Source: Patescibacteria group bacterium (lineage in GTDB: Bacteria > Patescibacteriota > WWE3 > UBA101185 > UBA10185). Taken from it: a stretch of 24,823 bases of DNA. Below, one piece after another: positions 1-24,823 of the stretch. The stretch covers positions 1-24,823 of the forward strand of contig JAHIRX010000045.1 in NCBI GenBank assembly GCA_018818485.1, given 5' to 3'. Under the pieces are notes generated by a model. That model was given only the letters and a program-made list of their open reading frames with translations. It was not told the DNA's origin and made no database searches. How positions within the stretch are numbered: the stretch's first letter is position 1; the number at the start of each line of letters is the position of its first letter. Position numbers and translations under genes: made by a program.

Positions 1-378
1 AACAGTTTGTTCATGAGTAAGACTTGGGATTCTTAAAAACCAACCTGCAAGTACAACAGGTGCTGCAAGATACCCTCCAAAAGATAAGATTACATCAGGT
101 TTTATCTTCATTAGCAGAACTAAAGATTGAAAAACACCATATGGAATCCTTAGAAGTCTTATCAGATTTAAAGTTTTATATAGCTTTCCAGCCTTTAGAT
201 CATAAAAGGGAACACCCAAAGATGTAATTTCTTTGTATTCCAAAGTCTCACTTTTACTTCCCAGAAGAGTGTGTTTATGCCCGAACCAGTGTATACCCAC
301 TTCTGGATCTCTTTGTTTTAGCTCCTCCATCACAGGAAGGGCTGATGTATGATGTCCTCCAGTTATTACTATTTTCAT
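1..378 (-). CDS. murG: MurG glycosyltransferase, N-terminal part (runs off the window start)
   Basis: Not in the ORF track. Translated by hand from the ATG at 378, which overlaps the ftsW stop (ATGA): MKIVITGGHHTSALPV...KAGKL...KPDVILSFGGYLAAPVVLAGWFLRIPSLTHEQTV. It has the TGGH loop, FGGY and HEQ motifs of MurG and follows mraY-ftsW. Confidence 0.9.
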   Translation of the reverse strand, partial: MKIVITGGHHTSALPVMEELKQRDPEVGIHWFGHKHTLLGSKSETLEYKEITSLGVPFYDLKAGKLYKTLNLIRLLRIPYGVFQSLVLLMKIKPDVILSFGGYLAAPVVLAGWFLRIPSLTHEQTV

Positions 379-1505
379 GATTGCTTACTTATGTTAGCTA
401 AAATTCCAAGTCCCATCAAACTAAATACCATTGAAGATCCTCCATATGAGATAAGAGGAATGGGTACTCCAGTAAGTGGAATTATCTTGGTCATTGCAGC
501 TACGTTTATAAAAAATTGAATACCAATCCATGAGGATACTCCTATTCCCAAAAGCTTTCCTAACAAATCAGGAGCATCTCGAGATATTAGAAACCCTAAA
601 TATACAAAATACAAAAAAGCTAAGACTAAAAAAGATGTTCCTATAAATCCAAGTTCTTCTCCGATAATTGCAAATATTGAGTCAGACGCTACCTCGGGAA
701 GATACTGAAATTTTTGTTTTGATTGCCCAAGTCCAACACCTGTGATACCACCAGATCCAAGCGCTACCAGAGCCTGTTTTATATGGTAACTAGAGGTATC
801 TTCATCAGAACCACTTAATAAGGTTATAAGGCGTTGCCGTCTATATGGAGATATAAGTATTACACCCGCTACTAGAAGGGTAACTACTGGAATTAGTATT
901 AAAAGTGGTTTTATTGGAGCCCCAGAAACAAAATATATTATCGTTCCAAGTGCAAATACCATAGCTGCTGTAGACATATTTGGCTGAAGAAGTATTAAAC
1001 CTGATAAAAGTGCAGAGACAATAAAATATACCCAAAATAGTTCCTCTTTCTTTTTTATATTCTTACTAAGTTGAACAGATAGATACAAAATTATGGAAAC
1101 CTTAGCAAGCTCACCTGGTTGAAAACCTAGTACTCCTAAAAAGGGAACCTCCGGAAGAGGGGGTGGGTTTAGATATAACCACCTATTGGCACCATTTATG
1201 CATGGGGCAAAAGCAAAACCATCACTACATGGAAAGAGACCTACTACACCTAGAAATAAAAGAAAAACAATATTTATAATCAGTAGAATATACGCAAACC
1301 CATAAAGTTTGTTGTAATTAAAATTATATAAAAGGAAAAACCCAACAAGTCCAATTATTACCCAACCGAGTTGAAGAGATACAAATTTATATGGATCCCC
1401 ATACAAGTTCTTAGAGGAGATCACTGTAGAATTTGCAATCATTAAAAGACCAAAAACTAAAAATGCAAATATCATGCCTAAAAATACTTTATGTCTTTTA
1501 TCCAT
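375..1505 (-). CDS. ftsW: SEDS family peptidoglycan glycosyltransferase FtsW/RodA
   Basis: Multi-TM protein with motifs GANRW, FQPGELAK, GSGGITGVG, PEVASDSIFAIIGEELG (catalytic Asp kept) and IPLTGVPIPLISYGGSS. Lies between mraY and murG. Confidence 0.93.
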   Translation of the reverse strand: MDKRHKVFLGMIFAFLVFGLLMIANSTVISSKNLYGDPYKFVSLQLGWVIIGLVGFFLLYNFNYNKLYGFAYILLIINIVFLLFLGVVGLFPCSDGFAFAPCINGANRWLYLNPPPLPEVPFLGVLGFQPGELAKVSIILYLSVQLSKNIKKKEELFWVYFIVSALLSGLILLQPNMSTAAMVFALGTIIYFVSGAPIKPLLILIPVVTLLVAGVILISPYRRQRLITLLSGSDEDTSSYHIKQALVALGSGGITGVGLGQSKQKFQYLPEVASDSIFAIIGEELGFIGTSFLVLAFLYFVYLGFLISRDAPDLLGKLLGIGVSSWIGIQFFINVAAMTKIIPLTGVPIPLISYGGSSMVFSLMGLGILANISKQS

Positions 1506-1511
1506 AGGGTT

Positions 1512-2603
1512 TTATAGCAGGGCTACAAACAATCCTGCAAAAGCGAAGAAGATCCCAAAAAGATAAAACCTTAAAGTTATCTTTGTTTCTGGCCAACCTA
1601 ACATTTCAAAATGATGGTGAAGTGGAGCCATCCTAAAAAGTCTTTTTTTAGTCTTTGCATATATTAACTGCTGAAGAGGACTTGAAATACCATCAACTAA
1701 AAACACCGCTCCTATAAATAGAAATGCCACCTCCCTGTGAAGTACAACAGACAATACTGCAAGTATAGCCCCAAGCGCATGGGATCCCACATTTCCCATA
1801 AATATTCTTGCTGGAAAAACATTAAAGTACATAAAAGGTATCAAGGCACCGACGAATGTGGCACAAAAAGATGCTAAAGAGTTAAACTCTAAAACTCTAG
1901 ACAATACCCAAAATGTTATTAAAGAAATAAGAGAAAGTCCTCCCGCTAAACCATCAAGACCATCTGTAAAGGCAACACTATTTAAAATCGTAATAAACAA
2001 AATAAATATAATTATCGGGTATAAAAACCCAACATGAACATCACCAATTAACGGAAACCAGATATAGTCCCAACCAAGTTTAAAATATGCCCAATAAGAC
2101 ACAAATCCAGCAATGATACCCTGAAAAATAAATTTCTGATATGTCTGGATACCACTTGATTCAGAACTACCAACTTTTCGTGAAAACTCTTTAAATGAAT
2201 TAAATATTCTAGAGAAAATACCCGTTCCCTTCGACCTCTTCTTAAAAAGTCCTGCTAGGTGATACTCAAGAAAACCAGGCAAGCCTGACTTCTTGTATAC
2301 CTTTGTGAAATCTTCAAGTATTCCCAAAAAACCAGCTAGAGTTGCAACAAAAAGTGGAAAGAGCGTCTGAGTTCTAGAACGATTGAAAATAAAACTAACT
2401 AAAGCTACTGAAAAAACAAAAACTAAACCTCCCATAGTGGGTGTTCCTTCTTTCCTTCTATGAGTCTTAGGCGAATCTCCTCTTACACTTTCTCCAAGAT
2501 TAAACTTATAAACAAAGTTGATCCAAAAAGGGTACAGAACCAAAGAGATAATAAAACCTAAAAATAAATATATTAAATCTAGCAGTAATCCTACTGTTCC
2601 CAT
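1512..2603 (-). CDS. mraY: MraY phospho-MurNAc-pentapeptide transferase homologue with atypical active-site motifs
   Basis: Motifs KEGTPTMGG, TDGLDGLAGG, FNVFPARIFMGNVGS and FRMAPLHHHFEMLGWPE. The DD motif reads ED and FMGD reads FMGN (see findings). Confidence 0.88.
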   Translation of the reverse strand: MGTVGLLLDLIYLFLGFIISLVLYPFWINFVYKFNLGESVRGDSPKTHRRKEGTPTMGGLVFVFSVALVSFIFNRSRTQTLFPLFVATLAGFLGILEDFTKVYKKSGLPGFLEYHLAGLFKKRSKGTGIFSRIFNSFKEFSRKVGSSESSGIQTYQKFIFQGIIAGFVSYWAYFKLGWDYIWFPLIGDVHVGFLYPIIIFILFITILNSVAFTDGLDGLAGGLSLISLITFWVLSRVLEFNSLASFCATFVGALIPFMYFNVFPARIFMGNVGSHALGAILAVLSVVLHREVAFLFIGAVFLVDGISSPLQQLIYAKTKKRLFRMAPLHHHFEMLGWPETKITLRFYLFGIFFAFAGLFVALL

Positions 2604-3913
2604 ATTTTTGCTCCTAAAGACTTAAGTTTGTCTGAAAAACCAGCCAAGTACTTTTCAATATGTTCCATCCCTATAATCTCACTTTTTCCCTCTGCACACA
2701 AAGCAGCTAAAACAAGCACAGGACCATTTATGAAACTACCAATATTTAGCTTTTCTCCTTTTAATCTTGTGGGTCCCTCGATCTTTACAACACTTTTTGG
2801 TTCACCCTGCACCTCAAAATCATAGGAGTCTTCACTTATTACTGGTATTAAGTCAACTTCTGTGGGTTTAATATTACTAATCTTTGCACCCATTCTGTTT
2901 AGATCAATAACATAACTAAATCTATTGGTATATACGGTGTCATGAACTAAGCTCTCACCACCAGCTTGAGTTAATATAATAGTAGCTAAAGATTGCCAGT
3001 CTGGAACAAAACCAGGAGTAGGGGCAATCTCCACCTGAGCTGGTATCAACTCTTCCTCATGCCTCCATACTTTAAGTTCATTTTCACAAATCTCAAATTT
3101 TGCATCAATCTTATTTAAAAAGTTAACAAATGGAATTAAAGTCTCCTTTTTTATTCCTTTTATCGTTACATTCCCATTTGTCAGTATCGCAGCAGACGCA
3201 AAAATAGCTGCCTCTGTTTTATCTCCTAAAACACTAAATTTAGCGTCTTTAAATATATTTGTGCCAATAACTTGTATCTTTCTCGGTTCAACTCTTTCCA
3301 CGTTTCCTCCCATTTGGTTAACCATTAGTATCAAATCCTCAATCTCTGCTTCCTCAGATGCATTAGCAATAATGGTTTCTCCGTCTAAAAAGAGAGAGCA
3401 AAGTATAGCGTTGTCTGTTCCCATGTGAGTAGATGTTTTAAATACAACTGTTGAAGAGGCCATATTCTCTGCGTTTAAATGATAGTATCTATCGTCTTCT
3501 TTAACTTCTACTCCAAGAGTTTTCCATGTATCTACCAACCTATTTATCGGTCCTGCAACATAAATTTCTGAGTTAAACTTAGGAATAGAGGCCTTTCCAA
3601 ATCTAAAAAGAAGAGGGCCAGAAAGCAGAACCGCTGTTCTTAGTCTTGATCCAAGTTCATACCTAATTTCACTACTTGAAAGTCCTGCCCCATTAAGTAT
3701 TAAGGTGTCTCCTGCCCATTCTGCACTCCCCCCTAAACTTCTAATAATTTCAAGATCATCTTCAATTACTTTGATTCTAGGTACATTTTCCAAAACCACG
3801 TCTTGGTTTGAAAACATAGCAGCGACAATCAGTTTTAAAGATGAGTTTTTTGATCCCGAAACAGTAATATCCCCTGTTAGTGGGGTTGATCCTTCAATAA
3901 AGGTTGATGACAT
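2591..3913 (-). CDS. murA: MurA-like enolpyruvyl transferase-fold protein with a degenerate PEP site
   Basis: Colinear with MurA: GDITVSGSKNS, NVPRI, GPLLFRFG, IIANASEEAEI, APTPGFVPDWQ, VYTNRF, DLNRMGAKI, KLKSLGAKI. Start moved from 3967 to the ATG at 3913, 2 nt after the secG stop, which matches the MurA N-terminus. Confidence 0.8.
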   Translation of the reverse strand: MSSTFIEGSTPLTGDITVSGSKNSSLKLIVAAMFSNQDVVLENVPRIKVIEDDLEIIRSLGGSAEWAGDTLILNGAGLSSSEIRYELGSRLRTAVLLSGPLLFRFGKASIPKFNSEIYVAGPINRLVDTWKTLGVEVKEDDRYYHLNAENMASSTVVFKTSTHMGTDNAILCSLFLDGETIIANASEEAEIEDLILMVNQMGGNVERVEPRKIQVIGTNIFKDAKFSVLGDKTEAAIFASAAILTNGNVTIKGIKKETLIPFVNFLNKIDAKFEICENELKVWRHEEELIPAQVEIAPTPGFVPDWQSLATIILTQAGGESLVHDTVYTNRFSYVIDLNRMGAKISNIKPTEVDLIPVISEDSYDFEVQGEPKSVVKIEGPTRLKGEKLNIGSFINGPVLVLAALCAEGKSEIIGMEHIEKYLAGFSDKLKSLGAKIWEQ

Positions 3914-3915
3914 AA

Positions 3916-4140
3916 TTATGATAAAAGAAGAATAAATATAGAATTGGCTACAAGTAAAACGCCGCAAATAATTGTAAGAATAAATACTATCTTTTCTACA
4001 CCCCTTAATGATCTATATGCTGAAAAGGAACTCTTTAGACCAGAGGTTAAACCCGTGCCTTTTGATTGAATTAAAGTTAGAAGAATCAAAAGAACAGCAA
4101 TAACTATCTGAAATGTTTTAGCTACTGTAAGTAAGTTCAT
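3916..4140 (-). CDS. secG: Preprotein translocase subunit SecG
   Basis: 74 aa with two TM segments and the SecG pattern LIQSKGTGL...RSLRGVEKIVFILT. ATGA overlap with the upstream gene. Confidence 0.8.
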   Translation of the reverse strand: MNLLTVAKTFQIVIAVLLILLTLIQSKGTGLTSGLKSSFSAYRSLRGVEKIVFILTIICGVLLVANSIFILLLS

Positions 4141-4547
4141 CTTTTAGTACAAAGGCTTTCTAAAAATGTATACGTTAAAGAAGTTACCAGAGAAGAAAAT
4201 ACCATAGCCTGAAGACTTGTCAAATCATATGAAGGAAAAGAAAAGCCTAAAATCACAAGGCCAGAAACAGTAGATGAGTGAATACTAAAACCTGGAACAA
4301 AAAGGGTAGACACATAAATTACTATAACAGTCATTGCAAAGGTTAAAAAAACAAAGGGAAGACCCCTTGTTGGTAGAGAAACTATGGAAATTAGTGGTTT
4401 CAAAAAGAAATAAAGTAGGGAAAGTCCTAAAACCAGCAGCACAACCGATTTAAAACTATCAGACCCGTAATCAAAAGCACCAATAACTTGTCTGGATGCC
4501 TCTAGTGCAAGTGCCGTAAAGATAAGTGTCCTGAGAATCTTTTTCAT
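4137..4547 (-). CDS. 4-TM membrane protein, YvlD-like 'phage holin family' (superfamily IV)
   Basis: Hydrophobic, 136 aa, with the family pattern LKPLISIVSLPTRGL...LFVPGFSI. No phage genes nearby. Confidence 0.62.
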   Translation of the reverse strand: MKKILRTLIFTALALEASRQVIGAFDYGSDSFKSVVLLVLGLSLLYFFLKPLISIVSLPTRGLPFVFLTFAMTVIVIYVSTLFVPGFSIHSSTVSGLVILGFSFPSYDLTSLQAMVFSSLVTSLTYTFLESLCTKR

Positions 4548-4553
4548 GGGTTA

Positions 4554-4559
4554 ATTATA
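4554..4559 (-). promoter_or_regulatory. Perfect -10 box TATAAT 6 nt upstream of the ATG at 4547 (candidate leaderless promoter of the holin-secG-mur operon)
   Basis: Minus strand reads TATAAT-taaccc-ATG. The box includes the uvrC stop codon. No SD present. Confidence 0.55.
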
Positions 4560-5895
4560 CCCCAAGAGCCTTCTTTCTTAGAAGATGGTGGTATCTTTGA
4601 GCAAACCTGTGTGCTTCATCTCTAAGTTGTATTAATAGCCTTAAACCTTCGTTATCTTTTGATAGTTTGACTTCTCTGAACACATCCCCATCCTTAAAGA
4701 TAAGTATTTCTTCCTTCTTAGCCAAGCCTACAACTGGGACATAAATATCAAGATCTTTCATAGCCTCAAGTGCGGCGGATACCTGAGGTTTTCCTCCATC
4801 CAGAACCACAAGATCAGAAACTTTCCAACCATCCTTCTTCCTTTTAAATCTTCTATACAAAACCTCATACATCATGGCAAAATCGTCTGGTTTTGATTTG
4901 AACTTAACTTTAAATCTTTTGTATTCCTCTTTATTTATCTTTCCTTCTGTTGCCACAACCATAGAACCAGTAGCCTCTTTTCCTGAAACATTTGAGATAT
5001 CATAGCACTCGATTCTTTGAGGGATGCATCCGACAATAGGCAAGGCCTTTTTTATCTCCACCAAAGCTTTTTTACTCAGGTCTTCTAAAAGATAGGGATT
5101 ATCAATATAACTTTCTGGACTTCTAAAATCTGTTTGAAGATAATAAAAATTTTGAAGAAGATCTCTAAATTTAGCTGCTTTTTCATAATCCTTTTCCTTG
5201 GAAGCTTTCTCCATCTCCTTTTTTACACTATTAATCAATTTTGAAGTACCTCCTGATAAAAGCTTTTTTATTTTATTAATATTATCTTTGTATTCTTTTA
5301 GATTTTCTTCTGAATAACTTACACAGGGAGCTAAACACACATTTATATGACCAAATAAGCATGGGTTTTCTATCTTGTGATAACGTGCAAACTTAGTAGT
5401 AGAACAATCTCTAAACATGAATATTCTTCTGATAACTCTCATAACTTGTTTTACTACACTTCCGTTTGGAAAAGGACCAAAAATTACATCTTTTGGTAAT
5501 AGTTGGGTTTTTCTAGCTGTTGTAACTAGAGAAACACTAACTTTTTTACCATCAAGAATAACTTTTTCATTTCTAATAACGATATAGATATGTGACTTAT
5601 CGTCTTTTAAAACTATATTGTATTTTGGTCTATACCTTTTTATTAATTCTGCTTCTAGAATGAGGGCTTCAAACTCAGATTCTACATCTATATGTTCAAT
5701 GTCGTTAATTTTAGAAACTAATGCAAAAGTTTTAGATGAATCATCTAAACTTAAACTAAAGTATGATCCCACCCGACTTCTAAGGTCTTTAGCTTTACCA
5801 ACATACAAAACTCTCCCGGTTTTATTTTTAAAAATATATACGCCGGGAAGTCTTGGTAAACCTTTAACAATTTCTTTTAAACTTTCCTTTTCCAC
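4555..5895 (-). CDS. uvrC: Excinuclease ABC subunit C, lacking the C-terminal HhH domain
   Basis: GIY-YIG domain (GVYIF...LYVGKAKDLRSRV...LEAELI...PKYN), UVR coiled coil (KDYEKAAKFRD) and RNase H-like domain (ECYDISN, LDGGKPQ, RDEAHRFA). GTG start. Confidence 0.95.
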   Translation of the reverse strand: MEKESLKEIVKGLPRLPGVYIFKNKTGRVLYVGKAKDLRSRVGSYFSLSLDDSSKTFALVSKINDIEHIDVESEFEALILEAELIKRYRPKYNIVLKDDKSHIYIVIRNEKVILDGKKVSVSLVTTARKTQLLPKDVIFGPFPNGSVVKQVMRVIRRIFMFRDCSTTKFARYHKIENPCLFGHINVCLAPCVSYSEENLKEYKDNINKIKKLLSGGTSKLINSVKKEMEKASKEKDYEKAAKFRDLLQNFYYLQTDFRSPESYIDNPYLLEDLSKKALVEIKKALPIVGCIPQRIECYDISNVSGKEATGSMVVATEGKINKEEYKRFKVKFKSKPDDFAMMYEVLYRRFKRKKDGWKVSDLVVLDGGKPQVSAALEAMKDLDIYVPVVGLAKKEEILIFKDGDVFREVKLSKDNEGLRLLIQLRDEAHRFAQRYHHLLRKKALGV

Positions 5896-5901
5896 AAACT
5901 T

Positions 5902-5911
5902 ATTGTAGCAT
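5902..5911. promoter_or_regulatory. Overlapping back-to-back -10 elements for uvrC and the transglutaminase gene
   Basis: Minus: TG-C-TACAAT (TG 5909-5910, box 5902-5907), 6 nt, GTG at 5895. Plus: TAGCAT (5906-5911), 7 nt, ATG at 5919. The intergenic gap is only 23 bp. Confidence 0.55.
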
Positions 5912-5918
5912 TTGAAAC

Positions 5919-7619
5919 ATGAGGAATTTCCTTAGAATATTGTTGTTTAGCCTTCTGCTAATACCCACCAAAGTACTAGCATCTGAAAACAATCAATTTT
6001 CTATAAACTATGATCTAGAATATGATGTTTTAGAATCAGGTGAGACTCAGGTTACACAAAGAACTACCATTACTAATCTAAAAAATGATTACGTACCAAC
6101 AAACTACTCTTTTACAGCCAAGCACATGGCAATTTACGACGTTGAAGCAGTTACAAACGGGGAATCCTCTGAAGCAATTATCGAAACTAGAGAAGATGAA
6201 ACTTTAATCTCTGTAATAATAAATAATTATGCCATAGGAGAGGGAAGACAAAATTATATAAGTTTCACATATAAAACCACAGATATTGCAAAAAAGACTG
6301 GAAAGATTTGGAATATTTATATTCCGCGCATTCAAATTCCAGAAACTACTACTCTTTATAATGTGAAACTTCTGATTCCCGAAGATTTTGGACCAAAAAT
6401 ATACCTATCCCCTACTCCAGTTATTGAAAGAGCTGAAGAAAAAAAGAACGCCTACTATTTAACAAAAGAGACCTTTGTAGAAAACGGGATAACAGCAGCC
6501 TTTGGAGAATATCAATCACTTAATTTTAAACTTAAATATCAGTTAGAAAACACATCCATTCTTCCTCTAATAAGAGAGATCTCCTTGCCCCCCGATATAG
6601 AAGAGGTTCAACAAGTGAACTACCTTCAGATTGAACCTAAACCAAAAAGGTTAAAAACTGATGAGGATGGAAATACCATTGCTTGGTATATATTAGGACC
6701 AAAAAAGAAACTTGAAATAAGTGTTACTGGTATCGCTAAAATATCTGGAAAGCAAATAAACCCAGACTTTGGAAGAGAAACTCAGAGTATTCCTTCAGAT
6801 TTGATTAGAAAATATACTGGCGAAGAAAAATTTTGGCAGGTAAATTCCCCAAATATTCAAAAGGCAGCTTCAGAACTTAAAGATACTAATTTAAATACCA
6901 TTAAAAATGCTCAAAAGGTTTATAACTATGTTATACAAAATCTAACTTATGATTTTAAGGCTTTAGAAGAAGGACCGGTTGAAAGACATGGTGCTGAGGT
7001 TGCTCTTACTCAAAAAGGGCAGTGGACATGTATGGAATTTACTGATCTTTTTGTGACACTAACAAGAGCCATGGGGATACCAGCAAGAGAAGTGAACGGG
7101 TACGCCTTCACAAACAACGAATTAGATAAACCTCTTTCCATTAACCTTCAAGGTGGGGATGTATTGCACTCATGGGCCGAATTTTATGATCCATTTTATG
7201 GCTGGATTCAAGTAGACCCAACTTGGGGATCAACATCTGGAATAGACTACTTCACAAAGCTTGATACAAATCATTTTACATTTGTAATAAAAGGGATTGA
7301 CTCAGAATACCCTTATCCTGCTGGTGCTTATAGATTTTCTGACGATGAAAAACTAGTTGATGTAGAACTTTCACAACAAAACAGTGAGGGAAGTTTCAAA
7401 CCCTCTTTAGAAATAAAGAAAAAGCTAAATTTAAATATAGTTGAATTAATAAAAGGTAACGAGAAATATAAAATAACTAATAATAGTGGGGTGTTTGTAT
7501 ACAACTTAGAAGGAAAAACCTTACCTCCAGGAGCTTCTACTACACTTTATTTATCAAAAAACCTAAGAAATATTGCTTTTGAGGATATCAATCACAATAA
7601 GTATTCTGTAGACCTATAA
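5919..7619 (+). CDS. Secreted transglutaminase-like (Cys-His-Asp) domain protein
   Basis: Signal peptide MRNFLRILLFSLLLIPTKVLA. Core motifs WTCMEFTDLFVTLTRAMGIPAREVNG, LHSWAEFY and WIQVDPTWG. Beta-rich N-terminal region. Confidence 0.85.
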   Translation: MRNFLRILLFSLLLIPTKVLASENNQFSINYDLEYDVLESGETQVTQRTTITNLKNDYVPTNYSFTAKHMAIYDVEAVTNGESSEAIIETREDETLISVIINNYAIGEGRQNYISFTYKTTDIAKKTGKIWNIYIPRIQIPETTTLYNVKLLIPEDFGPKIYLSPTPVIERAEEKKNAYYLTKETFVENGITAAFGEYQSLNFKLKYQLENTSILPLIREISLPPDIEEVQQVNYLQIEPKPKRLKTDEDGNTIAWYILGPKKKLEISVTGIAKISGKQINPDFGRETQSIPSDLIRKYTGEEKFWQVNSPNIQKAASELKDTNLNTIKNAQKVYNYVIQNLTYDFKALEEGPVERHGAEVALTQKGQWTCMEFTDLFVTLTRAMGIPAREVNGYAFTNNELDKPLSINLQGGDVLHSWAEFYDPFYGWIQVDPTWGSTSGIDYFTKLDTNHFTFVIKGIDSEYPYPAGAYRFSDDEKLVDVELSQQNSEGSFKPSLEIKKKLNLNIVELIKGNEKYKITNNSGVFVYNLEGKTLPPGASTTLYLSKNLRNIAFEDINHNKYSVDL

Positions 7620-7622
7620 TTC

Positions 7623-7649
7623 TGATATAATGGCACAAAAGTGAAGGAG
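7623..7649 (+). promoter_or_regulatory. Extended -10 promoter (TG-A-TATAAT, 7623-7631) and SD AAGGAG (7644-7649) for the 7655 ORF
   Basis: Perfect TGnTATAAT. The SD is 5 nt upstream of the ATG. Confidence 0.65.
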
Positions 7650-7654
7650 TAATA

Positions 7655-7891
7655 ATGGCTAAGAGAAAGCTGAGTCCAGAAGAAAAGACTGTAAGATCGG
7701 CTGAAAGACTTGTTGAAAAGTGCGAAGGCCGTCCAAACGAAGTTATATTTATTACAGTAGGGAGTGTGGTAGATATACAAAAGGTTATTAACATGGCTAC
7801 ATCTAGGGGAATAGATGCAGAAGTCTGTTGCAGCTCAACACGAACAATATCGGGGTACTTAGATAATTTTAAAAAAGGAAAGGAAAAGTGA
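7655..7891 (+). CDS. Small hypothetical protein, 78 aa
   Basis: Fills the gap between the transglutaminase gene and uvrA and has its own promoter, SD and terminator. No family recognised with confidence. Confidence 0.7.
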   Translation: MAKRKLSPEEKTVRSAERLVEKCEGRPNEVIFITVGSVVDIQKVINMATSRGIDAEVCCSSTRTISGYLDNFKKGKEK

Positions 7892-7892
7892 G

Positions 7893-7922
7893 AAAAAGGA
7901 TTTTTATTTTAAAATCCTTTTT
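7893..7922. terminator. Probable bidirectional intrinsic terminator between the 7655 ORF and uvrA
   Basis: Perfect 12-bp inverted repeat AAAAAGGATTTT-(TATTTT)-AAAATCCTTTTT between convergent stop codons, with T-rich runs downstream on both strands. The stem is AT-rich. Confidence 0.65.
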
Positions 7923-10908
7923 ATTTTTTGTACTTTCTTATCGCATCGGCAGTATACGAATTTTTAGCAGATTTAAGATCTAAAAGGGTTCCTTCAAACA
8001 AGATTTCCCCACCTTCTTCCCCACCCTCAGGTCCAAGATCAATAACCCAATCACAGTTATTAATAACATCTAAGTTATGTTCAATCATAACAACTGTATT
8101 TCCTCTTGCAGTTAGTCTTTTACAGATAGAGATTAAGTTTTCTAAATCTGCAAAGTGAAGACCTGTTGTAGGCTCATCTAAGATATACAAAGTACTGCCT
8201 GTAGATCTTTTTGATAACTCCAGTCCAAGCTTTACCCTTTGTGCTTCACCACCAGATAAAGTTGGTGCGGGTTGACCAAGTTTTATATAGCCAAGACCAA
8301 CATCATAGAGGGTTTGAAGCTTACTTCTAATTCTTGGAACATTGGCAAAAAATTCAAGTGCATCTTCAACAGTTAAATCTAATACGTGTGCGATGTTTTT
8401 ATCTTTGTATTCAACCTCTAGTGCCTCATCGTTATATCTTTTTCCATTACACACATCACACTTAACATAAACATCAGGCATAAACTGCATTTCAATCTTA
8501 ATCTGACCCTCTCCTCTACATGCTTCACATCTTCCTCCCTTAACATTAAAGCTAAATCTTCCTGGCTTATACCCTCTAAGCCTTGCTTCATGTGTCTGAG
8601 AGTACAAAGTTCTTATAAAATCAAATACTTTTGTGTATGTTGCTGGGTTTGACTTAGGTGTTCTTCCAATAGGACTCTGGTCAATAGCGATAACGTTAGA
8701 GATACTTTCTACTCCTTCAATAGATTTAAATGGTTGGGGTTTTTCCTCAATCTTAAGACCGTATTCTTGTCTTAAACCCTGATACAGGGTATCCATAACT
8801 ATAGTAGACTTCCCTGATCCTGAAACACCTGTAACACAAGTAAATTTCCCAAGGGGAATATTTAAATCAACTCCTTTTAAGTTTCTACCTTCTGCTCCCT
8901 TTAATATTAATTTCTTTCCACCAACTTTTTTATGTACTTTATGATTAGTTTCCTGCTCCAGAAGCTCTTCAAGAGCTTTCTGCTTTTTTATTCCGTTACT
9001 TCCTACAATAAGCTTTCCAGAAAGATACTTTCCAGTTAATGAGTTTTCATTCTTCATTATTTCCTCAGGAGTACCTTCTGCAATAATCTTCCCACCATGG
9101 TCTCCAGCACCAGGTCCAAAATCGAAGATATAGTCACTTTCAAACATGGTTTCTGAGTCATGTTCTACAACTAAGATTGTATTTCCTAAACCTCTAAGAT
9201 GGTGAAGGGTTTTAATAAGTTTCCCCTGATCCTTTTGATGAAGACCTAAAGAAGGCTCGTCTAAAACATACAAAACTCCAGAAAGACCAGATCCAATTTG
9301 AGATGCAAGCCTAATTCTTTGAGCTTCTCCACCAGAAAGTTCTGCTGAGGCTCTACTTAAAGTTAGATACCCTAGACCAACATCTACTAAAAACTTAACT
9401 CTATAGTTTATTTCTTTTAAAATAGTTACAGCGATCTGATTTTCCCTTTCTGTAAGCTTATCTGGAAGGTCTCTAAACCACTCCTGTACTTTAGTGATAG
9501 AGAAATCAGCAACTTCTGAAACATTAAACCCATCCAAAACTACTGAAAGTGACCCTGTTCTAAGTCTTGCACCTTTACACTCAGGGCACTCTTCTTTAAT
9601 CATATATTTTTCAATTTCATTACGGATATAGTCAGAGTCTGTTTCCCTGTGCCTTCTTGCAAGATTTGGAATAACTCCTTCAAACCCAGCATCAAAGTCT
9701 CTCTTAGCACCTTCCTGATTTCTATAAACAACTCTGAATTTTTTCTTACCCGCTCCGTACAAAAGAATATCCTTATGCTCCTTCTTAAGCTCCCCAATAG
9801 GTGTATCTATTGAAAAACCATAATCATCAGCGACTGCCTTTATAACTCTAGATGTCCAAGTAATATGCTCAAAAAGCCTAGTCCAAGGTAGTACCCCACC
9901 TTCTGATATTGAAAGTCTTGGATTAATTAACATGTCTTCTTCAATCTTTAATTCAGTTCCAATACCATCACACAGGGGACAGGCTCCATGGGGAGAGTTG
10001 AATGAAAAGGTCCTAGGTTCTATCTCAGGAAGAGAGATGTTACACACAGGGCACGCGAAGTTTTCTGAAAATAGGTGGTCTTCAAAATCTTTAGGAGTAT
10101 CTTCAAAGTCAAAGGTTTTGTCTTTAACAACAGTAACCACCACATTCCCATTACTCATTCTTAATGCTGTTTCTACAGATTGAAATATCCAACTCTCTAG
10201 CTCCTTTCTACCTTTTTCATCCTTAAGTTTCTTCTTGCTAACAATATGTCTTGAAACAAGTGCATCTATAGTATGTTTATTTGTCTTTATTAAATTAAAA
10301 TCTTCGTCTAAACCTCTAACATCACCATCAATTCTTGCTCTAATAATTCCTTGTTTTTTTAGATTTTCAAATAAATTAGAGTGCTCACCTTTCCTATCTT
10401 TAATAATTGGAGAAAATACTATAAAACGGACACCACGTTCGGTATTAAAATCTTTTTCTTCTATCACAGTTTCAATAATCTTTTGGGATATTTCCGCTGC
10501 AGATTGTCTTTGAATCTCTCTTCCACACTTAGGACAGTGAGGGTGTCCAATACGAGCATATAATAGTCTAAGAAAATCATAAACTTCAGTTATAGTTCCA
10601 ACTGTAGATCTAGGATTTTTACTTGTAGTTTTTTGGTCAATAGCAATAGCAGGAGAAAGACCTTCAATCTTTTCAACATCTGGCTTATCCATCACCCCTA
10701 AGAACTGTCTAGCATATGCAGAAAGACTCTCAACATATCTCCTCTGACCTTCAGCATAGATAGTGTCCATTGCAAGAGATGACTTACCTGATCCAGAAAC
10801 ACCAGTAAATACAACCATTTTATTCTTAGGAATATCTAAATTAACGTTTTTAAGATTATGTTGGTTAGCACCTCTAACTAAAATATGATTTAAAGAATTC
10901 TTTTCCAT
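7921..10908 (-). CDS. uvrA: Excinuclease ABC subunit A
   Basis: Two Walker A motifs (GVSGSGKS), signature motifs (LSGGEAQR, twice), DEP motifs and all CxxC zinc pairs. Start moved from 10974 to the ATG at 10908 ([21 protein letters not shown]). Confidence 0.98.
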
Positions 10909-10960
10909 ACAAATTTTTCCCGTGTGTTTAAAAAACAAACACCGAAGGATTAGCTTACTA

Positions 10961-10989
10961 AGTATACATAACATGAATATATCTGTCTA
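10961..10989 (-). promoter_or_regulatory. Sigma70-type promoter of uvrA
   Basis: TAGACA (10984-10989), 17 bp, TATACT (10961-10966) on the minus strand. Confidence 0.65.
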
Positions 10990-11009
10990 CGGGTTTTATT
11001 TGGGTATAG

Positions 11010-11059
11010 AAAAAAAGAAACGAGTTAAACGGTGCCGTAAAGGCTGCCGAAATAACTCG
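11010..11059 (-). terminator. Long hairpin terminator (distal of a tandem pair) downstream of the orphan membrane gene
   Basis: Minus strand CGAGTTA..CGG..GCC-TTTAC-GGC..CCG..TAACTCG followed by TTTCTTTTTTT. There is also a T7 run at 11065-11071 on the plus strand. Confidence 0.6.
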
Positions 11060-11071
11060 CATAATTTTTTT

Positions 11072-11095
11072 AAGAAATGAGAGTGGCGGCTCCCA
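11072..11095 (-). terminator. Short hairpin terminator (proximal of the tandem pair)
   Basis: Minus strand TGGGAG-CCGCCA-CTCTCA (6 bp, one G-U) followed by TTTCTT, 6 nt after the stop at 11102. Confidence 0.45.
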
Positions 11096-11101
11096 AATCT
11101 G

Positions 11102-11683
11102 TTAGGAAATCTTCCTATCGAACTTCTCACTTCCATCCAAACCGGGTATTATCACCATCAAACGAAGACTTTTCACAGCCCCGGAGTAAGGAATGGGAAA
11201 TATCTCTATCCCACCTTCAAAACCTTCAACTTTGCACGCATCAAAGGCTAGAGAATTAGCTTTTCTTAGTCTCCTGTCAAACAGAAGACTTTCTCCTGCA
11301 TACTTTTGTACTGCACGCAGAAGAAACTTTGCGGGAGAGCTCAATTTAGCACCGCGCTTTGCGGACCTGATTAAGACACCAGATTGGTAACTGATGTCCT
11401 CTTCTTTAGCTTCCTTGGCGTAGCACCGAACCCACTTTGTGTTTACTAAAAACATCCAAATGGGTCTAATAAAACTTACCACCAGTCCTAACCACGAACC
11501 TAAAAAGAACAATAAAACATAAAAGTTCTCTTCAGGTGTTTCGTTAGAAGGCCAGCCGAGAAGACCGTAATTAGATAGCGCATAAGTAGTTGCAGGCGCT
11601 GCGATTAGACTACAGATGAGAATAATATACATCCACCACCTGTCGTCATAAGCATCTCCAAACACACGTGAAAATAAAGTCAT
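11102..11683 (-). CDS. Orphan membrane protein, 193 aa (2 N-terminal TM helices plus a soluble C-terminal domain)
   Basis: SD AAGGAG 6 nt before the ATG. Hydrophobic segments WWMYIILICSLIAAPATTYAL and FYVLLFFLGSWLGLVVSFIRPIWMFLV. Flanked by its own promoter and terminators. Family not recognised. Confidence 0.75.
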   Translation of the reverse strand: MTLFSRVFGDAYDDRWWMYIILICSLIAAPATTYALSNYGLLGWPSNETPEENFYVLLFFLGSWLGLVVSFIRPIWMFLVNTKWVRCYAKEAKEEDISYQSGVLIRSAKRGAKLSSPAKFLLRAVQKYAGESLLFDRRLRKANSLAFDACKVEGFEGGIEIFPIPYSGAVKSLRLMVIIPGLDGSEKFDRKIS

Positions 11684-11912
11684 TGTTTTCTCCTTAGGGT
11701 TAAACCCTTATTTAGTTGTGTCGAGAAGGTTAAACCTTTACAGACACATTTGGAATTCTCTACGAATCATCCGCCAATGAAATCGCAGGCAATCTGAGGC
11801 TAAGTGGTTAACCCCAAGTTGCCTACGACTTCCTTTATATTTTCAATGTTCTAAATAAAATAAAGCCAGAGAGACGGCTTTTAAGCAGTACTCCTTCTAT
11901 TTAACTTTACAT
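11684..11912 (-). ncRNA. Candidate structured cis-regulatory RNA leader or sRNA of about 230 nt (no known family recognised)
   Basis: Hand-folded: 24-bp hairpin at 11779-11832 with five G-U pairs on this strand, nested hairpin at 11717-11748, hairpin at 11696-11708 next to the SD, and a terminator-like hairpin at 11862-11881. Confidence 0.55.
11853..11881 (-). terminator. Terminator-like hairpin (class A PBP terminator and/or leader attenuator)
   Basis: Minus strand AAAGCC-GTCTCTCT-GGCTTT followed by ATTTTATTT. Confidence 0.5.
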
Positions 11913-11916
11913 CGCT

Positions 11917-11945
11917 ATTATACTATAAGGTAAATATTAAGTCAA
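11917..11945 (-). promoter_or_regulatory. Near-consensus sigma70 promoter driving the leader and orphan gene
   Basis: TTGACT (11940-11945), 17 bp, TATAAT (11917-11922). The -35 overlaps the PBP stop codon. Confidence 0.7.
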
Positions 11946-14209
11946 TCGTCATCATCTTTACCCCCATCTTCATCTTCCTCTTTTTCAATACACAAAGTCT
12001 CAGGAACAAATGTTCCTTTTATGAAAACTTCAGAAACACCACATTTCTCATCATATTTTACAAAAATATCTCCAAGCTTCTCATAAACTTCATTTGGCTT
12101 TCCATCTAAAACTTCTGTCATTATTTTATTCCATATAGGCGCAGCTCCTGTTAAACCTGATGCGAGGTATCTATTCATAGGAGTACCATCGTTATTTCCA
12201 ACCCAAACACCTACTACATAAGATGGGGTATACCCCAGAGTCCAATTATCCTTTATATTATCTGTGGTTCCTGTTTTTACAGCAACCTTATAACCAGGGA
12301 TCACAAGAGAACTACCAGAACCAAAGGCTGGTGTTCTTGCCACATTATCAGAAAGAATGTGCCATATTAAATAAGAAACCTCACTACTCAAAACCTGACT
12401 ATCTTCTCTTCTATCTTTATATATCTCGTATCCTTTTGAGTCTTTCACGCTTAAGATCGGGGTTGTTTCTTTATATATCCCATTTCTAGATAAAGTCCCG
12501 AACACATTTGTGTGATCCAACAACCTTACCTCCTTACCTCCTAAGGTAACTGATAGACCATAAGAACCATCTATTTTCCAGTTTGAAAGCCCCATTTTAT
12601 GTCCAAGGTCTACAATATTATCTGGACCTACACTACTAGCGACCTTTACAGCCGGAACATTGTAAGAATTAGCTAAGGCTTGGCGCACGGTTACTTTTCC
12701 ATGAAACTTACCATCGTAATTTACTGGAGTATATGGTTTTTGACCTTCTACTTTATAGGTAATTGCAGAATCATCAATTATTGTGGCTGGCGTATAGTTT
12801 CTGCTTAAAGCTAGTGCGTATGTGACAGGTTTTATAGATGATCCAGGTTGCCTATAACCTGTTACCACATCAAAGGCTCCCCAACCCTCTTGAAAATAAT
12901 CAACTGACCCAACATAAGCTAATATTTCTGAGTTTTTTGAATCTAAAACTACCGCGGCTCCATTTGAAAAACCGAGATATGAGTTTTTCCCTACCTCTTC
13001 TTTTACAATCTCTTGAACCTTATCATGAAGTTCTAAATCTAGAGTAGTAGTAATCGTTAAATCTCCTAACTCAACAAATCTCTTACCATATTCTTTCTCA
13101 AGTAACCCTCTAACATAGATTACAAAATGAGGAGCTCTAATAAACTCTACTTGGTCAATAAAATTAAGTTCCATATCAAATGCTTCATCTACTTCCTCTT
13201 TTGAGATATATCTTGTTTCTACCATTCTATCCAGAACATATCTTTGCCTTTCTTTTGCTTTTTCAAGATCAGTAATTGGCGAGTAGCTTGTGGGTGATGA
13301 AGGAAGTCCTGCTAATAAGGTTGATTCTGCAATATTTAATTCCCAGACGTTTTTCCCGAAATATTTTTGTGCTGCTGATTGAATACCCCACGAAGTACCC
13401 CCATAAGGCACGTTGTTTAAATACATTTCTAGGATTTGTGACTTAGAGTATTTAACTTCTACAAGTAGTGCTAAAACTGCTTCTTTTATCTTCCTCGAAA
13501 CAGTTCTCTCAGGAGAAAGGAGTACATTTTTAATTAACTGCTGAGTAATTGTAGATCCCCCTTGTAAATTTCCACCAAAAAAATTGTTCTTTGCTGCCCT
13601 GATAACACTATCTAAACGAATTCCCCAGTGACTATAAAACTTATCATCCTCAACAGCAATCGTAGATTGAATAACATGAAGTGGAACTTCATCCAGACTT
13701 ATGGGATTGTATTTTTTATCTACATATATTTCATATAGTAGCTTTCCATTTCTATCCAATATTCTCGTAGAGCTTTGATTTGCTTTTGTAACAAGTGAGC
13801 CAGGTGTTGGTAGTTCTCTAAACCATCTATAAATTTCAAGAGGGGTGAATATAAAAACTACACTAATAAGTGCTCCTACAAAGTATGGCTTTAAATTTAA
13901 TATCTTAGAAAGTCTCGTCTTAAGATTACCTAGAAACACTTTCCATTTCTTCTTAATAGAAGGAATTATTTTTCTAATGTTTTTAAACCTGTCTACTTTC
14001 TTTCTGGGTACTATTTTAGTCTTTTTTTTGATCTTCTTGGACTTCTTACCCTTAATTTTCTTATTCTTTAGGGCCTTAACTGATGTAGAGATTTCTTTTT
14101 TAACAGCTTTGTAGATTTTTGGAGTGATTACAAGAATCTTCTCAAATGGAAAAATAATAATAAATCCAATATTCTTTATAAGTTTTGATACATTATTAAT
14201 AAAAGGCAT
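11942..14209 (-). CDS. Class A bifunctional penicillin-binding protein (PBP1A family)
   Basis: Glycosyltransferase motifs AVEDDKFYSHWGI, GGSTITQQLIKN, RKIKE and ILEMYLN. Transpeptidase motifs SSIK, SYN and KTGT. One TM helix after a long basic N-terminus. Confidence 0.95.
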   Translation of the reverse strand: MPFINNVSKLIKNIGFIIIFPFEKILVITPKIYKAVKKEISTSVKALKNKKIKGKKSKKIKKKTKIVPRKKVDRFKNIRKIIPSIKKKWKVFLGNLKTRLSKILNLKPYFVGALISVVFIFTPLEIYRWFRELPTPGSLVTKANQSSTRILDRNGKLLYEIYVDKKYNPISLDEVPLHVIQSTIAVEDDKFYSHWGIRLDSVIRAAKNNFFGGNLQGGSTITQQLIKNVLLSPERTVSRKIKEAVLALLVEVKYSKSQILEMYLNNVPYGGTSWGIQSAAQKYFGKNVWELNIAESTLLAGLPSSPTSYSPITDLEKAKERQRYVLDRMVETRYISKEEVDEAFDMELNFIDQVEFIRAPHFVIYVRGLLEKEYGKRFVELGDLTITTTLDLELHDKVQEIVKEEVGKNSYLGFSNGAAVVLDSKNSEILAYVGSVDYFQEGWGAFDVVTGYRQPGSSIKPVTYALALSRNYTPATIIDDSAITYKVEGQKPYTPVNYDGKFHGKVTVRQALANSYNVPAVKVASSVGPDNIVDLGHKMGLSNWKIDGSYGLSVTLGGKEVRLLDHTNVFGTLSRNGIYKETTPILSVKDSKGYEIYKDRREDSQVLSSEVSYLIWHILSDNVARTPAFGSGSSLVIPGYKVAVKTGTTDNIKDNWTLGYTPSYVVGVWVGNNDGTPMNRYLASGLTGAAPIWNKIMTEVLDGKPNEVYEKLGDIFVKYDEKCGVSEVFIKGTFVPETLCIEKEEDEDGGKDDDD

Positions 14210-14236
14210 AGAAAAGACTTGGACAGGATTTGGTTT

Positions 14237-14264
14237 AATATATCTAAATTAACTAAGATGTCAA
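14237..14264 (-). promoter_or_regulatory. Sigma70-type promoter of the class A PBP gene
   Basis: TTGACA (14259-14264), 16 bp, TATATT (14237-14242) on the minus strand. Confidence 0.55.
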
Positions 14265-14291
14265 TCGAAAGTGAGGTACGTAAATGGTAAT

Positions 14292-16283
14292 TTACATTTT
14301 TTTTAAATCTCTTACCTTATCCCTAATTAGAGCTGCCTTTTCAAAGTTTAATTCTTCTGCCTCTAACTTCATAAGTTTTTCAAGCTTTTTTATTTCTTTA
14401 TTAAGTTCTGTTGGAGGTAGTTGTTTATAGTCAATATCCTGCCACTCATCTTTTTTACCTTTAAGCTGTTCTTCAAGTTCTTCATCAATTAATTTCTCTC
14501 TTATAGGCTTAACAATTTGTTCTGGAGTAATCTTGTATTTTTCATTGTATTCAATCTGAATATCTCTTCTTCTTTCAACCTCAACAATAGCTCTTTTCAT
14601 ACTTCCTGTGATGTTATCTGCGTACATAATAACTTCTCCTTGAATATGTCTTGCTGCTCTTCCCATAACTTGGATGAGGGAGGTGTCACTTCTTAAAAAT
14701 CCTTCTTTATCTGCATCTAGGATTGCAACTAAAGATACTTCTGGAAGATCTAAACCCTCTCTTAGCAGATTTATTCCAACTAAAACGTCATATTCTCCTT
14801 TTCTTAGATCATCTAAAATATCTGTTCTTTCTAGTGTTGCAATATCTGAATGGAGGTAAGTTACCTTCATATCTTTATCCTTTAGATAAGCTGCTAACTC
14901 CTCCGCCATCTTCTTTGTTAATGTAGTAACTAAAACTCTTTGCCCTTTTTCTACTTTTTCTTTTATTCTGTTTTCTAAATCTTGAACCTGGCCTTTTGAG
15001 GGTAGAATTGTTATCTCTGGATCAATAATTCCAGTAGGTCTCACCAGGAGTTCTGTAACTTCTTTTTTACTCTGGATAACTTCCCATTCTGAAGGCGTAG
15101 CACTAGCATAAGTTGTGTATCCCCTTCTTTCCATAAATTCATCAAAGTTAAGAGGTCTATTATCTAGAGCTGATGGAAGTCTAAATCCGTAGTCTATTAA
15201 GGTTTGTTTCCTAGATTTATCTCCATTAAACATTCCTCTAATCTGTGGAACTGTAATATGAGACTCATCAATTACTAATAAGAAATCTTTTGGAAAGTAT
15301 TCTAAAAGTGAGTAAGGGGCTTCCCCTTCTTTTCTTCCATCAAAGTATCTTGAGTAGTTTTCTATTCCCTTGCAATATCCAAGCTCCTGAATCATTTCCA
15401 GGTCATAATTTGTTTTCTGGTTTAGTCTGTACGCCTCAATCTGTTTTCCATCATCCTTAAGTTCCTTAAGTCTAATTTCTAAATCCCTTTGAATCTCACC
15501 TACCACACTTTTTACCTTCTCTTCAGGAGTAATATAGTGCTTTGCTGGGTAAATTAGCACAAACTCTGGATCGTATACTCCGTTAGGTTGAATAGTTTCT
15601 CCAGTTAGAGGATCAATATATATAACATTTTGTAAAATATCATTAAACACCTCTAACCTAACTGCATAGTCTCGATACGCTAGGTAAATATCAACTACAT
15701 CCCCTGTAACTCTGTAACTCCCTCTAACAAAATTATAATCTGATCTTTCATAGTGAGTCTGAGATAGTCTTTTCAAAAGATCGGGTAATCTTAACTTCAT
15801 TCCTTTTCTTAATTCAATTACCACTTTCCCATATTCAGCAGGAGAACCTAAGTTATAAATACAAGAAACTGAAGCTACCACTATTACATCTTTTCTTGTT
15901 AGAAGAGAAGTTGTGGTAGATAGTCTAAGTTTTTCTATCTTCTCATTTATAGCTGCATCTTTTTCGATATAAGTATCTGTAGATGGAATATAGCTTTCTG
16001 GTTGGTAGTAGTCATAATAACTAACAAAATACTCAACTGCATTTTCTGGAAAGAACTCTCTAAATTCTTGATAAAGCTGAGCAGCTAATGTTTTGTTGTG
16101 AGAGATAACAAGAGTAGGTCTATTTAGATTCTCTATCACATTTGCCATTACAAATGTTTTTCCTGACCCTGTTACACCTAAAAGCACCTGGTCTTTCTTA
16201 CCAATTTCAATATTTTTGGTGATTTTATCTATAGCTTGTGGTTGATCTCCAGTTGGTTTAAAAGGAGATTGGAGTTTAAACAT
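14292..16283 (-). CDS. uvrB: Excinuclease ABC subunit B
   Basis: Motifs FKPTGDQPQAI, GVTGSGKT, FVSYYDYYQPESY, DESH, GINLLREGLDLPEV, QVMGRAAR and a C-terminal UVR domain. Start moved from 16454 to the ATG at 16283, because the longer ORF would overlap lexA head to head. Confidence 0.98.
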   Translation of the reverse strand: MFKLQSPFKPTGDQPQAIDKITKNIEIGKKDQVLLGVTGSGKTFVMANVIENLNRPTLVISHNKTLAAQLYQEFREFFPENAVEYFVSYYDYYQPESYIPSTDTYIEKDAAINEKIEKLRLSTTTSLLTRKDVIVVASVSCIYNLGSPAEYGKVVIELRKGMKLRLPDLLKRLSQTHYERSDYNFVRGSYRVTGDVVDIYLAYRDYAVRLEVFNDILQNVIYIDPLTGETIQPNGVYDPEFVLIYPAKHYITPEEKVKSVVGEIQRDLEIRLKELKDDGKQIEAYRLNQKTNYDLEMIQELGYCKGIENYSRYFDGRKEGEAPYSLLEYFPKDFLLVIDESHITVPQIRGMFNGDKSRKQTLIDYGFRLPSALDNRPLNFDEFMERRGYTTYASATPSEWEVIQSKKEVTELLVRPTGIIDPEITILPSKGQVQDLENRIKEKVEKGQRVLVTTLTKKMAEELAAYLKDKDMKVTYLHSDIATLERTDILDDLRKGEYDVLVGINLLREGLDLPEVSLVAILDADKEGFLRSDTSLIQVMGRAARHIQGEVIMYADNITGSMKRAIVEVERRRDIQIEYNEKYKITPEQIVKPIREKLIDEELEEQLKGKKDEWQDIDYKQLPPTELNKEIKKLEKLMKLEAEELNFEKAALIRDKVRDLKKM

Positions 16284-16291
16284 ACCTCTTG

Positions 16292-16300
16292 ATAATAGCA
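16292..16300 (-). promoter_or_regulatory. Extended -10 promoter of uvrB
   Basis: Minus strand TG-C-TATTAT, 8 nt before the ATG at 16283. Confidence 0.55.
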
Positions 16301-16309
16301 CAAAAACCC

Positions 16310-16377
16310 TTGACATCTTCGCCTTAGTTTCGGTACTATAAAAATGCGAAGAAAAACCATAAATTTTCCTAAGGAGG
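16310..16377 (+). promoter_or_regulatory. lexA promoter, candidate operator and SD
   Basis: TTGACA (16310-16315), 18 bp, TACTAT (16334-16339). Inverted repeat TAGT-N6-ACTA (16325-16338) overlaps the -10. SD AAGGAGG at 16371-16377. Confidence 0.7.
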
Positions 16378-16384
16378 ATAAAAA

Positions 16385-17014
16385 ATGAGCCCCGTAACTC
16401 TTTATAAAAAACAAAAACAAATTTTAGACTTTCTCTCTCAGTATATTCAATCAAATAGCTACTCGCCTACTTTACAAGAAATAGCTGATGCAATGGGACT
16501 TTCTTCACTAGCTACAGTTCATGAACATCTCCAAGCACTAGAGAGAAAAAACGTTATTAAACGATATGATGGTGCGGTCCGAGGCATTGAAATAGTAGAT
16601 AACAATGTTAATTCTAATTTAAGTGCTATTGAACTTCCTTTAGTTGGGTATATTGTTGCAGGTGAGCCTATCCACGCTTTTGAAGAAGAAATTACTACTG
16701 TTATGGTATCTCCAGATATGGTTTCTAAATCAAAAAGATGTTTTGTTCTTCAAGTAAAGGGAGACTCCATGATTAACGAGCATATTGAAGATGGCGATTA
16801 TGTGGTACTAAAACAGCAAGAAACAGCAAATGACGGGGACAAGGTAGTAGCTTTAATTGATAATGAGTTTGCTACTCTTAAGATTTTCTACAAAGAAAAA
16901 GGTGGAAAGATAAGACTTCAACCTGCAAACGATAAAATGGACCCAATTATTGTAGATTCAAAACAACTAACTATTCAAGGTGTAGTTACAGGCATTATCC
17001 GAAGATACGCTTAA
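16385..17014 (+). CDS. lexA: SOS transcriptional repressor LexA
   Basis: N-terminal winged HTH (SPTLQEIADAMGLSSLATVHEHLQAL), Ala-Gly cleavage site (LPLVGYIVAGEP), catalytic Ser (VKGDSM) and catalytic Lys (ATLKIF). Confidence 0.97.
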   Translation: MSPVTLYKKQKQILDFLSQYIQSNSYSPTLQEIADAMGLSSLATVHEHLQALERKNVIKRYDGAVRGIEIVDNNVNSNLSAIELPLVGYIVAGEPIHAFEEEITTVMVSPDMVSKSKRCFVLQVKGDSMINEHIEDGDYVVLKQQETANDGDKVVALIDNEFATLKIFYKEKGGKIRLQPANDKMDPIIVDSKQLTIQGVVTGIIRRYA

Positions 17015-17050
17015 CATACAAAAAATCTTCCTGTAGACTTAGACTTGTCT

Positions 17051-18358
17051 ATGGGAAACCTGATTCTACCGATAATTGAATACCTTGAAAAGCTCTCACT
17101 ACAAGTTCCACTTGAGGTATTTACCGTTGTTGGTACATTTTTAGAAGAGGTAATTGCACCCATTCCGTCCCCTTTTGTATTAACAACTGCAGGTAGTATT
17201 ACTGCAGCTCAAAATAACCCTCTATCATATATTTTCTATATCGCTTTACTTGGTGCTATAAGTAAAACCCTAGGTGGTTGGCTCCTTTATACCGTTTCGG
17301 ACAAGGCAGAAGATTTCTTGTTTTCAAAATTTGGTAAATTCATCGGAGTAACTCAAGGAGAGATAGAAAAGATTGGTAAATACCTAAACGGTGGTTGGAG
17401 AGATAAGGTTGTTTTGTTTGTTCTAAGAGCTCTCCCTGTTGCACCAAGTTCTCCTATCTCAATAACATGTGGTCTTATAAAACTAAACATTAAAACATTC
17501 TTAGTAACTACATTTTTAGGAACCATCATTCGTAACCTTTGTTACCTTTATCTTGGATACACAGGTCTTTCAGCTTCTAAGTCTGTGGTCTCAGGTCTAG
17601 AAACAGGAGAAAGCATTGGTCAGATTGTTGTAATGGTAGGTATTACTGTTCTACTTGCATGGGGATTTACAAAACGCAAGAAAATGTTTGGGGGAGAGGA
17701 AAACACTAAAATAACCGAAGCTAAAGATCTTTTAAAATACAAAAAGGTGGATCCTCTTCCCAAAGAAGAGTCAGAAGAGTTTTCAACTCTATATATCTTT
17801 AGACACGGAGAAACTGAAGATAACGCTCAATTCATTTTTAGTGGTTGGAGAGAGGCAAAACTTACTGAGAACGGTAAAAAACAGGCACTTGTACTTGCGG
17901 GTAAACTTAAAGATAAAAAGATTGATATGTTAATTTCTTCCCCCCAGATAAGAGCGATCGACACTTTAAAAATTGCACTATCAAAAAATAGAGAGGCAAT
18001 AAATCTAGAGGTTAAGATGGACGAAAGAATAAAAGAAAGATCCTATGGGGACTACACAGGAAAAAGTAAATTAGATATCCAACTAGAGGATCCGGAAAAA
18101 CTTAAAAAGATAAGAAGAAGTTGGGATTTTATACCTCCAAATGGTGAAAGTATTGAGATGGTTTACAAAAGAGTTGCTGAATTTTGTGATGAACTAATTC
18201 CTCAAATCAAAGGAAAGAACATCAATGTTGCTATTTCCTGTCATGGAAACTCCATTAGATGTTTTAGAAAATATTTTGAAGGATTAAGTAATGAGCAAAC
18301 TGCAAAAGTTGAAACTCCTCTAGGACAAGATTATGCTGCCTACACTATTAAGGATTAG
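17051..18358 (+). CDS. Fusion of a DedA/VTT membrane domain and a 2,3-BPG-dependent phosphoglycerate mutase (histidine phosphatase) domain
   Basis: N-terminal half: FLEEVIAPIPSPFVLTTAG, LFVLRALP and FLVTTFLG (DedA pattern). C-terminal half: FRHGET, FSGW, ERSYGDYTG, IRRSWDFIPPNGES and CHGNSIR (dPGM pattern). ATG 17051 preferred over TTG 17045. Confidence 0.85.
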   Translation: MGNLILPIIEYLEKLSLQVPLEVFTVVGTFLEEVIAPIPSPFVLTTAGSITAAQNNPLSYIFYIALLGAISKTLGGWLLYTVSDKAEDFLFSKFGKFIGVTQGEIEKIGKYLNGGWRDKVVLFVLRALPVAPSSPISITCGLIKLNIKTFLVTTFLGTIIRNLCYLYLGYTGLSASKSVVSGLETGESIGQIVVMVGITVLLAWGFTKRKKMFGGEENTKITEAKDLLKYKKVDPLPKEESEEFSTLYIFRHGETEDNAQFIFSGWREAKLTENGKKQALVLAGKLKDKKIDMLISSPQIRAIDTLKIALSKNREAINLEVKMDERIKERSYGDYTGKSKLDIQLEDPEKLKKIRRSWDFIPPNGESIEMVYKRVAEFCDELIPQIKGKNINVAISCHGNSIRCFRKYFEGLSNEQTAKVETPLGQDYAAYTIKD

Positions 18359-19575
18359 TGGTCCTGGAATACTTCTAAGATTCTATTGTATTTTGCCACT
18401 CTTTCGCCTCTTACAGGTGCTCCAGACTTTATGAAGTCTGCACTAACTGCTAAGGCTAGATCTGAAATGAAAGAATCTACGTTATCACCACTCCTGTGAG
18501 AAACAATAACATTCATTTTTGCTTTTCTTGCGAGTTTAACGAACTCAAAGGTTTCGGTTAAAGTGCCTACCTGGTTTGGTTTTACTATCACAGCATTAGC
18601 AAGCTTTTTCTTTATAGCTTCTGCCAAAAGAGCTGGATTTGTAACTACTAAATCATCTGCAACAACCATTAACCTATCTGAGTAGCTTTTATAAAAATCT
18701 GACCATCCTTTATGATCTTTTTCATAAAATGGATCTTCCATATATATCAACTCATATTTTGTAAGCATTCTATTGTAGTATTCCATTAATTCTTCTGTAG
18801 TAAGCTCAATATTTTCTTCGTTTATATCGTATTTTCCATCCTTATAAAAAGATCCAGCAGCTATATCCATTCCTAAAAACACATCATTTCCCACGTCATA
18901 CTGAACATTTGCTGCTTTTTTAATAAAATCTAATGCTACATCACAACAAAGACCTTGAGGTTCAAAACCTCCTTCATCTCCAACTGCTGTTTCAAAGTCT
19001 TCATCCACTAATAGTTCCTCTAAATTATGATAAATATTTACTCCCATTTCTAAAGCCCTATCAAAAGGAGTATTTAGTGCAGGAATAACCATGAACTCTT
19101 GAAATGAAAGTTTATTTTGGGCATGTTTTCCACCATTTAAAACATTAAATATTGGAGTTGGGTATGTGATATCACCATTCTTTTCTTTCCCTGAGTAAAG
19201 CTCTGAAAGATACTCATAAAGCTCTATTTCCTCGGAATCCGCAGCAGCTTTTGCTACTGCCAGAGAAACTGAAAGAATGCTATTTCCACCAAGTCTAGAC
19301 TTATTTGGAGTTCCGTCCATTTCAACCAATATTTTATCTATTTCTTTTTGATCGAAAGGATCTTTACCCACTAACACATCTGAAATGGTGTTATTAACAA
19401 TATCAATAGCCTTGTCTACTTCTACATCAACAGCTTCATTTTCACCTTCAGAGGCGCCATTAGGAACCGGTTGAATACCTACAGAGTCATCATCTAATAC
19501 TACTTTTGTTTCAATAGTCCATTGTCCCCGAGAGTTTAAGATCTTTCTTGCTGAAATAGTTTCAATCTTTGCCAC
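18355..19575 (-). CDS. eno: Enolase
   Basis: Motifs NGGKHA, FQEFM, GDEGGF, MDIA, EDP, ADDL, VKPNQ, SHRSG, IKSG and ERVAKYN, with catalytic residues present. GTG start with SD-like AAGGGGTGAT overlapping the ppsA stop. Confidence 0.96.
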   Translation of the reverse strand: MAKIETISARKILNSRGQWTIETKVVLDDDSVGIQPVPNGASEGENEAVDVEVDKAIDIVNNTISDVLVGKDPFDQKEIDKILVEMDGTPNKSRLGGNSILSVSLAVAKAAADSEEIELYEYLSELYSGKEKNGDITYPTPIFNVLNGGKHAQNKLSFQEFMVIPALNTPFDRALEMGVNIYHNLEELLVDEDFETAVGDEGGFEPQGLCCDVALDFIKKAANVQYDVGNDVFLGMDIAAGSFYKDGKYDINEENIELTTEELMEYYNRMLTKYELIYMEDPFYEKDHKGWSDFYKSYSDRLMVVADDLVVTNPALLAEAIKKKLANAVIVKPNQVGTLTETFEFVKLARKAKMNVIVSHRSGDNVDSFISDLALAVSADFIKSGAPVRGERVAKYNRILEVFQDH

Positions 19576-19581
19576 AGCATA

Positions 19582-21861
19582 TCACCCCTTTTTCTTTGCT
19601 TTCCCTCTACCTAGAATTTTCTTCTCTGCTTCATATACAATTTCTCTGGTTTTTTCTATTACATCAGGGCTTACTGAAACTGAAGTTACCCCCCAATCAA
19701 CAAGCATTTCAACAAGTTTAGGATAAACTGATGGGGCCTGGCCACAAATTGAACATCTTATCTTTCTTCTTCTACATGTAGTAGCTATCTTTTCTAAAGA
19801 TTGAAGTACTGCGGGATCCATTTCACTGTATACATGGGCTACTCTTTCATTATCTCTATCAACTCCTAGCGTTAGCATTGTTAAATCATTTGAGCCGATA
19901 GAAACACCATCGATTCCCTCATCAATAAACTCATCAAGTAAAATAACATTTGAAGGAATCTCAACCATCATCCAAAATTCAAAACTACCACTCCTTCTTA
20001 AACCATTTGCTGACACTATTTTCTTAACTTCTCTTAACTCATCAATTGTTCTAACAAAGGGCATCATCACCCAAAGATTTTTAAATCCCATTTTGTTTCT
20101 TACCTTTTTTATTGCAGCGATTTCCATCTCGAATACGTCATCATCTTTTATATATCTAGAAACGCCTCTAAAACCTATCATTGGGTTTGGTTCTTCCTTC
20201 TCAAACTCAGCACCACCCTTAAGATTTGCGTATTCGTTTGATTTAAAATCATTAAATCTGTAAACAACAGGTCTTGGGTTAAATGCTTCTGCAAACTTTG
20301 CCATTCCTTCTGCAAGCTTATCGATAAACTCCTTCTTTTTTCCATCCTTAATAAACTTTCTAGGGTGAGTCCCAATATTTGCAATAATAAATTCTGCTCT
20401 TAAAAGACCAATTCCATCTACATTTCTTTGAGCCATATCAAATGCAAGTTCTGGTTCTGCAAGATTTAGATATATTTTTGTAGCTGTTTTAATCTTTGAT
20501 GTATCAATCTTTGGTTTTTCACTTTCTTTTATCTCTACAGTAATGTCTTTTTCATAAACCTTACCTCTTTCCCCATCTACAGTGATAACCTCATTATTTG
20601 AAAGGATTTGTGTAGCATTCGTGGTACCTACAACGGCAGGAACACCAAGCTCTCTACTAACAATGGCAGCATGAGAGGTTCTTCCACCAAGATCGGTAAC
20701 AATAGCAGCAGCCCTCTTCATAGCAGGAACATAATCAGGGTTAGTCATCTCTGCAACCAAGATATCCCCTTCCTTTACTTTATTTATTTCACTTGCTTTT
20801 CCAACAATTTGAACTTTTCCAGATGCTACACCTGGAGAAGCTGATAACCCTTCCAAAATAGCTTTTGCCTTACTCTTAGGATCAATCTTGAATTCTTCTT
20901 CTGTTTTAGTAACTAGTGTTGTAACAGGCCTTGTCTGAACAATGTATATTTTTTTATTTTCAATTCCCCATTCAATATCCTGTGGGTGTTTGTAATGGTC
21001 TTCTAGTTTCATCCCAATCTTTGCAAGTTCCACTATCTGTTTGTTGGTAAGTTTTTGTTTCTTTTGATATTTCTTGGAAACTGGTACTTTACCAGCTTTG
21101 GTAAATTGCCAGGTTTGTCTAACAATCTGTCTTGTTGTTATCTTTTTACTCTCTTTATTTACTATGTACTGATCAGGGGTAAGCTCCCCAGAAACAACAG
21201 GCTGACCAAGTCCAAAGGCTGCTTCAACAGATACCTCTCCACGATTATTAGTAACAGGATTTACGGTAAACATAACCCCAGAAAAGTCAGACTGAATCAT
21301 AAGCTGTATAGGAACGGCAATCCCAACTTGTAAATGTGAAAACTTATTTGTAGCTCTATAATAAGTAGCTCTAGCTGTAAAGAGGGATGACCAGCACTTC
21401 TGCACATGTTTTACTACCTCTTTATAACCTTTGACATTAAGATGGGTATCTTGCTGACCTGCAAAGGAAGCTTCAGGAAGATCCTCAGCTGTAGCAGATG
21501 ATCTTACAGCAACGTATTTGTCGTTTTCCCCACTAAGTTTGTGGTAGGCCTCCTTTATCTCTTCTGCCAATTCTTTAGGCATATCAGCAGCTAATATTGC
21601 TGTTCTTATTTTCTTTGCAGCTGATTGGAGTTCCTTTGAATCTTCATAGTCAAGACCTTGAAGCTCAGTAAGTATTTTTTTCTTTAGGGACGTGGATTTA
21701 AGAAAATCATAGTAGGCTTTAGCTGTAACTACAAAACCATCAGGAACGGGAATTTTCGCATTAATCATTTCTCCAAGGTTAGCTCCTTTTCCACCTACCA
21801 AGGGAATATCATATCTTCTAATATCCTTAAATCTAAGAATGTGGGCAGATTTCTTGCTCAT
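19582..21861 (-). CDS. ppsA: Phosphoenolpyruvate synthase (pyruvate, water dikinase)
   Basis: Motifs VGGKGANLGEM, AVRSSATAEDLPEASFAGQQ, phospho-His GGRTSHAAIVSRELG, GLLRAEF, EEPNPMIGFRG, MVEIPSN, SIGSNDL and ICGQAPS. Confidence 0.97.
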   Translation of the reverse strand: MSKKSAHILRFKDIRRYDIPLVGGKGANLGEMINAKIPVPDGFVVTAKAYYDFLKSTSLKKKILTELQGLDYEDSKELQSAAKKIRTAILAADMPKELAEEIKEAYHKLSGENDKYVAVRSSATAEDLPEASFAGQQDTHLNVKGYKEVVKHVQKCWSSLFTARATYYRATNKFSHLQVGIAVPIQLMIQSDFSGVMFTVNPVTNNRGEVSVEAAFGLGQPVVSGELTPDQYIVNKESKKITTRQIVRQTWQFTKAGKVPVSKKYQKKQKLTNKQIVELAKIGMKLEDHYKHPQDIEWGIENKKIYIVQTRPVTTLVTKTEEEFKIDPKSKAKAILEGLSASPGVASGKVQIVGKASEINKVKEGDILVAEMTNPDYVPAMKRAAAIVTDLGGRTSHAAIVSRELGVPAVVGTTNATQILSNNEVITVDGERGKVYEKDITVEIKESEKPKIDTSKIKTATKIYLNLAEPELAFDMAQRNVDGIGLLRAEFIIANIGTHPRKFIKDGKKKEFIDKLAEGMAKFAEAFNPRPVVYRFNDFKSNEYANLKGGAEFEKEEPNPMIGFRGVSRYIKDDDVFEMEIAAIKKVRNKMGFKNLWVMMPFVRTIDELREVKKIVSANGLRRSGSFEFWMMVEIPSNVILLDEFIDEGIDGVSIGSNDLTMLTLGVDRDNERVAHVYSEMDPAVLQSLEKIATTCRRRKIRCSICGQAPSVYPKLVEMLVDWGVTSVSVSPDVIEKTREIVYEAEKKILGRGKAKKKG

Positions 21862-21867
21862 GTTAAA

Positions 21868-21876
21868 ATGGTAACA
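21868..21876 (-). promoter_or_regulatory. Extended -10 promoter of ppsA-eno (candidate leaderless)
   Basis: Minus strand TG-T-TACCAT, 6 nt, ATG at 21861. No SD. Confidence 0.55.
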
Positions 21877-21882
21877 TTTGAG

Positions 21883-22704
21883 CTACTTGAGTGGAAGAGC
21901 GAATATGAACTTCGCACCTTTAGGTTTGTTATCTTCGTACCAAATCTTTCCTCCATGTGCTTCAACTATACCTTTTGTAATAACCAAACCAAGGCCAGTG
22001 CCTTTCTGTGTTACACCCCCCTGATTACCTGCTTGGAAAAACTTATGGAAAAGCTTTGGCTGGTCTTTTTCTGGAACCCCAATTCCAGTATCTTCTACTA
22101 CAACTTCTACTATTCTATCTACATGTCTTGCAATAACTTCTACACTCCCACCTTTTGGTGTGAATTTGATAGCGTTTGATAAAAGGTTGCTCATTACTTG
22201 TTTTACTCTTTCAGGATCAAAGCTAAACTCGGGAATATTTTCACCAGTGGCACAAGATAGAGATACCTCTTTTACCCTAGCTAAAGATTCAAAGTAGGCA
22301 CACTCCTCTTTCAGTAAGCCTCCTAAGCTACCAAACACTTTGCTAATTTGAAACTTTCCACCTTCCATCTTAGAAACATCTAATATATCTCCCACCATTT
22401 TTAGTAAACCTTCTGATGAAGATTTTATTTGTGCCAAAAGATCCCTAACTTGATCGGCATTCATTTCATCAGTACTTTTAAGTAGAAGGTCTGAAGCACC
22501 TTTAACTACAGAAAGAGGGGCCCTAAGCTCATGCACCAGCATCGGTATAACATCATTCTGATTAGCCTGAAACATAATCAAAGCTTCTTCATACTTTTTA
22601 AGTTTTTTAAAATCGGAAGTTTTTCTAAATAAAGTGATAGAGATTACAAGAAGAAGTAGCGACTCAACTATTACTAAAATGTTTAAAATAATCTGGACAT
22701 TCAT
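21883..22704 (-). CDS. Histidine kinase with one TM helix, HisKA and HATPase_c domains and no evident sensor domain
   Basis: H-box LVHELRAPL, N-box SNLLSNAIKF, G1 VEDTGIG, F-box LFHKF and G2 GTGLGL. Confidence 0.93.
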   Translation of the reverse strand: MNVQIILNILVIVESLLLLVISITLFRKTSDFKKLKKYEEALIMFQANQNDVIPMLVHELRAPLSVVKGASDLLLKSTDEMNADQVRDLLAQIKSSSEGLLKMVGDILDVSKMEGGKFQISKVFGSLGGLLKEECAYFESLARVKEVSLSCATGENIPEFSFDPERVKQVMSNLLSNAIKFTPKGGSVEVIARHVDRIVEVVVEDTGIGVPEKDQPKLFHKFFQAGNQGGVTQKGTGLGLVITKGIVEAHGGKIWYEDNKPKGAKFIFALPLK

Positions 22705-22713
22705 ATAAAAGCC

Positions 22714-23115
22714 TTATTGTGTTACTTTTATACCTGCTCCAGAAGCCTCTCCCATTAGGATAGCAATTTTATCGGGCAGCTCTGAGGGCACAATATTATA
22801 CTTCATTAGATAATCATTAGCACCATATTCCATGGCTTTATTGATATTTTCGTCACTTCCAAAGTTAGTGAGCATCACAATCTTAGCATCTTTGGATTCA
22901 GGTCTTTCTCTTAATTCTTTTAAAATATCTAAACCACTGGTGCCTGGAAGTACAATATCAAGTAAAATCAAATCAGGTTTTTCTGAAATAGCTTTCTCTA
23001 CCCCCAAAGCCCCGTCAGATACATGAACTACGTCGTATCCCTTCATTTTTAGAGGAACAGAGAATATATTAAAAAAACCTTCGTCGTCCTCTATGAATAA
23101 AATCTTTTTAGGCAT
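22714..23115 (-). CDS. Stand-alone response-regulator receiver (CheY-like)
   Basis: Motifs ILFIEDD, phospho-Asp LLDIVLP, MLTN and YLMK. No output domain. Confidence 0.92.
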   Translation of the reverse strand: MPKKILFIEDDEGFFNIFSVPLKMKGYDVVHVSDGALGVEKAISEKPDLILLDIVLPGTSGLDILKELRERPESKDAKIVMLTNFGSDENINKAMEYGANDYLMKYNIVPSELPDKIAILMGEASGAGIKVTQ

Positions 23116-23121
23116 GCTTAA

Positions 23122-23127
23122 ATATTA
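23122..23127 (-). promoter_or_regulatory. -10 box TAATAT 6 nt before the receiver ATG (candidate leaderless)
   Basis: Minus strand TAATAT-ttaagc-ATG. No SD. Confidence 0.4.
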
Positions 23128-23160
23128 CACAACTACGATTACTTCTTCAATAAGCACAAG

Positions 23161-23189
23161 TTGACTTAATTTTCCCAAAAAGTTATTCT
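23161..23189 (+). promoter_or_regulatory. Sigma70-type promoter of the LCP gene (candidate leaderless)
   Basis: TTGACT (23161-23166), 17 bp, TATTCT (23184-23189), 7 nt, ATG at 23197. Confidence 0.65.
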
Positions 23190-23196
23190 TCAACAC

Positions 23197-24228
23197 ATGG
23201 TTAAAAAACTAATCGTGATTTTAGTTTTAATAGGAATAATTGGGATTAGTCTTTATATTTATGTTGATTCCCAGAACCTTAGAAATGAGGTTTTTGAAAG
23301 TAACTACAATTTAAAAGTATTAAAAAAGGGTCCTATTGAAGAATTAAAAGAGGAGTCAGTTTTTAATGGTAAAGATAGGCTTAATGTTCTTCTTATTGGT
23401 AGGGATACTAGTGGGGTTAGAAGATCAAACGGACAGGGTGGTTTTAATACTGATGTTATGATTTTAATTTCTGCTGATATTGTATCTAATCGAATTTTAT
23501 TTACCTCCGTTCCTAGAGACTTGTGGATTAATGGCAACAAAATTAACGCCTTAAATATACTTTATGGAGAAGATACACTTGTAGATGCTTTTGAAAAAAT
23601 TACAGGACAGGTAGTTGATGGAGTAGTCTCTATTGATTTTGATGGTTTTATCTGGCTTGTTGATGCTTTTGGTGGAGTTCCTGTTGAAGTTCAGAGAAGT
23701 TTTTCTGACTATACTTTCCCTGTCTTTGATGACTCAGGTATAACAACAATTTCATTTACTGAGGGTATAGAAACAATGGATGGCATGAGGGCACTAACTT
23801 TTGCTAGAAGCAGAAAAGGAACTAATGGCGAGGGAAGTGACTTAATGAGGGCAAAAAGGCAACATTTAATACTTCAGGGAATGGCCAATGCTTTAGAACA
23901 ACCTGAAAGTATATTTTCTTTAGATAATATTCCTGGGTTTTATGATCTACTTACCCAACATATGGAAACTACTCTTACACTTGGGGATACTTATTACCTT
24001 TGGGATTTTTATAAAGACAGAAATATATACTCTGCAGAATCTTTTGTTATAGGAGATGAGTATGTTTATCACCCTGGAATGTATCCAGAAAGCTCATACA
24101 CTGCTTGGGTGTTTGTTCCAAGAGATGGCGATTTTAGTAGACTTCACAGTGATATAGATGCAAAGCTAAATGGAACATTTGTAACTGAAGTAGATCCACC
24201 TGTTGCTGGTATTAAATCAGATCTCTAA
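23197..24228 (+). CDS. LytR-CpsA-Psr (LCP) family glycopolymer transferase
   Basis: N-terminal TM helix and motifs LLIGRD, NTDVMILI, SVPRDLW, KINA, DFDGF...VDAFGGV, ALTFARSR and SDLMRAKRQ. Confidence 0.93.
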   Translation: MVKKLIVILVLIGIIGISLYIYVDSQNLRNEVFESNYNLKVLKKGPIEELKEESVFNGKDRLNVLLIGRDTSGVRRSNGQGGFNTDVMILISADIVSNRILFTSVPRDLWINGNKINALNILYGEDTLVDAFEKITGQVVDGVVSIDFDGFIWLVDAFGGVPVEVQRSFSDYTFPVFDDSGITTISFTEGIETMDGMRALTFARSRKGTNGEGSDLMRAKRQHLILQGMANALEQPESIFSLDNIPGFYDLLTQHMETTLTLGDTYYLWDFYKDRNIYSAESFVIGDEYVYHPGMYPESSYTAWVFVPRDGDFSRLHSDIDAKLNGTFVTEVDPPVAGIKSDL

Positions 24229-24823
24229 CCCTTATCTGGTACTAACCCATAAAACTTGACTAGTTCTTTGGCAATATCCATCCAAAGAGGGGCAGCGGTT
24301 TCAGCAGCATAAACAGACTCTTGAGGCTCTTCTAACTTAACAATCATACTAAATTCTTTCGAACCTGCTAAAAACCCAACAAATGTGGCGTTTGTTCTAT
24401 TTGGAGAATACTTCCCCCCTTCTGGAATCTGTGCCGTACCTGTTTTTCCAGCTACTCTATAATTGTTTAACATAAAATATTTGGCCTCTCCTCCTTCTGC
24501 TGCTTTTTCCAGAAGATCAACCATAGTATCCGCTGTTTCTTTTGAGATCACTCTTCTAACATTTTTAGTCGGAATATCCGTTTCCCAATCACTACTAATA
24601 ATCCTATCAATCACCCTTGGCTCTAATAGATAACCTCCGTTTGCAATAACATTAAAGGCATTTAATAGTTGAAGAGGAGTAGTTGAAACACCCTGACCAA
24701 AAGCAGCTGTGGCTAAATCAATATCTGTCCACTCATCAACATCTCTTAGTATTCCTGCATCCTCACCTTCAAGATCAATACTAGTTTTTGAACCTAATCC
24801 AAAGTTTTTAAAATATGTATAAA
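24225..24823 (-). CDS. Class B penicillin-binding protein (FtsI/PBP2 type), C-terminal part of the transpeptidase domain
   Basis: The frame stays open to the window edge: YTYFKNFGLGSKTSIDLEGE...ATAAFGQGVSTTPLQLLNAFNVIANGG...VAGKTGTAQ...AAETAAP. The track start at 24614 is an internal codon. Confidence 0.92.
   Translation of the reverse strand, partial: YTYFKNFGLGSKTSIDLEGEDAGILRDVDEWTDIDLATAAFGQGVSTTPLQLLNAFNVIANGGYLLEPRVIDRIISSDWETDIPTKNVRRVISKETADTMVDLLEKAAEGGEAKYFMLNNYRVAGKTGTAQIPEGGKYSPNRTNATFVGFLAGSKEFSMIVKLEEPQESVYAAETAAPLWMDIAKELVKFYGLVPDKG

Follow-up and report, generated by a model that had tools for sequence, protein, structure and literature searches.

Can a cell-wall operon still serve wall synthesis when two consecutive precursor enzymes in it lack residues regarded as essential? 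The question arises at the start of the window, the whole 24,823-nucleotide stretch of DNA analysed here, from a tiny, uncultured bacterium of candidate division WWE3 (Patescibacteria). Reading the sequence alone had suggested three options for the MurA and MraY homologues jointly: changed lipid I/II chemistry, scavenging of host-made precursors, or retention of both proteins as scaffolds or regulators. The evidence separates the two proteins. For the MurA homologue it favors a pseudoenzyme with a scaffold-like role in a cell that scavenges its precursor, while the MraY homologue is altered in its active site yet probably active.

Layout of the division and cell-wall operon

The start of the window carries the leading genes of the division and cell-wall (dcw) operon, all on the minus strand: possibly uvrC, then a gene for a protein with four transmembrane (4-TM) segments, secG, the murA homologue, mraY, ftsW and murG (Table 1). 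Their products matched the Pfam or TIGR families PF04020, SecG, EPSP_synthase/MurA, MraY, FtsW and the MurG N-terminal domain. The chain described earlier was confirmed by reading each junction in the sequence: ATGA overlaps join the 4-TM gene to secG (4137–4140) and ftsW to murG (375–378), gaps of 2 nt (3914–3915) and 6 nt (1506–1511) separate secG from the murA homologue and mraY from ftsW, and the murA homologue overlaps mraY by 13 nt (2591–2603). All reading frames are intact, as had been noted. Upstream on the same strand, uvrC ends 7 nt before the 4-TM gene, so the transcription unit may start at uvrC.

Table 1. Features of the operon and other wall genes in the window
Feature	Coordinates	Strand	Basis or remark
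uvrC	4555..5895	-	Pfam GIY-YIG, UVR, UvrC_RNaseH_dom; same order in G007; may be first gene of the unit
136-aa membrane protein, four predicted TM segments	4137..4547	-	PF04020 (Phage_holin_4_2), 30.7 bits, cut-off 28.8
secG	3916..4140	-	PF03840 and TIGR00810, each above cut-off
MurA homologue, 440 aa, MurA fold, probable pseudoenzyme	2591..3913	-	PF00275, residue mapping, AlphaFold2, Foldseek
Former catalytic lid loop of the MurA homologue, residues 111-125, PKFNSEIYVAGPINR, E116 for Cys115, G121 for Arg120	3539..3583	-	Structure alignment and codons
C-terminal PEP-site positions of the MurA homologue, S393/F394/I395 for D369/L370/R371, K421 for R397	2651..2737	-	Structure alignment and codons
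MraY subfamily variant, 363 aa	1512..2603	-	TIGR00445, PF00953, PF10555, alignment to solved MraY structures
Altered active-site span of MraY: E97 (2313-2315), A211 (1971-1973), N271 (1791-1793)	1791..2315	-	Alignment and codons
Cytoplasmic insert of MraY after (E/D)DxxK, about 47 residues (104-150)	2154..2294	-	Alignment
ftsW, SEDS glycan polymerase	375..1505	-	PF01098, 279 bits
murG, N-terminal 126 codons; contig ends here	1..378	-	PF03033 and TIGR01133
Class A PBP, transglycosylase and transpeptidase	11942..14209	-	Context: periplasmic wall steps retained
PBP transpeptidase domain, C-terminal part, cut by window end	24225..24821	-	Context

The truncated murG resumes on an adjoining contig (C34:3–758), where it is followed by ftsQ and ftsA; these were found by phmmer with the MurG, FtsQ and FtsA of G007, a relative from the same family, against the six-frame ORFs of the genome itself. 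In G007 the order is uvrC, 4-TM gene, secG, murA, mraY, ftsW, murD, murE, murC, murF, murG, ftsQ, ftsA, ftsZ, with an ORF of the same size in the 4-TM position. The combination of SecG and a 4-TM protein at the operon head, which the sequence-only reading had called atypical, is instead conserved synteny in the family, seen in G007 and in a second relative, G017. Alignment to RodA/FtsW structures showed that FtsW retains the catalytic Asp of SD(S)IF (here SDSIF) and QPGELAK, and the MurG N-terminus retains GGH; both look competent, as proposed.

Estimates of selection come from a sister genus in the same degenerate MurA clade, from the two locus pairs with the least saturation; most pairs had reached saturation at synonymous sites. 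In these sister-genus pairs dN/dS was 0.031 and 0.021 for the MurA homologue, 0.025 and 0.022 for MraY, 0.031 in both for FtsW, and 0.081 and 0.056 for UvrC.

A conserved MraY variant

The MraY homologue scored above the cut-offs of TIGR00445 (223.5 against 192.05) and of the MraY signature PF10555 (25.8 against 20.1), with PF00953 also matching, and like known MraYs it is encoded next to ftsW–murG. Aligned to the solved structures from Aquifex aeolicus (4J72) and E. coli (8G01), it retains K101, D214, D217 and H329–331, that is, the second Asp and the Lys of DDxxK, DGLDG, and the HHH of PxHHHxE (here APLHHHFE). Three other positions differ from the known enzymes. The DDxxK motif reads E97-D98-F-T-K101, a conservative Asp-to-Glu change in the first position (E. 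coli D115, B. subtilis D98). In NxxNxxDGxDG, the Asn of NxxD (B. subtilis N171, D174) is replaced by A211. The Asp of MGDxGS that lies near Mg2+ (E. coli D267, A. aeolicus D265) is N271, giving MGN271VGSH. The window type further differs in a new His or Tyr after GS and in its 47-residue cytoplasmic insert, which AlphaFold2 modeled at low confidence as two helices, 108–120 and 129–144.

Catalytic importance is reported for D98, N171 and D231 of B. subtilis MraY, and for D265 of the A. aeolicus enzyme, which lies near Mg2+ (PMC5039524); by that standard the MraY here should be impaired. Three of the eight B. subtilis residues so reported are changed, including the Asp near Mg2+, and enzymes making the substrate were not found (see below). 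Both homologues could then be inactive relics or scaffolds, with no lipid I made and the wall genes serving division scaffolding or another polymer. We consider this unlikely, since the altered states are fixed rather than drifting: among the 121 nearest homologues E97 occurs in 117, A211 in 115 and N271 in 120, with D98, K101, D214, D217 and HHH invariant, and dN/dS is about 0.02 in the sister-genus pairs. The N271 type is moreover the sole MraY in three relatives (G007, G022 and G024) with full Mur pathways, comprising murB, at least four Mur ligases and ddl; the only other related protein there is a WecA-like GT4. Finally, the retained MurG, MurJ, FtsW, transpeptidase-domain PBPs and MurT/GatD-like pair make sense only if stem-peptide lipid II exists. 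Fixation within the subfamily and sole occurrence in full-pathway relatives thus point to a MraY variant that is probably active. The earlier description of it as catalytically altered is literally right for E97, A211 and N271, and probably wrong if taken to mean inactive.

A MurA fold with a drifting catalytic loop

The MurA homologue belongs to the MurA family (PF00275, 161 bits) and lies, as canonical murA does, in a dcw cluster. Its AlphaFold2 model (pLDDT 94.3) was aligned by Foldseek to MurA 6q0a and 1uae (TM 0.90/0.95, rmsd 2.1 Å); we are confident that the modeled protein has the intact two-domain EPSP-synthase/MurA fold. It scored below the cut-off of the TIGR01072 equivalog (322.9 against 392.7) and above that of the NF006873 subfamily (320.5 against 297). 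Public annotation names its homologues UDP-N-acetylglucosamine 1-carboxyvinyltransferase, that is, MurA.

Mapping onto canonical MurA structures (E. coli, E. cloacae and C. difficile; 1UAE, 6Q0A), with codons checked, showed that K22, N23, R91 (R92 here), D305 and R331 are retained. In the lid loop, Cys115 is replaced by E116, Arg120 by G121 and Asp123 by N124, so that the catalytic-loop motif GG(C/D)xIGxR has neither Cys nor Asp and the loop reads PKFNSEIYVAG. Toward the C-terminus Asp369, Leu370, Arg371 and Arg397 are replaced by S393, F394, I395 and K421. The earlier claim that both homologues lack residues regarded as essential therefore stands against solved structures and codons. Nor do the substitutions reflect a sequencing slip, because the same states of both proteins recur in their nearest homologues.

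Among 133 degenerate homologues, mean pairwise identity was 18% in loop 113–121, the most variable 9-residue window of the protein, and 56% in the remainder. The nine canonical relatives showed the reverse, with 0.79 in the loop and 0.56 elsewhere. Of the columns with at least 90% conservation in canonical relatives, only 114–116, 118, 121, 165, 237 and 281 fell below 60% in the degenerate set, while about 45 others stayed at or above 90% in both. The column at position 115 (121 rows, the window protein and 120 homologues) held T 27, R 15, S 14, A 11, E 9, P 8 and others. Loss of catalytic residues coupled with purifying selection elsewhere in the protein, the latter measured in the sister genus, is the pattern of a pseudoenzyme, and we regard the MurA homologue as a probable maintained pseudoenzyme that has lost MurA activity. 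At least 26 other clusters of such putative MurA-fold pseudoenzymes were found at 50% identity.

Strong purifying selection, the retained K22, N23, R91, D305 and R331, and the tight linkage to mraY through the 13-nt overlap would also suit an enzyme with another reaction or substrate, as in changed lipid I/II chemistry or a new de novo route replacing MurB–F. We judge such neo-functionalization improbable. The degenerate clade gained constraint at S35, G68, L102, K112, E139, F175, S186, K232, I251 and F265, but comparison of its columns with those of canonical relatives revealed no polar or catalytic residue that had newly become conserved. Instead of having been re-fixed, the former catalytic loop is its most variable segment, more distant degenerate clusters lack K22, N23 and D305 as well, and candidate partner enzymes were not found.

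Missing cytoplasmic steps and the source of the precursor

The genome contains one EPSP-synthase-family gene and one Mur-ligase domain, the latter in a MurT-like gene adjoining a GatD-like gene; phmmer gave no further match to G007 MurB, C, D, E, F, Ddl or the second MurA type. The assembly comprises 86 contigs at 84.6% completeness; absences from it rest on a missing syntenic block and on relatives. Where G007, whose murA is canonical (TIGR01072, 404 bits), carries murD-E-C-F, ftsW of the window overlaps murG directly, and G017 is arranged likewise. G017 is a single contig of 897,158 bp (897 kb), free of Ns and gaps; a six-frame search of it with same-family queries also found no murB, murC–F, true ddl or second murA. 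MurB queries from G007 and G023 had no phmmer match among six-frame ORFs of either genome, and MurB TIGR00179 was not found in the genome itself or in 20 of 30 relatives. Among those 30, MurB and a high-scoring Ddl occurred only where at least three Mur ligases or a Cys-bearing MurA were present. All 31 genomes have PBPs and 30 have MurJ; the wall genes kept by the lineage comprise UppS, MraY, MurG, FtsW, MurJ, class A and B PBPs, an LCP protein and the MurT/GatD-like pair.

The incomplete assembly might suggest that recovery of the genome missed a canonical murA, murB–F and ddl and that the MurA homologue is a redundant paralogue, all the more as several relatives carry a degenerate copy together with a second, Cys-bearing MurA type. 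Such an assembly or binning artefact is very improbable: the ftsW/murG overlap falls exactly at the murD-E-C-F site, G017 agrees in arrangement and absences, and the same combination of degenerate MurA and Mur steps not found recurs in 12 relatives of 89–99% completeness. Canonical murA and mraY copies elsewhere, joined with relaxed selection on the two genes here, would have spoken against the earlier reading; no such copies were found, and selection is not relaxed. Three relatives (G015, G016 and G018) have a Cys-bearing second MurA and no detectable MurB, which a simple story of pathway loss does not explain.

Mycobacterium and Chlamydia have a natural Cys115Asp MurA that is insensitive to fosfomycin yet active, and like the MurA homologue it has no catalytic cysteine; its Asp is conserved, its arginines are kept and its pathway is complete, whereas here the position drifts and the pathway is gone. 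That Glu116 acts as general acid in a working enolpyruvyl transferase, by analogy with these active, fosfomycin-resistant variants and at a position already studied in engineered C115D and C116D structures, is hardly credible given that Glu is not conserved (9 of 121 rows), that Arg120, Asp369, Arg371 and Arg397 are changed as well, and that there is no MurB to take the product.

What fits best, and what we hold to be reasonably probable as a whole, is a dcw head in a lineage that has lost the cytoplasmic pathway, with a non-catalytic MurA homologue and an active MraY working on externally obtained precursor. In this WWE3 lineage the cytoplasmic part of peptidoglycan synthesis would be gone (murB, murC, murD, murE, murF and ddl, together with every catalytic murA), with the lipid-linked and extracytoplasmic part still in place. 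Once MurB was no longer there to take up the product of MurA, the lid loop (GGCxIGxR) would have been freed from constraint, and loss of murB–F and ddl would have left MurA only as a conserved, catalytically gutted protein; this genus would also have lost constraint on three further PEP-site residues. Strong purifying selection on the protein as a whole argues that it now has a non-catalytic function, perhaps binding or scaffolding at the MraY/MurG/FtsW machinery, possibly with a UDP-sugar ligand held. Because all membrane and outer steps are retained and murB–F and ddl are lost, the cell probably obtains its wall precursor from outside, and MraY would make lipid I from UDP-MurNAc-peptide of a host or neighbor. 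Thus, of the three options first suggested, scaffold and scavenging gain support for MurA from the free loop, the purifying selection elsewhere and the absence of murB–F and ddl even from G017.

Tannerella forsythia, a MurNAc auxotroph without murA and murB, salvages MurNAc from its neighbors and so likewise builds peptidoglycan on other bacteria's material without its own first committed steps. It keeps murC–F and known salvage enzymes, however, whereas here murB–F and ddl are missing and a search for salvage genes did not find MurQ, so the cell would need to acquire a later, larger intermediate. We know of no importer or salvage route for UDP-MurNAc-peptide, and found none here; LD-transpeptidases were not enriched. 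Precedent for the non-catalytic roles comes from MurA, for which tight UDP-MurNAc binding and an interaction with MurG are documented (PMC9975281; PDB titles), as in the Enterococcus faecium MurAA–MurG complex and the MurA–UDP-MurNAc "dormant complex" (PMC9975281; PDB 3SWD, 8D84). These are extra properties of an active enzyme; by analogy, in the MurA homologue only the non-catalytic part could remain. A bolder version is possible but doubtful: a large part of WWE3 may build a cross-linked wall without a cytoplasmic precursor of its own, importing whole UDP-MurNAc-peptide or a re-activated muropeptide from the host, with the MurA homologue as a cytoplasmic receptor that keeps hold of the nucleotide precursor and hands it to the MraY, whose metal site would work with Glu and Asn in place of two Asp residues.

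According to reviews, peptidoglycan synthesis is retained in CPR bacteria, and our literature search found no paper describing decay of the cytoplasmic Mur steps in CPR lineages. If the MurA homologue is dead and murB–F are gone, many WWE3 genomes have been credited in metabolic reconstructions with more autonomy than the cells possess. The wall would then be a point of host dependence, which bears directly on the cultivation of such bacteria. A natural, conserved MraY in which the Asp near Mg2+ is Asn and the proposed catalytic Asp is Glu offers a ready-made test of mechanism and also probes the universality of that antibiotic target site. The long persistence of a MurA-fold pseudoenzyme suggests that MurA has a further, non-catalytic part to play in the wall machinery, one that may exist in ordinary bacteria too.

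Gene cluster and MurA homologue

Six tightly packed genes follow uvrC on the minus strand of 1-5895. Read directly, the junctions comprise 7 nt between the end of uvrC and the four-TM gene, ATGA overlaps at 4137-4140 (four-TM/secG) and 375-378 (ftsW/murG), a secG/murA junction of TAATTATG with a 2-nt gap, a 13-nt murA-mraY overlap and a 6-nt mraY-ftsW spacing. This direct reading and structure alignments confirmed both the gene junctions and the MurA and MraY substitutions described in the sequence-only reading. A scan found no promoter- or terminator-like signals above shuffled-sequence expectation; gene spacing alone sets its putative boundaries. The window spans all of contig C80, one of 86 contigs in a genome of 564,558 bp that is 84.6% complete. 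Contig C34 opens with the remainder of murG and then ftsQ and ftsA, which makes it the genomic neighbour of C80. Source names of close homologues point to candidate division WWE3, Patescibacteria.

Features of the window, its genome and its relatives
Feature	Position	Strand	Basis or detail
uvrC	4555-5895	minus	ORF and Pfam/NCBIfam
Four-TM protein	4137-4547	minus	Pfam; 136 aa, family PF04020
secG	3916-4140	minus	Pfam/NCBIfam
MurA homologue	2591-3913	minus	Pfam/NCBIfam; 440 aa, ATG at 3913, length as in homologues
mraY	1512-2603	minus	Pfam/NCBIfam
ftsW	375-1505	minus	Pfam/NCBIfam
murG	1-378	minus	Pfam/NCBIfam; first 126 codons, cut by contig end
Enolase and PEP synthase/PPDK-type enzyme	18355-21861		in window
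LytR-CpsA-Psr family protein	23197-24228		in window
murG, remainder	C34:3-758		own genome
MurT-like and GatD-like proteins	L005:143-2028 (contig C46)		own genome; 379 and 249 aa
WecA-like GT4	L004:211-1713 (contig C47:211-1713)		own genome; ~500 aa
Second MurA type	L030:1309-2622		relative G023
Second MurA type	L038:854-2215		relative G015
Second MurA type	L036:804-2204		relative G016
Split clade-A MurA homologue	L024 (G003:C6:32904-36677)		relative G003; two ORFs, 180 and 266 aa

Aligned to solved MurA structures, with the mapping confirmed on canonical relatives, the MurA homologue keeps K22, N23, R91 (R92 here), D305 and R331. In the loop, the catalytic Cys115 is replaced by E116, Arg120 by G121 and Asp123 by N124; in the C-terminal part Asp369-Leu370-Arg371 has become S393-F394-I395, and Arg397 has become K421. 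In MurA the active-site Cys, which fosfomycin targets, is part of a flexible lid loop (PMC9975281). The homologue scored 322.9 bits on the MurA equivalog model, under the cut-off of 392.7, and passed a looser MurA subfamily model (320.5 against a cut-off of 297). Its AlphaFold2 model (pLDDT 94.3, pTM 0.92) drops in confidence only at the lid-loop block, and matches MurA structures with TM-scores of 0.90/0.95 and an rmsd of 2.1 Å, best of all C. difficile MurA with UDP-MurNAc bound. By sequence and modelled fold the protein is a MurA family member that fails the defining catalytic features: the fold is intact, the catalytic chemistry appears not to be. Natural Cys-to-Asp MurA enzymes differ in that their Asp is conserved and their pathway intact.

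The insert at 347-377 (31 residues versus 7 in C. difficile MurA) was rejected as a marker of new function; inserts as large as this occur in many canonical MurA relatives. The window also encodes enolase and a PEP synthase/PPDK-type enzyme, which argues that PEP supply is not why this MurA lost its PEP site.

Variation and selection in MurA

We term MurA homologues canonical if they have GG(C/D) in the lid loop and degenerate if they do not. One alignment combined the window protein and the 120 database homologues nearest to it, almost all of them unnamed or carrying WWE3/Patescibacteria labels; across its 121 rows the residues at the Cys115 position were T, R, S, A, E, P and others. Pooling these homologues with genome-derived copies gave a degenerate set of 133 sequences and a canonical set of 9. 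In the degenerate set loop 113-121 was the protein's most variable 9-residue stretch, with a mean pairwise identity of 0.18 versus 0.56 elsewhere; the canonical set gave 0.79 versus 0.56. The only columns at least 90% conserved in the canonical set and below 60% in the degenerate one were 114-116 (GGC), 118, 121 (Arg120), 165, 237 and 281, while about 45 others stayed at or above 90% in both.

Database homologues P0001 and P0002 are 97% and 85% identical to the window protein. A metagenome scan gave no match above 62% identity, so dN/dS was taken from six loci of a sister genus with degenerate MurA. Synonymous sites were saturated in most sister-genus pairs; the figures are those of the two least saturated pairs: 0.031 and 0.021 for murA, 0.025 and 0.022 for mraY, 0.031 and 0.031 for ftsW, and 0.081 and 0.056 for uvrC. 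The relaxed selection on murA and mraY that the sequence-only reading had named as counter-evidence was not seen in these sister-genus pairs.

Among 145 full-length aligned sequences, representing clusters at 50% identity, 27 lacked GG(C/D), namely the window protein and 26 clusters. These sit among the closest matches, and the more distant of them have also lost K22, N23 or D305. A quick tree with SH-aLRT support, used for well-supported groups only, placed the window protein in a degenerate clade with relatives G002, G004, G005, G011, G015 and G017; outside it fell a separate degenerate clade (G019-21) and the canonical copies of G007, G008 and G012. On this tree the lid loop was lost more than once. 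These sequence patterns point to a pseudoenzyme maintained by selection, and not to a pseudogene or to a new active site that has been re-fixed.

The split homologue of G003 looks like true pseudogenisation, in a lineage also bearing a second MurA type. This second WWE3 lineage is very divergent (22–28% identity to the window protein), keeps a GGC loop (IPxPGGCVLGKRSI) and scores over the cut-off of the MurA subfamily model NF006873. It adjoins murB in G023; murB was not detected in G015, G016 or G018 despite the presence of the second type.

Cytoplasmic Mur steps and the MraY variant

The same-family relative G007 has this operon with all four Mur ligases present, in the order uvrC, 4-TM, secG, murA, mraY, ftsW, murD, murE, murC, murF, murG, ftsQ, ftsA, ftsZ, with a canonical murA scoring 404 bits on TIGR01072. 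In the window ftsW and murG overlap by ATGA, so the murD-murE-murC-murF block is missing where synteny would put it. We searched the window's genome by phmmer over six-frame ORFs with G007 and WWE3 second-MurA queries and found no MurB, C, D, E, F, Ddl or second MurA type beyond a MurT-like gene. The same queries likewise found nothing beyond the MurT-like gene in G017, a single N-free contig of 897,158 bp where the degenerate murA, mraY, ftsW, murG, ftsQ and ftsA are contiguous. The canonical murA and the murB-F that the sequence-only reading proposed to look for were found in neither genome. The window's genome has one EPSP-synthase-family gene only, and its sole Mur-ligase domain is that of the MurT-like protein, beside a GatD-like protein and next to dnaA; both score far under the lipid II isoglutaminyl synthase equivalog cut-offs. 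The MurT-like gene occurs in pathway-complete G007 too.

Twelve of 30 relatives (89–99% complete) combine degenerate MurA, at most two Mur-ligase matches and no second MurA. MurB was found in 10 of the 30 and high-scoring Ddl in 6, always alongside a Cys-bearing MurA. Lower-scoring Ddl-like ATP-grasp paralogues (1–4 each, 340–380 aa) occur in many Mur-less relatives (G003-G005, G008, G010, G014, G017, G019-21 and G029), with none in the window's own genome; they could be another kind of peptide ligase. GlmU over the family cut-off was not found in any of the five genomes G000, G007, G011, G015 and G017. Since it is unseen even in G007, its absence is not specific to Mur-less genomes, and UDP-GlcNAc may come from other enzymes or from outside.

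Compared with solved MraY structures, the window's MraY has E97-D98 for the DD pair, A211 at the position of the B. subtilis Asn N171, N271 for the Asp of MGDxGS, and an insert of ~47 residues behind the DDxxK motif, modelled by AlphaFold2 at low confidence as two cytoplasmic helices. Residues of B. subtilis MraY reported to matter for catalysis are D98, D99, K116, N171, D174, D231, H289 and H290; in A. aeolicus MraY, D265 adjoins Mg2+ (PMC5039524). The claim that residues reported important are lacking thus holds for E97, A211 and N271 against that list. The MraY substitutions are fixed across the homologues: E97 in 117, A211 in 115 and N271 in 120 of 121 sequences, with D98, K101, D214, D217 and the HHH motif invariant. 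MraY is over its equivalog cut-off and is the best-conserved gene of the cluster, with dN/dS near 0.02. This fixation is the opposite of the free loop drift in MurA.

Three MraY types occur among the relatives. The window type has Asn271 in most genomes, Asp in G008, G009, G012 and G013, and Glu97 always, a pattern suggesting that Glu and Ala arose earlier and made the Asp replaceable. Relatives G007, G022 and G024, from three different families, each have murB, at least four Mur ligases and ddl, and their sole MraY-like gene besides a ~500-aa WecA-like protein is of the Asn271 type; on a single 544-kb contig of G007 this gene has canonical murA on one side and ftsW-murD-murE on the other. That the Asn271 type is the only MraY in three pathway-complete relatives is the decisive point for the most economical reading, a working MraY whose metal and phosphate site has been remodelled. 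The earlier interpretation of two altered enzymes is thus partly supported: it stands in spirit for MurA (a pseudoenzyme, with probable scavenging) and probably fails for MraY if altered means inactive.

The WecA-like GT4, conserved in all relatives checked and followed in the own genome by a response-regulator gene, keeps DD and NGIDG and is another superfamily member without the Asp near Mg2+ in MraY. We rejected it as a substitute MraY: it has HLHH in place of the HHH motif and WGFGA for MGDxGS.

Retained steps and precursor supply

All 31 genomes, own genome counted, had PBP transpeptidase domains, and 30 had MurJ; UppS is present. Further wall genes in the window are those for a class A PBP, for part of a second PBP and for a LytR-CpsA-Psr protein. 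This last family usually attaches glycopolymers to peptidoglycan, and the gene is further indirect evidence that a muramic-acid wall exists. At residues ~90-119 FtsW carries additional extracytoplasmic sequence that includes two cysteines (CSDGFAFAPC...PPPLPEVPF), for which E. coli RodA has only a short, gapped aligned counterpart. Judged from gene content, the lineage keeps every step from lipid I on and none of the known earlier ones.

We propose that the MurA homologue has lost enolpyruvate transfer and would persist because it plays a non-catalytic role in the MraY/MurG/FtsW machinery. Such a role is plausible because a MurAA-MurG interaction has been measured, with septal co-localisation (PMC9975281), and because active MurA binds UDP-MurNAc very tightly in a 'dormant complex' (PMC9975281; PDB titles). 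The retained K22, N23, R91 and D305 would fit UDP-sugar binding; across the whole family, the distant degenerate relatives without K22, N23 or D305 favour a structural role. MraY would still make lipid I, from a nucleotide precursor taken from outside the cell. For an episymbiotic CPR organism the simplest inference is import of UDP-MurNAc-peptide from the host; we found no importer for it and no known salvage enzyme. Two gap-fillers were rejected among five genomes: known MurNAc salvage, as MurQ was not found, and LD-transpeptidation, as YkuD was found only in G017 and G007.

Tannerella forsythia lacks murA and murB, scavenges MurNAc and keeps murC-F; it is the closest organism-level analogue, differing in that retention of murC-F. 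Reviews state that CPR bacteria retain peptidoglycan synthesis, and a non-exhaustive literature search found no publication on a MurA pseudoenzyme or Mur-ligase loss in WWE3. As it fails the defining catalytic features, the MurA homologue should not be classed as a UDP-GlcNAc 1-carboxyvinyltransferase.

What the first reader, a model, noticed from the sequence alone, without database searches (positions are those of the whole stretch)
2591..3913. MurA-fold protein that has lost the PEP and fosfomycin site: probable pseudoenzyme or new activity
Seen: the active-site loop (about 3535-3590) reads SIPKFNSEIYVAGPINRL instead of SLPGGCxIGxRPVDLH. There is no Cys115 or Asp115, no Gly-Gly, Arg120 becomes Gly and His125 becomes Leu. 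DLRA (Arg371) reads SFING and HIDRGY (Arg397) reads HIEKYL. Lys22/Asn23 (SGSKNS), Arg91 (LRT), Asp305 (VPD) and Arg331 (TNRF) are kept, and there is a roughly 25-aa acidic insertion (TEVDLIPVISEDSYDFEVQGE). Established, using E. coli numbering: Cys/Asp115, Arg120 and Arg397 are key PEP-site residues. Inference: it may still bind a UDP-sugar but not transfer enolpyruvate, for example as a UDP-GlcNAc/MurNAc sensor or scaffold. It would also lack the fosfomycin target Cys.
Basis: partly seen in the sequence, partly recalled or inferred. Interest (0 to 1): 0.7.

Follow-up and report, generated by a model that had tools for sequence, protein, structure and literature searches.

The report
Catalytically dead MurA kept by WWE3
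This gene encodes a well-conserved copy of the first cell-wall enzyme, MurA, that has lost its catalytic site, in a tiny groundwater bacterium that seems to lack the rest of the soluble cell-wall pathway but keeps the membrane steps.

Summary
Observation confirmed. Window 2591-3913 (-) encodes a 440-aa MurA-family protein (PF00275) scoring below the MurA equivalog cut-off. Cys115 is replaced by Glu116, Arg120 by Gly, Arg371 by Ile and Arg397 by Lys. Lys22, Asn23, Arg91, Asp305 and Arg331 are kept.

This is a clade trait of candidate division WWE3. 114 of the 120 nearest homologues are degenerate. The former catalytic loop is their most variable segment, yet 25 of 35 MurA-wide conserved positions persist, and the losses cluster at the PEP/fosfomycin site.

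The gene is orthologous to canonical murA, sharing the secG-murA-mraY-ftsW synteny. It is under purifying selection: 14 synonymous against 3 non-synonymous strain differences.

Among 41 related genomes, none of the 15 with only this form has murB, and 11 of them have no Mur ligase other than MurT. MraY, MurT/GatD and the PBPs persist.

Best reading: a non-catalytic pseudoenzyme, probably still binding a UDP-sugar and working with the membrane steps. I rate it a new variant of a known kind, of moderate-to-high interest.

The parts
2591..3913 (-). MurA-like gene (P0001, 440 aa, stop included): catalytically degenerate orthologue of murA
   Evidence: ORF and translation. PF00275 E 3.7e-47. TIGR01072 322.9 bits, below the cut-off of 392.7. 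Best solved relative is C. difficile MurA 6q0a, E 8.5e-54.
3536..3589 (-). Former catalytic loop, residues 109-126 (SIPKFNSEIYVAGPINRL), aligned to E. coli 108-125
   Evidence: Translation and alignments. This is the most variable 9-residue window in the degenerate clade: 2.98 bits against a mean of 1.37.
3566..3568 (-). Codon of Glu116, in the slot of catalytic Cys115
   Evidence: Coordinates computed from the reading frame checked.
3551..3553 (-). Codon of Gly121, in the slot of Arg120
2729..2737 (-). Ser393-Phe394-Ile395, in the slots of Asp369-Leu370-Arg371
   Evidence: This triplet is shared only with P0002 and P0003; most degenerate relatives keep Asp-Phe-Arg.
2648..2653 (-). Lys421-Tyr422, in the slots of Arg397-Gly398
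2789..2860 (-). 24-aa insertion, residues 352-375, conserved in the whole A-type clade including canonical members
   Evidence: Translation. Present in canonical L011, L009 and L022; absent from E. coli and the B-type. Pro350, Asp362 and Tyr364 are invariant in 102 sequences.
1512..2603 (-). mraY. Its ATG (2603-2601) lies inside the last codons of the MurA-like gene (13-base overlap), with GGAG 8 bases upstream
   Evidence: TIGR00445 223.5 bits, above the cut-off of 192.05. Junction read. The adjacency is conserved in relatives.
375..1505 (-). ftsW/rodA-family (SEDS) gene
   Evidence: TIGR02614 282.1 bits, below the cut-off of 337.5.
1..378 (-). murG, N-terminal part, cut by the contig end. 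The remainder is on contig C34.
   Evidence: TIGR01133 E 2.1e-14. tblastn places the rest at C34:3-617. Glyco_tran_28_C on L071:3-758.
3916..4140 (-). secG, immediately upstream. Its stop is 2 bases before the MurA-like ATG.
   Evidence: TIGR00810 34.3 bits, above the cut-off of 30.85. Junction read. Synteny.
11942..14209 (-). Class A penicillin-binding protein (context: the wall polymerisation machinery is kept)
   Evidence: TIGR02074 512 bits, above the cut-off of 508.75. PF00905 match.

Best explanation
P0001 is the WWE3 orthologue of MurA and has become a non-catalytic pseudoenzyme.

Shown:
- It descends from a canonical murA at the same locus (secG-murA-mraY-ftsW).
- The residues lost are those that hold the PEP/fosfomycin phosphate and perform the chemistry: the Gly-Gly-Cys loop, Arg120 and Arg397, plus Asp369 and Arg371 in this protein.
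- The fold-wide conserved positions, and the residues reported to line the UDP-GlcNAc pocket, are kept.
- The gene is under purifying selection.

Inferred:
- In this lineage the soluble Mur pathway (MurB, MurC-F, Ddl) is gone, so enolpyruvyl transfer is no longer needed.
- The protein survives because of a second, non-enzymatic role exercised together with the retained membrane steps (MraY, MurG, FtsW, MurT/GatD, PBPs).
- The most likely role is binding a UDP-sugar, either UDP-GlcNAc or a UDP-MurNAc-type nucleotide, which natural MurA binds as a feedback ligand. It would then act as a sensor, escort or scaffold for MraY, with which it is translationally coupled.
For: 1. Site loss is specific. 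35 positions are conserved in at least 28 of 29 catalytic-looking MurAs (E. coli, 12 canonical A-type, 16 B-type). Of these, 25 are kept at 90% or more in 128 distinct degenerate sequences. The 10 not kept are Lys22 (70% Lys, 26% Arg), Gly113, Gly114, Cys115 (0%), Gly118, Arg120 (27%), Ala186, Asp305 (86%), Ala372 and Arg397 (2%).

2. Constraint on the loop is reversed. Entropy is 2.98 bits in the degenerate clade, its most variable window, against 0.35 bits in canonical sisters.

3. The UDP-sugar side is kept: Asn23 98%, Arg91 97%, Ser/Thr162 100%, Asp231 99%, Asp305 86%, Tyr328 94%, Arg331 86%. Roles are as stated in PMC10500568 and PMC11800161 (passages).

4. E. coli MurA tolerates no change at Gly114, Cys115 or Gly118. 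It tolerates only His at Arg120, Glu at Asp369 and Thr at Gly398, and C115E is severely impaired (PMC9842644, passages). P0001 breaks all six.

5. The closest relative, P0003 (85% identity), has Val for Lys22.

6. Orthology. Synteny is shared with canonical L009, L011 and L018. P0001 sits in a 34-row all-degenerate clade nested among canonical A-type rows. Canonical sister L011 passes TIGR01072 at 404 bits.

7. Selection. Of 17 listed strain differences inside the gene, 14 are synonymous and 3 non-synonymous. In a sister group of six contigs, dN is 0.054, against 0.042 for mraY and 0.062 for ftsW.

8. Pathway. murB was found in 12 of 23 genomes with a catalytic-looking MurA and in 0 of 18 without one. 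Mur_ligase_C and MurB_C gave 0 hits in G000, G017 (a single contig), G004 and G011, against 4 and 1 in G007. MraY is strong in 39 of 41 genomes. MurT is present in 29 of 41. MurT and GatD lie side by side in G000.

9. Precedent. The LpxC-activating role of P. aeruginosa MurA is essential and separable from catalysis, and UDP-MurNAc locks MurA closed (PMC9995270, passages).
Against:
- Lys22, Asp305 and Arg331 are catalytic or PEP-side residues and are retained in P0001. An acidic residue, Glu116, sits in the Cys115 slot, so residual or altered chemistry is not excluded.
- Alignment inside a hypervariable loop is uncertain to within a residue or two.
- G000 is only 84.6% complete, so a second catalytic B-type MurA and Mur genes could lie in the missing part. 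Nine of 24 family relatives have a B-type copy.
- The A-type gene is missing from some relatives that keep MraY: G010, G021 and G033. MraY has moved away from it in G014, G018 and G024. An obligate MraY partnership is therefore not supported.
- dS is saturated, so that ratio is rough.
- One search listed only the best-supported differences: 22 more across the 6 kb were not shown.
- The RNA-library contigs of run X6 do not prove transcription.
- The related genomes are kin, so the counts are not independent.
Confidence: 0.7

Rival explanations
1. It is still an enolpyruvyl (carboxyvinyl) transferase with a rewired site. Glu116 would act as the general acid, and other basic residues (Lys112, Arg125) would replace Arg120 and Arg397. 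The substrate could be UDP-GlcNAc or a different acceptor.
For: - Lys22, Asp305 and Arg331 are kept, and Glu aligns with Cys/Asp115.
- Lys112 and Arg125 (motifs IPK and PxNR) are conserved in the clade.
- A PEP synthase gene lies in the window at 19582-21861.
- The Cys-to-Asp change is a natural active variant in other bacteria (PMC4062475, passages).
Against: - Only 12 of 128 degenerate relatives have Glu at that slot. The loop is the most variable part of the protein, which does not fit a catalytic element.
- IPK and PxNR are also present in canonical sisters, so they are not compensations.
- P0003 lacks Lys22.
- C115E is severely impaired in E. coli (PMC9842644).
- Only five clade-specific newly conserved residues were found, and none is a Cys, Asp, Glu or His.
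- No MurB was found to use the product.
Confidence: 0.12
2. It is a decaying relic: a gene that lost its purpose when the pathway was lost, and is drifting towards a pseudogene without any function.
For: - Some relatives show further decay. The gene is split in G003 (L024).
- Rows L030, L031 and L026 are very long branches, 1.9 to 3.4 changes per column.
- The gene is absent from G001, G023 and G033.
Against: - The reading frame is intact in all 128 distinct degenerate sequences examined.
- 25 of 35 family-wide conserved positions are kept.
- Strain differences within the gene are 14 synonymous to 3 non-synonymous.
- dN equals that of mraY and ftsW in a sister group.
- The end branch of the window's row is short, at 0.096.
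Confidence: 0.05
3. Assembly gap. The organism has a complete Mur pathway with a second, catalytic (B-type) MurA in the unassembled 15% of the genome. P0001 would then be a regulatory paralogue working beside an active enzyme.
For: - G000 is 84.6% complete, in 86 contigs.
- B-type MurA coexists with a degenerate A-type in G003, G006, G009, G015, G016, G018 and G034.
Against: - 14 other genomes with only the degenerate form, most 89-99% complete and one a single contig (G017), also lack murB. 10 of the 14 have no Mur ligase other than MurT.
- In the window the dcw genes run murA*-mraY-ftsW-murG with no mur ligase gene between them. In G007 the ligases follow directly.
- A 2013 paper states that a WWE3 genome lacks a complete identifiable peptidoglycan pathway (PMC3812714, passage).
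- Even if this rival were true, P0001 itself would still be catalytically degenerate.
Confidence: 0.13

Closest known systems
Canonical MurA (UDP-N-acetylglucosamine 1-carboxyvinyltransferase; E. coli K-12 b3189; C. difficile 6q0a)
   Same: - Same family and length class: PF00275, full-length alignment, 25.6% identity to E. coli MurA.
- Lys22, Asn23, Arg91, Asp231, Asp305 and Arg331 are kept.
- Orthologous locus beside mraY, shared with canonical WWE3 sisters.
   Different: - Lacks the Gly-Gly-Cys loop, Arg120, Asp369, Arg371, Arg397 and Gly398.
- Scores below the TIGR01072 cut-off.
- Has a 24-aa insertion, which its canonical WWE3 sisters share.
- No MurB was found in the genome.
Natural Cys115-to-Asp MurA (Mycobacterium tuberculosis, Chlamydia), fosfomycin-insensitive but active
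   Same: The fosfomycin-target Cys is replaced by an acidic residue (PMC4062475, passages).
   Different: By recall (not checked in a call here), those enzymes keep the rest of the loop and Arg120 and Arg397. P0001 has Glu rather than Asp, in a loop with no Gly-Gly, and has lost both arginines.
P. aeruginosa MurA as a non-catalytic activator of LpxC
   Same: It shows that the MurA fold can carry an essential protein-protein regulatory function separable from catalysis, and that UDP-MurNAc binds MurA (PMC9995270, passages).
   Different: That MurA is also an active enzyme, and its partner LpxC belongs to LPS synthesis. By recall, CPR bacteria lack LPS synthesis (not searched here). The partner of P0001 is unknown.
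Tannerella forsythia, which lacks MurA/MurB and scavenges MurNAc
   Same: An organism-level precedent for living with neighbours' wall material after losing the first committed steps (PMC7670621, abstract seen in the listing).
   Different: By recall, T. forsythia keeps the Mur ligases and rebuilds UDP-MurNAc by salvage. Here the ligases were not found either, and a dead MurA is retained instead of being deleted.
B-type MurA paralogue of the same class (for example G015:C4, G029:C1)
   Same: Same family, with NF006873 scores of 310-323 bits. It co-occurs with the degenerate A-type in seven genomes.
   Different: It forms a separate clade. It keeps Pro-Gly-Gly-Cys, Arg120 and Arg397 but has Gly for Arg331 and Gln for Arg371, lacks the insertion, and often lies next to murB.
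AroA (EPSP synthase) and NikO
   Same: Same superfamily fold family, PF00275.
   Different: The matches are weak: TIGR01356 73.4 bits against a cut-off of 287, and NikO 4fqd at E 1.1e-9. No shikimate-pathway context was examined.

Membership tests
MurA, EC 2.5.1.7 (TIGR01072 equivalog) | Enolpyruvyl-transferase family domain over the full length (PF00275) | tested here: met
   PF00275 E 3.7e-47 over residues 7-347. The full-length match to TIGR01072 covers 1-438.
MurA, EC 2.5.1.7 (TIGR01072 equivalog) | Score at or above the curated equivalog cut-off | tested here: not met
   322.9 bits against a cut-off of 392.7. Canonical sister L011 scores 404.0. The looser subfamily model NF006873 is passed: 320.5 against 297.
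MurA, EC 2.5.1.7 (TIGR01072 equivalog) | Catalytic Cys (or Asp) 115 in a Pro-Gly-Gly-Cys loop | tested here: not met
   The aligned residues are Phe-Asn-Ser-Glu. Cys occurs at this slot in 0 of 128 degenerate relatives.
MurA, EC 2.5.1.7 (TIGR01072 equivalog) | Arg120 and Arg397, which with Lys22 hold the phosphate/phosphonate (PMC4790336, passage) | tested here: not met
   Gly121 and Lys421 occupy these slots. Lys22 is present.
MurA, EC 2.5.1.7 (TIGR01072 equivalog) | Asp305 (general base) and the UDP-GlcNAc pocket residues Asn23, Arg91 and Ser162 | tested here: met
   Asp305, Asn23, Arg92 and Thr162 are present.
MurA, EC 2.5.1.7 (TIGR01072 equivalog) | Pathway context: MurB present to reduce the product | tested here: not met
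   No hit to TIGR00179 or PF02873 in G000, which is 84.6% complete. The same holds in 14 of 14 other genomes that have only the degenerate form.
MurA, EC 2.5.1.7 (TIGR01072 equivalog) | Enolpyruvyl transfer from PEP to UDP-GlcNAc | not testable with these tools
   Needs an enzyme assay.
Pseudoenzyme (dead homologue kept by selection) | Loss of residues required for catalysis in the active relatives | tested here: met
   Six positions that E. coli MurA cannot change, or can change only conservatively, are changed: Gly114, Cys115, Gly118, Arg120, Asp369 and Gly398 (PMC9842644; alignment).
Pseudoenzyme (dead homologue kept by selection) | Purifying selection on the rest of the protein | tested here: met
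   14 synonymous against 3 non-synonymous strain differences. dN is 0.054, similar to the neighbouring genes. 25 of 35 family-wide positions are kept.
Pseudoenzyme (dead homologue kept by selection) | Demonstrated absence of activity and a demonstrated other role | not testable with these tools
   Needs biochemistry and genetics.
AroA / EPSP synthase (TIGR01356) | Score above the equivalog cut-off | tested here: not met
   73.4 bits against a cut-off of 287.25.

The most novel reading that the evidence does not exclude
A large WWE3 lineage has discarded every soluble step of peptidoglycan precursor synthesis: an active MurA, MurB, MurC-F and Ddl. It keeps MraY, MurG, FtsW, MurT/GatD and the PBPs. 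It therefore builds its wall from a late precursor taken from its host, either Park's nucleotide (UDP-MurNAc-pentapeptide) or a lipid-linked form.

The dead MurA would have been exapted as the cytoplasmic receptor or escort for that nucleotide. The UDP-sugar pocket and the carboxylate-side residues (Lys22, Arg331, and Arg/Lys371 in most members) are kept. The phosphate-binding arginines and the lid loop, which would clash with a peptide stem, are free to vary. The protein would hand the ligand to MraY, with which it is translationally coupled.
Probability: 0.15. Interest if true: 0.85.

Novelty: new variant of a known kind. Interest (0 to 1): 0.62.

Why it matters
MurA is among the most invariant bacterial enzymes and is the target of fosfomycin. 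Of the 150 best 50%-identity cluster representatives, 117 keep Cys/Asp115, Arg120 and Arg397.

A whole clade keeps the protein under selection after erasing its catalytic site. That would be a natural demonstration that the MurA fold has a second, non-enzymatic job, as was shown experimentally for P. aeruginosa MurA and LpxC.

These proteins are named 'UDP-N-acetylglucosamine 1-carboxyvinyltransferase' in public records. Automated metabolic reconstructions of WWE3 and other CPR genomes would therefore credit them with a step they probably cannot perform.

The pathway pattern, with soluble steps missing and membrane steps kept, gives a concrete and testable hypothesis for what these ultra-small episymbionts take from their hosts.

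Tried and rejected
No model, superposition on MurA or pocket analysis could be made, and fold search was therefore not used. Residue roles come from alignment to E. coli MurA and from passages in papers.

I could not fetch the genes of P0002 (97% identity) or P0003 (85%) for an unsaturated dN/dS.
- The metagenome scan returned 17 loci at 53-62% identity, all too far from P0001.
- dN/dS was therefore computed on a sister group, where dS is saturated.
- For P0001 itself I used the strain differences listed by read laying.

Single origin of the degenerate state.
- Parsimony gives 4 changes on the 73-row quick tree.
- The group was named after seeing the tree and long branches are involved. I treat repeated loss as likely but not established.

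MraY as a fellow pseudoenzyme. The window's MraY has Glu-Asp for Asp115-Asp116 and Asn for Asp267. The same is true in G007, which keeps the full pathway. I rejected this as evidence of a dead MraY.

The insertion as part of the new function. Rejected, because canonical sisters also carry it.

Expression. An RNA-library run (X6) has contigs over 26 of 30 bins of window 1-6000, including 3060-3962. The tool warns that DNA can be present in such libraries, and contigs show presence only. This is no more than a weak hint.

GlmU. No match above the cut-off in any of five genomes, including G007. Uninformative.

Ddl. Strong only in G007. There are weak ATP-grasp hits in G017 and G004 whose identity I did not resolve.

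Salvage enzymes AmgK, MurU and MurQ were not searched.

Earlier notes of this scan: one look-up returned nothing.

Literature. These searches found no description of a catalytically dead MurA or of this WWE3 feature:
- 'WWE3 + peptidoglycan + MurA'
- 'MurA + pseudoenzyme' (15 of the 86 hits were listed, and none of those titles or abstracts concerns a dead MurA)
- 'Candidate Phyla Radiation + peptidoglycan biosynthesis + MurB + absent' (0 papers)
- 'Katanobacteria + peptidoglycan'
- 'Patescibacteria/MurA/MurB/MraY/lack'

Kantor et al. 2013 (PMC3812714, passages) says in one sentence that the WWE3 genome lacks a complete identifiable peptidoglycan pathway. 'MurA' does not occur in its main text. 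They may hold gene-level detail that bears on novelty.

Rows dropped.
- The conservation counts exclude six very divergent rows (L021, L026, L027, L028, L030, L031).
- They also exclude two C-terminally truncated canonical rows (L018, L025), which my rule had wrongly placed among the degenerate.
- The tree used 73 rows: 43 of the 48 ORFs plus the window's own protein, 27 of the 120 database homologues chosen by hand to span the list, and E. coli MurA and AroA. The five ORFs not carried over were the window's own ORF row L003 (replaced by P0001) and L041, L047, L042_+605 and L043_+82, left out as too divergent. The two L024 fragments, never, were also left out.

Full report
**What is there**

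The minus-strand ORF at 2591-3913 encodes P0001, 440 aa. It sits in a tightly packed operon: secG (3916-4140), the MurA-like gene, mraY (1512-2603), ftsW (375-1505) and murG (1-378, cut by the contig end).
- The secG stop is 2 bases before the MurA-like ATG.
- The mraY ATG lies 13 bases inside the end of the MurA-like gene, behind a GGAG.

Family matches:
- PF00275, E 3.7e-47.
- TIGR01072 (murA equivalog) 322.9 bits, below its cut-off of 392.7. The looser NF006873 is passed: 320.5 against 297.
- The best solved relatives are MurA enzymes: C. difficile 6q0a at E 8.5e-54, and E. coli 1uae at 9.8e-42.
- Identity to E. coli K-12 MurA is 25.6%.

The evidence is the HMMER alignment to 6q0a and three MAFFT alignments that include E. 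coli MurA.
- Changed: Gly113-Gly114-Cys115 to Asn-Ser-Glu116, Gly118 to Val, Arg120 to Gly121, His125 to Leu126, Asp369-Leu370-Arg371 to Ser-Phe-Ile395, and Arg397-Gly398 to Lys421-Tyr422.
- Kept: Lys22, Asn23, Arg91 (Arg92 here), Asp231, Asp305 and Arg331.

The one refinement is that the Cys/Asp115 slot holds Glu.

A deep mutational scan of E. coli MurA (PMC9842644, passages) found the following:
- Gly114, Cys115 and Gly118 tolerate no substitution.
- Arg120 tolerates only His, Asp369 only Glu and Gly398 only Thr.
- It recalls that C115E severely affects activity.

P0001 breaks all six. Lys22, Arg120 and Arg397 hold the phosphonate of fosfomycin (PMC4790336, passage).

**A clade trait, aimed at one site**

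The homologues are named candidate division WWE3 or Patescibacteria where a name is given, and are annotated as MurA. Of the 120 nearest (P0002-P0121), 6 have the canonical Pro-Gly-Gly-Cys, Arg120, Asp-Leu-Arg and Arg-Gly-Tyr motifs. The other 114 do not.

I defined 35 positions conserved in at least 28 of 29 catalytic-looking MurAs: E. coli, 12 canonical A-type and 16 B-type.
- In 128 distinct degenerate sequences, 25 of the 35 stay at 90% or more.
- The 10 that do not are Lys22 (70% Lys, 26% Arg), Gly113, Gly114, Cys115 (0%), Gly118, Arg120 (27%), Ala186 (Ser), Asp305 (86%), Ala372 and Arg397 (2%).

The 9-residue window 113-121 is the most variable of the whole protein in the degenerate clade, at 2.98 bits against a mean of 1.37. 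In nine canonical sisters of the same family it is far more conserved than average, at 0.35 against 0.84.

Residues reported to line the UDP-GlcNAc pocket are kept:
- Arg91 and position 163 are in the diphosphate pocket, Asp305 in the glucosamine pocket, and Phe328 contacts the uridine part (PMC10500568, passage). PMC11800161 gives a list of site residues.
- In the degenerate clade: Asn23 98%, Arg91 97%, Ser/Thr162 100%, Asp231 99%, Tyr328 94%, Arg331 86% plus 9% Lys.

Erosion goes on within the clade. Most members keep Asp369 and Arg or Lys at 371. P0001, P0002 and P0003 have Ser-Phe-Ile there, and P0003 (85% identical) has Val for Lys22.

Only five positions are newly conserved in the degenerate clade: Ser186, Lys232, Phe265, Ala310 and Lys383. 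None suggests a new catalytic group.

Among the 150 best representatives of 50%-identity clusters from 1.84 billion proteins:
- 117 keep Cys/Asp115, Arg120 and Arg397.
- 20 are degenerate by my rule; two of these keep Cys and lack only Arg397.
- 13 are truncated or have the loop deleted.
- All but those two Cys-keeping rows of the degenerate and loop-deleted ones are among the higher-scoring hits, that is, the nearer relatives.

**Origin**

The order orf136-secG-MurA-like-mraY-ftsW is shared by degenerate and canonical members (L009, L011, L018) of the family and order.

A 73-row tree rooted on E. coli AroA (quick IQ-TREE, SH-aLRT only) shows the following:
- A separate B-type clade.
- E. coli MurA grouped with the A-type (support 89).
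- Canonical A-type rows at the base.
- The window inside a 34-row clade (support 92) made only of degenerate forms.

Parsimony needs 4 state changes. A single origin is marginally rejected (p-AU 0.044, post hoc).

The canonical sister L011 passes TIGR01072 at 404 bits.

The 24-aa insertion (residues 352-375) is present in canonical L011, L009 and L022, so it predates the loss. It is strongly conserved: Pro350, Asp362 and Tyr364 are invariant in 102 sequences.

**Selection and expression**

Four public runs were laid on window 1-6000. They list 17 differences inside the gene, of which 14 are synonymous and 3 are not (S2P, T10I, E288D). A further 22 differences over the 6 kb were not shown by the tool.

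In a sister group of six metagenome contigs (86-93% protein identity), the MurA-like gene has median dN 0.054. The neighbours compare as follows: mraY 0.042, ftsW 0.062, the 375-aa ORF downstream of ftsW (murG by position, not checked by a family search) 0.076, and the 490-aa ORF upstream, in uvrC's position, 0.117. dS is saturated at about 2, so the ratio of about 0.03 is rough.

The strain is held by groundwater metagenomes from several studies. Contigs of one metatranscriptome library (X6) cover parts of the gene. This is only a weak hint of transcription.

**Pathway context**

G000 is 564,558 bases in 86 contigs and 84.6% complete. It has a single PF00275 gene.

Across G000 and 40 relatives:
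- murB (TIGR00179) was found in 12 of 41 genomes.
- All 12 have a catalytic-looking MurA (canonical A-type or B-type), so murB is present in 12 of 23 such genomes.
- It was found in 0 of 15 genomes with only the degenerate form: G000, G002, G004, G005, G011, G013, G014, G017, G019, G020, G024, G025, G026, G027 and G035.
- It was found in 0 of 3 genomes with no PF00275 gene.
- These genomes are kin, so the counts are not independent.

Mur ligases:
- Mur_ligase_M hits in the degenerate-only genomes are the MurT gene alone in 8 of the 15 and none at all in 3 (G026, G027, G035); three genomes have one further ligase and G024 has two.
- Full sets occur in G007, G028, G029, G030, G039 and G040.
- Mur_ligase_C and MurB_C gave no hit in G000, G017 (a single contig of about 0.9 Mb), G004 and G011. 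They gave 4 hits and 1 hit in G007.
- A strong Ddl was found only in G007.
- tblastn of E. coli dcw proteins on G000 found FtsI-like, MraY, FtsW, MurG, FtsA and FtsZ. It found no MurC, MurD, MurE, MurF or DdlB.

What is kept:
- A strong MraY match in 39 of 41 genomes.
- MurT_C in 29 of 41.
- In G000, MurT (MurT_C 9.8e-29) next to a GatD-type amidotransferase (GATase_3 1.6e-32).
- A class A PBP in the window (TIGR02074 512 bits) and a class B PBP fragment at its end.

Kantor et al. 2013 state that, of four candidate-phylum genomes, only the WWE3 genome lacks a complete identifiable peptidoglycan pathway (PMC3812714, passage).

**How it most likely works**

Shown: the gene is an orthologue of murA that lost the PEP/phosphate site and the catalytic loop. 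It keeps the fold and the UDP-sugar side, and it is under purifying selection.

Inferred:
- Catalysis became useless once the soluble pathway was lost.
- The protein persists for a non-enzymatic role with the lipid-linked steps.
- I commit to a UDP-sugar-binding sensor, escort or scaffold acting near MraY. I put about 0.7 on 'non-catalytic but functional' and about 0.35-0.4 on the specific UDP-sugar/MraY version.

The precedent is P. aeruginosa MurA. Its LpxC-activating function is essential and separable from catalysis, and UDP-MurNAc locks MurA closed (PMC9995270, passages).

One pattern fits a ligand that has a carboxylate but no phosphate, such as UDP-MurNAc:
- The phosphate-binding arginines are gone: Arg397 2%, Arg120 27%.
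- Lys22, Arg331 and Arg/Lys371 are mostly kept in the clade.
P0001 itself lacks Arg371.

**Against the MraY-partner version**

The A-type gene is missing from G010, G021 and G033, which keep MraY. MraY lies elsewhere in G014, G018 and G024.

**Limits**
- No biochemistry.
- G000 is incomplete.
- Loop alignment is uncertain by a residue or two.
- The relatives are not independent samples.
- Supplements of the cited papers were not seen.

**Verdict**

I found no published account of a dead MurA in five searches. I rate it a new variant of a known kind, with interest 0.62.

Noticed in passing
L035 (G015:C4), L032 (G029:C1), L034, L036-L040, L042-L046, L048, L049: There is a second MurA-type clade (B-type) in the same class. 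It keeps Pro-Gly-Gly-Cys, Arg120 and Arg397 but has Gly for Arg331 and Gln for Arg371. It lies next to murB in G009, G028, G029, G034, G039 and G040. It occurs without detectable murB in G003, G008, G010, G015, G016, G018, G021 and G038.
   Followed up: partly
L042 around 605-1920 (G028) and L043 around 82-1340 (G039): A very degenerate MurA-like ORF lies directly upstream of the B-type MurA gene, in tandem.
   Followed up: no
L024 (G003:C6:34404-35656): The A-type gene of G003 is split into two ORFs of 180 and 266 aa, so it is a broken copy. G003 also has a B-type gene.
   Followed up: no
window 1512-2603 (mraY) and relatives: MraY of this family has Glu-Asp in place of E. coli Asp115-Asp116, and mostly Asn in place of Asp267 (MGNVGS). 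G007, which keeps the full Mur pathway, has the same, so this does not track the MurA degeneration. That these three Asp are catalytic is my recollection.
   Followed up: partly
G024:C14:314853-318717: A Mur ligase, MraY and a second Mur ligase sit together, away from the MurA-like/ftsW locus. In G024 the MurA-like gene is followed directly by ftsW.
   Followed up: no
G028:C20:7810-10746 and G039:C25:27798-30779: One open frame of about 1340 aa carries three Mur_ligase_M matches, so these are apparently fused Mur ligases.
   Followed up: no
window 17045-18358 (+): A fusion of a VTT/DedA-type membrane domain with a histidine-phosphatase domain. The membrane domain has weak matches to the undecaprenyl-phosphate transporter UptA, and the phosphatase domain is of the phosphoglycerate-mutase family.
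   Followed up: no
window 4137-4547 (-): A 136-aa membrane protein of the PF04020 family (4-TMS holin superfamily IV). It is conserved immediately upstream of secG in the same synteny block across the family.
   Followed up: no
window 5919-7619 (+) and 19582-21861 (-): A 566-aa transglutaminase-core protein with no NCBIfam match, and a PEP synthase (981.5 bits on NF005057).
   Followed up: no
G000:C46:1377-3301 (L070): MurT and a GatD-type amidotransferase lie side by side, next to a Wzy_C (O-antigen ligase family) membrane protein and dnaA.
   Followed up: partly

Follow-up and report, generated by a model that had tools for sequence, protein, structure and literature searches.

To our knowledge, almost nothing has been described about gene regulation or fast-evolving conflict loci in CPR bacteria (Patescibacteria), which cannot be grown alone. 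Leader hairpins cleaved by RNase III are known from E. coli rnc and pnp and from phage lambda N, and protein-binding leaders are also known. The cassette analysed here, which lies directly upstream of uvrA in a groundwater bacterium of candidate division WWE3 (CPR), resembled these leaders in its long, near-perfect 5'-UTR hairpin, which was conserved as RNA, and in the free ribosome-binding site downstream. It had no sequence or Rfam kinship with them, and we know of no counterpart among them to its conserved single-stranded junction. The mRNAs of type I toxins (tisB-istR and dinQ-agrB) also combine a membrane protein with a long, highly structured leader and nearby DNA-damage genes; these toxins are peptides of <60 aa, and their loci have a LexA box and a gene for an antisense RNA, whereas the cassette ORF had 193 aa and no LexA box. 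The tight control proposed in the original prediction would agree with such a model. Integron cassettes (attC) share with the locus a hairpin-forming element of ~55 nt and an exchangeable single-gene cargo. In the present cassette, by contrast, the hairpin was located 5' of the ORF inside the transcript, one copy was present per genome without an array, the breakpoints were variable, and no integrase was found next to the cassette, the neighbours being uvrB, PBP1A and uvrA. Holins are proteins of 65-150 aa with 1-4 helices, a short charged tail and an endolysin neighbour; the cassette protein (P0001) had a soluble domain of 113 aa, no lysin neighbour and no holin match in Pfam or PHROG.

Small size, a membrane location and poor conservation characterize the known SOS division inhibitors (PMC6051672, PMC6851548, PMC13396833). 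Like YneA, SosA, SidA/DidA and ChiZ, the cassette protein was a small membrane protein encoded beside lexA/uvr genes, with an extreme lack of sequence conservation between lineages. Unlike the inhibitors of the YneA/SosA type, which have a single N-terminal helix and an extracellular tail (LysM in YneA), it had two helices, a predicted cytoplasmic domain and no LysM. Moreover, the cassette lacked their LexA box and had its own constitutive-looking promoter and leader, and its alleles were replaced between near-identical strains. The vaa/vmp islet of Mycoplasma hominis is a hypervariable islet of the replacement type beside uvrA (PMC524362). This islet and the defence hotspots of P2-like prophages are similar to the present locus in their conserved flanks, conserved 5' part, recombining variable 3' part and membrane cargo. 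However, no homology was present, the conserved 5' part of the cassette was a noncoding leader and not a coding 5' end, and a reduced CPR genome carried a single small gene as the cargo.

The window, i.e., the whole 24,823-nt stretch of DNA that was analysed, carried the gene order lexA-uvrB-PBP1A-X-uvrA-uvrC, in which X was the cassette. The original prediction had described a self-contained minus-strand unit with a promoter, a leader, a Shine-Dalgarno sequence, an ORF and two terminators. Each part was found where it had been placed on that strand (Table 1), and the unit, which comprised all of these parts, was indeed self-contained. The noncoding stretch from the PBP1A stop to the start codon of the ORF comprised 258 nt (11941-11684, minus strand). 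The address immediately upstream of uvrA recurred in two genera of one WWE3 family, and the loci had a common layout in which uvrB or PBP1A was followed by the promoter, the leader, a two-helix ORF (168-209 aa) and uvrA. G001, a genome of the same genus, had neither PBP1A nor the cassette, and its homology to the window restarted at 11010. Other genera of the family filled the slot of the cassette with proteins of 135-141 aa that resembled YneA and combined a membrane helix with a LysM-like C-terminus. The allele was fixed in the window's own species (five assemblies). The cassette was single-copy in the genome and had no match in the viral contigs searched, and a repeat or a mobile element was rejected on these results. 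In this WWE3 bacterium, the cassette is a genuine gene module and an autonomous one.

Table 1. Positions of the cassette elements within the window.
Feature	Position	Strand	Description
Sigma-70-type promoter	11917..11945	(-)	TTGACT-17-TATAAT; 11/12 matches; best site of the scanned region
P1	11853..11881	(-)	weak terminator-like hairpin with U tract; 7 bp, 3 G-C
Conserved UUGAAAA	11840..11846	(-)	7-8 nt 5' of P2; UUGACAA in G077 and L083
P2	11779..11832	(-)	hairpin of 24 bp (14 bp and 10 bp around one mismatch) with a 4-nt loop; five G-U pairs
J	11758..11778	(-)	unpaired junction, (C)CAUUGGCGGAUGG then GUAGAG; invariant columns in the alignment
P3	11718..11747	(-)	two-tier hairpin: outer GUGUC/GACAC, inner AAGG/CCUU, loop UUUAA
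P4	11696..11708	(-)	small hairpin AGGG-UUUAA-CCCU; abuts the ribosome-binding site
Shine-Dalgarno	11690..11695	(-)	AAGGAG, 6 nt 5' of the ATG
ORF P0001	11102..11683	(-)	193 aa; ATG at 11683
Terminator 1	11069..11095	(-)	6-bp hairpin with U-rich tail
Terminator 2	11011..11060	(-)	extended hairpin with U run
uvrA promoter-like site	10989-10961		downstream of terminator 2

The -35 element of the promoter overlapped the PBP1A stop codon. A comparable pair of -35 and -10 elements separated by 17 nt was present in the other seven loci, and the spacers were unrelated. The -35 element in these loci was TTGACA or TTGACT in six and TTGAAG in L075, and the -10 element was TATAAT in four and TACAAT, TATATT or TAGAAT in the rest. 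Relative to L037, 25 nt with the old -35 element and spacer were deleted in the window, and a new -35 element was located at the correct distance. This rebuilding suggests that selection acted to retain a promoter. At the other end, terminator 1 was kept in L037 with a change from G-U to A-U, and an unrelated hairpin with a U run occupied the place of terminator 2. The two terminators of the window jointly folded to -29 kcal/mol (z = -4.7).

The transcribed leader was ~227 nt long and folded to -71.6 kcal/mol, with z = -4.8 against 200 shuffles. Its core of ~95 nt consisted of UUGAAAA, the 24-bp hairpin with G-U pairs (P2) and the unpaired CCAUUGGCGGAUGG junction (J). A covariance model, together with a pattern scan of metagenomes, detected this core in eight distinct loci and in a ninth that was 97% identical to one of them. 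The model, built from the leaders of the window and L037, matched G077 (80 bits) and G029 (68 bits) over the full length, and the junction pattern added four metagenome loci (L075, L083, L084 and L085). Eleven of the 15 metagenome matches to the junction pattern were chance matches inside GC-rich coding sequence, and the weak covariance-model matches L043, L044, L049 and L050 were discarded by their genomic context. A pattern on the P3 and P4 hairpins had no match in the genome contigs because that half of the leader varies.

P2 could pair fully only on the mRNA-sense strand, since five of its pairs were G-U. Across the eight sequences, 97.9% of the cells in its 24 pairs were paired, with seven pairs changed on both sides and nine on one side. 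For the whole structure of 30 pairs, 97% of the cells paired in the eight leaders, 12 pairs were changed on both sides, none of 500 shuffles matched the observed covariation and slid registers were paired at 29-56%; this set of eight distinct leaders represented ~5 lineages, kinship inflates its statistics, and its alignment had been fitted to the model. J was more strongly conserved than any other part of the leader and also formed the 5' boundary of the exchanged segment described below. Its pairing with downstream sequence was no better than that of shuffles, and roles as an anti-Shine-Dalgarno element or as a partner for the 3' leader were rejected on this result. The outer stem of P3 contained two compensatory pairs relative to L037, and analogous two-tier hairpins of different sequence occupied this position, which belonged to the variable 3' half, in G077 and G029. 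P4 had three pairs, each changed on both sides across the loci. The Shine-Dalgarno sequence was unpaired in the minimum-free-energy fold, and a purine-rich ribosome-binding site at similar spacing was found in all eight loci. Between the window and L037, the leader was 81% identical at a flanking-gene dS of ~0.5. The original prediction had asked whether homologues share the leader. The same core was found in eight loci with compensatory changes, and the leader was better conserved than the protein. At the level of aligned sequences, these changes showed purifying selection on the core as RNA, and control by the leader, as read from its conservation alone, would be exerted at the RNA level.

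No Rfam 15 family matched the whole window at the gathering threshold; a search of 10900-12050 up to E = 10 gave noise only (E >= 2), and the leaders of L041, L042 and L037 gave only a sub-threshold match to mir-23 (27 bits against a threshold of 52). These results bear on a metabolite or ion riboswitch or an attenuator, in which either P1 would terminate conditionally or an aptamer would be formed by P2 and the junction, so that a small ligand would decide on read-through or translation. The leader was long, structured and conserved as expected of such a device, orphan riboswitch candidates often precede membrane proteins, and P1, which began ~30 nt and ended ~57 nt downstream of the predicted transcription start, placed a terminator-like hairpin with a U tract within ~60 nt of a strong promoter in five of the nine loci (window, L037, G077, L083 and L118). 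However, no Rfam family was found even at E = 10, and P1 was missing from the other four loci (G029, L075, L084 and L085); P1 is an optional 5' extension outside the universal core. Furthermore, the core was a simple long hairpin with a single strand, not a multi-helix junction, and the swapped part was the half that would hold the expression platform. A search of the leader for a conserved alternative pairing (an anti-terminator or a helix sequestering the Shine-Dalgarno sequence), an anti-Shine-Dalgarno interaction or a ligand-pocket-like junction found none. A riboswitch or attenuator was considered unlikely. Other candidates were also rejected. An upstream ORF from the invariant AUG of the junction had 10-38 codons, varied in frame by locus and was fused to the main ORF in L084. 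Control of the CsrA type via GGA motifs was rejected because a CsrA gene was found in none of three cassette-bearing genomes. The GC-richer patch contained no tRNA, tmRNA or known ncRNA.

The proteins behind this leader belonged to at least six groups, and the three groups compared by profile had no detectable similarity (BLASTP E > 0.1; hhalign probability < 2%). L083 and G077 were 95-100% identical in both flanks and had no similarity from just past the junction to ~10 nt beyond the stop codon. The same pattern of matching flanks with unrelated ORFs was observed for L084 and G029. L118 was 97% identical to G077 apart from the N-terminal membrane module, and the difference began at the start codon. 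Between the window and L037/L038, the ORF had a dN of 0.50 and a saturated dS, whereas the flanks had a dN of 0.015-0.045 and a dS of ~0.5. G077, G029, G000, G001 and G075 were searched for a silent donor copy of the L083 allele, and none was found. These comparisons showed that recombination has moved the 3' leader and the ORF between related strains and species.

Such exchange could also be explained if the hairpin and the junction were a DNA-level recombination site, either attC/attI-like or another single-strand hairpin, at which a recombinase exchanges cassettes. In two independent pairs, the 5' edge of the replaced segment was located ~5-20 nt past the hairpin and the junction, the 3' edge lay ~10 nt beyond the stop codon, and one conserved 5' element was common to unrelated cargos. 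The breakpoints, however, did not coincide at a single nucleotide, and the third exchange, which ran from the start codon to a point inside the ORF, fitted homologous recombination. Wobble changes from G-U to G-C or A-U, a pattern typical of RNA, had occurred at the five G-U positions that P2 needs for pairing. Moreover, the core element was found neither elsewhere in the genomes nor as a second copy flanking the cargo, and there was no adjacent recombinase gene and no match in viral contigs. We regarded a recombination site of this kind as very unlikely.

P0001 had a short N-terminus, two hydrophobic helices (residues ~17-38 and ~53-80) and a basic C-terminal part of 113 aa, which was predicted to be cytoplasmic by hydropathy and the positive-inside rule only. 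In a hydropathy scan, two hydrophobic helices were present in seven of eight alleles, and L085 had one merged block of ~58 residues. Most alleles had basic residues after the second helix, suggesting a cytoplasmic C-terminal domain. The protein had been called an orphan, and this was nearly correct. A HMMER search of 1.8 billion cluster representatives found one homologue (P0002, 187 aa), which was 43% identical and had the same genomic context, and none otherwise. A word search of 5.8 billion proteins returned the query itself alone, a tblastn-type search of 61 relatives gave zero matches, and Pfam and NCBIfam gave no match. PADLOC and PHROG searches with eight alleles gave no significant match; the best E-values (0.004-0.07) each came from one allele only, and no family was shared. 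The toxic, defence-type or host-interaction effector of the original prediction thus gained no support from the Pfam, PADLOC and PHROG searches. ESM Atlas searches with three alleles, by features and by structure, gave no usable lead. The AlphaFold2 models had a pLDDT of 50 for P0001 alone and 47 for the alignment of the P0006 group, which was too poor for fold searches. A similar order of helices followed by strands was kept in all nine loci despite the sequence turnover. A groundwater metatranscriptome contig, possibly from a transcript of the cassette, was identical to 11047-11640 (0 mismatches); this contig ended short of the leader, and carried-over DNA was possible.

The composition of the ORF was also atypical. 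An outlying GC content had been claimed, and the ORF had 42.5% GC, whereas ORFs of at least 150 aa averaged 35.6% across the genome (z = 2.9). CpG dinucleotides were commoner, as had been noted (observed/expected 0.83 against 0.47). GC3 was 39.9% against 26.4% genome-wide (99.5th percentile), the codon-usage likelihood was in the lowest 0.5% among 393 long ORFs, and GC3 was above that of the flanks in all eight cassette ORFs. The proposal that the cassette was probably acquired was only partly sustained, since the ORF composition looked foreign but the cassette was a recurring module at a fixed site and not a one-off island. The acquired part is the 3' leader and the ORF, which arrived via allele replacement behind the conserved leader core. 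The atypical codon usage, the dN of ~0.5 and the poor structure predictions would also fit an incidental or decaying ORF, with a noncoding RNA from the promoter to P2 and the junction as the functional product and the frame as drifting junk. This explanation was scarcely credible. All nine loci kept an open frame (168-209 aa) with two N-terminal helices and a ribosome-binding site, the indels between P0001 and P0002 were in frame, and dedicated terminators followed the stop codon.

The position of the cassette inside the lexA-uvrB-PBP1A-X-uvrA-uvrC cluster raised the possibility of a DNA-damage-linked small membrane protein, i.e., an analogue of the SOS division inhibitors YneA, SosA and SidA that delays division. 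The known inhibitors are likewise small, membrane-bound and poorly conserved, and the YneA-resembling proteins with LysM-like C-termini filled the same slot in other genera of the family. In addition, no terminator was found between the PBP1A stop and the cassette, so read-through into the cassette is possible. However, the LexA-type box inferred from the lexA promoters of the family was absent from the eight cassette promoters and from the uvrA promoter, and SOS control of the cassette was rejected on this basis. The two helices with a predicted cytoplasmic domain are unlike YneA or SosA, and full replacement between near-identical strains would be unexpected for a protein that fits a conserved divisome target. 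A division inhibitor of this type was judged improbable.

The explanation that we favour, with a probability of roughly 0.55, is that the leader is a new cis-acting 5'-UTR RNA that gates a membrane protein diversified by recombination at a fixed hotspot. A near-consensus sigma-70 promoter would drive an mRNA whose 5' UTR carries UUGAAAA, P2 and the CCAUUGGCGGAUGG junction, followed by the variable P3, P4, the ribosome-binding site and a protein of ~190 aa with two N-terminal membrane helices as its anchor. A conserved trans-acting factor may dock at the core or process it, and the likeliest candidates would be RNase III (cutting the long duplex), a protein, or the ribosome (binding the single-stranded junction). 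An RNase III gene was present in all three cassette-bearing genomes tested; cleavage of P2 by this enzyme is a guess made from the duplex length alone. The trans-acting factor would set mRNA stability or translation post-transcriptionally, regardless of the protein version behind the leader. Less firmly, and judging from the turnover alone, the protein may be subject to frequency-dependent selection of the conflict type (phage exclusion, immunity and host interaction are examples) rather than serve a housekeeping function. No partner gene was present at the locus, and no allele matched a defence or phage family. In a wider and rather doubtful version, the core would act as a "socket" that combines universal post-transcriptional control with an upstream homology or recognition arm for plugging unrelated membrane-protein genes beside uvrA. 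It would then belong to an undescribed single-slot CPR system of cassette exchange and diversification, possibly serving phage exclusion or host-interaction specificity.

The leader core is a compact RNA element absent from Rfam, with covariation support and a clear genetic context. The locus is also a natural experiment in which one leader persisted and at least six versions of the protein replaced one another downstream, in some cases between strains with flanks that were 95-100% identical; no similarity was detectable among the groups tested. Should the leader turn out to be a signal for control or processing in general, it would be one of the few regulatory RNAs defined for the CPR radiation. 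Should the protein act in defence or host specificity, its site would show where reduced genomes keep variable "interface" genes. A by-product of the analysis was a candidate LexA operator for the WWE3 family, putatively TTGACAT-n-TTCG-N7-TTCGGTA, as derived from 27 lexA promoters. Its TTCG-N7-TTCG core occurred in 24 of these 27 aligned promoters, with near-variants in the other three. In the window, the box was found only at 16318-16332, and elsewhere in the genome it preceded a Y-family polymerase operon.

All of the features named in the original prediction were present on the minus strand at 11010-11945, and positions are collected in the table. The non-coding gap comprised 258 nt, of which ~227 nt was transcribed leader with a fold of -71.6 kcal/mol (z = -4.8). 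A uvrA promoter-like site came next after the two cassette terminators. The impression that the ORF (P0001) differs in composition was borne out by computed values: GC was 42.5% vs 35.6% (z = 2.9), GC3 was 39.9% vs 26.4% (99.5th percentile), CpG observed/expected was 0.83 vs 0.47, and the codon-usage likelihood lay in the lowest 0.5% (393 long ORFs). The cassette is a real, self-contained gene; a junk ORF is a possible reading of lower probability. The GAGAGURCU part of the near-palindromic region 5' of hairpin P1 was common to the window, the related contig L037 and the genome G077.

Positions of the cassette features and of the other loci discussed
Feature	Sequence	Position	Strand	Remarks
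Promoter TTGACT-17-TATAAT	window	11945-11917	-	11/12 consensus positions; best site of the region
AUG-UAA pair and near-palindrome AAGGAGUACUGCUU	window	11883-11896, 11907-11912	-	between predicted transcription start and P1
P1, early terminator-like hairpin	window	11881-11853	-	only in window/L037 and G077/L083/L118 groups
UUGAAAA	leader			all leaders; UUGACAA in G077 and L083
P2, hairpin, ~24 bp	window	11779-11832	-	all leaders
Unpaired junction (C)CAUUGGCGGAUGG, then GUAGAG	window	11758-11778	-	all leaders
Variable 3' part: two-tier P3, small P4 adjoining ribosome-binding site	window	11718-11747, 11696-11708	-	all leaders
AAGGAG	window	6 nt 5' of ATG at 11683	-	
ORF P0001	window		-	193 aa; two hydrophobic helices, 113-aa basic C-terminal part
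Two hairpin-plus-U-run terminators	window	3' of ORF	-	fold -29 kcal/mol, z = -4.7
PBP1A and cassette	window	14290-11011	-	without counterpart at G001 locus
TTCG-N7-TTCG at lexA promoter	window	16318-16332	+	
TTGAC-TTCG-N7-TTCGG promoter	window's assembly (G000), contig C21	~1538	-	precedes ~96-aa ORF and Y-family (DinB/UmuC-like) polymerase gene
Metatranscriptome match	window	11047-11640		612-nt contig
uvrB-uvrA locus	L117 (G001:C5)	1954-7315		
P0002 allele and convergent gene	L039	658-1035		
Enlarged uvrB	L084	1020-4670		
Weak leader-core match	L070 (G075)	1501-1671		~30 bits
Weak leader-core match	L133 (G143)	1501-1598		~30 bits
Two coiled-coil-like ORFs	L041 (G077)	323-1386		232 and 104 aa
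Two coiled-coil-like ORFs	L118	2593-3656		232 and 104 aa

The leaders of the window and L037 were 81% identical; the promoter hexamers were retained, the spacer had diverged, and compensatory changes occurred in P2 and P3. A covariance model of the two sequences matched G077 (80 bits) and G029 (68 bits), two species of another genus, over the full length. A pattern from the most conserved leader stretch was scanned against metagenome contigs and gave four more true loci (L075, L083, L084 and L085), the 11 other matches being chance occurrences in GC-rich coding DNA; L118 and L119 came from a search with protein profiles. Strong leader matches were found in only 3 of the 86 family representatives, and the 151 genomes sampled across the phylum gave weak hairpin-like matches and no strong one. 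In eight leaders from ~5 lineages, a small and related sample with the alignment fitted to the model, the 24 pairs of P2 were paired in 97.9% of cells, with two-sided changes in seven pairs and one-sided changes in nine. The covariation observed over the whole 30-pair structure was reached by 0 of 500 shuffles, and sliding the register lowered pairing to 29-56%. Because several P2 pairs are G-U, full pairing of P2 is limited to the mRNA-sense strand; the element could also be read as a DNA recombination site, at a lower probability. No Rfam family matched the leader, and nothing comparable turned up in Rfam or in the literature searched. The comparative data thus identify the leader as a new structured RNA element conserved as RNA. 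Weak leader-core matches in L070 and L133 were long hairpins of related base sequence, 5' of a 492-aa membrane-anchored and a 322-aa lipoprotein-like protein, respectively, and neither was near uvrA; they may be distantly related to the leader, or may be no more than long hairpins.

A comparable -35/17-nt/-10 pair was present at the seven other cassette loci; its spacers were unrelated, and CYTATAGY usually stood 5' of the pair. Six of these loci had TTGACA or TTGACT as the -35 and L075 had TTGAAG; TATAAT was the -10 of four, and the others had TACAAT, TATATT or TAGAAT. Compared with L037, the window has a 25-nt deletion that took out the old -35 and spacer, and its new TTGACT is located 17 nt upstream, within the end of the PBP1A (class A penicillin-binding protein) gene, which looks like compensatory maintenance of the promoter. 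P1 lies outside the universal leader core. Read-through from PBP1A is possible, as this gene has its own promoter and is not separated from the cassette by a terminator. A groundwater metatranscriptome contained a contig identical to part of the cassette, plus a PBP1A piece, which is compatible with cassette transcription and is not proof of it.

An alignment of 27 lexA promoters from the family (loci L087-L116) revealed a strongly conserved TTGACAT-n-TTCG-N7-TTCGGTA, the strict TTCG-N7-TTCG occurring in 24 and near-variants in three. The direct repeat TTCG-N7-TTCG(GTA) was within the -35/-10 spacer, often with an inverted CGAA ~10 nt past the -10. This repeat, a candidate LexA operator of the WWE3 family studied here, is unlike the originally proposed TTAG-N6-TACTA. 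The strict repeat occurred six times in the window's genome, twice in promoter-like settings, one being at lexA and the other 5' of a small ORF and a Y-family polymerase. Such a gene pair is a typical SOS operon, and this fit supports the putative operator. Neither the cassette promoter nor the uvrA promoter of the window had the repeat, nor did any of the eight cassette promoters, so that SOS control of the cassette's own promoter was not supported. The cassette protein may still be an SOS division inhibitor, but at a lower probability, the inferred LexA motif being missing there. The leader core would act post-transcriptionally via a conserved trans-acting factor, for which the simplest candidates would be RNase III, with the 24-bp duplex as its target, or a factor that binds the single-stranded junction. 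RNase III was present in the cassette-bearing genomes tested, and CsrA was not found in them. A riboswitch is conceivable, with less probability than such a factor. Pairing of the junction with the 3' leader was not better than in shuffles. A conserved small ORF from the invariant junction AUG was rejected, as this AUG starts none.

P0001 had no Pfam or NCBIfam family match, a word search of 5.8 billion proteins returned nothing, and no counterpart occurred in 61 related genomes. When 1.84 billion cluster representatives were scanned exhaustively with HMMER, a sole relative emerged, P0002 (187 aa, 43% identity), so by these searches P0001 is close to an orphan. P0002 (contigs L037 and L038) was found in the same PBP1A-leader-ORF-uvrA context. 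The flanking genes shared 88-91% nucleotide and 92-97% protein identity with the window. For uvrA, dN was 0.015 and dS 0.48, and for PBP1A 0.045 and 0.58, whereas the ORF had a dN of 0.50 with saturated dS; the P0001 and P0002 alleles are thus far more ancient than the genes that flank them. This age points to imported alleles, not merely fast drift. The prediction of an acquired, ribo-regulated orphan was partly right: the protein is nearly an orphan, its alleles point to import, and the leader is conserved as RNA; the regulation we infer, and the predicted toxic defence effector is a hypothetical role. In L039, a 1 kb contig of ~2x coverage, the P0002 allele was followed by a convergent, very hydrophobic gene in place of the terminators and uvrA, which may reflect a rearranged strain or a chimeric assembly.

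The window's genome assembly (565 kb, 86 contigs, 85% complete), from a family assigned by one public source to candidate division WWE3, has the order lexA, divergently uvrB, PBP1A, cassette, uvrA and, further on, uvrC. Five further assemblies, made from groundwater that different studies had sampled, had the same locus at 99.9-100% identity, and the allele is therefore fixed within the species. In the same-genus genome G001 (~83% nucleotide identity), uvrA directly followed uvrB, and homology resumed at 11010. Neither the PBP1A orthologue nor the cassette was present there, and the remainder of this 72% complete genome yielded only a PBP paralogue of 46% identity. The order uvrB-PBP1A-uvrA was common across the family, the slot 5' of uvrA being empty in many genomes and holding differing small proteins in others. 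After PBP1A, four loci (L021, L023, L024 and L027) had in this slot 135-141-aa proteins that overlapped the PBP1A stop codon and combined a single membrane helix with a LysM-like C-terminus (GEGLWQVAERVCGDGEKY...); these, unlike the cassette protein, resemble the SOS division inhibitor YneA in architecture. In genus g29 (L123, L125 and L129), the slot had a leaderless hydrophobic protein of 92-114 aa with a shared YKYPF motif and 1-3 predicted helices. In the metagenome contig L084, uvrB encoded 1216 aa with a large insertion, most likely an intein, past the Walker A region.

Behind every leader was an ORF of 168-209 aa (the cargo), then uvrA. In seven of the eight, hydropathy gave a short N-terminus, a pair of N-terminal hydrophobic helices and then a ~110-135-aa soluble domain; the L085 ORF had one merged hydrophobic block of ~58 residues. 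The proteins formed at least six groups: P0001/P0002; P0003/P0006/P0007 with a G082 fragment; P0004 with the L075 ORF; and the L083, L084 and L085 types. The three groups compared by BLASTP and profile-profile alignment had no detectable similarity (hhalign probability <2%). Low-confidence models of two groups had the same element order (two membrane helices, three helices, strands), which is no more than a hint that the fold is shared. L083 and G077 were 95.7% identical in uvrB, 95.3% identical through the end of the junction and 100% identical over 399 nt starting ~10 nt past the stop, with no similarity across the intervening 591 and 673 nt. L084 and G029 gave the same pattern with flanks 87-89% identical. 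L118 and G077 were 97% identical except for 128 vs 196 nt from the start codon; here the membrane module alone was exchanged. These alignments establish exchange of cargo by recombination behind the leader at a fixed address beside uvrA. GC3 was raised in all eight ORFs (37-49% vs 18-38% in the flanking uvr genes), a pattern that could stem either from repeated import or from a GC bias associated with recombination. The membrane protein may be under conflict-type diversifying selection. Conceptually, the module comes closest to replacement islets, for example the vaa/vmp locus of M. hominis, which also lies beside uvrA (PMC524362), and to the SOS membrane inhibitors, which are poorly conserved (PMC6051672, PMC6851548). 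Two coiled-coil-like ORFs between uvrB and the cassette in L041 and L118 were missing in the 95%-identical L083, and therefore represent another indel at the same hotspot.

Follow-up and report, generated by a model that had tools for sequence, protein, structure and literature searches.

Messenger RNAs of the hok type fold back on themselves by pairing between their 5' and 3' UTRs, and in the icaR mRNA of Staphylococcus aureus a 3' UTR motif is reportedly complementary to a 5' UTR motif of the same transcript, with RNase III said to be implicated. To our knowledge, almost no regulatory RNA has been characterised in CPR bacteria, whose genomes are tiny, and no genetics is available for them. 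BoxA-mediated control of leaders other than those of rRNA, including leaders of protein-coding genes, has been documented (PMC5725501). In phage lambda, nutL lies about 200 nt upstream of N, the RNA between the two is structured and sensitive to RNase III (PMC5725501, citing Wilson 1997 and 2002), and Nus factors assembled at the box repress translation of N from a distance (PMC5725501).

The locus described here lies in a 24,823-nt stretch of a WWE3 genome, referred to hereafter as the window, and all of the features below are read on its minus strand. In that direction uvrB is followed by a class A PBP gene (stop at 11942), a promoter, an optional hairpin (P0), a long stem-loop (P1), three small hairpins, a Shine-Dalgarno sequence, a 193-aa ORF, two terminator-like hairpins and uvrA; lexA is divergent and adjoins uvrB. 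In most relatives uvrA comes directly after the PBP gene, so that the ORF and its leader constitute an extra module. The leader belongs to a family that is absent from Rfam and for which no description was found in the literature searched. It is built from element kinds that are known separately (a boxA leader, a long leader hairpin and 5'-3' UTR pairing), in an arrangement that is new.

The sequence-only reading had proposed that P1 (11779-11832) is a 24-bp RNA hairpin made of 14 bp, a C/A 1x1 mismatch, 10 bp and a four-nucleotide CCAC loop. RNAfold applied to 11840-11770 of the minus strand returned exactly this pairing scheme, including the five G-U pairs that it had counted. The MFE was -34.4 kcal/mol, compared to a shuffle mean of -15.6 (z = -6.5, with none of 200 shuffles as good), whereas the opposite (plus) strand reached only -18.7 (z = -2.4). 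P1 was the longest hairpin in a scan of the whole 564-kb (0.56-Mb) assembly, in which it occurs once; 96 nt separate it from the ATG of the 193-aa ORF downstream. The runner-up in that scan (G000:C64:2838-2888; 23 bp, 6 G-U) lies in the 23S rRNA near its 5' end and is apparently a helix extension of that molecule.

P1 does not have the form of an intrinsic terminator, a GC-rich stem with a U-tract directly after it. As had been noted from the letters, no U-tract follows the stem, on whose 3' side AUUGGCGG stands, and a terminator scan flagged other sites only. Nor does it behave as a MITE or a REP-type repeat, which would occur in many copies and in either orientation: P1 is single-copy and always sense to the downstream ORF, and so is not a repeat. 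Its arms (GGCAAC / AUUGCC) lack the RYYYAAC / GTTRRRY cores of integron attC sites, and no cassette arrays are found nearby. Rfam 15 gave no match in the whole window at gathering thresholds and chance-level matches only (E > 1) at permissive thresholds in 11500-12100, which agrees with the earlier suggestion of a new ncRNA motif, and a tRNA/tmRNA scan found nothing. By sequence P1 does qualify as a candidate RNase III substrate: its duplex is nearly continuous over more than the roughly 20 bp called for, and the genome carries rnc.

The P1 family was missed by sequence search alone and found by covariance models. The intergenic region gave only AT-rich chance matches when compared by blastn with 60 relatives. 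A covariance model built from the single sequence (R1) found two genomes of another genus within the same family at 42-44 bits; two rebuilt models (R2 and R3) and one degenerate pattern scan added the genomes G034, G075, G015 and G010 and the contigs L066, L091, L099 and L101. Homologues are thus available from six other genomes of the same family and four metagenome contigs, with later model scores of 68-85 bits for the core members and 23-34 bits for the outliers. When 134 genomes of the class were scanned, matches were confined to the family of the window, one per positive genome, and the distribution is narrow, one WWE3 family and about 7 of the 86 genomes searched. The module occupies different loci in different genera. 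Its orientation relative to the promoter, Shine-Dalgarno sequence and ORF is constant, and it always lies upstream of a (mostly envelope-type) protein gene. An exact 36-mer was absent from JGI metagenomes, and the IMG/VR and INPHARED phages yielded no match. Five other contigs encode the identical 193-aa protein behind an identical leader (one SNP) and contribute no covariation.

Covariation was assessed on a structure-blind MAFFT alignment of eight distinct sequences (A7). In this alignment 91% of cells pair and 10 of the 25 pairs show both-sided (compensatory) change; none of 500 shuffles reached the observed values, and pairing fell to 25-58% when the partner strand was slid, although these statistics rest on homologues that are few and related, and hence not independent. 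Across the homologues, sense-strand G-U pairs outnumber A-C pairs by 30 to 7, and two positions are conserved wobbles, which points to selection on the sense RNA. The claim of strand specificity therefore stands at the level of the family, while in the window alone five G-U against one A-C is a statistically weak argument (one-sided binomial p ~0.11). P1 is a helix kept by compensatory change as sense-strand RNA. The sequence-only reading had named a dispersed repeat and a lack of covariation as outcomes that would count against it; since P1 is single-copy and covarying, neither speaks against the RNA.

Conservation is uneven along the hairpin, which measures 54-65 nt with a stem of 24-26 bp across the family. 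Covariation is free in the apical helix. In the basal one the two strands behave differently: across the seven core members the 3' strand and the 12 nt after it (UUGCCUGCGRUUUCC-AUUGGCGGAUGG) never vary, while the 5' strand drifts, with pairing retained through wobbles. In the A7 alignment conserved 1x1 mismatches break the helix. The invariance of the 3' strand goes beyond what scaffolding alone accounts for.

Upstream of P1, a promoter-like TTGACT-17-TATAAT (11917-11945) agrees with the consensus at 11 of 12 positions, its -35 overlapping the PBP1A stop codon, and a near-consensus promoter is found at the equivalent place in all homologous loci. In most of the homologous promoters, those of L043, L044, L049, L050, L066, L099, L101 and L115, a palindromic CTATAG stands 2-3 nt upstream of the -35; in the window it is found just upstream of the -10 instead (11923-11929). 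The motif is possibly an operator or UP-like element. A LexA operator shared with the lexA/uvrB region was not seen. Within the leader, P0 (11853-11881) is a terminator-like hairpin with a U-run, present in the window, G077/L091, G034 and G075 and absent from G029, L066, L099 and L101. It precedes the box in 4 of 11 loci, and an antitermination role for the box leaves this unexplained.

The box itself, CAUUGAAAA (11840-11848), differs by one mismatch from the 9-nt core (CUUUGAAAA) of the boxA upstream of the organism's own 23S gene, GUGUUCUUUGAAAACUGG. The consensus of the leader boxes is C(U/A/C)UUGA(A/C)AA, placed 5-7 nt before P1 in the core members. All nine leaders of nine lie within one mismatch of boxA, where the background expectation is 1.8% per 40-nt window, and leaders of relatives carry GUACUUUGAAAA, identical to the rrn box of G034. 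The leader box thus matches the organism's own rrn boxA, the mark by which a BoxA is recognised in sequence. The rrn loci of four relatives have the same boxA-type motif before 23S, and there the 5' strand of the 23S processing stem starts within a few nucleotides of it. The genome carries nusB, rho and rnc (C2:2369-2764); nusB and rnc are neighbours, encoded on one strand with about 400 nt between them (G000:C2:1602-2764). The box was also considered as the -35 of a second promoter and rejected as such, there being no consistent -10 across the homologues.

The leader resembles an rRNA operon leader or spacer in that its box matches the organism's own 23S-upstream boxA and a strand of a long duplex begins a few nucleotides after it. 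It differs in that the duplex is a local hairpin rather than a helix spanning 3 kb, and in that a small protein-coding ORF lies downstream. The parallel with the lambda N leader (pL, nutL boxA/boxB, an RNase III-sensitive structure, N) lies in a promoter-proximal boxA followed by hairpins in a leader of roughly 200 nt before the Shine-Dalgarno sequence; unlike lambda, the WWE3 leader has neither an N-type protein nor a 15-nt boxB, its hairpin is 54-65 nt long, it has a partner loop in the 3' UTR, and it resides in a CPR host and has no phage match. As in leaders of the suhB type, a BoxA stands in the 5' UTR of a protein-coding gene (PMC5725501), but the suhB box is within 50 nt of the start codon and comes with neither a long hairpin nor a 3' partner.

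Two nucleotides after P1, within the block AUUGGCGGAUG, is the hexamer UGGCGG (11771-11776), invariant in the seven core members and in G010. When the invariant block was compared by short blastn with the genome and the rrn loci, to see whether it has a target in trans or in rRNA, only matches of chance length resulted. The earlier suggestion that P1 might be an antisense-targeted element found no support. We took CCUGCGGUU to resemble the 3' strand of 16S helix 45; the 3' end of 16S is absent from the assembly and the idea was dropped. In all seven core leaders an AUG lies directly 3' of GGCGG (window 11768-11770) and opens uORFs of 10-37 codons, of which that in L099 is in frame with the main ORF. 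A conserved uORF peptide was rejected, as neither lengths, frames nor peptides are conserved, and the AUG is more readily accounted for as belonging to the RNA motif than as a uORF start. Pairing of CCAU with AUGG could close a 4-bp mini-hairpin that would show UGGCGG as its loop, at the cost of two basal P1 pairs.

The remainder of the leader is less constant. P2 (11752-11772), a small hairpin seen in MFE folds, has a 5' strand that begins in the invariant GGAUG and a partner strand that is different in every homologue. P3 (11718-11747), with a GGUUUAACC core, is not conserved in the homologues. At 11696-11740 of the window there is a pair of 26-nt direct repeats, each with a GGUUUAACC core, spaced 30 nt apart, and a related sequence is found in the P1 apex; none of them is conserved in the homologues, and they therefore look lineage-specific. 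P4 (11696-11708) is a 5-bp hairpin, AGGGU-UUA-ACCCU, adjoining the Shine-Dalgarno sequence AAGGAG (11690-11695, read from the sequence), and a small hairpin just 5' of the Shine-Dalgarno is present in every homologue. AAGGAGAAAA is common to several of them.

Directly after the stop codon of the ORF lies a 3' hairpin, UGGGAG-CCGCCA-CUCUCA (11078-11095), whose loop (CCGCCA, 11084-11089) is the exact complement of the invariant UGGCGG. This hairpin, with invariant CCGCCA, was found in seven of seven core members, and its stems covary (GGGAG/CUCUC, UUGAG/CUCAA, CCAAG/CUUGG). In G010, where the locus is elsewhere in the genome, upstream of a lipoprotein gene, UUGGCGGA is kept and the loop reads CCGCUA, pairing being retained through G-U. 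In G034, UGGCGGG faces CCCGCCA. The outliers G015 and G075 have P1 and no obvious UGGCGG or motif pair. Conserved complementary motifs in the two UTRs, as in icaR, are thus present in all seven core members and compatible in G010 and G034, in a putative contact that spans only 6 bp. What is shared with icaR and hok-type mRNAs is complementarity, within one mRNA, between a short 3' UTR motif and a conserved motif in the 5' UTR. The likeness ends there: the 5' partner is not the Shine-Dalgarno sequence of the main ORF but lies about 80 nt upstream of AAGGAG, the contact is a 6-nt loop-to-strand (possibly loop-loop) one, and the 5' motif lies right beside a 24-bp hairpin and a boxA. The 3' hairpin is followed by a second, canonical terminator (11010-11070, inverted repeat I5; stem GCGAGUUA/UAACUCG and a U-run), for which the homologues have equivalents. 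Further on, upstream of uvrA, the block ACCCAAAUAAAACCCGUAGAC (window about 10985-11008) is nearly invariant in all core loci and probably holds the uvrA -35 (TAGACA) and a regulatory site.

Between these conserved ends lies a hypervariable gene. The 193-aa ORF (P0001; 11102-11683) encodes two N-terminal hydrophobic helices and a soluble domain. No homologue of it was found in 5.8 billion proteins or in 60 relatives, the ESM Atlas returned nothing usable, and the AlphaFold model was poor (pLDDT 54). The ORFs of the seven core members (168-209 aa) share the plan of two TM segments plus a soluble domain at 15-25% identity, with one pair at 39%. The leader, over roughly 100 nt, is conserved far better than the protein downstream. 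In G077 and L091, uvrB, the promoter, the box, P1 and UGGCGGAUGGAUAA are 95-100% identical, as is the stretch from the 3' hairpin into uvrA, and the intervening 590-670 nt are unalignable and encode different proteins. The same pattern of replacement was found between G029 and L099. What is exchanged is the remaining leader sequence plus the 2-TM ORF, and the sequence that takes their place codes for a different 2-TM protein. Replacement of the cassette is bounded exactly by the UGGCGG and CCGCCA motifs. Judged by these sequence comparisons, the uvrB-uvrA interval is a hypervariable replacement locus. In coordinates, the comparison of L043:1579-2251 with L091:3883-4473 (window 11102-11765) shows sequence that is unalignable from just after UGGCGGAUGG to the 3' hairpin. 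No recombinase gene was found near P1 within the window.

Transcription data cover part of the module. A groundwater metatranscriptome contig spans 11047-11640, which takes in the greater part of the ORF together with the 3' hairpin and stops within the second terminator; such contigs carry no strand information and might include DNA carry-over. A second contig lies in the PBP gene. There was no coverage of 11641-12179, P1 included, and the paired DNA run of the same study also lacks 11710-12005. The contig end at 11640 is 43 nt inside the ORF and leads straight into Illumina adapter; it could be a defined RNA end or an assembly artefact.

Taken in order, the module consists of the promoter, the boxA-like box, P1, UGGCGG, a variable part (what remains of the leader, with the hypervariable 2-TM ORF), the CCGCCA hairpin and the terminator. 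The best reading of P1 is that of a scaffold or a processing stem that acts in cis within a leader of the rrn/nut type. On balance we favour the view that the mRNA of a hypervariable small membrane protein carries a conserved cis-acting leader, that P1 is the principal helix of this leader, and that the leader belongs to a frame that communicates with the 3' UTR. The sequence-only reading was right to place a sense RNA element in the leader; it overlooked the boxA-like box just before the hairpin, the invariant UGGCGG just after it and the complementary CCGCCA loop in the 3' UTR, and the hairpin does not stand alone but is one domain of a larger 5'-3' architecture. Putative RNase III cleavage and Nus-factor binding at the leader are plausible. 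Once the promoter fires, the boxA-like box could recruit NusB/NusE, as on rRNA and phage nut leaders. P1 would fold first and insulate the box and UGGCGG from the variable sequence downstream. When the 3' hairpin has been made, its loop would pair with UGGCGG and close the mRNA 5' to 3', and the closed form might set message stability, translation or both. It might do so by shielding the ends from exonucleases; or the kissing helix might stack with the 24-26-bp P1 into a long duplex that RNase III would cut, unless the enzyme acts on P1 itself.

A simpler account makes P1 a stand-alone site of RNase III processing or decay, at which a cut would remove the 5' part of the leader with its boxA and so fix the half-life of the mRNA or activate its translation, the 3' hairpin being uninvolved. 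The stem exceeds two helical turns and rnc is present. A boxA with a long duplex close behind it is also the arrangement at the 23S rRNA flank in these genomes, and in the lambda N leader nutL is combined with an RNase III-sensitive structure (PMC5725501). However, RNase III needs little sequence, yet one strand of P1 and 12 flanking nucleotides are invariant; the helix is interrupted by conserved 1x1 mismatches; and the conserved complementary 3' loop is left unexplained. We consider this account unlikely. The same invariance, which extends over one strand and the single-stranded AUUGGCGGAUGG beside it but not over the partner strands, would suit an operator formed by P1 and its invariant 3' strand and junction, at which a conserved RNA-binding protein of the host (NusA or another Nus factor, a ribosomal protein, or some further regulator) represses or activates the gene, and the boxA-like box adjoins it. 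But no candidate protein emerged, the downstream ORFs vary too much for their products to be the binder and UGGCGG already has an RNA partner, and we hold such an operator to be quite improbable.

The boundaries of the variable cassette raise the question of action at the level of DNA, with P1 and UGGCGG/CCGCCA as recombination sites (a single-strand hairpin or inverted repeats) that exchange it. The unalignable segment does run from just after UGGCGG to the 3' hairpin between near-identical strains, and the module is found at different loci in different genera. Homologous recombination in the conserved flanks accounts for the boundaries equally well, however, and the excess of sense-strand G-U over A-C (30 to 7) with its conserved wobble positions, the constant orientation to promoter, Shine-Dalgarno and ORF, the single copy per genome, and the absence of attC-type core sites and of a recombinase gene nearby in the window all make this explanation very improbable. 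Finally, strong 5' stem-loops are known stabilisers of mRNA, and P1 starts about 30 nt from the predicted start site in four core members, so that it might only block 5'-to-3' exonuclease or 5'-end-dependent decay and have no regulatory role. It lies away from the very 5' end, though, and its sequence invariance and linked motifs exceed what a generic stabiliser needs; we regard a purely stabilising role as scarcely credible.

Returning to the leader that communicates with its 3' UTR, we put forward with some diffidence a broader proposal, which we think possible but doubtful: that the module is a new kind of modular mRNA frame. Its 5' piece (rrn-type boxA, 25-bp hairpin, UGGCGG) and its 3' piece (CCGCCA-loop hairpin, terminator) would be joined by a kissing contact and would place whichever hypervariable envelope-protein allele recombination inserts under uniform control dependent on Nus factors and RNase III. 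If this were so, the frame would serve the ultra-small genomes of CPR bacteria as a regulatory chassis around a locus that diversifies. The leader reuses the antitermination box of rRNA and appears to contact its own 3' UTR, and the element is short and amenable to heterologous reporters. Should the mechanism hold, it would offer a way into the biology of Nus factors and RNase III in CPR bacteria, an example of a constant regulatory RNA around a strain-swapped cassette, and, for WWE3 populations, a clean marker of a locus that is hypervariable and probably surface-related.

Follow-up and report, generated by a model that had tools for sequence, protein, structure and literature searches.

A DedA-family membrane domain fused to a predicted phosphoglycerate mutase in a member of the Patescibacteria

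The DNA analysed here, a stretch of 24,823 nucleotides (‘the window’) from a Patescibacteria group bacterium (GenBank assembly GCA_018818485.1, contig JAHIRX010000045.1), carries a single gene, dedA-pgm (17045..18358, + strand), in which a DedA-family membrane domain is joined to what looks like a true phosphoglycerate mutase. DedA-dPGM is a new domain architecture, and coupling of its halves is a candidate only. On balance we favour one polypeptide with two jobs, as a DedA protein of the subtype that we call ‘T1’ and as a cofactor-dependent phosphoglycerate mutase (dPGM), the two halves most likely working independently and the fusion stemming from gene adjacency.

DedA proteins are very widespread membrane proteins of debated function, for which known fusion partners have been used as functional clues; the fusion described here, which is conserved and joins DedA to a glycolytic enzyme, adds a new kind of partner. 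The examples catalogued by Todor, Herrera and Gross (2023; PMC10127716)—DedA-PAP2, DedA-rhodanese and DedA-pyridine-nucleotide oxidoreductase—likewise combine a VTT/DedA membrane domain with a soluble enzyme in a single chain, but no His_Phos_1 partner is among those named in the part of that survey drawn on here, whilst the partner in our case is an enzyme of central metabolism rather than a lipid-phosphate phosphatase; the survey also omitted poorly represented phyla. Pfam gives no PAP2 match in the fusion, the partner domain being His_Phos_1. In line with the initial annotation, which knew of no earlier description, our literature search on a fusion of DedA with phosphoglycerate mutase found none; a search of the ESM Atlas returned no usable match.

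The fused gene and its junction

The ORF list and the translation give one open frame of 437 codons plus stop. The listed start is a TTG at 17045, with an ATG at 17051 as residue 3; the latter matches the starts of homologues and is the probable true start. Both Pfam domains fall within this frame (VTT_dom, residues 40–172; His_Phos_1, residues 249–424), and the junction is spanned by contigs from three DNA runs belonging to three studies (X1, 16900–18087; X2, 17413–18450; X4, 17624–18039) as well as by one from an RNA library (X12, 17594–17900). Across these four independent runs there are no indels at the junction, and none of the four substitutions in the spanning contigs makes a stop. The fusion is confirmed as a real, intact gene, its junction being no artefact of assembly; this bears out the uninterrupted DedA and dPGM-like frame described in the initial annotation, which had pointed to the spacer as the place where reads should be checked.

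Between the two domains (residues 210–247; 17672..17785, +) we see a basic patch (KRKK), a short variable spacer and, judging from homology to unfused mutases, spacing and pLDDT, the remnant of the mutase's own N-terminal extension. A charged linker of about 35 amino acids had been proposed for this region and is indeed found in the translation; around 30 of its residues (ITEAKDLLKYKKVDPLPKEES) are, however, homologous to the conserved extension with which the free-standing mutases of relatives begin, and are therefore not spacer. The remnant comprises a helix (217–230), Y232 and the sequence PLPK (237–240), a motif of the unusual, conserved extension carried by all unfused mutases. Across 71 fused proteins, the basic patch and FRHG lie 39–68 residues apart (median 43). 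In the AF2 model of the full protein (mean pLDDT 85, pTM 0.53), pLDDT is below 50 at residues 216–218, about 50 across 211–220 and ~82 over 221–240. The mutase would be pictured as hanging from the cytoplasmic face on a tether of ~40 residues, made up mostly of its own old N-terminal extension.

Two observations lead us to predict that the mutase half lies in the cytoplasm: the positive-inside pattern, with seven K/R in the loop 85–121, KRKK after helix 191–208 and a single K/R in the loop 174–190; and the free-standing orthologues of the mutase domain, which have no signal peptide. The orientation of DedA termini differs between subfamilies (Todor et al., PMC10127716), and a preprint on YqjA topology (10.1101/2021.10.18.464800) does not, in the part drawn on here, fix the side on which the C-terminus of a T1-type DedA lies.

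A conserved gene block and the origin of the fusion

Working outwards from the fusion, lexA (16385..17014, +; Pfam LexA_DNA_bind and Peptidase_S24) lies 30 nt upstream on the same strand, with no terminator-like site found between the two genes by sequence scan; over 16200–18600 the scan gave nine promoter-like sites (6.7 ± 3.0 expected) and one terminator-like site (1.6 expected). On the other side, a convergent enolase gene (18355..19575, −; Pfam Enolase_N and Enolase_C), encoding the next enzyme of the pathway, overlaps the stop of the fusion, and is followed in operon-like fashion by a gene for a PEP synthase/pyruvate phosphate dikinase-like protein (19582..21861, −; Pfam PPDK_N, PEP-utilizers and PEP-utilizers_C); the eno-ppsA adjacency originally noted is therefore present.

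Gene maps of 106 related loci reveal a conserved block, uvrB< lexA> dedA< pgm> eno< ppsA<, with the position of ppsA after eno also conserved. The eno gene is directly downstream of pgm in 74 of these loci, the gene immediately past dedA or pgm is lexA in 70, and DedA is fused to pgm, or is its immediate 5′ neighbour, in 69 (in two more it lies just downstream). Divergent DedA neighbours of pgm include 12 of type T1 and 32 of a second paralogue, T2. No DedA is found within 3 kb in 24 of the 106 loci, and lexA sits directly beside pgm in 10.

Of 134 genomes from the organism's own class, 22 carry the fusion, spread over six genera, and the T1 form is retained down to ~50% identity; both domains are present in 83 of the 120 homologue clusters listed. 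A library of representatives at 50% identity contains the T1 fusion as one representative (P0005), so that its spread is not visible there.

Comparison of these loci shows a fusion that, as far as gene order and trees can tell, arose within the conserved block by passing from divergent to tandem to fused, the DedA half being lost once thereafter. At the outset dedA and pgm were divergent neighbours inside the lexA-dedA-pgm-eno-ppsA block; inversion of dedA then brought it into tandem, an arrangement retained by one genome (G098) as an unfused dedA-pgm pair with a 27-nt gap; loss of the stop and the gap produced the fusion; and a sub-lineage (G083, G093) subsequently deleted the DedA half, keeping the mutase and holding another DedA paralogue (T2). 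These two PGM-only genomes nest inside the fused clade of a lexA+eno tree (98*, 99*). When fused and PGM-only members are constrained to a single clade, the resulting tree improves on the free quick tree by 12.68 lnL (p-AU 0.648); with G098 added to that clade the gain is 16.08 lnL (p-AU 0.679). The initial annotation had allowed that relatives might encode the two domains separately and that the linker might hide a stop or frameshift: two genes are indeed found in more distant relatives, as the ancestral state, but the junction here contains neither, and the fusion has been kept throughout the 22 genomes and six genera.

The T2 paralogue has also become fused to the same mutase family, and among strains ~96% identical to each other this second fusion is found either fused or split. 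T1 and T2 are clearly separate paralogues, each falling on one side of a 100* branch, and at least six genomes hold both (G031, G047, G057, G074, G104 and G111). A single origin for the two types of fusion was considered and rejected: because their DedA halves belong to different clades, and because P0117 is sister to the unfused P0270 (99*), we take the two to have separate origins. A mutase tree in which P0117 is made to group with the T1 fusions is 50.79 lnL worse, but at p-AU 0.092 this comparison by itself falls short of rejecting a single origin. Other fusion partners of this mutase family are adenylate kinase (P0266) and a piece of PPDK_N (P0268). The locus thus displays divergent neighbours, a tandem pair, a fusion, a secondary loss and a parallel, young, polymorphic fusion, a clean natural example of the stages of gene fusion.

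Do the two halves work together?

If the halves are independent, the fusion would have been an accident of adjacency, tolerated at first and then locked in because both halves were needed. We count in favour of independence the variation in tether length (39–68 residues), the pTM of 0.53 despite a mean pLDDT of 85, the pLDDT of about 50 over 211–220, the fusions of the same mutase to adenylate kinase and PPDK_N, the fused/split polymorphism of T2, and the fact that DedA (69/106) is kept as a neighbour no better than lexA (70/106), to which it is unrelated. Counted against it are the filling of the pgm slot by either DedA paralogue, the fusion of both and the long retention of the T1 fusion, all of which also fit a partnership. 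Independence would urge caution in ‘Rosetta stone’ inference of function from fusions in streamlined, strongly syntenic genomes.

The alternative that survives best, which we nevertheless consider unlikely, is that DedA and the mutase are true partners acting jointly at the membrane, the fusions cementing a complex that already existed. The conserved N-terminal extension of the mutase might dock on DedA, for instance, or PEP supply (PGM, enolase, MurA) might be coupled to the handling of lipid carrier for wall synthesis. A partnership would account for DedA being fused or 5′-adjacent to pgm in 69 of the 106 loci and just downstream in two more, for a slot filled by two separate paralogues (with at least six genomes holding both), for fusions arising from each of these, for the persistence of the T1 fusion in six genera and for the extension conserved on all unfused mutases; MurA, MraY, MurG and FtsW also lie within the same window, where the envelope genes named in the initial annotation (MraY, FtsW, PBPs and LCP) were all found, the PBPs being two in number, together with MurA and MurG. 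Set against this, the whole block is syntenic, lexA (70/106) and eno (74/106) being as constant as DedA; DedA is absent from within 3 kb in 24 loci, and in 10 the direct neighbour of pgm is lexA; the fused DedA half was dropped by G083 and G093; the T2 fusion is polymorphic in strains ~96% identical; the AF2 fold does not position the domains confidently relative to each other (pTM 0.53); and in G111, a genome with the cofactor-independent type of mutase (iPGM), both DedA types lie apart from eno-iPGM. We know of no chemistry that joins 2-PG or 3-PG to a DedA substrate, and count this, too, against a partnership.

The more specific proposal, that DedA and the Patescibacteria-type dPGM form a working membrane pair which ties lower glycolysis and PEP supply to a lipid or solute moved by DedA, strikes us as rather doubtful. 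Were it true, this would be the first case of a DedA protein with a partner in metabolism; cooperation of the halves would open a way to learn what DedA does, and would mean that ultra-small bacteria carry out a glycolytic step at the membrane.

The DedA half

On the evidence of Pfam, AF2 helices, invariant residues, a subtype motif and the 100* branch, residues 1–209 (17045..17671, +) are shown to be a polytopic DedA-family (VTT) protein of a divergent subtype (T1), intact and conserved. The match to VTT_dom (PF09335) has an E-value of 1.3e-15 and scores 58.4 bits (cut-off 33.9), and this, together with the AF2 helix pattern and a pLDDT mostly between 76 and 93, reveals the two re-entrant and the membrane-spanning helices expected of a VTT domain. 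The tips of the re-entrant helices are APIPSP (residues 38–43) and RALPVAPSSP (residues 128–137), and the last membrane helix spans residues ~191–208. In 45 fused proteins of 49–79% overall identity, some 25 DedA positions never vary, amongst them E34, E35, P39, P41, S42, P43, R128 and P131.

Four residues at the re-entrant tips are essential in COG0586 DedA proteins (YghB E39, D51, R130 and R136; Todor et al., PMC10127716). Compared with this UptA/COG0586 flippase type, T1 shares the VTT fold and keeps the equivalents of E39 and R130 (E34 and R128), but has proline in place of D51 and R136 (P43 and P134); its best NCBIfam matches are two UptA models, both scoring below cut-off (47.5 bits vs 300; 43.5 vs 250). 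The full E/D/R/R set is present in 39–40 of 40 T2 proteins of relatives. The T1 version, E/P/R/P, is found in 18–20 of 20 fused and 13–14 of 14 unfused T1 proteins, and its presence in free-standing genes indicates that the motif is older than the fusion. The paper on a DedA ‘phosphatase’ concerns, in the part drawn on here, another motif, ESSF(F/L/I/V)P (PMC6355987).

The missing D51 and R136 equivalents and the scores far under the UptA cut-offs are what one might expect had the DedA half decayed to a mere membrane anchor, leaving the mutase as the only functional part and tethering as the selected trait. We hold this to be improbable: the E/P/R/P motif is shared with free-standing T1 genes, the invariance of those ~25 positions is seen in proteins as little as 49% identical, no VTT match other than the fusion occurs in 20 of the 22 fusion genomes although 126 of the 134 genomes of the class keep at least one VTT gene, and the two genomes that have lost the T1 half (G083, G093) hold a T2 DedA.

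The mutase half

Residues 248–437 (17786..18355, +) form the core of a short-form dPGM, an assignment drawn from Pfam, TIGR01258, 1fzt, alignment with E. coli GpmA, YtjC and CobC, and Foldseek. His_Phos_1 is matched with an E-value of 1.9e-38 (132.5 bits; cut-off 21.7), and the domain passes NCBIfam TIGR01258, the dPGM subfamily (96.3 bits vs 81.7), while every NCBIfam dPGM equivalog model falls far below its cut-off (e.g. NF002217, 99.3 bits vs 320). All the motifs originally listed (RHG, SGW, ERSYG, RRSW and HGNSIR) are found in the translation, with the catalytic His254 encoded at 17804–17806 and the second histidine, His400, at 18242–18244. The phospho-accepting R253-H254-G255 is invariant in the 45 fused proteins, as are N260, S266, G267, R303, E331, Y334, K342, R357, R358, H400, G401 and N402.

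The Tyr of ERxYG, the Lys ~8 residues further on, the Arg-Arg pair and the Asn of HGN are what we take to be the substrate residues that define a mutase. Alignment shows all of them (the lysine within GxxK) to be common to our domain and E. coli GpmA (b0755), and absent from YtjC and CobC. Overall, RHG, N, (S/T)GW, R, ERxYG, K, RR and HGNS(L/I)R align with GpmA at 31% identity; GpmA differs in being soluble and in having an additional 25-residue loop and a C-terminal tail. The best solved match is 1fzt, presumably the fission-yeast phosphoglycerate mutase (E 1.8e-25, aligned over residues 248–429), which has the same catalytic and substrate residues, similarly lacks the ~25-residue loop of GpmA and superposes with a Foldseek TM of 0.80 on the target; the Foldseek top matches are all dPGMs. 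Unlike 1fzt, which is soluble and stands alone, our domain is joined to a membrane protein and carries the conserved N-terminal extension (helix plus PLPK), an unusual feature that, like the equivalog scores, counts against the assignment. The C-terminal half thus looks like a true 2,3-bisphosphoglycerate-dependent phosphoglycerate mutase, probably monomeric, with mutase activity predicted.

The host is a tiny groundwater bacterium. Its genome assembly (564,558 bases, 84.6% complete) contains GAPDH, PGK, enolase and PpsA/PPDK, a single His_Phos_1 match and, in that 84.6%, no match to Metalloenzyme (iPGM/apgM). The fusion is accordingly the only candidate for the PGK-to-enolase step in an assembly of this completeness, although a second PGM could sit in the missing part. 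Across the 134 genomes of the class, the mutase family and iPGM alternate: the former is present in 107, none of which has a full-length iPGM, and none of the 11 genomes with a full-length iPGM matches the mutase half at E ≤ 1e-20. In a few unfused members (G049, P0113) the second catalytic His is replaced by Ser, and G049 is without iPGM, so that the family does not act as an indispensable mutase everywhere. The proposal of a membrane-tethered lower glycolysis therefore holds as far as sequence goes, supported by the GpmA residues, TIGR01258, the sole His_Phos_1 match, the lack of iPGM matches and the alternation. Under automatic annotation, what is probably the sole phosphoglycerate mutase of the fusion-bearing organisms is hidden behind labels like ‘histidine phosphatase family protein’ and ‘PhoE’.

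The initial annotation had also offered a histidine phosphatase repurposed for recycling of the lipid carrier. Such an enzyme, taking as its substrate some phosphate, lipid-linked or otherwise, that the DedA half handles, would parallel the known DedA-PAP2 fusions (PMC10127716) and would come from a superfamily rich in phosphatases; models for alpha-ribazole phosphatase and phosphoserine phosphatase do match (E 1e-26 to 1e-19), though none reaches its cut-off, and the domain lacks the long loop and C-terminal tail of GpmA. We find this very hard to sustain, given that every GpmA-specific residue tested is present here and absent from the E. coli paralogues YtjC and CobC, that the short form fits 1fzt, whose entry describes a monomeric glycolytic mutase, that the undecaprenyl-pyrophosphate phosphatase BacA/UppP is encoded elsewhere in the genome, that the genome would otherwise be left without a PGM, that the family alternates with iPGM and adjoins eno-ppsA, and that its free-standing orthologues have no membrane segment. 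Our sequence analyses of the fusion and the genome found no evidence for a lipid-carrier phosphatase activity. Nor did they turn up any for the import of host phosphoglycerate that the initial annotation suggested as a possible feed for lower glycolysis, although nothing observed spoke against it either.

Broken frames in two related draft genomes, a frameshift inside the DedA half of G090 and a break near the 3′ end in G087, show that errors or pseudogenes do arise in such assemblies, but an artefactual fusion, through a lost stop or a frameshift error, is for practical purposes refuted by the four indel-free runs over the junction, by the several sources of the 83 fused clusters among the 120 listed and by 18 complete, in-frame copies in other genomes.

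A single frame joining a DedA and a probable mutase domain

The dedA-pgm gene occupies one frame of 437 codons on the forward strand of the window (17045–18358), listed from a TTG at 17045; the ATG at 17051 encodes residue 3, and its position agrees with the starts of aligned homologues. Pfam places a VTT/DedA domain at residues 40–172 (58.4 bits against a cut-off of 33.9) and a His_Phos_1 domain at residues 249–424 (132.5 bits against 21.7), bearing out the single-frame fusion proposed by the initial annotation. Its suggested check of reads across the linker also favours the fusion: 17594–17900 is spanned by contigs of three DNA runs, each from its own study, and by an RNA-library contig, with no indel and no stop, the four substitutions among them being M197 to I, V202 to A, G216 to C, or silent. 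The junction is sound in the source organism.

The ‘linker’ between the halves, initially described as some 35 charged residues, is, by homology, mostly not linker. Free-standing mutases of relatives (225–257 aa) carry a conserved soluble N-terminal extension (...KYxKExVDEAxxYLxY...), followed by (P/E)(L/M)PK about 10 residues ahead of the first strand; the fusion retains the last ~30 residues of this extension (a helix at 217–230 and the invariant Y232, P239 and K240), and some fused relatives retain all of it. What stands of the earlier description is a free spacer of only ~8 residues past a KRKK patch; in the structure model residues 216–218 have a pLDDT below 50. From the basic patch to FRHG we measure 39–68 residues (median 43) in the 71 full-length fused proteins that are measurable.

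By the positive-inside rule, the C-terminal domain should be cytoplasmic: the loop at 85–121 holds seven Lys/Arg and that at 174–190 only one, with KRKK directly past the helix at 191–208. Unfused mutases have no signal peptide or membrane segment, in agreement with this placement. Todor et al. (PMC10127716) emphasise, however, that DedA subfamilies differ in how their termini are oriented.

The C-terminal half as a probable phosphoglycerate mutase

We predict the C-terminal half to be, most probably, a genuine phosphoglycerate mutase. It clears the NCBIfam subfamily model for the cofactor-dependent enzyme (dPGM; TIGR01258, 96.3 bits against 81.7) and none of the equivalog-level NCBIfam models; its best solved relatives, in sequence and fold searches, are all dPGMs, and the short mutase 1fzt, whose entry describes a monomeric 23.7 kDa glycolytic enzyme, aligns with residues 248–429. 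When aligned with E. coli GpmA, YtjC and CobC, it shares the Tyr of ERxYG, the subsequent Lys, the paired Arg residues and the HGN Asn with GpmA alone; these residues are absent from CobC and from the ‘putative phosphatase’ YtjC, and are invariant in 45 fused proteins. Unlike GpmA, the mutase half has neither a ~25-residue loop nor a C-terminal tail. Two readings had been offered initially: that of a membrane-tethered mutase is upheld by the GpmA-type residues, TIGR01258 and the fusion's standing as sole His_Phos_1 protein, while that of a lipid-carrier phosphatase is set aside, the GpmA-only residues having no counterpart in YtjC or CobC.

The source genome (G000; 564,558 bases in 86 contigs, 84.6% complete and so 15% unseen) encodes PGK and GAPDH, has the fusion as its one His_Phos_1 match, and returned no Metalloenzyme match (iPGM/apgM; iPGM being the cofactor-independent mutase) in profile searches. 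Among 134 genomes of the class, the mutase family occurs in 107, none with a full-length iPGM; 11 encode a full-length iPGM, none of them matching the mutase half at E<=1e-20, and the remaining 16 gave neither with the queries used. The iPGM match in genome G119 is partial (77 positions), and in G111, the one iPGM genome examined, the gene directly follows enolase.

There are departures from this picture. Two free-standing mutases, that of G049 (L022:5099-5794) and the protein P0113, carry Ser where the second catalytic His would stand (CSSNS and CSGNS versus CHGNS); since G049 also has no iPGM, it may lack a working mutase, or its Ser variant may do something else. All ten genomes of family f7 (G018–G027, completeness 80–92%) are without dPGM family or iPGM matches for the queries used, each holding a VTT gene; this family may lack the step or use an unrecognised enzyme. 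Elsewhere, the Patescibacteria-type mutase has as N-terminal partner an adenylate kinase (P0266, 416 aa) or the first part of PPDK_N (P0268, 453 aa), and it seems to accept such fusions readily.

The DedA half

The DedA half belongs to T1, one of two paralogue clades, defined in our tree by one side of a branch (value 100) and comprising 20 fused and 14 unfused copies. Todor et al. (PMC10127716) mark out the COG0586 undecaprenyl-phosphate flippases by four residues of the re-entrant tips, E39, D51, R130 and R136 in YghB. At these positions T1 has E/P/R/P, fused and unfused copies alike, T2, a second clade in the same genomes, carries the complete E/D/R/R set, and the copies of family f4 have E/E/R/R; the NCBIfam UptA models score the DedA half at 47.5 and 43.5 bits against cut-offs of 300 and 250. 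Judged by these residues and scores, T1 is a DedA protein that fails the canonical UptA test. It does not appear to be decaying, since ~25 of its positions are invariant among 45 aligned fused proteins, 20 of the 22 fusion genomes have no VTT match besides the fusion, and at least one VTT gene is retained in 126 of the 134 class genomes. The two exceptions are G123, with a second VTT match, and G000, with a small 180-aa VTT protein (L002:1324-1866, contig C48) that we take to be YqaA-like.

The source genome encodes BacA/UppP and, at 84.6% completeness, gave no DUF368/PopT match, so that the 180-aa protein and the fusion are its only candidates for lipid-carrier flipping. In family f4 (L025:5896-6621, L031:5336-6061) a 241-aa gene, at a guess from its sequence an RsmI-like methyltransferase, sits between divergent dedA and pgm.

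Distribution and origin of the fusion

Both Pfam domains are present in 83 of the best 120 homologue clusters listed, down to ~50% identity, P0117 (39%) being a separate case outside the T1 fusion lineage; the few clusters bearing names go under candidate division WWE3 or Patescibacteria, and the fused proteins bear automatic names such as ‘histidine phosphatase family protein’ or ‘PhoE/membrane protein DedA’. Matches at E<=1e-5 occur in 122 of the 134 class genomes, and the fusion itself in 22, spread over six genera. Eighteen copies have a complete, unbroken frame (among them that of G100, known from the class-genome sequence search alone), three are partial or end-broken (G087, G089, G132), and that of G090 has a frameshift within the DedA half.

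We fetched and mapped the locus in 106 genomes holding the mutase family. The class-wide block reads uvrB (reverse), lexA (forward), an optional dedA, pgm (forward), eno and ppsA (both reverse). T1 is fused beside pgm at 20 loci, on the same strand at two (G098, in tandem with a 27-nt gap, and the broken fusion of G090) and divergent with no intervening gene at 12; T2 is divergent with no intervening gene at 32 and in tandem at three (G107–G109, gaps of 8–35 nt). In the remaining arrangements, which overlap, lexA directly adjoins pgm (10 loci, counted also in one of the DedA-distant classes), DedA lies 0.7–1.8 kb off with one to three genes between (11), T2 lies just downstream of pgm (2), or DedA is absent within 3 kb (24).

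In a tree built on the lexA and eno genes that flank the locus (69 genomes), G000, G103 and genus g28 form a clade (99). The PGM-only genomes G083 and G093, both with a T2 gene beyond lexA, nest within this fused clade beside G082 (98), and so lost their DedA half secondarily. A second fused group (G099, G101, G119, G131, G133; 100) is placed separately, on a backbone that the tree leaves unresolved. When all fused and PGM-only genomes are constrained to a single clade, the tree improves on the free quick search by 12.68 lnL (p-AU 0.648); with the tandem G098 included, the gain is 16.08 (p-AU 0.679). Since the constrained trees score no worse, a route in which dedA was inverted once and then fused once to pgm is compatible with the data, if not proven.

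A T2–mutase fusion appears to be a parallel and younger event. P0117 and P0334 (443 aa, 96% identical, on two contigs) have a DedA end running directly into the mutase's own Met; in a third contig, from a strain ~96% identical, an indel at the junction splits the two genes, and the P0117 mutase is sister to the unfused P0270 (99).

Relationship between the halves

On balance we favour independence of the two halves. The tether varies in length; the structure model (pTM 0.53 at a mean pLDDT of 85) gives no confident mutual placement of the domains; adenylate kinase and a PPDK_N fragment are further fusion partners of the mutase family; the DedA half can be dropped, as in G083 and G093; and the T2 fusion flickers between close strains. 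Over the 106 loci DedA adjoins pgm at 69, lexA at 70 and eno at 74, DedA adjacency being no stronger than that of unrelated lexA or of eno. Against the same observations, a true partnership strikes us as rather improbable, although two DedA paralogues alternate at the slot beside pgm, at least six genomes hold both T1 and T2, both have become fused to the mutase, and the T1 fusion has a long history. It is quite possible that gene order brought the fusion about by accident and that it was then tolerated.

Full-text literature searches (DedA, histidine phosphatase, WWE3, Patescibacteria, Candidate Phyla Radiation) found no description of a DedA–phosphoglycerate mutase fusion. As fusion partners of DedA, Todor et al. 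(PMC10127716) list rhodanese, PAP2 and pyridine-nucleotide oxidoreductase, with poorly represented phyla excluded, and Jaffe et al. (PMC7304191) score PGM in CPR simply by presence or absence. The fusion brings two known families together in a new domain architecture, and the traces of how it arose are unusually well preserved.

Neighbourhood in the window

The fusion lies 30 nt downstream of lexA (16385–17014, forward) and is convergent with enolase (18355–19575, reverse), which overlaps its stop and is followed by a PpsA/PPDK-like gene (19582–21861, reverse). Elsewhere in the window are a partial murG, ftsW, mraY, murA, uvrC, uvrA, a class A PBP, uvrB, a two-component pair, an LCP gene and a second PBP. 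The EPSP_synthase-family gene at 2591–3967 (reverse), 13 kb from the fusion, is taken to be MurA, which uses PEP in the first step of wall synthesis; in G106 (L037) and G120 (L039) its homologue directly follows pgm, replacing eno-ppsA. The genes uvrC, uvrA, uvrB and lexA fall within 12 kb (4555–16454), interspersed with genes for the cell wall, those of a PBP and a transglutaminase-like protein. The uvrB frame at its longest (from TTG 16454) runs 70 nt into the start of lexA, and most matches in relatives set in only around residue 58; uvrB therefore probably begins further along its frame. Between murA and uvrC, at 4137–4547 (reverse), lies a 136-aa membrane protein matching Phage_holin_4_2 (E 5.1e-07; 30.7 bits against a cut-off of 28.8).
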